Assembly (NCBI GenBank): GCA_030390025.1 | Contig: CM059431.1 | Coordinates: 158,970,001 to 159,034,000 of the forward strand | Reading direction: 5' to 3' | From: Squalus acanthias | Lineage: Eukaryota | Length of the DNA: 64,000 bases | Shown: positions 1-64,000 of the stretch, in pieces | How positions within the stretch are numbered: position 1 is the first letter of the stretch | How the letters are laid out: every line of letters starts with the position of its first letter | Position numbers and translations under genes: made by a program | Notes under the pieces: model-generated | Told to the model about the DNA's origin: nothing | The model's database searches: none | The model's input: the letters and a program-made list of their open reading frames with translations, nothing else

Positions 1-2614
1 TCCCTTTCATAAAGCCATGTTCACTCTGCTTGATTGTACTATGATTTTCTAACAGTCGTGCTGCTACTCCCTTAATAATGGAATCAAGCATTTTCCCAAT
101 GACAGATGTTACACTAACTGGCCTATAGTTTCCTGATTTCTGTCTCGCTCCTTTCTTGAAAAGGAAAGTTACATTAGCGGTTTTCCATTGCGCTGGAAAC
201 TTTCCAGCATCTAGAGAACCTTGGAAGATTACAACCAATGCATTCACTATTTCTGCAGCCACTTATTTTAAGACGCTAGAATGCAGGCCATCAGGCCCAA
301 GGGATTTGTTAGCCTTTTGTCAAATTAGTTTGCCCAGTACTTTTTTTCTAGTGATAGTGATTGTTTTAAGTTCCTCCCTCACCTTTACCCCTTGATTATC
401 TATTATTAATGGGATTCTTTTAGTGTATTCTGCCGTGAAGATAGCTGCAAAATATTTGTTCAAAGTCTCTGCCATGTCCTTGTTTTCCATTATTAATTCC
501 CCAGTCTCAGCCTCTAAGGGACCAATACTTTTTTTTTAGCTACTCTCTTCCTTATATATACTTGGAGAAGCTTTACTGTTTGTTTGTATATTTCTTGTTA
601 GTTTACTCTCATAATCTATTTTCCACCTTTTTATTATTTTTTAGTCATCCTTTGCTGGTTTCTAAACAATTCCAAATGTTCTGGCATACCACTTATCTTC
701 GTAGCATTATATGCATTTTCTTTCAAATTGATACCATCCTTAACTTCCTTAGTTAGCCACGATGGTTCATCCTCCTCGTAGAGTCTTTCTTTCTCACTGG
801 AATATATTTTGTTGAGAGTTATGAAATATCTACTTAAATGTCTGCCACTGCTTATCTGCAATTTTACCTTTAAATCTTTTTTCCCAGTCCACTTTAGCCA
901 ACTCTGCCTTCATACCTTTGCAATTGCCTTTAGTAAAGTTTGAGACACTATTTCCAGACTAAAGTTTCTCACCCTCAAATTGAATGTGAAAATCTACATT
1001 CTATGATAACACTTCCTGGAGAATCCTTTATCATTAATTAGTCCTATCTCATGACACATTACCAGATCTAAAATAGCCTGTTCCCTGGTTGGTTCCACAA
1101 CGTATTGTTCTAAGAAAACGTCCCGAATACACTCTATGAACTCATCCTCAAGGCTACCCTTGCCAATTTGATTGGTCTAATCTATATGGAGATTAAAATC
1201 GCCAATGATTATTGCAGTACCTTTCTTACAAGCCCCCATTATTTATTGATTTATACTCTGTCCTACCGTGTAGCTACTGTTAGGTGAACTATAGACTACT
1301 CCCACCAGTGAGTTCTTTCCCTTACTATTTCTTATCTCCACCCAAACTGATTCTACATCTTGATCTTCCGAGCCAAGTTCATTTCGCACGACTGTGCTGA
1401 TCTCATCCTTTATGAACAGAGGTACACCACCTCCTTTTCCTTTCTGCCTATACTTCAGAAATGTCAAATATCCCATGAAATTCAGTTCCCAGCCTTGGTC
1501 ACCTTGCAACCACATCTCTGTAATGGCTATCAGATCATACCCATTTATTTCTATTCGTGCCGTCAATTCATCTATCTTGTTACGAATGCTGCCTGCATTT
1601 AGATAAAGTGCCTTAAATCGTGTATGTTTACGATTTTCCCTATTCTGACCCAATTTGCTCGTGCACACTTACGTTTGTACGCTCTGTCCCTTCCTGTCGC
1701 ACTCTGGTTATCATTACCCTTAGCGCTACCTTGCACTATTGCCATGTCCATTCTCGCTAACTTTCTAAATTACCCCAAACCTGACACCAGACCCCCACCC
1801 CCCGCCCCCGTCCACTTTTTAGTTTAAAGCACTATCTGTAGTCCTAATTATTCGATTCGCCAGGACACTGCTCCCAACATGGTTGAAGTGAAGCCCGTCC
1901 CAACAGAACTATTCCCTCTTTCCCCAGTACTAGTGGCAGTGCACCATGAATCGAAATAAATTTCACCCACTCCAAGTTTTTAGCCAACCATTCAATGCTC
2001 TGATCTCACTGACACTATGCCAATTTGCTCGTGGTTCAGGTAGCAATCCAGAGGTTATTAGCTTTGGGGTTCTGCTTTTTAATTTGGATCCGAGCTCCGG
2101 GAACTCCCTCAGCAGAACCGCATTCCCAGTTCTACCTATATCGTTGTTTCCTACGTGGACCACGACAACTGGAAACAACTTCCCAACCCGCACCCCGCCG
2201 CCCCCCCCGCCCCCGCCACTACAAGTACTCCTCCAGCCGCGAGGTGGTGTCTTTGATCATGGCACCGGACAGGCAACACAACCTTTGGAACAATCGGTCG
2301 TGGCTGCAGAGAACAGTATCTATCCCCATGATTATACTGCCCCTTGCTCAACTACATTTACTTTCACACAACCCACTTGAATGGCCTGCTGCACCATGGT
2401 GCCATGGTCAGCTTGCTCATCCATCCTGCAGGTTTTTCCCTCATCCACACATGAAGCAAGAACCTCATACCTGTTGGACAAGGACAAAGGCTGAGGCTCC
2501 TCCAGCACGGCACCCGGGGACCCCTTACCTGCCTGAGTTGCAGTCCACACCCACCTGACCCCGAGCACTAACCAGAACTGTGCCACTACCTAACGGAAGG
2601 GGCGTGACTGCCTC
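1..2614 (-). mobile_element. Old CR1 LINE (left part), host of ERV-A: ORF1 SGNH esterase region and ORF2 APE endonuclease/linker, degenerate
   Basis: ORF 1243-1668(-) has LYLNAGSI..DLIAITEMWL..GGGV..ESVWVEI (APE); ORF 1963-2193(-) has VVVHVGNNDI..SGLLP (esterase); runs off the window start. Confidence 0.9.
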
Positions 2615-4074
2615 TGTCAGATTCTCAACATTCACAGATCCCCAAAACTAGAAGACAACCGTAAGGAAAATACTTTGGACTCCTTTCTAGCTATTACAGG
2701 GTGCTGAAGGGCATTGGGTCTAACTGGAGGTCCCTTTGAGTAAAAAGCAAGATTTGGTACTTTTCAAACATGTAAGGGAGAAAAGGCTGTGAAGGAAGGT
2801 GGGTTCAAACTCTGTAAAAAAAGTTTGGGTATTGGAGCTAATGGGAACTGTCTGGGGAACTGCATGATCTCGCTGCGAGTTTAAATCGGCCCCTATCAGA
2901 CATTAGCATCCTAACAATAAACCCGAGGAAAACCAGTCTCCACCCCAAGTTGCAGAATCCATTAAGACATGCATGAAACAGATTACTTCGGCCTACTCCA
3001 TAGAAATCAAACGCCCAGCCAAGAAAACCCAAAACATAAGAACAATAAAACTCCGATTAATTGGCAAATTGACAGGATGGGTGTCATCCCAGAATCCCTT
3101 CACACCTTAACAAACCAGTTACCGTTAACGAGCCCGCCAAAACCATCAAAGACCGAGACCTGATTTGGCACGCAGATAAGGAAGCTTCAATGGGTATAAT
3201 TGAAGGCCCGTTCTCAACTTGTAAAAGAAGAAGAGGAAGGAAGAACAGGAAGACATTTGACGGAGGCATTCTCCGCAACACAGTTCAAAAACCAACACCA
3301 TTTAGCATTCCGTGTCCAGCAAGGAGGTCGACAGCTCGAAGGCCAGACCATCCAACAAAGTACGCCGACACGTGAAGAAACCAGAACGACCGCCTCAGTG
3401 ATCATCGGACACCTCGCGGCAACAAGGCCCTCAAGAAACAACCAACCAAACAACAAGTATTAATATTTGGGCCACCACGCCCAAAGAAAACGAACTCGAA
3501 GAAAACCGAAGAACCACAAAGTTTCCATTCTACAATCTATTCTTGACTTACCCCTGGGTTAGATTTTCCCTTAAAAAACTCTAAACCCTACTTCCAAACC
3601 AAAGAAAAGTGGGTACCCACCTGATAAATCCAATACGCATCCTATCACATCAGTGGACTCGCGAAGACTGACCAGATACGCAGTTGAAGTCCTCTACCGC
3701 GTATGGGGTACGGCAGACACCAACCGACATATAGAGAGATCCCCAACACCGCGAACTAACCTAACAGTCAAGGATTCTGGTGAGTATCATCCTTGGTCCT
3801 CTGGAGTCCAACTAGCTAGTAAAGTGGAATTGCGAGGGGTGACGTACTCTTGTAATGTGATTTCCCTCGCTTGTACCGAAGTGTACCCCCACTTTTAGAG
3901 TGTTCAGAGTGTTTGTGTTGTGTTTTACTCTCTTGAATAAAGATCAAAGTCCTTGAATCAAAACCAGTTGTCTGCGGCACTTTTTATCACAACCCCCAAA
4001 TAAGTCCAAATTCTAGAACCAAGGGAGTGGGAGCGATTCGAACCGCTCAGAAGAGAGGTGAAGCTTTCACAAAC
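2615..4074 (+). repeat. ERV-A 5' LTR (3' tip lost in a small deletion running into the PBS)
   Basis: Starts tgtcagattctc; colinear with 18001-18665 + 24084-24911; AATAAA at 3936-3941. Confidence 0.9.
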
Positions 4075-4089
4075 CGACCGTGGCAGGAC
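4075..4089 (+). promoter_or_regulatory. ERV-A primer-binding-site remnant, tRNA-Arg(UCG) type
   Basis: cgaccgtggcaggac equals the ERV-B PBS minus the leading tgg, with one CpG-type change. Confidence 0.8.
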
Positions 4090-4789
4090 CTTGGCAAAAG
4101 GGATGTGATGCAGTTGACACTGTTTTTGAGGAGAGAACCAAGATGGAAGAGAGAATTTCCTCTTATGTGATCGAGAAAGTGAACATAACCAAGAAATGGT
4201 TACTCAGTCTGTTGCGTGCTGAGCGTCCAATAGACGCTGCAGCTAAATGGACTTAGAGCAAGGACGACAAGAAATCTGTGGAAAAGGCCATCTGGTTGAT
4301 CTGCTCCCAGCGACTGATCCAACTGTTAGACAAACGTGTTGAGGCACTTAAGGCAGAACTGCAGGAGTCTGCTCAGCTGTCTGAAGCAAGGGCCCTAGCA
4401 GGAAAAACCCGAGTTCCTACAGTGTAGGAACCCCCACCCGCCCTCCTCCTCTAACCTACTAGTCTTTTAGCAGTCTAAAAACAGAGGTCACAAATTTTTT
4501 AGTCTCAGTTTCTTTTCAGCAGGGCAGGAACCGGGAGGAGCGGGATGTCGGCGTAGGACCAAGGGGACACAAGACCGGGAAGTCAGCGAAAGACCAGGGA
4601 GGTAAGACTAACTGGTAAGTACTTTCCTCAAACCTTCCTAGAAAGTAAAACTAAAACTAGTGGGATTTGGTTAGTTTAAAAAGGAATAAGAGGAGTACAG
4701 TATACATGGGTCTAAGTAAGCTTCGGGAAAACAAAAGTCAATAAATAAACTAAAACTAGAAAATTAAAAAGTAATATAAGGGTTAAGTC

Positions 4790-5738
4790 ATGGCAGCAGA
4801 GCTCGGACCTGTGTCATGCTCCTCCTGTAACATGTGGGAAATCAGGGACGCTTCCTGTGTCCCTGACAACCATGTGTGCGGGAAGTGTGTCCAGCTGCAG
4901 CTCATGTGGGATCGCATGACGGCCCTTGAGCTGCGGATGGACTCACTTTGGAGCATCCACGATTCTGAGAGGGTTGTGGATAGCACATTTAGTGAGTTGG
5001 TCACACCGCAGGTTAAGGCCAGCGTAGATAGTACATGGGTGACCAAAAGGCAGAGCAAGGGCAGGAAGGTAGTGCAGAAATCCCCTGGGGTTGTCTCCCT
5101 TAGCAACAGGTTCACCGCCTTAGGTGCTGTTGTCGGGGGGGATGACTCATCGGGGGAAGGCACCAGCAGCCAGGCTCATGGCAGCATGACTGGCTCTGTT
5201 GCAAAGAAGGGAGGGAAAAAAGAGTGGCAGGGCTATAGTAATAGGGGATTCGATTGTAAGGGGAATAGATAGGGGTTTCTGTGGTCGCGACCGAGACTCC
5301 AGGATGGTATGTTGCCTCCCTGGTGCAAGGGTCAAGGATGTCTCGGCGCGGGTGCAGAATATTCTGGAGGGGGAGGGGGAACAGCCAGTTGTCGTGATAC
5401 ATGTTGGTACCAACGACGTAGCTAAAAAAAGGGAAGAGGTCCTACAAGTAGAATTTAGGGAGTTAGGAGCCAAGCTAAAAAGTAGGACCTCGAAGGTAGT
5501 AATCTCTGGATTACTACCAGTGCCACGTGCTAGTAAGAGTACAGAGAACAGAATAGTTAGGCTAAATACGTGGCTTGAGCAGTGGTGTAAGAGGGAGGGT
5601 TTTAAATTTTTGAGGCATTGGAACCAGTTTTGTGGTAGGTGTGACCTATACAAAAGGGACGGTCTACACCTGTGCAAAGATGGAACTGATGTTCTCGGGG
5701 TAATTTTTGATAAAGCAGTTCGGGAGCATTTAAACTAG
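4790..5738 (+). pseudogene. CR1 ORF1: Cys-rich finger/leucine zipper + SGNH esterase, one frameshift
   Basis: CSSCNM..HVCGKC (ORF 4790-5272); VIGDSIVR..HVGTND..DGLHL (ORF 5199-5738). Confidence 0.9.
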
Positions 5739-5739
5739 T

Positions 5740-8672
5740 ATGGCAGGGGGCTAGAAACCTATGTAGTGAAATAGAGGAAAGTGAAAGGCAGACAGAAATA
5801 AATGGTAAAAGGGTGAGGAACAAAAAACAAAGGGCCACACTAATTCATAAAAAATGTGAGCATAAAAAAAGCCTGAGGGTTTTATACCTTAATGCGAGAA
5901 GCATCAGGAACAAGAATTAGCTGTGGAAATAGAGGTTAATAATTATGATCTAATTGGGATTACGGAAACATGGTTGCAGGGTGAGCAGGGCTTGGAGCTT
6001 AACATACAGGGGTATTCAGTATTTAGGAAGGATCGACAAAAAAGAAAGGGAAGAGGGGTAGCATTGCTGGTAAAAGAGGGGATAAATGCAATTGAAAGGA
6101 AGGATATTAACTCAGTTAATACAGAATCTATATGGGTGGAGCTAAGAAATAGCGAGGGGCGAAAAACATTAATAGGAGTGGTATATAGGCCTCCAAATAG
6201 TAAAATAGAGGTTGGGGAGGGCATCACGAGGGAAATTAGAGAAGCGTGCAATAAGAGCACAGCTGTCATCATAGGTGACTTTAACTTACATATAGATTGG
6301 ACTAGCCTAATCAGTAAAAATAATGAGGAGGAGGAATTCCTTGAGTGTTTAAGGGATGGTTATCTGGATCAATATGTCGAGGAACCAACTCGGGAACAGG
6401 CTATATTGGACTGGGTACTGTGCAATGAGAAGGGACTAATTAGTAATCTTGTTGTACGGGGACCCTTGGGTCAGAGCGATCATAACATGATCGATTTCTC
6501 ACTCGAAATGGAGAGCGAAGAAATTGACTCAGAGACTAAGGTCCTGAATTTAAACAAGGGGAATTATGATGCCATTAGACGGGAACTGAGTAGGTCTGAT
6601 TGGACAACGTTCCTGGGAGGACTGGAGGTAGATAAACAATGGCAAGCATTTAAAGATAGAATGACAAAATTGCAAAAATTGTTTATACCAATCTGGCATA
6701 AAAGGAAATCTAAAAAGGTGACTCAACCGTGGATAACAGGGGGAATTAGAGACAGCATAAAATCCAAAGATAGGGCGTATAAAATAGCCAAAAAAAGCGC
6801 CAGAGCGGAAGATTGGGAACAGTTTAAGATAGAGCAAAGGAGGACAAAGGGCTTAAGCAAGAGGGGCAAAATAGCTTACGAAAGCAAGCTGGCGGAAAAT
6901 ATAAAAACTAACTCCAAAAGCTTTTATAAGTATATCAAGAGGAAAAGACTGGTGAAAACCAAAGTTGGTCCATTGCAGTCAGATACGGGGGAATATATAA
7001 CGGGAAATAAGGAAATGGCAGACCAACTAAATGCATACTTTGGGTCAGTCTTTACGAAGGAAGACACAAAAAACCTCCCTGGGATATCGGGAAAAATAGG
7101 GACATTGGCAAAGGAGGAACTGACGCAACTCAATATCTCTAAGGATATGGTGTTAAGGAAGCTAAAGGGATTGAAGGCGGACAAATCCCCAGGGCCTGAT
7201 AACATGCATCCTAGGGTACTGAAGGAGGTGGCCCTAGAGATAGCGGATGCACTAAGTATGATTTTTCAGAATTCATTAGACTCGGGAACAGTGCCCATGG
7301 ATTGGAGGGTAGCTAACGTTACCCCACTATTCAAAAAGGGGGGTAGGGAAAAAGCAGGTAATTACAGACCTGTAAGCCTTACATCAGTTGTGGGCAAAAT
7401 GCTGGAGTCCATCATTAAGGATGAAATAGCGGAGCACTTAGCAAATGGGGACAGGATAGGACAGAGTCAACATGGATTTACAAAGGGTAAATCGTGCTCG
7501 ACTAATCTATTGGAATTTTTTGAGGGAGTAACTGGTAAAATAGATGGGGGAGAGCCATTGATGTGGTGTACCTGGACTTCCAAAAGGCCTTCGATAAGGT
7601 CCCACATAAAAGATTAGCATGGAAAATTGAAGCTCATGGGATAAAGGGGAAAGTATTGACATGGATAGAGAACTGGCTGTCAGATAGAAAACAGAGAGTT
7701 GGAATAAACGGCTCATTTTCTGAATGGCAGGCAGTAACAAGTGGGGTACCACAGGGATCTGTCCTGGGTCCCCAGCTGTTCACAATTTACATTAATGACC
7801 TGGATCAGGGAGTCGGATGCAGCATTTTCAAATTTGCAGACGACACTAAACTAGGAGGGGGGGTGGGCTCAGAGGAGGAGACCAGGAAGCTCCAGAGCGA
7901 TTTGGACAGACTGGGTGATTGGGCGGATAAATGGCAGAAGCACTATAATGTGGACAAGTGCGAAGTTATCCACCTTGGGTGCAGGAACGGGAGGGCAAAT
8001 TATTATTTAAATGGCAATAAATTGGGAGAGGGGGAAGTACAGAGAGACCTAGGTGTTCTTGTACACCAGTCACTGAAGGCGAGCATGCAGGTGCAACAGG
8101 CGATCAAGAAGGCAAACGGTATGCTGGCCTTCATAGCAAAAGGGTTGGAATACAGGAACAGGGATACCTTGCTGCAGCTGTACAGGGCACTGGTGAGACC
8201 ACACCTCGAGTACTGTGTACAGTTTTGGTCGCCTCATCTGAGGAAAGATGTTCTTGCCATGGAGGGGGTGCAGCGGCGATTCACCAGGCTGATACCAGGA
8301 ATGGCGGGATTGACCTATGAGGAGAGACTATGTAGTTTAGGGATGTACACACTGGAGTTTAGAAGATTGAGAGGGGACCTCATAGAAGTGTATAAAATTC
8401 TGACAGGTCTAGACAGACTAGATGCAGAAGGAATGGTTCCCTTGGCGGGTGAGAACAGAAGTAGAGGACATAATTTAAGGATAAGGGCTAAACCATTTAG
8501 GACAGAAATGAGGGGGAATTTCTTCACTCAGAGGGTGGTGAACCTGTGGAACTCATTGCCACAGAGGGCAGTGTACGCCAGCTCATTAAATATATTTAAG
8601 AGGGAATTAGATATATTTCTACAGGCAAAAGGGATTAAGGGTTACGGAGAGAAGGCGGGGACGGGATACTGA
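5740..8672 (+). pseudogene. CR1 ORF2: APE endonuclease + reverse transcriptase, frameshifted near 5920 and 7560
   Basis: ITETWL, GDFN, SDHN, NYRPVSLTS, GVPQGSVLGP, FADDTKL. Confidence 0.95.
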
Positions 8673-10249
8673 ATTGGAGGATCAGCCATGATCTCATTAA
8701 ATGGCGGAGCAGGCTCGAAGGGCCGGATGGCCTACTCCTGCTCCTATTTTCTATGTATCTATGTATTACTGAATGAGTTAACCATCCGAAATCAGGAAAA
8801 AATGCAGCTAGTGGATACACACAGAAACAGGCAGGAATATTTTCAGTGCCAGGTCACCGAAGCTAAAACCAGTGAACTGGTGTTGCGGGAAGAGAACACT
8901 CGCCTGGCCAAACAAGTAAGAGAGAAGGAGGAGAGGTTGAGAGGCGTCCAGGCCGCTTCCAAGATAGCAAACACGAGGGGGTATGAGGCGGCAGATGACG
9001 GTCCCTGCCAGAAACAAATCGGGAGCTTGATCCTTGGTCTGTCCAGGGCGAAAGGCGTGGTATGCCTACTAAGCCCGGGTGCGGACCGGGTGGAACTGGA
9101 AATGCAAAGGCAAACTTTTCGGACGCCACCTGTGGCGCCGGGGAACCACCCGGTTTTGCAGCAGGAGTGACGGACGATTTGTGAGGCTGGCAGGGAGTGT
9201 ACACCAACACCTGTGGCGCCGGGTTTTGACTCGATTAGGCAGCTGGGAGGGGAGGGCGAACCAATGCAGGAAACGACGGAGCCGGGGCCGAAGTGCTCGG
9301 TCTGGCAGCAAATGTTTGGCACGCCTGGTCGTGGTGGGGGTCAAGGACCCCTTGAAATCTAATTTGTGGCTCCGCATGGCACCCAACAGCTTAAGTCTAT
9401 GATAAAAAACCTGGGCAAGCTCACCCAAAAAGAATACCCCTAAGTCCACTTCATGGAAGTGGAACAGGCAGCGGGTATCAACGACTGCGATGATGCCGTA
9501 CTGGCAAAAATGCTCCTGTTCTCCCTAGATAGCAAAATTTAACAGTCCTTCTCTGCAGAGATTAAAAGAGGGCAGGGTGGATATGCTGCTATCCGGGAGG
9601 AAGTTCTGGAGGCCATGGGAATTAATGATGGTTGTCCCTTCTCCTGGGTGGAGAAGACAACCCAGCTAGTAGGGGAGACCCCACAGGCATTCACAGACCG
9701 ACTGTGGCCTGTATACAGGAGTGCCTGTAATGGGGTTATCGACCGGGCTCACCTGAATCAGAATGAGCTGGCCCACTGGCTCCGAAGCCTAGTGGCAAAC
9801 AGCTTGCCACGGATCAGGGCCAATCTGAGCTGCGGTTTGACTCGAACGACCCCGGGGTCACCGAGGAGACAGTGGTCAGACCACTGGCCCTGGCTTACCG
9901 GAATGGTAGAGGAACAGAAGAGCACCCACCTGAGGGAAAGGTCCACGAAATAAGGCCTAGTAAAAGGAAAAAGTGGCGCCAGGAATGGAGTAACCCTTCC
10001 AGCACGAATCGTAACTGCTTCGGTTGCGGGAAGATTTAGCATTGGCGAAAAGACTGTAGGAATCCGTGGAAGTATAACGTAGGGAAGAACTCCCCAGCTC
10101 CTGCCCCAAGCAGCGAAGCACCGACCACTTCCCCCACGCTAGACTCGGTCATGGCCGTAATCCGAGCTCCAGTCAACGGCCCGGTGAAAGATGCCACCGC
10201 CACTGGTGCTTTAGCCCCATTGCCCCCATCCCCCAACTCAGACTCATGA

Positions 10250-13200
10250 CTGGAACCAGCGCAGCCTGTCTACCTGTGTCTCTTGGAGTACGACGCATGG
10301 AAGAGAACACTCGTTAAGATGGAAGTGGAGAAGCTGAAAGTGACTTATCTGTTAGATACTGGAACTTTCAGCACCATAGTCTATTCAGCGAACTCCGCCG
10401 CCTCACCTCTGTCTAATGGGGTCCCGTACAGTTTAGTGGGGTTTACAGGTAACGAGCAGGCTGGCTCGTTCTCCATCCCGCTGTCTATTCAGTTAGGAGC
10501 ACTCCACATCAAGTGAACCTGTGTCCTGATGAACTGGGAATGGGAAGGGACGGGGATCCTGGGGGCCAACTTTATCACAGGCCATAGGATTCTAGTGGAT
10601 CTTAGGAACCACTGTCTGTGGGGAGCATGTACCGGCAGAGAAAGTGAAGTGGCAGTCATCCCAGGGAAACAGGGCAAGGGGACCTTTTGCACCCTGAAAC
10701 CAAAGGAAGGTTACGAACTCGAACGAATGGTCAGTAACACTCCGATGGCATACCAGGCATTTCTGCGAGTTCACCTCGCAGCATTTGCCACTCACAAGCA
10801 CGATTATGGGAGGCTAAACGGGGTCGAGGTTATTGTCAGCGGGGACCCCATGACCCAACGACAGAAGCAATACAATTTCCCCAGGGAGGCAGAAGCCGAC
10901 ATGGAAAAGGCCATGGCTTCTTTAGTAACACAGGGGATATTGAGATCGAAAGCCACCCACGTAAACTCTCCACTGTGGCCGGTTAGAAAACCAAACAACT
11001 CCTGGAGGGCCACAGTGGACTATCGGGTACCCAACCGTAACATCTCCGCCTGTGCACCCACAGTAGCAGCCGTCGCCGACCTCATCAGAAGTATCCCAGC
11101 ATCTGCGACCACTTTCACAGTGCTGGACATTTCCAACGGGCTTTGGTCCATCCCTTTACGAAGACAGGACCAGTACAAGTTCACCTTCACTTTTAAAGGC
11201 CAACAGTACACCTGGAACTGCCTACCTCAGGGCTTCCACAAGAGCCCTAGCATTTTTCACCAATGCATGGCGAATTGTTTGAATGGCTTCAGCCGGCCCC
11301 GTCAGTTGATACAATATGTGGATGACCTACTCCTGTTCACCGATGAGGGAGCGGAACACGGTCCACTACTGGCTGAACTGCTGGAGCTGCTCCGGCAAGA
11401 AGGCTTCAAGGTAAACCCCAAAAAGTTACAGATCGGTCAACTGGAAGTAAAATTCCTAGGGCTAACTGTGCGCGCTGGGGAAAGGGCCATCGTCAAAGCT
11501 AGGAGGGAAGCAGTGCAGAGTTACCAGCCCCCAACACAGTCAAAGGAGTGAGATCCTTTTTAGGGCTAACCAGGTACTGCAGAGATTTTATTGAGGATTA
11601 TGCAGACACCGCAGCCCCTCTGCTCCGACTCCTGCACAGGGTGTGGAGTGGGCCTTGGACGAGGGTTGCGAGGCACCCTTTCTCAAGTTAAAGAAAGATC
11701 TGCAGACCGCACCGGCTCCAGGGGCTATTGATGGGGAGAGTAAGTTTTTCCTGGAGGTGGCAGCCAGCGGGGACAGTCTGAGTGCCGTGCTGCTCCAAGA
11801 GAGGCACGTCCGGCTGAGACCGATGGTTTACTCCTTCAGGATACTCACCGATGTGGAGAAGGGCTATTCCAACTGTGAGAGGCACCTCTTCACCACTCAC
11901 TGCGCTGTGAAAAGATCACTGATCTTCACAGGCACATCTCCCATCACCCTGCTCACCAATCTCACGACCACAAAGATGCTCCTAGATGGGAGAATCGAAG
12001 ACGAGACAGTGAGCAGTGCCCGTATTGCTCGCTGGACCCTGCTTCTCTCCAAGATGGACCTAAGGGTGAAAGGTCTCTGCGAGCCGAAGCTCGCGGCCAA
12101 AATGATCTACCCAGGGACAGCCCACCGGTGTTCCATTGAAGTGGTATGGGAAGTTATCTTGTTTTTCGGGCCGGGATACACCCCACAGGCCGCGAAATCT
12201 ATGTGGACCGTTCGAGCACAGTATCTTCTGGCAAGCAACTCACCGGGTGTGGAGTTTATGACCAGGTGGAAGGCATTGCCCTGGCAATTAAACTCCCCAG
12301 CCCCATGAGCGCCCAGCAGGCTGAACTGTCCGCGGTAGTGTACCTGGTTACACACCCCGAGAAGTTCCCTACACCATACACGATTTGCTCGGACAGCATG
12401 TTCACATGCAATTCGTGTACGCAGTACCTGGCCATCTGGTCCCGTCGCGGAAATAACTCCGCTGATGGGAGACCCCTCACCATAAAGCCTCTGTTGGAGA
12501 AAATCATGCGGCTGTGGGGGAGGAAGGGAAGGTCTATATCCATAAGGTCAAGGCCCATTCAAAGACAGAGCCCAGGTGGGAGAGTAACTGTAAGGCAGAC
12601 GAGCAGGCCAAACAGGGGGCCAGGGATGGAGTATTCTGCGATCCGTAGCAAATTGGTCCGGTAGCCGCAATCCGGAGAAAGGGAGGCACCTAAGGGGTAG
12701 CCTTGGCCCCGGACTTAAAACAGGCCCAAGCCCAGGATACCCTCCTCAAGGCCTTCCTGAACGCCCTTGAAAAAGGGGAAAAAGATAAAGGGCTTGTACG
12801 GCACAGCAGCCATCACCGTTAAGAAAGGCATGCTGTTCAGGGGGGAGCAGTGGGTGGTGCCGCTTAGAAGGGAATTCCTTCAACTGGCCCATGAGGGTCC
12901 AGGAGCGGGGCATCCCGGACCTGAGACCACCTGGCAACGGATGGAACAGATAGGATGGTAGCCAGGACTGAGGAAGAAGTCCGCGTGTTTTGTGCCGGCT
13001 GTTTGGTGTATGCTGCTAACAATCCAGACTCCCAGAAAAGGAAGGTATCTATGGGACTCATCAGGAGGGTAGAAGGACCATGGCAGTCGATCTAGGTCGA
13101 TTACATCAGGACCCTACCCACCGCCCAGGGAGGATTTAAGTACTAACTAGTCCTTGTCTATGTGTTCTCTAAGTGGGTGGAAGCGTTCCCATGCCGTACT

Positions 13201-15197
13201 GCTACCGCATTGCGTACGGCTAGGATTCTGATCAGGGAAGTTGTCTCATGATGGGGACTACCGCAGTATGTGGAGACCGACCATGGGAGGCATTTTACCG
13301 GGCAGGTCATGCAGAAGACCCTCAGGGTACTCGGCATCGAAGGGAAATGGCACATCGCCCACAACCCGCAGTGATCGGGTCCTGTGGAGCGGTTAAACCA
13401 TACCATTAAGGAAAGGCTACTGAAGGAAATGGGAGACTCGCCCAAGAAGAGGGTAGAGAGACCTGGGTGTTCTTGTACACCAGTCACTGAAGGCGAGCAT
13501 GCAGGTGCAACAGGCGGTCAAGAAGGCAAACGGTATGCTGGCCTTCATAGCAAAAGGGTTGGAATACAGGAACAGGGATACCTTGCTGCAGCTGTACAGG
13601 GCACTGGTGAGACCACACCTCGAGTACTGTGTACAGTTTTGGTCGCCTCATCTGAGGAAAGATGTTCTTGCCATGGAGGGGGTGCAGCGGCGATTCACCA
13701 GGCTGATACCAGGAATGGCGGGATTAACCTATGAGGAGAGACTATGTAGTTTAGGGATGTACACACTGGAGTTTAGAAGATTGAGAGGGGACCTCATAGA
13801 AGTGTATAAAATTCTGACAGGTCTAGACAGACTGGATGCAGAAGGAATGTTTCCCTTGGCGGGTGAGAACAGAACTAGAGGACATAATTTAAGGATAAGG
13901 GCTAAACCATTTAGGACAGAAATGAGGGGGAATTTCTTCACTCAGAGGGTGGTGAGCCTGTGGATCTCATTGCCAGAGAGGGCAGTGTACGCCAGCTCAT
14001 TAATTATATTTAAGAGGGAATTAGATATATTTCTACAGGCAAAAGGGGTTAAGGGTTACGGAGAGAAGGCGGGGACGGGATACTGAATTGGAGGATCAGC
14101 CATGATCTCATTAAATGGCAGAGCAGGCTCGAAGGGCCGGATGGCCTACTCCTGCTCCTATCTTCTATGTAAAAGTCTTACCGTTGGTCCTAATGGGGAT
14201 CCGAGCTAGCCAGTCAAAAAGTACGGGGTATTCCCCACAACAGCTAATGACTGGCAGGATTATGCGGACCCCCACCCACCCATGTGCTAGCCCCGGTGCT
14301 CCGGGAGGGTCAGCTCAGTGAGGTGAACCGGTATAGCTTCGTCAGGAATCTGTTTGAAAACCTTAAACAGGTTCACTGGCAGGCTGCTAGCAACATGGGA
14401 AAACAGCATCGGAGTAACCGACTGCTGCTAGAACCCCGCAAGCACCACGAGTGGGAGATAGGGGATCAGGTCATGGTTAGGAATTTTGCCCGGGTAGGGA
14501 GTTTCGAACCACTGTACATGGGGCTGTACAGCTTTGTCGACAAGTCAGGCCTCATGGTCTACGCCATAACGATGCCCCGCCAGACAAAGTGATTCCACAT
14601 GAAACAGTGTAAGCTGCTTAAACCCAAAGGGGAACAGCCAGCAAAGGCGATACGCCCTAAATGTAGAGATCCTCAGCAAGCAGCTGTGGCAGACTCACAG
14701 AACACACCGCTAGGGGCAGTGTGCTGTAGCACAGGAGGGGCCACCCCACCAACTATGTGGGACTCGGACGCACCCTCGGTACCGGGAGCCCTAAGAAGGT
14801 CTCCTCGCACACCACAGCCAGAACTATCGTGGACACCAGAGCTTCAATGGTTCAGCCCAGCAAGGGCTGCGACCCGAAAGAGAATAGCCAAATTCAGGGG
14901 TCATTCCAAGAAAAGGGTTCCCCAGGCAGCGGCCACAGGCTGCGAGGAACCCACAGCACAGGACAGTGCCTTGCAGCCATACCAAATGGGGCGGTGTGCT
15001 GTAGCACAGGAGGGGACACTCCCCGGATTATCAGGGATTCAGGGAAACCCTCAGTTGTTTTAAGAAGGACTCTCAAGGTGCTGCAGTACAGGCCACCTTA
15101 CGCCCAGGCGTACAGGCTGCTCAGAAGCTGCAAGACAGAGGCCATACAGGATTTAGCCTCGCCGTCCAGAGACGGGCGGCGTATGTACAGAGTTTAA
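10250..15197 (+). pseudogene. pol: ERV-A pro-pol: protease, RT, tether (dead RNase H), RNase H, integrase and C-terminal extension; interrupted by CR1 at 13455-14170
   Basis: LLDTG protease; SPLWPVRKP, QYTWNCLPQGF, QYVDDLL; FFLEVAASGDSLSAVLLQ; SAQQAEL..CSDS; AHEGPGAGHPG..C..C zinc finger; TDHGRHF..VERLN. Confidence 0.92.
13455..14170 (+). mobile_element. 5'-truncated CR1 family a inside ERV-A integrase
   Basis: Near-identical to 8043-8755; integrase resumes at KVLPLV. Confidence 0.95.
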
Positions 15198-15360
15198 ACT
15201 GTATTTTAGGTGTGTTTTACAATTTTGGTAGTTTTAGTTTTAGTGAGTTTATTTTACCAAAGTAAGTTTAAATTTTCGAGACTCGATCACCTGTCAAGCC
15301 AAAGAACCTTCTCGGGACACGGCTATCTGTTTTGTGTGTCCCTACAGAGAGGAAATCGGC

Positions 15361-17707
15361 ATGACAAGGGTTCTGCTCCTGATCGCCCTGGTAGGGGTGA
15401 GCATCAGCGACGAAGGTGACGTTTAGGACTCCCACATTTATGGGTGCTTGGGAGAGAGAGCGCCGATCGTTACCGCTGGGGGTGGCAAACCGGGTGTGGA
15501 GGAGCTCGCTATTTACTTCCATGAGGGAAGCTGGCCAGGGTTGCTGGGGTTTAACTCTACAGAATACTCCAGCCAGACCGGGTTCACATACGGGGAGGCC
15601 TCCATCCCGTACCCCAGGGTACAGGTCGTTGCTACAAGGGTCAATGTCACTGAGGGGAAACATGTGTGTCTCACCTGCAAGGGTCGGATTCCCCTGGATA
15701 GGTGGTGGTGGCTCAGGAAGCTGAGCAGCGACATAGGGGACCGTACAGCTGGCTGGGAACGACTGGGGAACGACAGCTACCGGCCGATCACAGGGACCCA
15801 AGGGGGTGTGAGTGTTTGTTGGGACAAGTGGTGGGAGTCAGAACAGGGAATCTATGTCTGTATGTGGGTATCAGAGAGAGACTGCCCCACAGGCATATCC
15901 ATCATCTTCTCCAGACAATGGCAAGATGCCGGGTAGGGGATGGGGGTGGGACTCTAGCCTACATGGGAGCACGCTCCCACACTCCCCGATCCCAGTCAAC
16001 GCCACCGAACTAGTAGCACGCCCACGAAAGCCCCTGCCCACTCCCACGACATCACGGACAGTGATGGAGAGGTGTACTACAACCAACAAGGGACCAGAGA
16101 ATGGGCTAGTGCAAGTGCCGACCGAAAATGTACTCTGCCAGGGGGTACAATATGCAATAGCTTCAGTTATCGTAAACCTTACCGAGGTAGACTTACCTGA
16201 GTGGTGTCCTAACGAGACAGAAGAGCTATACCAGGCCCTGCTGAAAGAGTTGTTTAGGAAATTCTACGAATTCGACCTTGCCAACATAGACAAAGCAGAG
16301 CTGTACAATCTGCACGCAGAGCACACTATGGGCGCAGGGAGACAGAGAAGGGGGACCTGAAACGATATTTTCACAACCTGCAATACAGGATCCTCTGTAA
16401 TAAATAGCCTGGACGATATAGAACTGCAAACACAGAAAAATGGTCTAAAAACACAACTGAGAAAGATCCTAACGGAAGAAAACACAGTTGTATGCTCAGA
16501 GCTACACGATGACCAAGCTATGACGGTCCATTTAAAGGAGATTATTTCTGAGCTAGAGAGACACGCAAAAACAGTAAACGCACTCATACGGGAGGATAGG
16601 ACTGCTTCGGATCAGGCTCCACAGAATGAGGTGTGTGTGCTATACGGGGCATGGTTGCTGGGCGAGGGCCGCAGCAATCTGGAGGATTTAAAACAAAGTT
16701 TAGTCCCCTCCTGGATTAGCAACAAACACCTCACAGCCCTCCTCCCGTTAAGCAATTCGCTGAGCCCATGTCAACTCCGCCTAGCCTCTGAAGCCTGCCC
16801 CGTCCCTGTAGATTGTGGACGTTCCTATCAGTCTATCATTTGGATAGTGGTGAGGATGCCGGTCATGGGTGGGACAGCCCGTCCCAAAGCGGTATAAAGG
16901 GTGGAGAACATTAGGGTCATTCAAGGGGGTGCACACGTCCGTTTCGCAGCGGTCCCACCTTATGTCATAAAGTGGGAGCACGCTATGACGGGTACTGACC
17001 TCTCCAGGTGCCGGAGCCGGGATGCACACATAATACTGTGTCCCCAGCACTTGAATGTCTATTCTAGACCACAGTGCGGGTTTAAAGCTGCTGGCGCACA
17101 ACCTATCAACTGTAGCATGGATGTAATGGCACAAGGCCATGTTCCCCCACAGGTAGAATTCATAGGGGGAGGGACATTTCGTGTCACCAAAAGTGCGCCC
17201 CACTACCACCATGGACAGCACATCTGGTGTCCGGTAAGTGACAGTAGTTTCTGCTTTAAACCCGAGGCAGAAGTTCAAGTGGCCCAGAAACGGATTGTTC
17301 CCATTCCTGAACCCTCAACTGTTCACATCACTGTCAGGGAAAACATTACTAACCTGCAAAACTATGTCACATTCTTCGGCTATAAGATTGCTCCTCTACC
17401 CGAACATTTTACCGCCCGACTCAAAGCAGTACAAGTATCGCAAAAACATTTCTACACTCTGGAACAAAAGACAGTCGAGATAGGGGCCGAGATTTCAGGC
17501 ATCATAATTCCACCCTGGTGGGATATTTTCGAAAATATAGAGGTCCCATTCTGGATCAGAATGGCTTCCCATATTTTAGTGGTCAGCCAGCTTGGCACAC
17601 TTCTCTACTTACTGTGCACAAAATGCAAGGGAAAGGACAGAGTGTTCCGATCCCGACATGAGAAAGCATGGGACCAGCATTACAATAAAGCCTATGGCCA
17701 GGTTTAG
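15361..17707 (+). pseudogene. env: ERV-A env: signal peptide, Ig-like domain, furin site, F-like fusion subunit, TM and cytoplasmic tail
   Basis: MTRVLLLIALVGVSIS; VNVTEGKHVCLTC..WWW..EQGIYVC; RQRR/G near 16350; heptads; PPWWD then ILVVSQLGTLLYLLC; splice-acceptor-like pyrimidine tract + cag at 15345-15347. Confidence 0.85.
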
Positions 17708-17988
17708 GGCGAGCCTGAATTGTTTTATTAAAATGAATAAAGTTTTTGTGAACGTTTATTATTATTTTTGCTATGTATGTAATACTTTCCAACTGGTGCA
17801 GGGGTGTGGGACCCCCTCCATGCTTGGATGTGAATGTAACTGGATTCTTACCTGTGCCTGCATCTGAGCACTACATCAACAGGGAAATGTGTGTTTTGGG
17901 TCTTAGATAGGTAAACTGCAGGGGAAGGTTGGTTCTCGAGGATCAGGAATTTTGCTCACCCGGTATGATACTCTAGCTGGTAAAGTAT

Positions 17989-18000
17989 CACAGCGGGAAC
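17989..18000 (+). promoter_or_regulatory. ERV-A polypurine tract (decayed)
   Basis: cacagcgggaac directly before the 3' LTR; resembles ERV-B aacaggagggac. Confidence 0.6.
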
Positions 18001-18665
18001 AGTAATATTCTCAAAATTCAGAGATTCCCCAAAACACGAAGACAAACCCTAAGGAAAAAGACTTTGGACTCCTTTCTAGCTATTACAGGGTGGTGAAGTT
18101 CATTGTGCCTAACCGGAGGACCTGTTGAGCAAAAAACAAGATTTGGTACTTTTCAAACATGTCTGGGCTTGTAAGGGAGAAAAAGCTGTGAAGGAACGTG
18201 GGTTCAACCTCTGTAAAAACAGTTTGGGTATTGGAGCTAATCGGAACTGTCTGGGGAACCGCATGATCTCGTTGGGAGTTTAAATCGGCCCCTATCAGAC
18301 ATTAGCATCCTAAAAATAAGCCCGAGGAAAACCAGTCTCCACCCCAAAGTTACAGAGCTCATTAAGACATGCATAAAACAGATTACTTCGGCATACCCTA
18401 TACAAATCATAGGCCCAGCCAAGAAAACCCATAACATAGGAACAATCAAACTCCGATTAAGTGGCACATCAACGGGATGGGGCCATCCTGGAACCACTTC
18501 ACACCTTAACAAACCAGTGACAGTTGACGAGCCCGCCAAAACTAACAAAGACCGAGACCTGATTTGGCGCGCAGATAAGGAACCTTCAATGCGTATTATT
18601 GAAGGCCCGTTCTCAACCTGAAAAAGAAGAAGAGGACGGAAGAACAAGAAGACATCGACGGAGGC

Positions 18666-21600
18666 GGCGGACCTGGGTGGAGCGACAGCGGCGAGGCGGC
18701 GGCAATAAAAGGCGGCAGCGACCAGGTAGGGCCACAGAGGCGGCGGACCTCGGTGGAGCCCCGAGAGCGGGAGAGAGAGAAGTAAAAAATAATCAAAGTG
18801 TGACGTCACCAGAAAGCAGGTAAGTGATTGGTTGGCGATTATTTCTCTTTTTCCCCTTTTTCCAAACTTAAATTTTGTTGTTTATAGTTTCTAGGGTCTC
18901 TGTGGTATTTGGGGGACAGTTGGTAAACGTGGGCCCTATATCATTTAATTATAGTATAATTGTTGAAATTGATTTGATTTAATCATGGCACCGTCGAATG
19001 CTCGGTGCCATGGTATGCTTCTCCTGCGCTATGTGGGAAATCGTTGACACTTCCTGTATCCCTGACGACCATGTGTGCAGGAAGTTTATCCAGCTGCAGC
19101 TACTGGCAGATCGCATTGTGGCGCTGGAGCTGCGAATGGATACATACTGGAGCATTCGCGATGCTGTGGACCAAGTGGATAGCACGTTTATCCATTTGGT
19201 CACACCGCAGCTAAAGTTTGCACAGGCAGAAAGGGAATGGGTGACCACCAGGCAGAGTAGTAGGCGCAGGCAGGTAGTGCAGGAGTCCCCTGTGGACATC
19301 CTCCTCTCAAACAGATATACCGCTTTGGATACTGTTGAGGGGGATGGCTTATCAGGGGAAGGCAGCAGCAGCCAACTTCCTGGCACCAGTGTGGTTCTGC
19401 TGCACAGGACGGGAGGAAAAAGAGTGGGAGAGCTATAGTGATAGTAGATTCCATTGTAAGGTGAATAGATAGGCGTTACTGCGGCCGCAAACGAGACTCC
19501 AGGATGGTGTGTTGCCTCCCTGGTGCAAGGGTCAAGGATGTCTCAGAGCGGCTGCAGAACATTTTGGAAGGGGAGGGTGAACAGCCAGTTGTCGGGGTGC
19601 ATATAGGTACCAACGATATAGGTAAAAAACGGGATGATGTCCTAAAAGCTGAATATAGGGAGTTAGGAGGTAAATTAAAAAATAGGACCTCAAAGGTAGT
19701 AATCTCAGGATTGCTACCAGTGCCACGTGCTAGTCAGCGTAGAAATAGAAGGATATTTCAGATGAATACGTGGCTAGAGTAATGGTTTAAGGGGGAGGGA
19801 TTCAAATTCCTGGGACAATGGAACCGGTTCTGAGGGAGGTGGGACCACTACAAATCGGACAGTTTGCACTTGGCCAGGACCGGGACTGATGTCCTTGGGG
19901 GAGTGTTTGCTAGTGCTCTGGGGGAGGGTTTAAAGTAAAATGGCAGGGGGTTGGGAACCTGAGCAGGGAGACACAGGAAAGGGAAACAAGGATGGAAGCA
20001 GAAGTCAGGAAGGAAAAATTCAAAGATGTCAGTCAGAGAAATCAAGGGTTTAAATCAAACGTGGCCACAGTAAATAATAATTCTAAAAGGTCTAAGAGCG
20101 TAAAACAAACAAGCCTGAAGGCTTTGTGTCTTAATGGGAGGAGCATTCATAATAAGGTGGATGAACTAGCTGCGCAAATAGAGGTAAATGAATATGATAT
20201 GATTGGGATTACGGAAACATGGCTCCAGGGTGACCAAGGCTGGGAACTCAACATACAGGGGTATTCAATATTCAGAAAATATAGGCAAAAAAGAAAAGGA
20301 GTTCGGGTAGCATTGCTGGTTAAAGAGGGAATTAACACAATTGTAAGTAAGTATATCAGCTCTTATGATGTAGAATCTGTATGGGTAGAACTGAGAAATA
20401 CCAAGGGGCAGCAAACGCTAGTGGGAGTGGTGTAGAGACCCCCAAACACTAATACGGAGGTTGGGGATGGCATTACAAGGGAAATTAGAGAAGCGTGCAA
20501 TAAGAGCACAGCAGTTATCATGGGCTACTTTAATCTACATAAAGGTTGGGCTAACCAAATTAGTAACAATACTGTGGAAGAGGAATTCCTGAAGTGCATA
20601 CGGGATGGTTTCCTGGACCAATATGTCGAGGAACCTACTAGAGATCAGGCCATCTGAAACTGGGTATTATGTAATGAGAAAGGATTAATTAGCAATCTTG
20701 TTATGCGAGGCCCCTTCAGTCAGAGCGATCATAATATGATAGAATTCTTCATTAAGGTGGGGAGTGAATTAGTTGACTCAGAGACTAGGGTCCAGAATTT
20801 AAACAAAGGGAACTACGATGGTATGAGGCGCGAGTTGGGTAGGATTGATTGGGGAATGTCACTCAAAGGGTTGACGGTGGATAGGCAATGGGAAACATTC
20901 AAAGATCGCATGAGTGAACTACAGAATTTGTTTATCGCAGTTCGGCATAAAAATAAAGCAAAAAAGGTGACTCAACAGTGGTTAACAAAGGAAATCAGGG
21001 AGAGCATAAGATCCAAGGAGAGGACATATAAATTCGCCAGAAAAAGCAGCAAACCTGAGGATTGGGAGCTTTATCGGATTCAGCAAAGAAGGATTAAAGG
21101 GATTAATTAAGAGGGGGGAAAATAGAGTATGAGAGTAAGATTGTGAGGAACATAAAAACTGACTGTAAAAGTTGGAATAAACGGCTCATTTTCTGAATGG
21201 CAGGCAGTAACAAGTGGGGTACCACAGGGATCTGTCCTGGGTCCCCAGCTGTTCACAATTTATATTAATGACCTGGATCAGGGAGTCGAATGCAGCATTT
21301 CCAAATTTGCAGACGACACTAAACTAGGAGGGGGGGTGGGCTCAGAGGAGGAGACCAGGAAGCTCCAGAGCGATTTGGACAGACTGGGTGATTGGGCGGA
21401 TAAATGGCAGATGCACTATAATGTGGACAAGTGCGAAGTTATCCACCTTGGGTGCAGGAACGGGAGGGCAAATTATTATTTAAATGGCAATAAATTGGGA
21501 GAGGGGGAAGTACAGAGAGACCTGGGTGTTCTTGTACACCAGTCACTGAAGGCGAGCATGCAGGTGCAACAGGCGGTCAAGAAGGCAAACGGTATGCTGG

Positions 21601-24083
21601 CCTTCATAGCAAAAGGGTTGGAATACAGGAACAGGGATACCTTGCTGCAGCTGTACAGGGCACTGGTGAGACCACACCTCGAGTACTGTGTACAGTTTTG
21701 GTCGCCTCATCTGAGGAAAGATGTTCTTGCCATGGAGGGGGTGCAGCGGCGATTCACCAGGCTGATACCAGGAATGGCGGGATTGACCTATGAGGAGAGA
21801 CTATGTAGTTTAGGGATGTACACACTGGAGTTTAGAAGATTGAGAGGGGACCTCATAGAAGTGTATAAAATTCTGACAGGTCTAGACAGATTAGATGCAG
21901 AAGGAATGTTTCCCTTGGCGGGTGAGAACAGAACTAGAGGACATAATTTAAGGATAAGGGCTAAACCATTTAGGACAGAAATGAGGGGGAATTTCTTCAC
22001 TCAGAGAGTGGTGAACCTGTGGAACTCATTGCCACAGAGGGCAGTGTACGCCAGCTCATTAAATATATTTAAGAGGGAATTAGATATATTTCTACAGGCA
22101 AAAGGGGTTAAGGGTTACGGAGAGAAGGCGGGGACGGGATACTGAATTGAAGGATCAGCCATGATCTCATTAAATGGCGGAGCAGGCTCGAAGGGCCGGA
22201 TGGCCTACTCCTGCTCCTATCTTCTATGTAAAAGCTTTTATAGATATGTGAAGAGAAAAAGATTGGTGAATTCAAGCGTAGGTCCATTGCAGTCAGAATC
22301 AGGGGAAATAATAATGGGGAACAAAGAAATGGCACATCAATTAAATACATACTTTGATTCTTTCTTCACAAAGGAGAACACAAATAACCTCCCAGAGATG
22401 TCGGGGAGCATAGGGTCAAATGTAAAGGAGGAAGTGAAATAAATCAGTATTTGTAGGGAAATAGTGTTAGGGAAATTGACGGGATTGAAGGCCGATATAT
22501 CCTCAGGACCTGATAATCTACATCCGAGGGTACTTACGGAAGTGGCCCTATAAATAGTAGATGCATTGCGGGTCATCTTCCAAAATTCTATAGACTCTGG
22601 AACAGGACCCATGGATTGGAGGGTAGCTAATTTTAACCCACTATTCAAAAAAGGTGGTAGAGAGAAAACGGTGAATTATAGACCGGTAAGCCTGACATAG
22701 GTAGTGGGTAAAATGCTAGAGTCCATTATAAAAGATGTAATAGCAGAGCACCTGGAAAACAGTGACAGGATCGGACAAACTCAACATGGATTTACAAACG
22801 TAAATCGTGCTTGTCTAATCTATTGGAATTTTTTGAGGATGTAACTGGTAAAATAGATAAGGGAGAACCAGTAGAAGAGGTGTATTTGGACTTTCAGAAG
22901 GCTTTCGATAAGGTCCCGCATAAGTGTAGCGTGCAAAGTTAAGGCACATGGGATTGGGGGCAAGGTATTGACTTGGATAGAGAACAAGTTGGCAGACAGA
23001 AAGCAAAGAGTTGGAATAAATGGGCTCTTTTTCCGAGTGGCAGGCAGTGACTAGTGGGGTACCGCAGGAATCGGTCCTAGGACCCCAGCTATTCACAATA
23101 TATATTAATGATCTAGACGAGGGAATTAGATGTATTATCTCCAAGTTTGCAGACGACACAAAGCTAAGTGGGAGTCTGTGCCATGAGGAGGATGCCGAGA
23201 AACTCCAATACTGTTTGGACAGTTTGGGTGATTGGGCAGAAGCATGGCAGATGCAATATAATGTGGATAAATGCGAGGTTATCCATGTTGGTGTCAAAAA
23301 CAGGAAGGCAGATTATTATCTGAATGGCAATAGATTGGGAGAAGGAGAAGTGCAACGAGACCTGGGTGTCCTTGTGCACCAGTCGCTAAAGGTAAGCATG
23401 CAGGTGCAGCAGGCGTTTAAGAAGGCAAATGGTATGTTGGCCTTCGTAGCGAAAGGGTTCGAGTACAGGAACAAGGAGGTCTTGCTGCAGTTGTTCAGGG
23501 CCTTGGTGAGACCACACCTTGAGTATTGTGTGCAGTTTTGGTCGCCTTATCTGAGGAAGGATGTTCTTGCAGTGGAAGGAGTGCAGCGAAGATTCACCAG
23601 GCTGATAATTGTGCTGGCAGGAATGACGAATGAGGAGAGCTTGGGTCGATTGTGCTTATACTCGCTGGAGTTTAGAAGAATAAAAGGGGATCTCATTGAA
23701 ACATATACAATTCTAACACGACTAGAAAGACTAGATGCAGGAAGGATGTTCCCGATGGCCGGGGAGTCAGAACCAGAGGTCACAGTCTAAGGATAAGGGG
23801 TAAGCCATTTAGGACTGAGATGAGGAGGAATTTCTTCACCCAGAGAGTGGTGAACCTCAGGAATTCTCTACCACAGAAGGCAATAGAGGCCAATTCATTA
23901 AATATATTCAGGAAGGAGTTAAATATATTTCTTAAAGCTAAAGGGATCAAGGGAAATGGAGAGAAGGCAGGGACAGGGTACAGAATTTGGATGATCAGCC
24001 AATATCTCATTGAATGGTGGAGCAGGCTCGAGGGGCTGAATGGCCTGTTCCTGCTCCTATCTTCTATGTTTCTATGTTTCTAT
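18666..24083 (+). mobile_element. Full-length but decayed CR1, family b, inserted in the ERV-A 3' LTR
   Basis: GC-rich 5' UTR, ORF1 (about 18985-19938), ORF2 remnants, (tttctatg)n tail; TSD gaggc at 18661-18665 / 24084-24088. Confidence 0.93.
21172..22230 (+). mobile_element. 5'-truncated CR1 family a nested in the family b CR1
   Basis: ORF 21336-22145 near-identical to 7860-8672; flanked by tgtaaaag at 21164-21171 / 22227-22234. Confidence 0.95.
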
Positions 24084-24911
24084 GAGGCATTCTCCGCAAC
24101 ACAGTTCTAAAAACATCACCGTTCAGCGTTTCCGTGTCCAGCCAGAAGTTCGACAGCTCGAAGGCCAGACCATGCAACAAAGTAGGCCGACACGTGAAGA
24201 AACCAGTATGATCGCCTCAGTGACCATCGGACACCTCGCGGCAACAAGGCCCTCACGAAAGAACCAACCAAACACCAAGTATCAATATTTGGGCCACCGC
24301 GGCCAAAGAAAACCAACTCGAAGAAAACCGAAGAACCGCAAAATTTCCATTCTACAATCTACTCCTGACTTATCCCTGGGTAAGATTTTCCCTTAAAAAA
24401 CTCTAAACCAACTTCTAAACCAAAGAAAAGTTTGTACTCACCTGATAAATCCAATACGCACCCTACCGCATCAGCGGACTCGCGAAGACTGACCAGATAC
24501 GCAGTTGAAGTCCTCTACCGTGTATGGGGTACCGCAAACACCAACCGACATATAGAGTGAACCCCAAAACCGCGAACTAACCTAACTATCAAGGATTCTG
24601 GTGGGTATCATCACTGGTCCTCTGTAGTCCAGCCTAGCTAGTAAAGTGTGATTGGGAGGGGTGTCGTACTCTTTTAATGTTATTTACCTCGCTTGTACCG
24701 AAGTGTTCCCCACTTTTAGTGTGTTAAGAGTGTTTGTGTTGTGTTTTACTCTCTTGAATAAAGATCAAAGTTCTTGCATCAAAAGCAGTTGTCTGCTGCA
24801 CTTTTTATCACAACCCCCAAATAAGTCCAAGGTGTAAAAGCAAGGGTGTGGGAGCGATTCGAACCGCTCAGAAGTCAGAGGTGAAGTTGACACAAACCAA
24901 AACACCCTACA

Positions 24912-25110
24912 CTCCTGTGTCAAAGTGTCCAGGTAACCTTCCCTGATACCCCGGAATTTCTGCACCTCAGACTCCAGCTCAATAACTCTTAACTGAAGTT
25001 CTTCAAGATGCAGGCACTTACTACAAACGTGGATGTCCGGGATCACAATGCTCTCCAGAAATTCGAACAAGCTGCAGTTGCGGCACACTACTTGCACTGC
25101 CATCCCCATC
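24912..25110 (-). mobile_element. N-terminal ORF1 part (Cys-rich finger + leucine zipper) of the same CR1, split by ERV-A
   Basis: ORF 24765-25127(-): VVCRNCSLFE..HVCSKCLHLEELQLRVIELE; joins 2614 to rebuild gtgactgcctcctgtgtcaaagtgtccagg. Confidence 0.85.
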
Positions 25111-25249
25111 ACACTCAGTATGCGCATTAAGTATGCACATTACCTGCACAGCTCATCCCATGTTATCTTCACCGAATGCTGTTACAGACTCGAGAAATGG
25201 TACCGACAATAATGAACCACTGGCTGGCTAATGTTTCTATTCAATATGC

Positions 25250-26480
25250 TTTTCTGTTTGGTCACGCAGCTCCATGTTAAAAATCCACATCTGGTATCTT
25301 GCCTATGTTATAGTTTCACTTGGTCTGAGCCTCATTCTAAGATTCAATTATGTCCCCTCGTTCTTGAGTCCCCAATCAGAGGTAACAGTTTCTATCTATC
25401 TATCATATTGAATCATTTTAACATTTTTAACATCTCCATCCGATCATCTGTCAACCTACTACTCCAGGGAATACAATCCACCTCTATGCAACCTGTCAAT
25501 CTGTGTGCACACCCTTTATCCTCACTCCGCCTCCTAACACCTGAACAAATTCTAACCCAAGTCAAAAAGATCCCATGCCCTCTCATTTTTGCAAGTTAAA
25601 TTTTATGTGGAACCTTATCGAATGCTTTCTGGAAATCCCCGTAGATAGCATACATAAATAAGCCTTTGTCTACCTTATTAGTGATCTCTCAAAAAGTCGC
25701 CGAGATTGGCAGACAAGAGTTACTTTTAGCAAATCCATTCTGGCTCTCTCTGTTCAGCTCATATTTTCTCAAGTATTTAGTCCTTCCATCCTTAATGATA
25801 GATTCTAGTAGCTTCCCCTCAACGAGCGTTATACTACAACACAGACACAGGCCATTCAACCCAACCAGTCCATGCGACAACTGGCAAGCATGAAGTTACT
25901 TTTTTTCTCTAATTCACCAATCTTAAATAATGGCATGGCGACAGCAATTTTCCTTTTTTATGGCATAATAACTGAATCAAGAGAGCTTTGAAAGATTATA
26001 ACTAATGCGTCTGTTATTCCCACCCCTTCTTCGTTTGGGACACTTGGGTGTATGCCATTAGGTCTTGCAGATTTATCTATCCTAAATCTTATTTTCTTCT
26101 CCATTAACAGTATTACTTTTATTAATCCAGTTAGTTCCACCCCTTGATTTATTTGTAGTATCCCTTCTACCACTGGCATTTTGCCCTCTTCCTCTACTGT
26201 GTAAACCAATACAAAGTATTGGTTAAATAATTATGCTATTACGTTGTTAGCTATTGCAGCACCACATGTGTTTTTTTCTAATGAGCCCACACCTAACTTA
26301 GCCACTTTCTTACTCTTAATGTATTGATACAATGTTTTATTATTACCGTTCATATTAATTACAAGTATAATTCTTGTTCCCTTTTGGCAGCTTTTAATCA
26401 TTTCTTTGTGCCCTTTGTTGTTTACTTTATTGGATCAGCTTTTTTCCTGACATTTGTGTAATTCCCTTCCTTATGTTTTA
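25250..26480 (-). mobile_element. Ancient CR1 ORF2 fragments
   Basis: GKLLESIIKD..SQNGFAKSNSCL (ORF 25689-25880) and DKSARPNGIHP (ORF 25958-26209). Confidence 0.7.
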
Positions 26481-26544
26481 TATTGCGTCGTACCTCACTG
26501 GACAAGTGGATTTCTTCCTCTTTAGGGATATGACTTGGAAGACC

Positions 26545-26715
26545 AGCGATGTCCTATCTACAAAAGCAAAGACAGACTGAATCCAACCAATTACCGGCCT
26601 AGCAGTCCCCTGACAATGATCAGAAAAGTGATGGATGGACTCATCGATGGCGCCATCAAGCAAGATTCACTCATCAATAACCTGCTCACCAACGCTCAGT
26701 TCGGGTGATACCCGA
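26545..26715 (+). mobile_element. Short ancient LINE RT fragment (CR1/L2 group)
   Basis: aattaccggcct..aaagtgatgga..aacctgctcacc..gctcagttcgggt corresponds to NYRP..KVM..NLL..AQFG. Confidence 0.55.
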
Positions 26716-28139
26716 AATCCATGGATCCCAACTTGACACCAGGTGACCGTAACTCCCCGGGACAATAAGGCAGCACCAAGGAGCTCTGGTATCCTGAGGT
26801 CAATGCGGGTTAAATAAACGTTTTCCGGCCCCTGGCTGGAAACTCTGTATTTCGATTCGATCATGGTTGTGGTTTATGTTGAAAAGTCTCGACCTTTAAC
26901 TTTTTGTTCAAAGCCGTGACATAATCGAGAACAATATATAAATCCTACTTACAGCTGTAGAATTTTAGCGTGTGAGTTTATATTTGGAAGTTTTGCTCTG
27001 TTAAATGGCGCAGCTTCCAATAAATTAATTTCTGAAAAGGCAATCTTTTCTTTTCTGAATAAATATCAGATACTACAAATTTTCAAAAACAGTAATGCCC
27101 TATAATTGCGCTCAGTGTATTCCGGGTCCTTACCTTGTGCTGTGGCTTCAAATTCTGCTTCCAGGCTGTCCGTGTAAGTTAGCGTTGTGAGTTCAGCAGG
27201 TTAATGATTACACCCTGGGTGAATATCAGTTGTACACCACCGTCATAAACACGACCTTCAGCCTGAACAGTAAAATATCTCCCGCCCTGTTCTCTGGTGC
27301 ACGGCTCGATCTGAATCACACACGGTCTCATTCAGGTTGAACTGTTCTGGTGAGTTACTGATCCTTTAACCAAAGTCATTAATACTTGCTGTGGTAACAA
27401 TTATCAAATGTCCGCCCGGCTCTTCCATCTGCGGTTCAGAAGACCCCGCAGAGAAATTGTGTTCTGTTGCAAGAATCAGTTGCATGTCCTCAATTCGATT
27501 TTATTGCTCTCCATAAAATCTCTTTATTATCGCAATATAAAATGCCACAGATAGCAATGGACAAAGGTCGCTGTTAGCTTCATAGATTCAAACATCAGAG
27601 GGTAGGGCACAGTAATCTCTCCATACTGAAATGATAAGTATTTGGAATGATTTTCCATTTCGATCACTAGCTGTTTCTTTGTCCAGATTCTAACTCTGGG
27701 TAAATGAACTACATTTGAATCCCGGTTCTATGAATCTCGGTCTCAGGCTCTTTATTATTCTAATCTAATCTGTTTGCCATGAATTTGTACAATTAACGTC
27801 ACGGGTTACTTTCCCATGAACAAAAGAGCAATTATTATATTTTCTGGCAGAAAGCCGCCAGTTAATGTGTTACATCCTCGGCCTTGATCAGGATGTTGTT
27901 ATCCATGAGTATCAGGGTCCGAGTTTCAATTACTGGAACTTAATCAGCAAATGTGTTTCGGTAAGCAAGTGAAGTTTTTGCGTCAGCGGCCTGTTAACTT
28001 CTGCTTGAGGTGCTCGAATTTCAACTTTTGATTTAATCTTTATTCGAAATATTTAGTAGCGGTATAATTCATTGTGAGCCTGGGAAACTCTGAAAATTAA
28101 ATGCATGGTCTCCTCGGTTACTGATAGCTCAAACATTGA

Positions 28140-28990
28140 AAAAAACCTGCTTCTATCTATCCTGTCCCATCCGTCCATAATTTTAAACACATCTATCATA
28201 TCACTCCTTAATATGGCTTTATTCTGGTGAAAAAATAAGCTTTCTAAGTCTTTCTTTGTATCTGTGTAACCTGACAGCAGCTAATAGCCAAGTGAATCTG
28301 ATGCGCACGCTCGAAACAGGCTCAATATCTTTCCTAAAGCCTGCAGCTCGATAGTGCACACAGAAATTTACTGTGGGTGTTTTTTCAGGTTTTATATAGA
28401 TACATTATTATTTCAGCGACTTTATTCTATAACTCTTGTGATTACACCTAGAGGCCCATTAGCTTTTCGACAGTCTAAACAACCTGAGGTGTTGCCTGTA
28501 ACGTCCTGATATCGTGTACCCTCGAAGTCGCTCTGCTCCGCACAGCAGCGAATCTACCTCAATTCCGTGCACAATCATAGCTGAATTTTGCAAGTATGTA
28601 TAAATTGACACTGACATTGATTCCAGTTGACCTTTTCAGCAAATTCCACAAATTTTAAATTTCCTCCGGCTTCTAAATATTAACGATATAACACTTTATG
28701 ATATTTACCAATATATATCCTAATGTGATAAATTGGTGCATTTTACACATTGCATACACTCTGGCAGAACTCTTGAAATTATTTGAAGGTTGCATTGAGT
28801 TTACCTGAAATGGTACGTTTTTTACTGAAATGAAGCGGCTGAAAAACTGTGTGTTTGTGCCTCGCAGTATTCAGTTCTGGGGTCACTTCATTTTTGCATC
28901 ATCTGCAGATATAGACTAAGGTCTATATTCAAGTTCGTAACAGAGACAGAAGTGGCCCCAGAACTGAATCCTGCGAGGCACTACCACACA
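28140..28990 (-). mobile_element. Ancient CR1-like fragments
   Basis: Weak similarity to the CR1 ORF2 3' region; SQDSVLGPLL in ORF 28929-29147(-). Confidence 0.45.
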
Positions 28991-29297
28991 CTTCCAAACA
29001 CTTCATTTCAGTACAAAACGTGCACGTTTCAGATAACCTCAATGCAATTTTCAAATAAGGCAATAGTTCTAACAGAGTGTATCCAATGTGTAAAGATACA
29101 CCAATTAATCCCTTTGGGATATATATCTTTAAATCTGCTACAGACAAAATCTGGTGCTCTTCATTGGAAAGTGTATCAATGAAGGAGTTTTAGGGGTCAC
29201 GGGAGTCATACTTGACTATATAATTCGAAACATTGCCTCATTATCAGCGGCAACACTTTTTGTTGAGGATAGTAATTGGGTGGTTATTTGCAGGGTA

Positions 29298-32200
29298 CTC
29301 ATTTTGTGTGGAGCCAAGAAACAGCAAGGGGCAGAAAACATTCGTGAGAGTTGTATATAGGCCCCCAAACAGTAGGTGTAATGTAGGGCAGAGTATAAAT
29401 CAGGAAATTAGAGGCGCATGTAAAAAGGGCAATACAGTGATCATGGGGAGACTATAATCTACATATAGACTGGACAAACCAAATTTGCAGTAATAGTGTG
29501 CAGGATGAATTCATGGAATGTATGCAAGATTGTTTTCTAGATCAGTATGTTGAGGAACCAAATAGGGAACAGGCTATTTTAGATCTAATATTGTGTATCG
29601 AGTAAGTGTTAATTAATAACCGTGTAGTAAAGAGGCATTTAGGGAGCAGTAAACATAATTTGATAGAATTGTATACTGATTTGGAAAGTGATTTATTTAA
29701 GTCCGAAACTAGGCTCTAAAATCGAAACAAATCAAACTACGTAGATATGAGGGGCGAGTTGCAAAGGAAGACAGGGAAGCTACATTAAAAGGCATGATGG
29801 TAGACAAGCAATGGCTACCATTTAAAGAATTAATACATAATTTACTACAAATAAACCTTGCTTTATGGCATAAAAACCCCACAGAAAATGTGATCCAAAC
29901 GCGGCTAACAAGAGAAGTTAAAGTTAGTATTAGATCAAACGAAGAGGCTTATAATCTTGACAAAATGAGTGGCAAGTCTGAGGATTGGAAGGATTTTAAA
30001 ATTAAGTAAAGGAGGACCAACAAATTGATGAAGAAAGGGAAAATAGAATATGAGAGCAAACTAGCGTGAGACATAAAAATAGACTCTAAAAGCTTCCATA
30101 GCTATGTAAAAAGGCAAAGATTAGCGAAAGTAAATGTTCGTTACTTACAGGCTGAGACAGGAGAAATTATAATGGGGAATAAGGAAATGGCAGAGAAATT
30201 AAACAAATACTTTGTGTCTGTCCACACAGAATAAGATGCTATATTGGTCTGGGTACTGTGCAATGAGAAGGGACTAATTAGTAATCTTGTTGTACGGGGA
30301 CCCTTGGGTCAGAGCGATCATAACATGATCGATTTCTCACTCGAAATGGAGAGCGAAGAAATTGACTCAGAGACTAAGGTCGTGAATTTAAACAAGGGGA
30401 ATTATGATGCCTTTAGACGGGAACTGAGTAGGTCTGATTGGACAACGTTCCTGGGAGCACTGTAGGTAGATAAACAATGGCAAGCATTTAAAGATAGAAT
30501 GACAAAATTGCAAAAATTGTTTATACCAATCTGGCATAAAAGGAAATCTAAAAAGGTGACTCAACCGTGGATAACAGGGGGAATTAGAGACAGCATAAAA
30601 TCCAAAGATAGGGCGTATAAAATAGCCAAAAAAAAGCGCCAGAGCGGAAGATTGGGAACAGTTTAAGATAGAGCAAAGGAGGACAAAGGGCTTAATCAAG
30701 AGGGGCAAAATAGCTTACGAAAGCAAGCTGGCGGAAAATATAAAAACTAACTCCAAAAGCTTTTATAAGTATATCAAGAGGAAAAGACTGGTGAAAACCA
30801 AAGTTGGTCCATTGCAGTCAGATACGGGGGAATATATAACGGGAAATAAGGAAATGGCAGACCAACTAAATGCATACTTTGGGTCAGTCTTTACGAAGGA
30901 AGACACAAAAAACCTCCCTGGGATATCGGGAAAAATGGGGACATTGGCAAAGGAGGAACTGACGCAAATCAATATCTCTAAGGATATGGTGTTAAGGAAG
31001 CTAAAGGGATTGAAGGCGGACAAATCCCCAGGGCCTGATAACATGCATCCTAGGGTACTGAAGGAGGTGGCCCTAGAGATAGCGGATGCACTAAGTATGA
31101 TTTTTCAGAATTCATTAGACTCGGGTACAGTGCCCATGGATTGGAGGGTAGCTAACGTTACCCCACTATTCAAAAAGGGGGGTAGGGAAAAAGCAGGTAA
31201 TTACAGACCTGTAAGCCTTACATCAGTTGTGGGCAAAATGCTGGAGTCCATCATTAAGGATGAAATAGCGGAGCACTTAGCAAATGGGGACAGGATAGGA
31301 CAGAGTCAACATGGATTTACAAAGTGTAAATCGTGCTTGACTAATCTATTGGAATTTTTTGAGGGAGTAACTGGTAAAATAGATGGGGGAGAGCCAGTAG
31401 ATGTGGTGTACCTGGACTTCCAAAAGGCCTTCGATAAGGTCCCACATAAAACATTAGCATGCAAAATTGAAGCTCATGGGATAAAGGGGAAAGTATTGAC
31501 GTGGATAGAGAACTGGCTGTCAGATAGAAAACAGAGAGTTGGAATAAACGGCACATTTTCTGAATGGCAGGCAGTAACAAGTGGGGTACCACAGCGATCT
31601 GTCCTGGGTCCCCAGCTGTTCACAATTTACATTAATGACCTGGATCAGGGAGTCGGATGCAGCATTTCCAAATTTGCAGACGACACTAAACTAGGAGGGG
31701 GGGTGGGCTCAGAGGAGGAGACCAGGAAGCTCCAGAGCGATTTGGACAGACTGGGTGATTGGGCGGATAAATGGCAGATGCACTATAATGTGGACAAGTG
31801 CGAAGTTATCCACCTTGGGTGCAGGAACGGGAGGGCAAATTATTATTCAAATGGCAATAAATTGGGAGAGGGGGAAGTACAGAGAGACCTGGGTGTTCTT
31901 GTACACCAGTCACTGAAGGCGAGCATGCAGGTGCAACATGCGGTCAAGAAGGCAAACGGTATGCTGGCCTTCATAGCAAAAGGGTTGGAATACAGGAACA
32001 GGGATACCTTGCTGCAGCTGTACAGGGCACTGGTGAGACCACACCTCGAGTACTGTGTACAGTTTTGGTCGCCTCATCTGAGGAAAGATGTTCTTGCCAT
32101 GGAGGGGGTGCAGCGGCGATTCACCAGGCTGATACCAGGAATGGCGGGATTGACCTATGAGGAGAGACTATGTAGTTTCGGGATGTACACACTGGAGTTT

Positions 32201-34298
32201 AGAAGATTGAGAAGGGACCTCATAGAAGTGTATAAAATTCTGACAGGTCTAGACAGACTGGATGCAGAAGGAATGTTTCCCTTGGCGAGTGAGAACAGAA
32301 CTAGAGGACATAATTAAAGGATAAGGGCTAAACCATTTAGGACAGAAATGAGGGGGAATTTCTTCACTCAGAGGGTGGTGAACCTGTGGAACTCATTGCC
32401 ACAGAGGGCAGTGTACGCCAGCTCATTAAATATATTTAAGAGGGAATTAGATATATTTCTACAGGCAAAAGGGGTTAAGGTTTAGGGAGAGAAGGCGGGG
32501 ACGGGATACTGAATTGGAGGATTAGCCATGATCTCATTAAATGGCGGAGCAGCCTCGAAGGGCCGGATGGCCTACTCCTGCTCCTATCTTCTATGTATCT
32601 ATGTATGTATGCAAAAAACTTGCCGGAAATAATGGAGAACCAAGGCGCTAACGAGAATGAGAAACTGAAAGACATTAGTATGAGTAAAACATTAGAATTG
32701 GAGATATTAATGGTACTGAAAGCCAATAAATCCCCGTGATCTGATGGCCTACATCCTTGGTTTTTGAAAGAATTGGCTATAGAAATAGTGGATGCATTGG
32801 TTGTCATTTTCCAAAATTCCATAGATTGTGGAACGGTTCCCGCGGTTTGAAAGGGTGTAAATGTAACCCCACTATTTAAGAAAGGAGGGAAAAAGAAAAC
32901 GGGGAACTACGGACCAGTTAGCCTAACATCAGTGGTGGAGAAAATGCGACAATCTATTATTAAGGATGTAGTAACAGAGCACTTAGAACATAATAATAGG
33001 ATTGGGCAGACTCAACACGGACTTATGAAAGGGAAATCGTGTTTGTCATATATGTTGAGTTTTTGAGATTGTAACGAGCAGAATAGAAAAGGGGGTATCA
33101 GTTGATGTGGTGTATTTGAATTTTCGGAAGGCATTCGATAAGGTGCCCGACAAGTGGTTATTAAACAAAATTAGGGCTCATGGGATTGGGGGTAATATAC
33201 TAGCATGGATTGAGGATTGGTTAATGGATAGAAAAAAGAGGGTACGAATAAACGGATCTATTTCGGGTTGGCAGGCTGTAACTAGTGGGGAACCGCAACG
33301 ATCAGTGCTTGAGCCTCAGCTATTCACCATCTATATCTATGATTTAGATGAGGGGACCAAATGTAATATATCCACGTTTGCTGATGATAAAAAGCTGGCT
33401 TGGAATGTAATTTGTGAGGAGGATGCAAGGAGGCTTCAACAGGATATAGACAGGCTAAGTGAGTGTGTAAGAACATAGCAAATGGAATATAATGTGGAGA
33501 AATGTGAAGTTATCCACTTTGGTCGGAAAAATACAAAGCAGAGTATTTTTTAAATGATGAGAGATTGGGAAATGATGTTCAGAGGGACCTGGGTGTCCTT
33601 GTACACGAATCACTGAAAGTTAACATGCAGGTACAGCAAGCAATTAGGAAAGATAATTACATGTTGGCCTTTATCACAAGAGGATTGAAGTATAAGAGTA
33701 AAGACGTCTTACTGCAATTATATAGGGCCCTGGTGAGACCACACCTGGAGTATTGTGTACAGTTTTGGTCTCATTACCTTAGGAAGTATATACGTGGCGT
33801 AGAGGGAGTGCAACGAAGGTTCACCAGACTGGTTCCTGGGATGGGGGATTGTCCGATGAGGAGAGATTGAGTAGACTAGGCCTATATTCTCTTCAGCTTA
33901 TAAGAATGAGAGGTGACCTCATTGAAACATACAATATTCGTACAGGGCTTGACACGGTAGATGCTGGGATAATGTTTCCCCTGGCTGGGGAGTCTAGAAC
34001 CAGGGGTCACAGTCTCAGAATAAGGGGTCCGCCATTTAGGACTGAGAGGAGGAGACATTTCTTCACTCAGAGGGTGGTGATTGTTTCGAATTCTCCTACT
34101 CAGAGGGCTGTGGATGCTCAGTGAATAATTATATTCCAGACAGAGATCGATATATATTTGAATATTAAGGGGATCAAGCGATATGGGGATATTGCAGGAA
34201 AGTGGAGATGAGGTAGAAGATCACCCATGATTTTATTGAATGGCAGAGCAGACTCGAGGAGCTAAATGCCTTACTCCTGCTCCTATTTCTTATGTCTT
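29298..34298 (+). mobile_element. 5'-truncated old CR1 (family c), ORF2 from mid-APE to the 3' tail
   Basis: VVYRPPNS, FRKAFDKV, FADD, 3' tail ctcctgctcctatttcttatg; flanked by a ~80-bp direct repeat. Confidence 0.9.
30240..32607 (+). mobile_element. 5'-truncated CR1 family a nested in the family c CR1
   Basis: Near-identical to 6402-8765; ORF 30791-32317; atgc on both flanks. Confidence 0.95.
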
Positions 34299-34467
34299 TA
34301 TATAAATCGATACGTTGCCTCATTTTCAGCGATACACTTTTTTTGAGGGTAGTAATTGGGTGGTCATTTGCAGGGTAGGAAAAGAACGGCAGCGCCGGAA
34401 TCCTCCGTGAGTGTGGTTGTCTCAAACTGGTTTTCATTGCTAAAGACACATCGGAGGAGTGCAATCT

Positions 34468-34572
34468 AAAGAAAGAAAGAATTTGCATTTATATAGCGCC
34501 TTTCACAACCTCAGGGTGTCCCAAATGCTTTATATTCAATTAATCACTTGTTGAATTGTAGTCACTGTTGTA
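34468..34572 (-). mobile_element. 3' fragment of a Deu-domain SINE (SacSINE1/AmnSINE1-like)
   Basis: Reverse strand reads caacagtgactaca..tttgggacaccctgaggttgtgaaaggcgctatataaatgcaaattctttctttc, recognised from memory of the family. Confidence 0.7.
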
Positions 34573-36659
34573 CTGTACTCTACTGCACACCCACGGCACA
34601 GTGAGACAAATTACTTCACGGGGGTGGGGAGCACAGAAAAGTGTAGAAATGCAGTGGCATAGGTGATACGATGGTCATGCTGATAGACAGATGTTTCTGC
34701 AACCAGCGGCGTGAGTCTCGCATGGTGTGTTGCCTCCCTGGTGCCATGGTAAATGAAATATTTGAACGGGTGTAGATCAGGTTGCGACGGGAAGGGGAAC
34801 AGACAGCAGTCGTGGTCCATGTTGTAACCAATAATGTAGGTAGATTGGGTTGTGAACCTACAGAGAGGTTTTGCAGGATCTAGGAACGATCTTAAAGAGC
34901 AGAACTTCAAAGTTAGTAAACTCTTCATTCCGCCCATTGCCACCTACCAGCGAATAGAGGAGCAGTAAAATGAGACAGGTTAACGCGTGGCTGGAGAAAT
35001 GGTGCAAGAGGGAGAGCTTCAGTTTTCTGGTGAATTGGACCAGTTCTGGTGCATGATGCCCCTGTACAAGATGGACGGGTTGCACAGTAACAGGCAGGAA
35101 CCAATATCCTCTCAGGAAGGTTAACTAGTGCTGTGGGTTATGGCATCAACTAATTTAGCAGATAGAGGGGGCAACAAAAGGAATGGCCAGTGAGGAGATA
35201 CAAGGTTCACAGAGAACTGGGAGTGACAAACATTATCAGAATAAAGAATAGTTCAGAAAAATCATTGTATCAGTGGGAGAGCATATTGGTGGTAGTGATC
35301 ATAATTCAGTTAGATTTAGGGTAGTTATGGAAAAGGACAAGGTTAGATCAGGAATAAAAGTTCTCAATTGGTGAAAAGCTAATTTTACTAAGCTGAAATG
35401 TGATTTAGCCAAAGTGGACTGGTGTTACAAACTTGAAGGTAAGTCAGTGTCAGAGCAGTGGGAAGCATTCAAGGAGGAGCTAGTGAGGGTTCAGAGCAAG
35501 TATGTTCCGTTAAAGAAAAAGTGTGGGCCTAACCGATTTAGAGCTCCCTGGATGTCAAGGTGCATACAGGGTAGTCTAAAGAAAAAAGGGAAGCTTATGA
35601 CAGATAACGAGGGCTCAACACTGCAGAAACCTTAGAGGAGTAGAGAAAGTGCAGGGGTGAAATTAAAAAGGAAATCAGGAAAGCAAAGAGAGGGCATGAA
35701 AAAATAGTGGCAAGTAAAATCAAGGGAAACCCTAAGATGTTTAAGGGCAAGAGGATAACTTAAGTAAGAGTAGGGCCTATTAGGGGCCATAAAGCTAACG
35801 TGTGTGTGGATGCGGAAGATATGGGTATGGTTCCTAATGAATAATTTGCGTCTGATTTCACAAAAGAGAGGGATGGGGCAGACATTGCAATCAGGGAGGA
35901 TGAGTGTGAAATATTAGATGAAATAAATATAGTGAAAGAGGAAGTATTAAGGGGTTTAGCATTTTTGAATGTGGATAAATCTGCAGGACCGGATGAAATG
36001 TTAAGAGAAGTAAGAGAGGAAATAGCAGAGATTCTGACCATCATTTTCCAATCCTCTCTGGCTACAGGTTGTGGTGCCGAAGGACTGGAGGACTGCTGAA
36101 GTGGTATTATGTTTAAAAAGGGAGAAAGGGTTAGACCAAGTAATTACAGGCCAGTCAGCCTAATCTCGGTGGTGGGAAAATTATTGGAAACAATTCTGAG
36201 AGACAGGGTAAATCTTCATTTAGAAAGACACGAATTAATCAGGGACAGTCAGCATGGATTTCTTAAGGGAAGATCGTGTCTTACTAACTTTATTGAATTT
36301 TTTGAGGGGGTAACAAGGAGGGTCGATGAGGGCAGTGCGTTTGATGCAATTTGGATTTTAGCAAGGCTTTTGATAAGGTCCCGCATGGCAGACTGGTCAC
36401 GAAAATAAATGCCCATGGGATCCAAGGCAAATTGACAAGTTGGATCCAAAATTGTGTCAGAGGCAGGAAACGAAGGAAAATCTTCGAAGGGTGTTTTTGT
36501 GACTGGAAGGTTGTTTCCAGTGGGGTTCGCAGAGCTCAGTATTGGGTCCTTTGCTTCTTGTTATATTTTTCAATGATTTGGACTTGAATGTAGGAAGTAT
36601 GATTAAGAAGTTTGCAGATGATACAAAAATTGGCCGTGTGGTTGATAATGAAGAAGAAA

Positions 36660-36865
36660 ATGAGAAGTCGCACAACACAAGGTTATAGTCCAACAGGTTT
36701 ATTTGAAATCACAAGCTTTCGGAGCTATCGATCGACCCTTCATCAGGTGAAGGGGCGATCGATAGCTCCGAAAGCTTGTGATTTCAAATAAAACTGTTGG
36801 ACTATAACCTGGTGTTGTGCGACTTCTCATTTTTGTCCACTCCAGTCCAACACCGGCATCTCCGC
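36660..36865. mobile_element. Penelope-like element remnant (inverted pseudo-LTR pair) with a minimal hammerhead core
   Basis: ~85-bp inverted repeat (36657-36742 / 36748-36833); 15-bp TSD ataatgaagaagaaa (36645-36659 / 36866-36880); minus strand CUGAUGA..GAAA. Confidence 0.85.
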
Positions 36866-37007
36866 ATAATGAAGAAGAAAGCTGTGCACTGCAGGAAGAT
36901 ATCAAAGGACAGCTCAGGTGGGCAGAACAGTGGCAAATTAAATTCAATCCGGAGAAGTGTGAAGTAATGCATTTGGAAAGGGCGAACAAGGCAAAGGAAT
37001 ACACATT

Positions 37008-37722
37008 GGGCCAGAAATTCGGGTCTCCAAGGGTGAGTAATCGCTGGGTACTCACCCGTAGACCCAATGTAAGTGCAGTTTTAGGGCATGCACTGCGCAT
37101 GCGCTGGAAACCGAAACTTCCGTTCCCTTGCAGGAAGGGCTTCGTAGGTCAAACGTGTGCACCGAAGAGGCAGCGCGCACGCAGCGAACTTCCGCTTTTT
37201 TTTACAGGTTTTGAAGTGAGGGTAAGTACGAAGAATCTGCACGGGAAAAAACCAGGTGCAAGGCCTGCTTTTAACAAAGTAAGTGCCGAATTCAGTGAAA
37301 TTTCAAAATTTTTTCTACAGTTTTATCTTTTTTAAATACTTTAAAGAAAGGTCAGTTTATTTTTAGCCCCGTTAAAAACTGTAATTAATGTTTTCAAAAA
37401 AGTTATTTTTTGTTTACAATCGTTAATTAACGTAATTTATTGTTATTTTAAAAATTTAATTTTTTTGAAAATGTATTTGTTGTTTTAGTTAGGTTTTGCG
37501 GGGAGATTCCCTGCTCCGATTGGCTCTCCATGGCCCACGTGATCCCAGGGGACGCTTCGAAATAACTGCGTCCCTGGGATACGCAAGCACTGCACGCCGG
37601 CAGCTGCAGGGGGCCCAGGACCGGAATCCCACTCGAGCCCACAGCACAACGGCAGGCGTGCTATGTTAGTGAAGGTCGGGGGCTTGCACCCTCCGGAAGC
37701 CTCCGACCCGAATTTCTGGCCC
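37008..37722. mobile_element. Non-autonomous DNA transposon (MITE), PIF/Harbinger-like
   Basis: Perfect 18-bp TIR gggccagaaattcgggtc / gacccgaatttctggccc; 3-bp flanks att/aat; splits a CR1 ORF2. Confidence 0.9.
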
Positions 37723-39619
37723 AATAAATGGTAGAATACCGAGAAGTGTAGAGGAACAGAGGGACCTTGGAGTGCATGTCAACAGATCCCTGAAAGTAGC
37801 AGGGCAGGTAGATAAGGTGGTTAGGAAGGCATGCGGGACACTTGCCTTATTAGTCGAGGCATAGGATATAAGAGCAGGGATGATATGCTTGAACTGTATA
37901 AAACACTAGTTAGCCCACAGCTAGAATACTGTGTGTAGTTCTGGGTCACCACATTACAGGAAGAATGGGATTGCACTGGAGAGGGTGCAGAGGAGATTTA
38001 CGAGGATGTTGCCTGGGCTCGGGAGTTTTAGCTATGAGGAAAGATTGGATAGACTGGGTTGTTTACTTTGGAACAGAGGAGGCCGTGGGACGACTGAATT
38101 GAGGTGTATAAAATCATGAGTAGCCTAGATGAAGTGGATAGGAAGGACTTATTTCCCTTAGCAGAAGGTTCAATAACCAGGGGGCATAGATTTAAAGTAA
38201 TTGGTAGGCTGTTTAGTGACGATTTGAGGAGAACTGATTTCAACCAGAGGGTGGTGGGTGTCTGGAACTCACTGCCTGAAAGGGTGGTAGACGCAGAAAC
38301 CCTCATCACATTTATAAAGTAATTGGATATGCACTTGAAGTGCCGTAACCTAGAAAGCTATGGACCAAGAGAGAATTAAAGGATTCGAACAGGGATTCTA
38401 GGGAGAGAGGCACAAGAGCTTATTTAATAACACTTTTGAGGGCGTTAGATCACTTACACCAATATTAAATAGTGTTCATAACGCCGGAGATCCAATCCTC
38501 CTGGATCCTATGTGATAGAATAGTGAATGCTGTGGAGAGGTGAGAGACGACAAGGGTACAGCACCATGGACAGAGTGACGGAGGATGTTATTCCCGACTC
38601 TGATCTGGGCAACTTGAAATACATTGGATCTAAAGCACTGAAACTGGCCATTCGTTCCAAGTTGTATATGTTCGTATTTTTACTCCACTCGAGACTCCTC
38701 TCAATCTAATTACCTAATTCCACTCTGCCCCGCACCCCTCCATTCCTTTCTTCCTCATAGATGCATCAAGCCTCTCTATAAATTTGACAAAGGTGAGTGC
38801 TTTCATCAGGGTCGAAGAGAGAATTCGCTATTCTATCACATAGAATCCTGTTCCATTACCAGGCCTCCAATTTCCACTCCCATAATGCTGCTCATCCTGT
38901 GGTGTCTGTCCTCCCTACTCGAACGCAGATCGAAGATTTATTTCAATGGATGAACTTTCTACCTTCTCTGACTCTGCTCCTTATCCTTTCTCATTCCTCC
39001 TCATCACCATGATGCTGCACCTCAGAAAACTCATCTGCAGGCAAAAAATAATGTTTTATATGTGTGCCGGTGCCCCACAAGCTCAGTCTCTCCAACAGTT
39101 ATTCAACACATTCATTGCAGTGAATCAACTTGTCTAACCTTACGTTGTACAAGAGGTACAGTTTCCACTTGGGCTGGTTCAAGGCCACATGGGCCAATAT
39201 TGAACCAACTAAAGCTGCTTCTTCTGCAGGCAAACCGAGTACTGTTGCATCAGCAGCAGATCTGAGAGGTCCAATGTCCACTTTTACAAATTTGCAGTGT
39301 CTCAAACCTCCAGTGTTGTGCTGCGATCGCCACCTCATGCACCTACTGTGACTATGCGAGGCTGCATCACATAAAGTGAAAGACAATTCTTGCAATATTT
39401 CCTGATTGCCTCAAAAATACAGATGTCATTGAGGTAGTTGGCTGTTGAAGGCAGACAAACCCTGAAAGCAGGTTGAGCATTTTGAAATTCTCTTACTTTT
39501 TCCAAGCTTTTTGTACCAGTAGAATTGAACTCTGACATCTTTCTGGGGACCAAAACATACTGTTGCTTAGAAAAAGATGTGGGGCCCGAATGCGTCATGA
39601 ATCCGAATGATGGCTCAAT

Positions 39620-40720
39620 AAAAGTTAGGGAACCTCTGATCTATAGCATGGATGTAGTTTAGGATGAACAGTGGTCACTACACGGATACTTACGGGACTC
39701 CACCAGTAACCGTTATCCACGTACAGCCGCTCCCGTTAATAACAAGCCTTTTTCTGCGAAAATATAACCAAGTACCTATCAAATCAGAATCTACCCTCTT
39801 CTCCCGCAGGAAGCCATGTTATGAAGTGAGGCCTTGTGAGGCACCTTGTTAAACGTTTGCTCAAGTTCCAAATATTTAATGTCAACAACAAACCGGTTTA
39901 CTTCCTCAGAACAATGACCCAAGTTGGTGAGATATGACATTCTATTTTAGAAGCCATGTTGTGTATCTCTGATAACTCCTATTATTTCCACGTGGTCGTA
40001 CAGGGTATCGGCAATGATCGCTTCTCACAACTTTCCACTAAGCGGAAGTTAAGCTAATTGGTTTATAATTTCCTGGATCTGAATGTCACCTTTTAAAATT
40101 TGAAACAGTATTAACTTCCCTACAATTCATGTGGTAATATACCATTTGTAGTGAACTATTAAGGATATAGACCAGGTGCAAACTTAACACATCCCTTGGG
40201 ATGAATGCCAGACGTACATGGACCCTGTCAGACTTGAAACGCCGGGGTAGCAATTAGTCTTTTATGGCACCACAAAGTTCCACTGACTTCAATAGAACGG
40301 AATATGGGGCGGCGAATATAACAGGCGGCGAATTCGGCCGGCCCTTTCTGGACTGCCGCCCAAGATGAATTCCTATCCCCTACTCCCATTATTTTATTCT
40401 GGGTTATACGTGTAGCTACTTTGGCATTATCAACACCAGTACTAACTATTCATTGCATTAATGGTAACAGAGCATCATCTACTGGAGTGAAGACTGATGC
40501 TACCTAGCCGTTCAAAAACTCTGAAATGTCTTAGTCTTATGCTAGAGTTTGTCCTGTTGTGTCTTTAACGACGCTATGGTTCTGTTTTTGCCCTGTGTCA
40601 TGACAAAACTAAGTAAGGACTTTGTTATTGCTGCTGCAGTTATCGAAAACTTTATTTCAACTAACATTTTGCCCGTTTAAATGGCAGCTTTTGTAGCCTG
40701 ATGCTGAGCCTGGTCTTTTC
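39620..40720 (-). mobile_element. Ancient CR1 ORF2 fragments, with a possible ~140-bp MITE relic at 40243-40380
   Basis: Degenerate reverse-strand matches to GVP and NY(K)PISL regions; imperfect ends ggggtagcaatt / aattcctatcccc. Confidence 0.5.
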
Positions 40721-40736
40721 CGGGGATTCATTTAAA

Positions 40737-42256
40737 CAGAGAATGATACAGTACAGAAGGAGGCCTTTCGGCCCATGTGCCAGCGCTTTGGTAGATTTAT
40801 CCAATTAATTCCACTCTACTGCTCTTGCCCATAGCCATGTAATTTATTTCGCTCCCCAAGTATTTATCCATTTCTGTTTTGAATATTACCATTGAATCTT
40901 TTTCCACCACCCTTTCAGGCAGTGCAGTCCAAATCACAGTAATTCGCTGTATAAAGAATGTTTCCTCCTGTCGCCTCTGGTTCTTTTCCCAATCACCTTA
41001 AATCTGTGTCTTCTGGTTAACGACCCTTCCACCACTGAAATCTGTTTCTCCTTATTCATTCTATCAAACCAGTTCATGATCTTGAGCACTTATATCACAA
41101 ATCCTCTTCACCTTCTCTGCTCTAAGGAGAACAGCCCCAGCTTCTCCACTCTCTCCACATAACTGAAGTGCTTCATCCATGATAGCATTCCAGTAAATCT
41201 CTTCTACCCCCTCTCTAAGCACTTGAAAGCCTTGCTAAAAAGTTTTCCTTCCACTTTCAAAGATTTGTGTACAGACACCCCTAGATTTCTCTGTCCCTGT
41301 ACCTCCTTTAAAACAGTACTTTTTACGTTTTATTGCGTCTCCTCATGCTTCCATCCATAATGAATCAATTCATAGTTTTCTCCGTTAAATTTCAGCTGCC
41401 ATGTTTCTGCCCATTTCATCCATCTGTCTATGCCATCCTAAAGATTGTTCCTATACTTCTCATTGTTTACTATATATTGGAGTTTCGTATCATCCCCAAG
41501 TCCCGGTCATTAATATATATCGAAAAGAGCAGTGGTCCTGTGTCCGAGCCCTGGGGAATACCACGTTATAATTTCCTACAGTCTGAACAAGCAACCAGTC
41601 ACCACCACTCTCGCCTATCTGTACCAAAGCCATTTCGCATTCACGATGCCGCTGTCCTTTTAATTCCAAGACCTTTAATTTAGCTAACAAGTCAATCATG
41701 TGGTATTTTGTCAAAAGTCTTTTGAAAGTCTACATACTCAAAGTCAACCGCATTACCCTCATCAACCCTCTCCGTTACTTCATCAAAGAACTAAATCAAG
41801 TTAGCCAAACACGGTTTACCTTAACAAGTCGGTGCTGACTTTCAGTTATTAGCCCATACATTTCCAAAAGCCAAAAAATTTAGTCCCGAATTATTGTCTC
41901 CAAAAGTTTCCCACTACCGACCTTAGCTTGAATGTAGTTGCTCGACTTATCCCTCTCCCCTTTCTAATCAGTGGTTTAGTATTTGCAATCCTCTAGTTCT
42001 CTGCCACCACCTCCATATTTAAGGAGCTTTTGCAAAATGTAGTCAGAGCTTTTGCAGTTTCCACCGTTATTTCTCTCAGTAAACTAGGATACCTCCCATC
42101 CAGACCGGGTGACTTTATTACTTTGAGGACTGCAAACATTTTAAGTGCGTCCTCTTTCTCTATTTTTATCCTATCCAATATCGCTACTACCTCCTCCTTT
42201 ACTGCTACATTGGTAGCACCCTCTTCTCTATTGAAGACAGATGCAAAGTATTCATT
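40737..42256 (-). mobile_element. Old 5'-truncated CR1, internally deleted
   Basis: 3' end at cagaaggaggcctttcggcc; NEYFASVF..KSPGLDG (ORF 41993-42274). Confidence 0.85.
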
Positions 42257-42544
42257 CATACGGGAGTAGGCCATTCCGCTCCTCTGGCATGTTACACAGG
42301 AATGGGAATAGGCCGCTCAACCCTTCGAACATGTTACATAGGACGAGCAGTCATCGATTCGGTCCCACGGGCCTGTTACATAGGTACAGGAGTAGGTCAT
42401 CCAGCTGCTTGAACCTGTTATATTGGAACATGAGTAGACCATTCAGCCGCTCGAGCAATATATATAGGAAAAAGCGACGGCCAATTTGGCCCTCGAGTCC
42501 GTTACTCGAATAGCAGGATGCAATCCAGCCCCTCGAGTCTGCTA
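42257..42544 (-). repeat. Diverged 42-bp tandem array (7 units) derived from the CR1 3' terminal stem-loop
   Basis: Units start at 42295, 42337, 42379, 42421, 42463, 42505; consensus about cataggaacaggagtaggccattcagcccctcgagcctgtta. Confidence 0.85.
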
Positions 42545-43022
42545 AAAGGGAGCAGTGGTAGATATCCAATGGACATCTTTTCAAGCCGATAGAACCACAA
42601 TACTGATAAGAGATCAATTATGTTCAAACAGCTTTGTTTAAAGTATGTGGGGGGAAAAGCTCATATTTATCACCAGATTATCCATATGTATCACCAAATG
42701 CTCCATATTTATTACTATATGTTGGAAAACAATAGTGAACCTTCTGTTCATTTTTAAAGGGAAGGAGGAGGCAGGAATCGAATACTGAATTCTAGGTCGT
42801 CGCCTTAACCTTTCCGCAAGGGCGATACCTCGCTTTAGCCGCTTTATTTGACACAATGAGGAAAGGTTGTTGATTCTGTTCGATCGCTGGGCGGGGACTT
42901 ACGCGAAAGAAATTGCCGGTGCCGGACACGACAAGTGTCTCAGAGCAAAGGGAGACTTCACTTTAATTCTCGGAGCTGCAGGTGACAGGTCTGCTTGGGG
43001 ATTTACTGGTGGGAAAAACATT

Positions 43023-43578
43023 GGCCCGTATTTTCCACTGCCTACGGGTGCGACCGCGTACACACCCGTAGGCACTGGAAGAGAAAAAGTGAAAACCCGG
43101 AACTTACGATCTGCCACGAATAATTCCCGGGAAAAGTGCATTCACGGGTAGAGAGTTGGGTTATTCACTCAACTACTGCCCAGCGAATGCCCGTGAAAAT
43201 CGTCTGGCTGGTTAAAAACTGGCGTAAGGCGTTCTGTTGACAGCATAAGTGTTGAAATAAATATTTTTTATAATTCAATTATTTAAACTTTAAAACACCA
43301 GTAAAATAAATTTAGGTTATTTTTAGCACATTTAAAACGTTTAAAATTATTTTTCAAAATAGTAAACATTTGTTTAAAATGTTTAATTAAATTGTATTTT
43401 AATTAAATTTAAATACGTAACTTTTTTTAATTATTTGGTATGTCAGTATGTTTTTTATGTCATCCACATTCATGCTTATGGGGATTCCGGTCGTGCAGAA
43501 TCCCCATACGCATATATTGGGATTCCCTTCTTTCAAAGGTTCGGCCGGCCCACGCGATACGTGGAATTCTGCGCATGT
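43023..43578. mobile_element. Harbinger-like MITE, left part; continues at about 61118-61225 after the CR1/ERV-B stack
   Basis: Begins ggcccgtattttcc after att; 18-bp internal stem at about 43033-43080; AT-rich core like 37008-37722; atgt on both sides of the CR1. Confidence 0.7.
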
Positions 43579-43794
43579 CATAGAAATATAGAAGATAGGA
43601 GCAGGAGCAGGCCATTCAGTCCCTTGAGCCTGCTCCGCCATTCAATGAGATCATGGCTGATCTTCCAAATTCAGCACCCTGTCCCTGCCTTCTTCCCATA
43701 TCGCTTGATCACTTTAGCTTTAAGAAATATATCCAACTCCTTCTTAAATATATTTAATGAATTGGCCTCTACTGCCTTCTGTGGTAGAGAATTC

Positions 43795-45417
43795 TGTAAA
43801 GCTTCGCAATGATCGCGATTCAAAATAACAAGAGAGAAGCAGATTCGTTTGATCAGTTTTATTAAACGAAATGCTGTCCTGATAATAAAGGACACAGAAG
43901 CCTGTAAAATGGCCGCCGCGCATCTTGGCAAAATCTTCCTGAAATACAGTGGGCAGACAAGATGGCGTCGAATAAACATTCAGTATAAGATTGGATCATA
44001 CTCGGTAAACATGATAAAGACAGGATGCAACCCGTTTGCATTTGGAACAATAGCAAAGATATAAGTGCTGGAATCGTTCTCCTATGCACAGCAAGGACCA
44101 TTCTACTGGGCAATTGAAGGCCCATCCAGACACATCAATGCACAAATACCCCCACGGCTCTACAATGAGAGAGACATTGACGGGTGATTAAGTCAGTATT
44201 CGGGAAGGCCCCAAAACCAGTCAGGGAGACTCCTGGCTGGGTCAACAATGTGTAAAACATTAACGGATAGTTGGCTAGTTTCAGCAGCTACCGAAAGCCG
44301 TTAAAGAGAAGAATTGCCCCATGCTGGGAGTTTTGTGCGCCAATATTACACAAAGGACAAACATTAAGATTTGAGCGGGAGATAAGGGGACACAGCACTA
44401 TAACTATAGAGAACAAATGTCCATCGCTCTCTTTTTTTTCTCTTATCTCTCGGCGGACCCTTGCTGAAGCTCTTCCTTGGAGCTGGACTACTGTGTTTCT
44501 CTGGACTTTGTTGACTCTTGACTCTTAGCCGTACTGGTCGGTTATTCGAATGTTGGGTGGAGCTCAATCGGAACGAGCCGCCCCGACAAGGGCAAGTATC
44601 AGGGTACACCATCCCGAGTGTCGGTAAACGGTGTCTGGACCCGAAGGCCCGAAGAGACGAGACGAGAAGAAGACGAGAAGAATCCGCGTGCCGCCACAGT
44701 CAGTAAACCCCGATGGCGGCCGAAAATATAAATAAAAAACTCTTCTTTGAGTTCGAACGACTAGAACCTGTATCGAGCACAGGAAGACTCTTCTTTGAAT
44801 TTTACAAACGTTCCGAGTTCTGCCGAGTTCTTCATGACAACAGAGAGTCTGGCCTGCTTTTCGCAGCAGCGAAAGTAAACAAGTGGGGTGCAGAAGCCCT
44901 TCCAAACACATGACAGTCAGGCGCTGCAGCGAAACGAGCTGAGTGCCTCACTTTAAAAATCTCCGAAGTAACACGATTGGTGAGCATGTTTTCCGATCCT
45001 ACAAATCTAGACGAAGTGTAGGTATTGTTAAGGGAGTGTGGTTTTTAATAAGGTTAAGGTATAATGTGTTTCCCTTTTTACGATGTGCCGTGTGTTCTTC
45101 ATTTCCATAGACCAAGCTTTATGAATGTATGTATACTTGTACTCTCGTTGATTTGCGCCTATGACATGTACTTCTTGATTTTGGACGCAATGCAATAAAG
45201 ATTTCCATTTCCTACTATTCAACCGGGTCTATTTGAGTTTTCTCTGCATTACTGCTCCCTGCACCTAAGTCCAGTGTTAGAACCGTAAGGGCGAGTGGGT
45301 CGAACCACTCACAGGTACTTATTGTAAAAAGGCTGGCCGGAGACTAGAGCAAGCAGTAGTATTAGGCAACGAAGACCTAACCTCGCACCAGCACCGTCTG
45401 AGACACGCCCCCTTACA
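43795..45417 (+). repeat. ERV-B 5' LTR (1623 bp)
   Basis: Colinear with 56959-58567; AATAAA at 45194-45199. Confidence 0.95.
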
Positions 45418-45422
45418 GAAAA

Positions 45423-45442
45423 TGGCGACCGCGGCAGGACTC
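45423..45442 (+). promoter_or_regulatory. ERV-B primer-binding site, tRNA-Arg(UCG)
   Basis: tggcgaccgcggcaggactc is the reverse complement of GAGUCCUGCCGCGGUCG-CCA, the 3' end of vertebrate tRNA-Arg(UCG) as recalled; 5-nt spacer after the LTR. Confidence 0.88.
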
Positions 45443-45493
45443 TAGCAGCAGGAGAGTAATGTTTTAGAACCTGGTTTGAATAGGCGAAATGTG

Positions 45494-47243
45494 ATGGATG
45501 AGAGGGGAGCCGACTATGTGTTTGGTAAGGTTAACTTAACCAAAAAGTGGATAAGTGACCTACTGATGGATAAGTGTCCGCTAGACGCCGCCATCAAATG
45601 GACAGGCAGTAAAGAGCATAAGAAGTCGATAGAGAAAGCGGTCTGGCTGATGTACTACAAGAAGCAAGTCCAACTTTCGGGTCAGGTCATTGCAGCACAG
45701 GCAGCTCAGATCAGGGAATTGGAAGTTGAGATGGAGGAAAGGTCATGGGAGGACAGAAACTCATTGCATCATTGAATGCGTTACATCAGGAACGCCAAAT
45801 AGTAGCCAACCACCATGAGGCTAAAATTGATTACCTGGAATGTCAGGTCACGGAAGCGAAATTAAACGAGGGTAGGATTAGAGAACCGCATATCCGCTTG
45901 GTTAGCCAAATAAAAGCCCAGGAAGAGAGCTTGAAGGGAGTTAGGGCGGCATATAAGATGGCCCTCGAGGATAGGCACGAGGGAGCCGACCACAGTGTTC
46001 GCCAGAAGGAGATAGGGAACCAAAGAGAGGCCCTCAATAAGGCAAACGGCTTGGTGTGTCTCATCAGCCCGTCAGCGAGCCAGCCACAGGTGGGTAGGGA
46101 ATTCCCAAAATCCCTACCAGAAAAAGCAGAAGAGGTATCTGCCACTATGCCCTCCGCGCCACCCAACTATTCGGCAACCTGGGTAAGGGAGGAAGTGGTG
46201 GAAATAGAGAAAAAGTTTCCCGAGGTAGGACAATCCCCGGAGGTAGAGTCGAGACCGGGACCGATGTGTCCGCTCCGAGGTCACAAGAGAGGCCCGAATG
46301 CAGACAATGGGGAAGAGGAGGATAACCTGAACCAACTTGTATTGCCCCACAGCTCACAACAGCTGAGAGCAATGATTAGCCATGTACGGAAGCTGTCCGA
46401 GTCAGATGACCCTTCCGTACATTTTAGAGAAGTAGAACAGACCGCAGCAATTAATGGCTACGACGATGAGGAAAAGACCAAAATGTTGCTGTTCTCTTTA
46501 GATAGCTCGATCCTTCAGTGTCTCTCCGACGAGAGCAAGAAGGGAAATAAAACCTATGGGGAGTTACGGGACGAGGTCCTAGAAGTGTTAGGGGCGGATG
46601 ACGAAGGTCCGTTCGTCAGATTCTGTCATACCGTACAGATGGAGGGAGAAACCCCGCGGGTTTTCGCCGACAGACTGTGGCCAGTATACCAGCGTAGCTG
46701 CCCAGGTGCGCCAGGGCGCAACTACCTGGACGGTGCCGGAAAAGCTCATTGGCTCAGGTGCATGGTAGCCAACAGTTTGCCAGCCGTCAGGGAGCAGGCC
46801 AGAGCGTGGTTTGATCCCACTAACCCCGCCACAACAGAGGAGGCTGTCCTAAATCGACTCACCATAGGGTATCGGAACACTAGGAGCACGGGAGCGCGTC
46901 CCCTTAAGGGAAAGGTTGATGAGGCAAGGACCGCAGCTCCGGCTCAGAAAGAGTGGCATCAGGAGGGAAATTGCGCCCCACAAACCAGTGGTGTTTGTTA
47001 CGGGTGCGGGAAGACAGGTCACTGGCGTAAAAACTGCAGGAATCCTTGGAAGGACTCCAGGGACAAAGTTCCGCAGTCCGAACCCAAGCACCTGTCTCTG
47101 AGAAAGGTGCTGGTGTGTCTATCCATCCCGATGCGATAAAATCAATTTTGGGAGCCATGCGGTCCCTTATGATTTCGCAAGGAAGGGTGGCAGTCGCTAC
47201 CGGCCCCACAGATGCCACAACCCCGTCCACCAGTACCCAATCA
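45494..47243 (+). pseudogene. gag: ERV-B gag, two frameshifts
   Basis: ORFs 45476-45775, 45745-47139 and 47046-47429; coiled-coil N-terminus, MHR-like QMEGETPRVFADRLW, CYGCGKTGHWRKNC. Confidence 0.9.
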
Positions 47244-50200
47244 CTAAATCCCGCACAGCCCGTTTACCTGTGTCTGCTCAGCTATGATGCGTGGAAAAGA
47301 CCCCTGGTAGAGATGGAGGTAGAGAAGCAGAAGGGTAGTTACTTGTTGGACACGGGAGCTTCATGCACCGTGATCCATAAGGATAGCCCCTTTGACTCAC
47401 CACTGTCTACCAAGGTCCATTCACATTAGCAGGGTTCACGGGAAAGAGCAGGCTGGTGCGTTCTCCATTCCGCTCTCCATTCATTTAGGAGCACTCCACA
47501 GCACATGGAAGTGCATACTGATGAAATGGCAAGAGGGGGGTGGCAGAGGTATCCTCGGATCGGATCTCCTAGCGGAACACGGGATCCTCGTGGACCTTAG
47601 GAATCACTGTCTCTGGGGAGCCAAGGGTGGAAAAGGCAAGGTAGTTGTAATCCCAGGGAAGGAAGGAAAAGGGGCCCTGTGTACCATGAAGCCATCCGGA
47701 GGTTACGACTTCGGGCTTATGATCGCGGATGTCCCAACGGACATGCAAACGTACGTGTCAGATAATATGCATGCGTTTGCAACCCACAAGTACGATTGTG
47801 GGAGGGTTATCGGGTTTGAGGTCAGCATAGACGGGGATCCCATGACCCGGCCCCAAAGCAGTATAACTTCCCCAAAGAAGCAGAACCCGACATTGAGACA
47901 GCAATGTCCTCATTAGGGCAGCAGGGCGTGTTGAGGCCGATAGCCACACACGTGAACTCCCCATTATGGCCGGTAAGGAAGCCGGATAATTCGTGGAGGG
48001 CCACGCCGGACTACAGAGTCCTTAACAGTAACATCCCCGCCTGCGCTACCACTGTAGCAGCAGTTGCTGACCTAATAGGGAGTATCCCAGCGTCCGCGAT
48101 CACGTTCACGGTGCTTGATATTTCGAACGGTTTTTGGTCCATCCCGCTGCGGCGGGAGGACAAGTACAAGTTTGCCTTTACTTTCAAAGGACAACAGTAA
48201 ACGTGGAACTGTTTGCCACAGGGATTCCACAACAGCCCCAGTATTTTCCATCAGTGTATGGAAGGAAGTTTAAAGGTGTTTAGTCAGCCCAATCAGATAG
48301 TGCAGTACGTGGATGATTTGCTCCTGTTCACGGACTCAAGGGAGGAGCATGGACCAATGCTCGCCGAGTTATAGGAGCTGCTAGGGAGAAAGGGTTTTAA
48401 AGTTAACCCTAAGAAAGCACGTATCGGTCAGCAGAAAGCTAAAATTCCTGGTCTGATCATTCGCGCTGGGGAAAGAGCCATAGATAAGGCTAGGAGGGAG
48501 TCGGTGCAGGAGTTACCGATTCCCAACACCATAACTGGTATGAGGTCCTTTCTGGGACTGACCGGTTACTGTAGAGACTTCATCGAGGACTATGCGGCCA
48601 CAGCAACTCCGCTGCTCCGACTCCTCCATAAGGGAGTGGAGTGGTCTTGGGACGAGGGTTGTCAGGCAGCATTCGAGAAGTTAAAAAGGGATCTGCAGAC
48701 CGCGCCAGCTTTAGGGGTGATAGATGGGGGGGAGGAGTTTTTCCTGGAGGTAGCTGCCAGCGGGGACAGCTTGAGCGCTGTGCTGCTCCAAGAGCGACCC
48801 GGCAAGCTGAGGCCGGTTGTCTATTCGTCCAGGGTGTTAACGGATGTGGAAAGGAGTTTTTGCAACTGCGAAAGGCATCTTTTAGCCACGCATTGGGCTG
48901 TGAAAAGATCAGCGATCTTCACAGGGCTCTCTCCCATCACTCTCCTCATCCATCACACGCCAACCAAGATGCTTCTGGATGGGAGGAATCAGGATGGGAC
49001 CGTAAGCTGCGCTCGTATTGCGCGCTTGACCCTTCTCCTTTCATAGAAACATAGAAACATAGAATCTAGGAGCAGGAGTAGGCCATTCGGCCCGTCGAGC
49101 CTGCTCCACCATTCAATACGATCATGGCTGATCATTCAAATCCAGTACCCTGTCCCTGCTTTAATCCCCACAGTACACATATCCCACCCTAGCCCCGTAA
49201 CCCCACGTATTTAATTCCCCCTAACATATCCCATCCTATCCCCCTCCCCTCCTCCTAACACTAAGGGTCAATTTATCATAGCCAAATCAACCTAACCCGC
49301 ACATTTTTGGACTGTGGGAGGAAACCGGAGCACCCGGAGGAAACCCACGCAGACACGGGGAGAATGTGCAAACTCCACACAGACAGTCACCCAGATGGAT
49401 CTTAGAGTGAGAGGTCTTTGCGTGCCCAGGCTCGCGGCCAACTTGGTATACCCCGGAACAGCCCACCAGTGTTCGGTGGAAGGGGTGTGGGAGGTCAACA
49501 TAGGCTTGCGGGCCGGGATACATCCCACAGGTCGCGAGATTTATGTTGATGGTTCCAACACAGTGTCCGCTGGCGAACGATCTACAGGGTGTGGAGTTTA
49601 TGACCCTGCGGCAAACCTTGCCTTGGCAATTAAACTCCCCAGCACGATGAGCGAGCAGCAGGCTTAGCTGTCTGCGGTGGCGTACGTCGTTACCCACCCA
49701 GAAATCTTCCCTACCCCATACACGATTTGTTCGGACAGTATGTTTACGTGCATTTCGTGTATGGAATACCTGGCCATTTGGTCCCGCCGTGGCTACACCT
49801 CCGCAGACGGGCGGCCTTTAACGGTGAAGCCCTTGCTGGAAAAGATCCCAGCAGCAGTGGGGGAGGAAGGGGAGATTTTCATCCACAAGGTGAAGGCTCA
49901 CTCCTCCACAGAACCCCGCAGAGAGGGCAACCAGCATGCGGATGCGCTATCCAGGGAAGGTGCCCGTAACTGCATTTTCTGGGACACCTATGGACCCGGA
50001 CCCTTGGCAACGATCCAAGGCAGGGAAGGGAATCCCGGGAACACCAGGCTAGCACTGTCCCTAGACCTTAAGACCGTCCAGAACCAGGAACCCGCCCTAA
50101 AAGCAATTCTCAGAACGATTACTGAGGGCAAGTCGGTAGAGGGCCCGTACAGTACGGCAACCCTGTCCGTTAAAGAAGGCATGCTTTTCCGCGAGGAATA

Positions 50201-51901
50201 GTGGATTGTGCTGCAGCAGCACAGGAGGGAATTCCTCCAGTTGGCTCATGAGGGGCCGGGGCAGGACACCCCGGGCCTGAGGTTACCTGGCAACGGGTAG
50301 AGCAGGCGGGATGGTGTCCGGGACTCAGGGAGCAGGTCCGCGAGTTCTGTGCAAGCTGTCTTGTGTGCGCTGCAAACAACCCAGACCCCCAGAAAAGGAA
50401 AGTGCTATTGGGGCACATCAGGAGGGTGGAGGGACCATGGCAGACGATACAGATCGATTACATAGGGCCCCTGCCCAACACCCAGGGAGGCTACAAATAC
50501 TGCCTCGTCCTGGTGGATGTGCTTTCCAATTGGGTAGAAGCCTTTCCCTGTAGAACAGCTACGGCGCTGGGTACTGCCAAGATCTTGGTCCGGGAAGTGT
50601 TCTCGCGGTGGGGACTCCCCCGTTTCGTGGAGTCAGACCAAGGGAGTCATTTCACCGGCCAGGTGATGCAGAGCACCCTCACTCTTTTGGGCCTTGAAGG
50701 GAAGTGGCACGTAGCGCACAATCCCCAGTCATCAGGGATTGTTCAACGCATGAACCGGACCCTCAAGGAAAAACTGAGGAAAGAGACTATGAATATGCCC
50801 CAAAAATGGGCGGAGGTTCTGCCTCTAGTCCTCATGGGGATTCGGGCCAGCCAGTCGAAGAGTACGGGGTATTGCCTGTACGAGGTGATGACTGGGAGGA
50901 TCATGCGAACCCCCACCCATTTACTAGACCCGGTGCTCACTGAGGATCAGCTCCAAGAGGTGAAACGGGACAAATTTGTCCAGACCCTCTTGGAGCACCT
51001 GAAGCAGGATTACGAGCAGGCGGCTGGGAACATGGGAAGACAGCAACAGGGCAATCGCCTGTTGCTGGAACCCCGTAAGAAGCAGGAGTGGGAAGTCGGA
51101 AATCAGGTCATGTTTAGGAACTATGCCAGAGTAGGGAGTTTGGAACCACTGTATATGGGACCCTACAGTATTGTAGATAAGGCGAGTCCCATGGTGTACG
51201 CAATAAAGGTATCCCGGCGCACGAAATGGTTCCACATTAACCAGTGCAAGTTGTATAAACCGGGTGCACATGGGTCAACCACAGGGGCCAAACCTGCGAG
51301 TGGGGACTCTCAGCCCCGTGTAGAACCGAAGGGCACACAGGCCGGTAAAGCAGCCTGCTTGAGGGGAGAGGACATTCTTGAACAGTGTAGGATCTTTTCT
51401 TGATGTTGGGATTCAGATGAGGAAGAGCTCGGAGAGCTCGACCAAGGTAGTGACCCAGTCGGAGACGTGGTGGGTTCGGAGGACGGAGGTTCCGCCCTCG
51501 ACCCAAGCATAGGGGAGATAGGGATTGCGAGTGGAGTTCCACTTACTGGAGAGACAAGTAGGGTGGAGTCGGAAACTGCAGATCCCGAGCCCAGGGGGGC
51601 GGAGCCAGGGGAGACAGATGCGGCGGCTGTGGTAGGACCACAGGCCGTGACGGTGGAAGTCTCGGTTCCCGGTCCGTCGGTCCTGGAAATCTTGCCCAAG
51701 GTAGCCCTCCGCAGGTCGAGTCGGACACCCCAGCCCAGGAAGCTGTGGTCAAATCCCTCGTACACCTGCAGGCGTAAGTTCAAGGCAGCCCAGGGAGATC
51801 CCAGTCCCAGCGCAGCGGCGACACGCTGCGGCAGATCAAAGGAAGGGGTCAGTGACGCCCAGCCACTGGGAAAAGCTCGTGGCAGCCTTCGCAGAATTTA
51901 G
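47244..51901 (+). pseudogene. pol: ERV-B pro-pol: protease, RT, tether, RNase H, integrase with GPY module and acidic tail; interrupted by a V-SINE
   Basis: LLDTGAS..GILGSDLL; QYVDDLL at about 48303; EIYVDGS..CSDS..KVKAH..GNQHAD; IDYIGPLP..ESDQGSHF; YMGPY; 51467-51901 is in frame with 50363-51403 across one TGA. Confidence 0.93.
49043..49391 (-). mobile_element. 5'-truncated V-SINE (HE1-like) with a CR1 family b 3' tail
   Basis: Reverse strand V-domain tgtgtggagtttgcacattctccccgtgtctgcgtgggtttcctccgggtgctccggtttcctcccacagtcc, then the CR1 stem-loop and (tttctatg)n. Confidence 0.9.
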
Positions 51902-52170
51902 GTAGGCCGCCCTGGGAACGGGCGGCGCTGTACAGTTAAGTTTAGGTTAAGTTGAAGTTTATAGTGTTTTAAGTTTGTTAAGATTGTAGTTTAATTTTAT
52001 AAGTAAATGTTGAAATGATGGGAGTTAGTGATAGGCATAGTTAAGGTCTATCCAGTATACATGTCTTTGTACGTGAGACGAGGTAAAGTGACCCGCTCAC
52101 CCTTCACAAAAGCCAGAGACTCTTGGGAGGCTGGCAACATCATTTTATCTGATCACAGGAACCAGGAGAT

Positions 52171-55100
52171 ATGGAAAGGATTCTGATAGTGCTTGCAACG
52201 ATCGGATATGGATTTACCTATCGTGGCCTCACCAAGGATGTCGTTGTGTTCGGTTGCACCGGGGACATGGGCCCCATCGCGACGGATGGGACCGGGGAAC
52301 GAAAGGCTGAGGAAACCGCCACTTATTTCCACAAGGGAAGGTGGCCGGGATGGCTGGGAACGAATTCGACGGAATACTCCAGCGCATCAGGGTTTGCATA
52401 CAAAAAGACTTCTTTACTGTGTCCCAGTGTGAGGATCGTTGCACCCAGAATCAGTGTCACCGTCGGCAAAAGGATTTGTTTGACGTGCAATGGGAAGGTC
52501 CCATTGAGCCGATGGTGGTGGTTACGGAAGTTAAGCAAGACTATGAGAAATTCCTCGGTCGAGTGGGAGCGATTGGGTAACAATACCCATCGGACAATTA
52601 CAGGGACTAACGGACAATTGAAAGTCTGTTGGGACAAATGGTGGGAACCAGATGAGGGAATATATGTTTGTATGTGGGGATCGAAGTACGTTTGCCCCAA
52701 GGGTATATCCATATTTTTCCTACAACAGTGGCAGGATGACGGGAAAGGGATGAGGTGGGATGTCAGCACCAATGGGTTTGGAGCTCCATTCTCCCTGATC
52801 CCGGTAAACGCCATTGAACTCATCACGCGCCCATGCAAGTCTCCGCCCACGATTCCGGTGGCATTGGCTCAGGAGGAAGGGTGCCCTAAAACCACTAAGG
52901 GGCCCGGGAATGGTCTGGTACTGGTGCCAACAGATCAGATACTATATCAAGGGGTACATTACGCGGTGGCTTCGGTGATTCTAAATCTCACCGAGGTGCA
53001 TTTACCAGAGTGGTGTCCCAAAGAAATGGAACAATTGTACCAGGTCCTGTTAACAAACATGTTCAGGTAATTTTATGAGATTGATTTTGCAGAGGTTGAC
53101 AAAACAAGCTTATACACCACACCACACGAAGTGTTGGGTCAGGTGGGGAGAGAAAGTAGGGCTGTTGTGAACGATGTGTTCACTGCTTTTAATACGGGAA
53201 CATCTGTGGTCAACGCTCTAGACAATGTGGAGCTGCAGACCCAGATCAACGGTTTAAAATCATCCTCACAAACGAGAACAAGGTAGTAGGGTCTGAGTTA
53301 CATGAGGACCAGCCCATGACACTACACATAAAAGAGATTATAGCAGAGCTGGAGAAGCATGCGAGAACGGTAAATGCCCTGATCAGGGAAGATCGAAATG
53401 CATCCGATCAAGCTGCGCAGAACGAGCTTTGCGTACTACACGGGGCGTGGTTACTGGGCGAGGGCCGCAGTAATTTGGAGGATTTAAAACAAGGTTTGGT
53501 CCCGTCCTGGATAAGTAACAAACACCTGCAAGCGCTCCACCCTTTTCAGAACGCATTAAGCCCGTGCCATCTCAGGCTAGCCTCAGAGGCATACCCAGTC
53601 CCAGTGGACTGCGGACGGTCAAATCACACTATCATGGGGATAGTAGTACGGATGCCGGTGTTGGGAGACACAGCAAAGCCCGCCCCGGTGTACCGGGTGG
53701 AGAACATTGGTGTCATTCAGGGGGGAGCCCACATTCGCTAAGCAGCGGTCCCACCTTACGTCATCAGCTGGGAGCAAACGATGACAGGTACCGACCTTTC
53801 GGGTTGTCGTGGCCGGGGAGCACACATCATACTTTGTCCACAGCACTTGAATGCCTTTTTAACACCACAATGAGGGTTCAGAACGGCTGGCGCGAAGCCC
53901 ATGAATTGCACCATTGAAGGAATGACACAAGATCATGTGCCGCCACAGGTGGCATACATAGGGGGTGGAACGTATTGCGTTACCACTGCAGCGCAAATCT
54001 AAAAAGGTGACTCAACCGTGGATAACAGGGGAAATTAGAGACAGCATAAAATCCAAAGATAGGGCGTATAAAATAGCCAAAAAAAGCGCCAGAGCGGAAG
54101 ATTGGGAACAGTTTAAGATAGAGCAAAGGAGGACAAAGGGCTTAATCAAGAGGGGCAAAATAGCTTACGAAAGCAAGCTGGCGGAAAATAAAAAAACTAA
54201 CTCCAAAAGCTTTTATAAGTATATCAAGAGGAAAAGACTGGTGAAAACCAAAGTTGGCCCATTGCAGTCAGATACGGGGGAATATATAACGGGATATAAA
54301 GAAATGGCAGACCAACTAAATGCATACTTTGGGTCAGTCTTTACGAAGGAAGACACAAAAAACCTCCCTGGGATATCGGGAAAAATAGGGACATTTGCAA
54401 AGGAGGAACTGACGCAAGTCAATATCTCTAAGGATATGGTGTTAAGGAAGCTAAAGGGATTGAAGGCGGACAAATCCCCAGGGCCTGATAACATGCATCC
54501 TCGGGTGCTGTAGGAGGTGGCCCTAGAGATAGCGGATGCACTAAGTATGATTTTTCAGAATTCATTAGACTCGGGAACAGTGCCCATGGATTGGAGGGTA
54601 GCTAACGTTACCCCACTATTCAAAAAGGGGGGTAGGGAAAAAGCAGGTAATTACAGACCTGTAAGCCTTACATCAGTTGTGGGCAAAATGCTGGAGTCCA
54701 TCATTAAGGATGAAATAGCGGAGCACTTAGCAAATGGGGACAGGATAGGACAGAGTCAACATGGATTTACAAAGGGTAAATCGTGCTTGACTAATCTATT
54801 GCAATTTTTTGAGGGAGTAACTGGTAAAATAGATGGGGGAGAGCCAGTAGATGTGGTGTACCTGGACTTCCAAAAGGCCTTCGATAAGGTCCCACATAAA
54901 AGATTAGCAGGGAAAATTGAAGCTCATGGGATAAAGGAGAAAGTATTGACGTGGATAGAGAACTGGCTGTCAGATAGAAAACAGAGAGTTGGAATAAACG
55001 ACTCATTTTCTGAATGGCAGGCAGTAACAAGTGGGTTACCACAGGGATCTGTCCTGGGTCCCCAGCTGTTCACAATTTACATTAATGACCTGGATCAGGG

Positions 55101-56565
55101 AGTCGGATGCAGCATTTCCAAATTTGCAGACGACACTAAACTAGGAGGGGTGGTGGGCTCAGAGGAGGAGACCAGGAAGCTCCAGAGCGATTTGGACAGA
55201 CTGGGTGATTGGGCGGATAAATGGCAGATGCACTATAATGTGGACAAGTGCGAAGTTATCCACCTTGGGTGCAGGAACGGGAGGGCAAATTATTATTTAA
55301 ATGGCAATAAATTGGGAGAGGGGGAAGTACAGAGAGACCTGGGTGTTCTTGTACACCAGTCACTGAAGGCGAGCATGCAGGTGCAACAGGCGATCAAGAA
55401 GGCAAACGGTATGCTGGCCTTCATAGCAAAAGGGTTGGAATACAGGAACAGGGATACCTTGCTGCAGCTGTACAGGGCACTGGTGAGACCACACCTCGAG
55501 TACTGTGTACAGTTTTGGTCGCCTCATCTGAGGAAAGATGTTCTTGCCATGGAGGGGGTGCAGCGGCGATTCACCAGGCTGATACCAGGAATGGCGGGAT
55601 TGACCTATGAGGAGAGACTATGTAGTTTAGGGATGTACACACTGGAGTTTAGAAGATTGAGAGGGGACCTCATAGAAGTGTATAAAATTCTGACAGGTCT
55701 AGACAGACTAGATGCAGAAGGAATGTTTCCCTTGGCGGGTGAGAACAGAACTAGAGGACATAATTTAAGTTAAGGGCTAAACCATTTAGGACAGAAATGA
55801 GGGGGAATGTCTTCACTCAGAGGGTGGTGAACCTGTGGAACTCATTGCCACAGAGGGCAGTGTACGCCAGCTCATTAAATATATTTAAGAGGGAATTAGA
55901 TATATTTCTACAGGCAAAAGGGGTTAAGGGTTACGGAGAGAAGGCGGGGACGGGATACGGAATTGGAGGATCAGCCATGATCTCATTAAATGGCGGAGCA
56001 GGCTCGAAGGGCCGGATGGCCTACTCCTGCTCCTATCTTCTATGTATCTATGTATGTACCAGCATAGACAGCACAGCCGGTGTCCGGTGAGTGTCAGCAG
56101 ATTCTGTTTTAAACCCAGGGCTGAAGTTCAAGTGGCACAACAGCGAATTATCCCGATCCCTGAACCATCCACTGTTCACCTCACTGTAAAAGAGAATTAC
56201 ACAGACTTGCAGCGAATCGTCGCGCATTTCGGATACATCATTCCCCCTCTCCCTGAACACCTCACCAAGATTTTAAAAGCCGTCATGGTATCACAGAAAC
56301 ATTTTTACACCCTGGAACAAAAGACTGTATAGATTGGGCAGAGATATTAGATTTAGTAATCCCACCGTGGTGGGATCTGTTCACTAATATTGAAGTCCCA
56401 TCATGGATCAGGATAGCCTCCCACATTTTGGTAGTGTGTCAAGTCGTAATTGTAGTGTACCTAATGGTCGTACACTGCAAAAGAGGCAAACGCCTCACGA
56501 GTCAGGAGAACACAGAGGAGTGGAGAGAACATTATGTGCGCGTGAACGAGGAAAGTACCGCGTAA
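52171..56565 (+). pseudogene. env: ERV-B env: signal peptide, Ig-like domain, F-like fusogen, TM; interrupted by CR1 at 53995-56057
   Basis: MERILIVLATIGYG; ISVTVGKRICLTC..WWW..DEGIYVC; RESR/AVVNDVFTAFNTGTSVVNALD; PPWWD..ILVVCQVVIVVYLMVV; stop at 56563-56565; acceptor-like cag at 52156-52158. Confidence 0.88.
53995..56057 (+). mobile_element. 5'-truncated CR1 family a inside ERV-B env
   Basis: Near-identical to 6705-8765; ORF 54517-55773. Confidence 0.95.
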
Positions 56566-56946
56566 ACGGCCAGGATGACGCCGCGCGATTTTACCATGTG
56601 TGTTTTTGTAATTGTTGTTAGTTATGAATATGTGTAACTAAGTTCGGAACTTTTGTATTTTTAAAATAGTTGGTTTGATTATTTTTTCCTTTTATAATAA
56701 AACATTCATATACAGGTGGTGCGAGAGGCATCGGACTTTTGCACCTGGAAGGCGTATACGCAGTGTAAGTTTAAAGGCAATACTGCCTACGATTTGTCCA
56801 AGATAGACCTTGTGTTTTCTCTGGGAAATGAGGACTGCATGGAGGCCATAGATAGTTTAAGAACCGGGAGTGTTTGGATGTGGAGAATCGGGATAATTGT
56901 GCTCACCACCTTTTTAATTGTTATGATAAGCGGAGTTATTCGCATC

Positions 56947-56958
56947 AACAGGAGGGAC
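56947..56958 (+). promoter_or_regulatory. ERV-B polypurine tract
   Basis: aacaggagggac abutting the TGT of the 3' LTR. Confidence 0.75.
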
Positions 56959-58567
56959 TGTAAAGTTTCGCAATTATCACGATTCAAAATAACAAGAGAG
57001 AAGCAGATTCGTTTGATCAGCTTTATTAAACGAAATGCTGTCCTGATAATAAAGGACACAGAAGCCTGTAAAATGGCCGCCGCGCATCGTGGCTGAAGCT
57101 TCCAGAAATACAGTGCGCAGACAAGATGGCGTTGAATAAACATTCAGTATAAGATTGGATCATGCTCGGTAAACACTGATAAAGACAGAATGCAACCCGT
57201 TTGCATTTGGAACAATAGCAAAGATATAAGTGCTGGAATCGTTTTCCTATGCACAGTAAGGACCATTGTACTGGGCAATTGAATGCCCATCCAGACACAT
57301 CAATACACAAATACTCCCACGGCTCTACAATGAGAGTGAAATTGACGGGTGATTAAATCAGTATTCGGGGAGGCCCCAAAACCAGTCAGGGAGACTCCTG
57401 GCTGGGTCAACAATGGGGAAAACATTAACGGATAGTTGGCCAGTTTCAGGTGCTACCGAAACCCGTTAAAGAGAAGAATCGCCCCATGGTGGGAGTTTTG
57501 TGCGCCAATATTACACAAAGGACAAACATTAAGATTTGAGCGGGAGATAAGGGGACACAGCACTATAACTATAGATAACAATTGTCCATCGCTCTCTTTT
57601 TTTCTCTTATCTCTCGGCGGACCCTTGCTGAAGCTCTTCCTTGGAACTGGACTTTTGTGTTTCTCTGGACTTTGTTGACTCTTGACTCTTAGCCGTACTG
57701 GTCGGTTATTCGAATTTTGGGTGGAGCTCAATCGGAACGAGACGCCCCAACAAGGGCAAGTAACGGGGTACACCATCCCGAGTGTCGGTAAACGGTGTCT
57801 GGACCCGGAGGCCCGAAGAGACGAGACGAGAAGAAGACGAGAAGAATCCACGTGCCGCCACGGTCAGTAAACCCCGACCGCGCCCGAAAATATAAATAAA
57901 AAACTCTTCTTTGAGTTCTACCGACTACAACCTGTATCGAGCACAGGAAGACTCTTCTTTGAATTTTACAAACGTTCCGAGTTCTGCCGAGTTCCTCATG
58001 ACAACAGAGAGCCTGGCCTGCTTTTCGCAGCAGCGAAAGTAAACAAGTGGGGTGCAGAAGCCCTTCCAAACACGTGACAGTCAGGCGCTGCAGCGAAACG
58101 AGCTGAGTGCCTCACTTTAAAAATCTCAGAAGTAACACGAGTGGTGAGCATGTTTTCCGATCCTACAAATCTAGACGTAGTGTAGGTATTGTTAAGGGAG
58201 GTAGGTTTTTAATAAGGTTAAGGTATAATGTGTTCCCGTTTTTAGGATGTGCCGTGTGTTCATCATTTCCATAGACCAAGCTTTATGAATGTATGTATAG
58301 TTTTACTCTCGTTGATTTGCGCCTATGACATGTACTTCATGAATTTGGACGCTATGCAATAAAGATTTCCATTTCGTACTATTTGAGTTTTCTCTCCATT
58401 ACTGCTCCCTGCACCTAAGTCCATTGTTAGAACAGTAAGGGCGAGTGGGTCGAACCACTCGCAAGTGCTTATTGCAAAAAGGCTGGCCGGAGACGAGAGA
58501 AAGCAATAGTATTAGGCAACGAAGGCCTAACCTCGCACCAGCACCGTCTGAGACACGCCCCCTTACA
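56959..58567 (+). repeat. ERV-B 3' LTR (1609 bp)
   Basis: Roughly 5-7% diverged from the 5' LTR by eye; AATAAA at 58358-58363. Confidence 0.95.
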
Positions 58568-58711
58568 ATTCCACAGGTTCACCACTCCCTGGGTGAAGAA
58601 ATTCCTCCTCATCTCAGTCCAAAATGGCTTTTCCCTTATCCTTAGACTGTGACCTCTAGTTTTGGACTCCCCGGCCATCGGGAACATCCTTCCTGCATCT
58701 AGTCTGTCTAG

Positions 58712-59706
58712 TACATAGATACTTAGATACATAGAAGATAGGAGCAGGAGTAGGCCATCCGGCCCTTCGAGCCTGCTCCGCCATTTAATGAGATCATGGC
58801 TGATCCTCCAATTCAGTATCCCGTCCCCGCCTTCTCTCCGTAACCCTTAACCCCTTTTGCCTGTAGAAATATATCTAATTCCCTCTTAAATATATTTAAT
58901 GAGCTGGCGTACACTGCCCTCTGTGGCAATGAGTTCCACAGGTTCACCACCCTCTGAGTGAAGAAATTCCCCCTCATTTCTGTCCTAAATGGTTTAGCCC
59001 TTATCCTTAAATTATGTCCTCTAGTTCTGTTCTCACCCGCCAAGGGAAACATTCCTTCTGCATCTAGTCTGTCTAGACCTGTCAGAATTTTATGCACTTC
59101 TATGAGGTCCCCTCTCAATCTTCTAAACTCCAGTGTGTACATACCTAAACTACATAATCTCTCCTCATAGGTCAATCCCGCCATTCCTGGTATCAGCCTG
59201 GTGAATCGCCGCTGCACCCCCTCCATGGCAAGAACATCTTTCCTCAGATGAGGCGACCAAAACTGTACACAGTACTCGAGGTGTGGTGTCGCCAGTGCCC
59301 TGTACAGCTGCAGCAAGGTATCCCTGTTCCTGTATTCCAACCCTTTTGCTATGAAGGCCAGCATACCGTTTGCCTTCTTGACCGCCTGTTGCACCTGCAT
59401 GCTCGCCTTCAGTGACTGGTGTACAAGAACACCCAGGTCTCTCTGTACTTCCCCCTCTCCCAATTTATTGCCATTTAAATAATAATTTGCCCTCCCGTTC
59501 CTGCACCCAAGGTGGATAACTTCGCACTTGTCCACATTATAGTGCATCTGCCATTTATCCGCCCAATCACCCAGTCTGTCCAAATCGCTCTGGAGCTTCC
59601 TGGTCTCCTCCTCTGAGCCCACCCCCCCTCCTAGTTTAGTGTCGTCTGCAAATTTAGAAATGCTGCATCCGACTCCCTGACCCAGGTCATGAATGTAAAT
59701 TGTGAA
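58712..59706 (-). mobile_element. 5'-truncated CR1 family a nested in the family b CR1
   Basis: ORF 58813-59721(-) near-identical to the other family a copies; tail at 58712. Confidence 0.95.
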
Positions 59707-61832
59707 TTTTATAAGTTTCAATGAGATCTCCTCTCATTCATCTAAACTCCAGCGAGTATAAGCCCAATCGACCCAATCTCTCCTCATACATCATTCCTGC
59801 CATCCAAGGTATCAGCCAGGTGTATCTTCGCTGCATTCCCTCCATGGCAAGAACATCCTTCCTCAGATAAGGCGATCTAAACTGTGCACAGTACTCAAGA
59901 TGTGGACTCACCAAGGCCCCGTACAACAGCAGCAAGACATCCTTGTTCCTGTACTAGTACCCTTTCGCTACGAAGGCCAACATACCATTTGCCTTCTTCA
60001 ACGCCTGCTGCACCTGCATGCTTACCTTCAGCGACTGGTGCACAAGGAAACCCAGGTCTCGTTGCACTTCTCCTTCTCCCAAACTATTGCCATTCAGATA
60101 ATAATCTGCCTTCCTGTTTTTTTTATACCAAAGTGATTAACCTCGCATTTATCCACATTATGTTGCATCTGCCAAGCTTCTGCCCAATCACCCAACCTGT
60201 CCAAATCATACTGGAGTTTCTCAGCATCCTCCTCACGGCACACACTCCCACCCAGCTTTGTGTCACCTGCAAACTTGGAGATATTACATCCAATTCCCTC
60301 GTCTAGATCATTAATATATATTGTGAATAGCTGGAGTCCCAGCACCGAACCCTGCGGTACCCCTCTAGTCACGGCCTGCCACTTGGAAAAAGACCCATTT
60401 ATTCCAACTCTTTGCTTTTGGTCTGCCAAGCAGTTCTCTATCCAAAATCAATACCTTCCCCCCAATCCCATGTGCCTTAACTTTACACGCCAATCTCTTA
60501 TGCGGGACCTTATCTAAAGGCTTCTGAAAGTCCAAATATACCACATCCACTGGTTTTCCCTTATCTTTTTTACCAGTTACATCCTCAAAAAAATTCAATA
60601 GATTAGTCAAGCACGATTTACCTTTTGTAAATCCATGTTTACTTTGTCCGATCCTGTCACTGTTTTCCAAGTGCTCTGCTATTACATCTTTTATAATGGA
60701 CTCTAGCATTTTCCCCACTACCGATGTCAGGCTTACCGGATATAATTCCCCGTTTTCTCTCTACCACCTTTTTTAAATAGTGGGGTAACATTAGCTATCC
60801 TCCAATCCATGGGTACTGTTCCAGAGTCTATAGAATTTTGGAAGATGACCAGCAATGCATCTACTGTTTCGAGGGCCACTTCCTCAAGTACCCGAGGATG
60901 TAGATTATCAGGCCCTGGGGATTTATCGGCCTTTAAACCCGTCAATTTCCCTAACACTATTTCCCTACAAATACTGATTTCTTTCAGTTCCTCCATCTCA
61001 TTAGACCCTATATTCCCCGACATCTCTGGGAGGTTATTTGTGTCCTCCTTTTTGAAGGCAGAACCAAAGTATGTACTTAATTGAGCTGCCATTTCTTTGT
61101 TCCCCATTATAAATTCCTATGTGCAGAGGCCCAGGAGCGCGAGTCTCCGTGAATCCCGAGGAAGAAGGTAGGCGTGGATTTTAATAGCGGATCGGAGGCA
61201 TTTCCCCGCTGGAGCCCTGCCCATTCATTTTTTTTAAACAATTTTTACATTAACAATCAAGTGAAGATTCCATATTTTTACCTGACTGTTTTTCAGCTTC
61301 AAACCCACAGTCCCTTATTGACACGTATTGCTGATGTTCAGGAGGCTTTCCAATAAATAACGACATCAACAAAAAATAATTAATCAGCTATGTCCTGTCT
61401 CGGTTCCCAATGTGGAAATAAGTAAAAATCAGCCCAGTCCGTCGCTTTCAGATATTCACCCCTGTTAGACAGTGAGGCCGGCAGTACAGACATTAACTGG
61501 AGATGGGGCCTTGAACCCAATGCCCGAGGTACTCGGGAATTCTGGGACTCGCACTGGAAGATCCAACCGCTCAGCAATTGACCGGCTCATACAAACGAAC
61601 AAAGGCTGCACTGAACCCACTGTACATGGGCTCGAGGTCTGTCACTTTAAGTGACACATCAATCGATTGGTAAATATTAATGGTTTGACACCGGTGAAAG
61701 CATTTGGAATCGTCAATAGCTCGTAATCCAACCTCGTGAAGATTCAAAAGTTAATTTTATCAACAAAAGTTAATTGAAAACAAAAATAATATTCAAATGC
61801 GCATAGGCTGGTAATTTTGCAAAACAAATAAT

Positions 61833-62787
61833 GGGCCGGATATTCCGATACCTACGGTTGGGTACGCGCTGTGTACGCACCCGTAGTGACATCGGAAATG
61901 CCGGTTTGAGGCATGCACTGTGCATGCGCTGGAAACCGGCATTTCCGATCTGTCAAGACAGCTCTTGACAGATCCTCCTGCTGCCCGGGAGAAGGGCCTC
62001 TGCGGACTGAGAGTTCCGCATTTTGGAGACCCTTACACCCGCAGAAAAGCCTTACAATTCTTGCGAATGGTAAAAAGATGGAAAAAGTTTTTTTTTTAAT
62101 TTCCACTGATTTATCGTTTAACAATACTTTAAAAAAGGTAAGTTTATTTTAAGCCCCGTAAAAAAATTTAATTATTTTTTTGAAAAATGTAAATTTTGTT
62201 TAAAATAGTTAATTTATTTTACTTTCAAGTCATTTGAAAAATGAGATTTTTTTAAAAATGTATTTAAAGTTTTACTATATTACCCTCTATGTTGCGTATG
62301 GTGCCGGTCTTTGAGCTGGTGCCTCTGACAGTTGTAACCATTGACGCAGTGCATTGTTCCACGCTATCCTCCTCCGTGCTGTTCTCCTCCTCTGGAGGAG
62401 GAGGAGGTTGCTTCTCTTCTCCAACCTGCTCCACGGGGCGAGGTGGATCTGGCTCGTGGGCGCCTGCACTGATAAAGTTGGAAGGGTTAGGGTGGAGCAC
62501 GTGTGGATGCTATTGGAGGATGCGTGTGATGAGATCATATGAAGCTTGGGAGTGAGGATCGCTTAGGAAGATTCGCGATCAGGAATAGATGTTCATCTGC
62601 AAGGAAATTGTAATGGTCACATACCTCGAGGCGAGATGTCCTCGGCTCTGCATTTGGACACTGTGTCTGCCACTTCCCTCCCGATCACCGCCAGCACGGC
62701 CTCCTCGAGGGGAGTGTCTTCATTAAATCGTGCTTCCGCTCCCCTGTAAAGTCCGGCTGTCGCCTGTTTCGTACGATTTATACGTAA
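61833..62787 (-). mobile_element. Harbinger-type transposon end with a remnant of the Myb/SANT-like accessory gene
   Basis: Terminus aat/gggccggatattcc with subterminal sequence shared with the 37008 MITE; minus strand TPLEEAVLAVIG at about 62680-62716 followed by an acidic Pro-rich stretch (62264-62500). Confidence 0.65.
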
Positions 62788-63472
62788 TAGTCAGAGTCAT
62801 ACTGGTACAGAAGGAGGCCATTCGGCCCATGGAGTCCGTGCCAGCTCTCTGTAGTGCTCTCCATTCCGGCCCATTCCCCCACTCTCTCCCCGTATCCCTG
62901 CAAGTTTATTTCCCGAAGTGCCTATCCAGCCTCCCCTTGAAAACATTGAGTTTCTCCACTTCCACCACTTCCATCGGCAGCGAGTTCCAGGTCCTCACCA
63001 CTCACTGTGTAAGACTGTTTTTCCTCACATTCCCCCTGTATCTCTTGCCCAAAACCTTAAATCTGTGCCCCCTAGTCCTTGTACAAACAGCAAGTGGGAA
63101 CAGACTTTCCCGTCTAGCCTATCCAAACCCGTCATAAGTTTGTACACCTCAATAAAATCACCCCGCAACCTCATTTGCTCTAATGAAAACAAATCCAGCT
63201 TCTCCAACCTGTCCTTGTAACAAAGATACCCCATCCCCGGAACTATTCTGTAAATCTCCACTGCACCCTCTCAAGTGCCTTCACATCCTTCCTAAAGTGC
63301 GGTGACCAGAACTGGACACAATGCTCCAGTTGTGGCCTAACCAGCGCTTTATAAAGGTTCAGCATAACTTCTCTACTTTTGTACTCAATACCTCTATTTA
63401 TGAAGCCCGAGATCCCATATGCTTTGTTAACAATTCTCTCAATATGTCCTGCCACCTTCAGGGACCTACGCA
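62788..63472 (-). mobile_element. 3' fragment of an HER1-like CR1
   Basis: LYKALVRPQLEHCVQFWSP, RLRGDFIEVYK; tail cagaaggaggccattcggccc. Confidence 0.85.
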
Positions 63473-64000
63473 CTTTTGGAGGGGGAGGGCGAACAGCCAG
63501 CTGTCGTGGTGCACATAGGTACCAACGATATAGGTACAAAAGGGGATGAGTTCCTAAAAGCAGAATATAGGGAGTTAGGAGGAAAATCAAAAGTAGGACC
63601 TCAAAGGCAGCAATCTCAGGATTGCTACCAGTGCCACGTGCTGGTCAGAGCAGAAATAGGAGGATATTTCAAATGAATAAGTGGCTAGAGGAATGTTGCA
63701 AGGGGGAGGGATTCAAATTCCTGGGACATTGGAACCGAGCCTGGGGGAGGTGGGCCCAGTACAAACCGAACGGTCTGCACCTGGGCAGGGCCGGGACCGC
63801 TATCCCAGGGGGAGTGTTTGCTAGTGCTGTTGGGGAGGGTTTAAACTAAAGTGGCAGGGGGTTGGGCACCTGAGCAGGGAGACAGAGGAAAGCGTGTCAG
63901 GAAGGGACAGAACGTATGGAGTAAAAGGTAAAGTGTTAAAAAAGGAAAAAGCAGGAACTAAGTGCCACAAAAGGTATTTGAAAGTTCTTCATCTGAATGC
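63473..64000 (+). mobile_element. CR1 family b-like fragment: end of ORF1 esterase and start of ORF2, running off the window
   Basis: EGEGEQPAVVVHIGTNDIG..GLHLGRAG; similar to 19562-19980. Confidence 0.88.

Follow-up and report, generated by a model that had tools for sequence, protein, structure and literature searches.

Endogenous retroviruses of Squalus acanthias with a Retroviridae-type reverse transcriptase, a lokiretrovirus-like integrase and an F-type envelope

Results

Organization of the ERV-B provirus

The window analysed here is a stretch of 64,000 nucleotides of the Squalus acanthias genome (assembly GCA_030390025.1, contig CM059431.1, positions 158,970,001 to 159,034,000), and it contains two proviruses on its plus strand, ERV-B and ERV-A. 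ERV-B is a real provirus with the order LTR-gag-pro-pol-env-LTR, in which every gene is broken. Its 5' LTR (43795..45417, 1623 bp) and its 3' LTR (56959..58567, 1609 bp), both delimited by TG...CA, share 95.0% identity (K2P 0.052), and a short purine-rich tract lies just 5' of the 3' LTR. The 4-bp target-site duplication ATTC stands on either side of the element (left copy 43791..43794, right copy 58568-58571), inside a CR1-type LINE, and the insertion site is confirmed by the fact that the flanks are two adjoining parts of one LINE stretch. The primer-binding site (45423..45442, plus strand), absent from the account of ERV-B in the initial annotation, pairs over 20 nt with the 3' end, including the CCA, of the genome's own tRNA-Arg(TCG).

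All the genes are read on the plus strand. The gag gene (45446..47139) is split over two frames; it has one CCHC knuckle near 46993-47040, and from its sequence we judge the N-terminus of the protein to be a probable coiled coil. It is followed by a frameshifted protease with a DTG motif and its spacer (47031..47819), and by the RT, with the PQG and YVDD motifs, and the tether (PF17919/PF17917), which together occupy 47820..49042 and carry two in-frame stops. A retroposon of 347 bp (49043..49389), missing in the related copies L098, L099 and L103, is inserted between the tether and the second RNase H (PF00075; 49390..50201), which has one in-frame stop. The integrase (50252..51403) comprises the H2C2 and rve domains and an SH3-like tail, and groups with the integrases of lokiretroviruses (Loki) and of frog and coelacanth ERVs. 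The env gene (52171..56565), with a signal peptide, a probable Ig-like domain, an F-type fusion body and a transmembrane segment, is disrupted by a stop, frameshifts and a CR1-type LINE (53995..56058, plus strand) that shares 98% identity with further copies elsewhere in the window.

Pfam recovers the domains of ERV-B in the order zf-CCHC (one), retroviral protease, RVT_1, RT_RNaseH_2 (tether), RNase_H, Integrase_H2C2 and rve. The initial annotation had listed a single CCHC, a tether plus a second RNase H, long LTRs and a 4-bp duplication, and all of these are present in ERV-B. The RT motif that it quoted, QYTWNCLPQGF, is whole in ERV-A only; in ERV-B it is cut by an in-frame stop.

ERV-A, copy number and host

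ERV-A (2615..24911, plus strand, ends approximate) is older and belongs to a sister subfamily; LINE insertions have lengthened it. Its 5' LTR lies at about 2615-4071, the RT at about 10862-11548, env at about 15361-17707, and the 3' LTR is split into two parts, at about 18001-18665 and 24084-24911, all on the plus strand. The K2P distance of its LTRs is 0.096-0.114, and they have no similarity longer than 12 bp to those of ERV-B. A target duplication was looked for at the approximate ends of ERV-A, and none was confirmed there. The two elements had been described as distinct proviruses, and we find that they stand for two separate subfamilies of one clade. These may stem from repeated invasion, as initially proposed, or from diversification within the germ line.

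The clade is abundant, with hundreds of copies in this one genome, many of which keep long open env frames. A cartilaginous-fish host, as initially proposed, is likely. Relatives of the Env are found in sharks, a skate and frogs. A search of viral contigs with the queries P0030 and A1 returned no relatives.

The reverse transcriptase lies within the Retroviridae

The identity of the window RT is 42% to SnRV, the highest among named viruses, 44-51% to frog and coelacanth ERVs, 31-32% to Loki and 29-36% to foamy viruses. In our 55-row RT tree, a 100/99 branch leaves Loki outside the Retroviridae and places the window RT inside, and a 30-row tree of RT plus tether under a mixture model gives the same placement. 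The AU test rejected the union of the window RT with three natural Loki RTs (p=0.007); it rejected neither window+SnRV (p=0.24) nor window+foamy (p=0.074), and neither pairing is supported in the RT trees. The position of the clade within the Retroviridae is a polytomy in both trees, for which reason we call it early-branching as a likely reading and no more firmly than that. The reference trees hold 2-3 Loki rows and two metaviruses, with Odin, ERV-L and fish foamy-like references outside the sample.

The motifs point in the same direction. PFG is found in 24 of the 24 published Loki RT rows, and PQG in the window, as in the SnRV row. Searching this genome for a canonical Loki RT pattern gave 0 exact matches, and a Loki pattern gave none in viral contigs. 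The window RT falls outside the Metaviridae, and the RNase H is not single. RNase H similarity fails to separate SnRV, foamy viruses and Loki.

The initial annotation had described both proviruses as lokiretrovirus-like. The RT inside the Retroviridae in both trees and the AU result speak against that membership, and this is an outcome that the annotation itself had named as contrary to its view; the claim of lokiretroviruses in sharks does not hold. The combination of features on which it drew is not diagnostic, because SnRV likewise combines a tether and RNase H with a coiled-coil Gag that has a single CCHC. In the only natural Loki Gag that we scanned (n=1), a CCHC is absent. The initial statement that reported Loki hosts did not include chondrichthyans agrees with the published record, in which Loki is reported in 0 of 6 chondrichthyan genomes.

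The integrase groups with those of lokiretroviruses and of frog and coelacanth ERVs

In comparisons with the window integrase, Loki scores 222-223 bits and SnRV 127; the identity to Loki is low, at 36-38%. A 99/97 branch holds the window, Loki and frog/coelacanth rows and leaves SnRV, foamy, epsilon and gamma integrases outside. The AU test, which covered 24 of the 47 rows (CGIN1 being outside the sample), rejected window+SnRV (p=0.0001), a result weakened by the long branch of SnRV in this tree. It likewise rejected window+Loki alone (p=0.004), so Loki is not its sister; the grouping of window, Loki and frog/coelacanth integrases itself reaches only 75/68. When the tree is rooted on metaviruses, the group becomes a basal grade in the order Loki, frog/coelacanth, window and the remainder, which agrees with the prediction of vertical descent. 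When it is rooted on class II integrases, Loki is nested within the window/frog/coelacanth group. The link between the integrase of this clade and that of Loki was not met in the literature examined, in which SnRV-like shark ERVs are already published.

The envelope is of the F type

On the Env family profile, Loki scores 56 bits, WDSV 22, foamy viruses 7-22, SnRV 6, and gamma, delta and beta Envs at most 1.4; the best score among 410 shuffles was 8.1, so that the SnRV Env lies inside the shuffle range. The HHalign probabilities are 98 for Loki, 95 for WDSV, 93 for SnRV, 28 for foamy and 2 for MLV-type Envs. Foldseek places RSV F and parainfluenza F on top (E 1.5e-8) with an Env model that is itself weak (pLDDT 65, pTM 0.39, TM-scores about 0.2). 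Identity to the Loki Env is about 18%. Pfam PF00523 gives no direct match on the Env, Pfam and PDB searches with a single Env as query return no fusion family, and BLASTP with individual Env or Gag sequences gives no firm match in SnRV or Loki.

The Env has an RXKR-like cleavage site and a relationship to paramyxovirus and pneumovirus F, as expected of the Loki Env. We conclude that it is F-type and closest to that of Loki. The absence of orthoretroviral TM motifs reported earlier fits this result, as gamma-type character is absent and the Loki Env is nearest. Sub-threshold matches indicate a probable Ig-like domain at the N-terminus. A review places the walleye-virus Env as a late acquisition (PMC9967133), and an F-type Env may therefore travel by recombination.

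Relatives among other retroviruses

Like the window clade, SnRV has PQG, both a tether and an RNase H, a Gag with a coiled coil and a single CCHC, and an Env that is remotely F-type. Its primer site is presumably of the Arg type, as in ERV-B. The window clade differs in having no supported sister grouping with SnRV on RT, a rejected integrase pairing, an LTR of 1.6 kb, no sign of a 3' accessory ORF, and an Env of about 790 aa (1134 aa in SnRV) that is nearer to Loki.

The nearest elements outside cartilaginous fish are frog and coelacanth ERV proteins annotated as "NYNRIN-like" (P0002-P0004, P0006), which are unclassified database entries. Their identity is 48-51% on RT and 40-43% on integrase, they share the window pattern of an RT in the Retroviridae and an integrase with Loki, and Env relatives occur in Pelodytes and Xenopus (P0046, P0052). 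A clade uniting them with the window elements lacks support (65/92 at best). The Envs of foamy viruses and of walleye epsilonretroviruses are detectably related to the window Env, and their RT and integrase lie in separate clades.

Discussion

An RT in the Retroviridae together with a Loki-like integrase and Env points to a likely early retroviral branch with an ancestral measles-type fusion protein. The explanation that we favour, with modest confidence, is that ERV-B and ERV-A represent an early-branching lineage of class III grade, with its RT in the Retroviridae, that kept an ancestral integrase and an F-type Env. Reverse transcription would be primed by tRNA-Arg(UCG), which is complementary to the primer site, and integration would produce the 4-bp duplication seen around ERV-B. 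Cell entry may proceed through a furin-cleaved Env with a predicted paramyxovirus/pneumovirus F fold, with the N-terminal Ig-like domain as a likely attachment module. The many long open env frames suggest spread by reinfection, and ERV-B later gained its stops, frameshifts, short retroposon and CR1 LINE.

An ancient recombination, the chief rival reading, is a possible but doubtful origin. The 5' half, from the Arg primer site and CCHC Gag through protease and RT, would then be of the SnRV/class III type, and the 3' half (integrase, env) would have been exchanged with the lokiretrovirus line by one crossover near the RNase H; the transfer could also have run from this lineage to Loki. The genes resembling those of Loki lie next to each other and everything SnRV-like lies 5', the class II rooting nests Loki in the window/frog/coelacanth group, and repeated swaps of RNase H and integrase were proposed by Wang and Han (PMC7947760). 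However, the metavirus-rooted integrase tree fits the RT order without a swap, RNase H similarity gives no information, and the integrase and Env identities to Loki are so low that, with the same pattern in frog and coelacanth ERVs, any exchange must be very old. It seems to us unlikely that this is just one more lineage of the known SnRV group (clade Huo, class III; PMC12193657, PMC6001957, PMC4422223), comparable to elephant-shark CmiERV lineage I, in which slow evolution mimics similarity to Loki. SnRV-like ERVs of the elephant shark are already published, a count across six chondrichthyan genomes gave 2,843 clade III RT loci, and no named virus is nearer by RT than SnRV, which shares the CCHC Gag, dual RNase H, Arg-type primer site and F-type Env. 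Yet SnRV is not recovered as sister on RT, its integrase pairing is rejected (with the caveat of its long branch), and its Env reaches the family profile only within the shuffle range.

A divergent true lokiretrovirus, the first from cartilaginous fish, is very improbable, even though Loki is nearest by Env and integrase and the lokiretroviruses of Wang and Han (PMC7947760) share dual RNase H, an F-type Env with an RXXR site, long LTRs and an integrase within one supported group. The RT motif (PQG, not PFG), both RT trees and the AU result are all contrary to it, as are the CCHC in Gag, a primer site unlike that of natural Loki loci and the lack of any exact canonical RT pattern in the genome; the window clade also has a short protease-RT spacer, lacking the long insert of the L053 style, an extra N-terminal Ig-like Env region and a chondrichthyan host. 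We give as little credence to a fish foamy-like ERV related to the Spumaretrovirinae. The pairing with foamy viruses on RT is not rejected, the LTRs are long and the foamy Env is F-related, but foamy integrases fall outside the 99/97 group, foamy RT identity is low (in a sample without fish foamy-like ERVs) and the primer site is unlike that of the foamy locus L022.

The clade bears directly on the origin of the retroviral Env. Wang and Han (PMC7947760) left four scenarios for that origin open because they saw no likeness of the Loki Env to retroviral Envs. Here, a Retroviridae RT is accompanied by an Env clearly homologous to that of Loki, and also to those of walleye virus, foamy viruses and, weakly, SnRV, which favours an F-type ancestral Env. 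The Loki integrase is open to a simpler reading, as inherited and not swapped, and the hundreds of copies in a single genome provide ample material with which to test these proposals.

Structure of the two proviruses

ERV-B (43795-58567, + strand) is delimited by a 5' LTR at 43795-45417 (+) and a 3' LTR at 56959-58567 (+), which have TG...CA ends, form a 1.6-kb direct repeat in the self-comparison of the window (43794-45417 and 56958-58567), and share 95.0% identity over 1608 columns (K2P 0.052). ATTC lies on either side of the pair as a 4-bp target duplication, and since the flanks match adjoining parts of a single LINE stretch elsewhere in the window, ERV-B inserted into a CR1-type LINE. In order, the Pfam domains are one zf-CCHC, a retroviral protease, RVT_1, a tether (PF17919, PF17917), RNase_H (PF00075), Integrase_H2C2, and rve. 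The LTR alignment, ATTC flanks, and domains agree with the initial annotation of a provirus with long LTRs, a 4-bp duplication, a single CCHC, and a tether plus second RNase H. The 20-nt primer site, 5 bases past the 5' LTR, complements the 3' end plus CCA of the genome's own tRNA-Arg(TCG). Stop codons interrupt RT, RNase H, and env, and frameshifts interrupt gag, pro, and env; a 347-bp insertion, absent from three related copies, separates the tether from RNase H, and a 2.06-kb LINE interrupts env.

The older ERV-A (2615 to about 24911, + strand) has the same gene order; its LTRs differ by K2P 0.096-0.114 and have no similarity to those of ERV-B. By LTR divergence, ERV-A is about twice as old as ERV-B; nonetheless, their terminal RT branches are similar (0.048 and 0.058).

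A young CR1-type LINE family, whose copies are 98% identical, has inserted repeatedly in the window (self-comparison: 6400-8766, 13455-14171, 21170-22230, 30238-32606, 53995-56058, and 58719-59706), four times within the two proviruses. The tRNA-Arg 3' end has 422 exact matches genome-wide, and long arrays of tandem repeats, each about 1623 bp, at 39-42 Mb of G000:C26 (L002-L004; G000 is this genome) bear tRNA-Arg(TCG) and tRNA-Ser(GCT).

Copies of the family in the genome

Searching the 3.71-Gb genome with the ERV-A RT gave 117 scored matches (81-100% identity) among 15,239 candidates, and a 147-aa piece of the ERV-B Env gave 150 (94-100%) among 6,832, 148 of them stop-free and many within long open frames. 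The genome contains 397 occurrences of the 20-mer at the ERV-B LTR end and 52 of the LTR end joined to the primer site (controls, 0). RT stretches were obtained from 16 of 20 sampled loci. In these, DNA identity between A-type and B-type copies is about 75%, and the two types split at 100/100, so ERV-A and ERV-B are members of separate subfamilies within a single diversified clade; the ten A-type loci contain at least three more sublineages. The proposal that the two proviruses differ in LTR sequence and age and represent a diversified clade is thus upheld, and repeated invasion by this clade is plausible.

About 335 kb downstream (G000:C7, about 159.316-159.360 Mb, L006), ERV-A and ERV-B have counterparts (98% and 97% aa, respectively) at nearly equal spacing, which suggests that a segment carrying both proviruses was duplicated. 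Four of ten env-bearing B-type copies, L104-L106 (G000) included, have no RT at the expected distance; in three of them an LTR or gag start takes its place, i.e. they are internally deleted, shorter copies.

Position of the reverse transcriptase

Reference genomes were retrieved with short RT patterns of foamy, gamma, delta, lenti, alpha/beta, epsilon, and metavirus types; their group labels rest on motifs, lengths, and rows published by Wang and Han. Snakehead retrovirus (SnRV) is represented by a 10,688-nt genome (L047) that agrees with the published length and RT row, and lokiretroviruses by three natural loci (L052-L054). These lokiretrovirus genes lie on metagenome-collection contigs and are close to published teleost rows.

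Identity of the ERV-A and ERV-B RTs is 42% with SnRV, 44-51% with ERV proteins from frog and coelacanth and a further unnamed one, 29-36% with foamy viruses, and 31-32% with lokiretroviruses. In the RT tree (55 of 99 rows, redundant rows removed by hand), a 100/99 branch holds both proviruses and all other retroviruses, with lokiretroviruses outside, a placement with which a 30-row mixture-model tree of RT plus tether agrees. Within Retroviridae the clade is part of a basal polytomy, and a sister pairing with SnRV was not recovered with support. In AU tests, grouping with lokiretroviruses gave p=0.007, with SnRV p=0.24, and with foamy viruses p=0.074.

The RT motif is PQG in SnRV, as in ERV-A and ERV-B, and PFG in lokiretroviruses (24 of 24 published rows in the portion of PMC7947760 consulted). 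The lokiretrovirus membership proposed in the initial annotation is not supported by the RT trees, the AU test, or this motif. SnRV also has a tether plus RNase H, a coiled-coil Gag, and one CCHC, whereas lokiretrovirus L053 has a Gag without CCHC and a long stretch ahead of RT, which starts at Pol residue 677, compared with 230 in SnRV and 223 in the protein P0001. The primer site starts with TGGCGAG in SnRV and TGGTGCCCC in lokiretroviruses, which we take to correspond to tRNA-Arg and tRNA-Met, respectively. The canonical lokiretrovirus RT pattern had no exact match in the genome, an exact-pattern search being a limited test.

Integrase

Judged by sequence, the affinity of the integrase is opposite to that of RT, being nearer to lokiretroviruses than to SnRV. 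The ERV-B integrase scores 241-276 bits with frog/coelacanth-type ERV proteins (annotated "NYNRIN-like"), 222-223 with lokiretroviruses, and 127 with SnRV. A 99/97 branch (24 of 47 rows) separates both proviruses, lokiretroviruses, and frog/coelacanth ERVs from SnRV, foamy, epsilon, gamma, and class II viruses; on the same rows, AU tests rejected grouping with SnRV (p=0.0001) and with lokiretroviruses alone (p=0.004). When two metaviruses served as outgroups (45 of 47 rows; SnRV and foamy viruses are long branches), the root falls on the lokiretrovirus branch, followed by frog/coelacanth ERVs, the clade of ERV-A and ERV-B, and the rest, an order that fits vertical descent.

Envelope

A natural open Env frame from another copy has an RQRR site followed by a stretch that is hydrophobic and helical, then a body rich in cysteine and a transmembrane segment. 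Its N-terminal region gives sub-threshold Ig matches, and one relative is named "Ig-like domain-containing" in UniRef. An F-type fold is predicted: Atlas placed the Env with Gypsy env, baculovirus F, and PF00523 clusters (0.94-0.96), and an AlphaFold model of moderate quality from a 33-row alignment (pLDDT 65, pTM 0.39) matched RSV, parainfluenza, and henipavirus F in Foldseek (best E 1.5e-8, TM about 0.2), as well as viral F-type glycoproteins including the Env of the walleye epsilonretroviruses WDSV and WEHV-1. The alignment profile matched foamy Env structures (E 5e-4). HHalign gave 98% for lokiretroviruses, 95% for WDSV, 93% for SnRV, 28% for foamy, and 2% for MLV-type Env; HMMER scores among 41 natural Envs and 410 shuffles were 56, 22, 6, and 7-22 for the first four, respectively, and at most 1.4 for 21 gamma/delta/beta rows (best shuffle 8.1). 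The Env thus lacks gamma-type character, in line with the lack of orthoretroviral TM motifs noted in the initial annotation.

Its closest named relatives are in Pristiophorus japonicus and Rhinoraja longicauda (61-82% identity), followed by Chiloscyllium, Mustelus, and Heterodontus (27-32%) and the frogs Pelodytes and Xenopus (20-21%). The host is likely a shark or ray. Between 0.22 and 0.42 of sampled words from 52170-53990 occur in sequencing runs of six organisms, which shows that several species have closely related env sequences. Env-family fragments fused into the shark gene models Niban 1-like, cadherin-related 5-like, and fbxo15 (P0033, P0034, P0058) are probably annotation artefacts or exonised inserts. 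The F-type profile also matches the walleye-type Env at 5962-9648 of L086 (12,708 nt; HHalign 95%, 22 bits) and, weakly, the SnRV Env at 6131-9532 of L047. We found no published statement that the walleye Env is F-type; the part of a 2023 review consulted calls it merely "distinct".

Relation to known elements and origin

In the consulted portion of PMC7947760, Wang and Han define lokiretroviruses by an RT that branches as the sister of every other retrovirus, together with a tether, an Env related to F, and an integrase close to CGIN1, and report them in 0 of 6 chondrichthyan genomes, including Chiloscyllium punctatum, which holds a relative of the ERV-B Env. The statement in the initial annotation that reported hosts did not include chondrichthyans is borne out, and we found no report of shark lokiretroviruses, including in the accessible parts of PMC12440569, PMC8922424, PMC13709493, PMC13524379, PMC9040795, and bioRxiv 2024.03.25.586437. 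Published work covers elephant-shark ERVs resembling SnRV (PMC4422223), the vertebrate-wide clade Huo (PMC6001957), the SnRV clade (PMC12193657), and a count of 2,843 RT loci of clade III from six chondrichthyan genomes (PMC11089739); ERVs of class III type in sharks are therefore already known. Sections consulted of PMC11468914 describe an F-related foamy Env, and those of the Viro3D F survey (PMC12583693) name no fish retroviruses. In searches of the freely readable literature, we found no description of a Retroviridae-type RT combined with lokiretrovirus-like integrase and Env.

We lean slightly towards an early-branching retrovirus that retains the integrase and Env of an ancestor shared with lokiretroviruses. 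An ancient crossover between RT and integrase would account for the same mosaic of RT versus integrase and Env, and the rooted integrase order fits descent without it; we regard it as rather unlikely. Plain membership of the SnRV clade, compatible with the RT motif and AU test and opposed by the integrase, is more doubtful still. A true lokiretrovirus, which integrase and Env recall and RT contradicts, is very improbable, and we give equally little credence to a foamy-like ERV, given its RT identity and integrase placement, even with an RT AU test of p=0.074.

For the favoured early-branching retrovirus, the primer site, provirus structure, 4-bp duplication, and later breaks are steps read directly from the elements; Env would be cleaved by furin, attachment to host cells may involve the Ig-like domain, and spread may have been by reinfection. 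The consulted part of a review (PMC9967133) regards the walleye-virus Env as having developed late, which argues against a simple ancestral Env story. The clade of ERV-A and ERV-B bears, testably, on the origin of retroviral Env.
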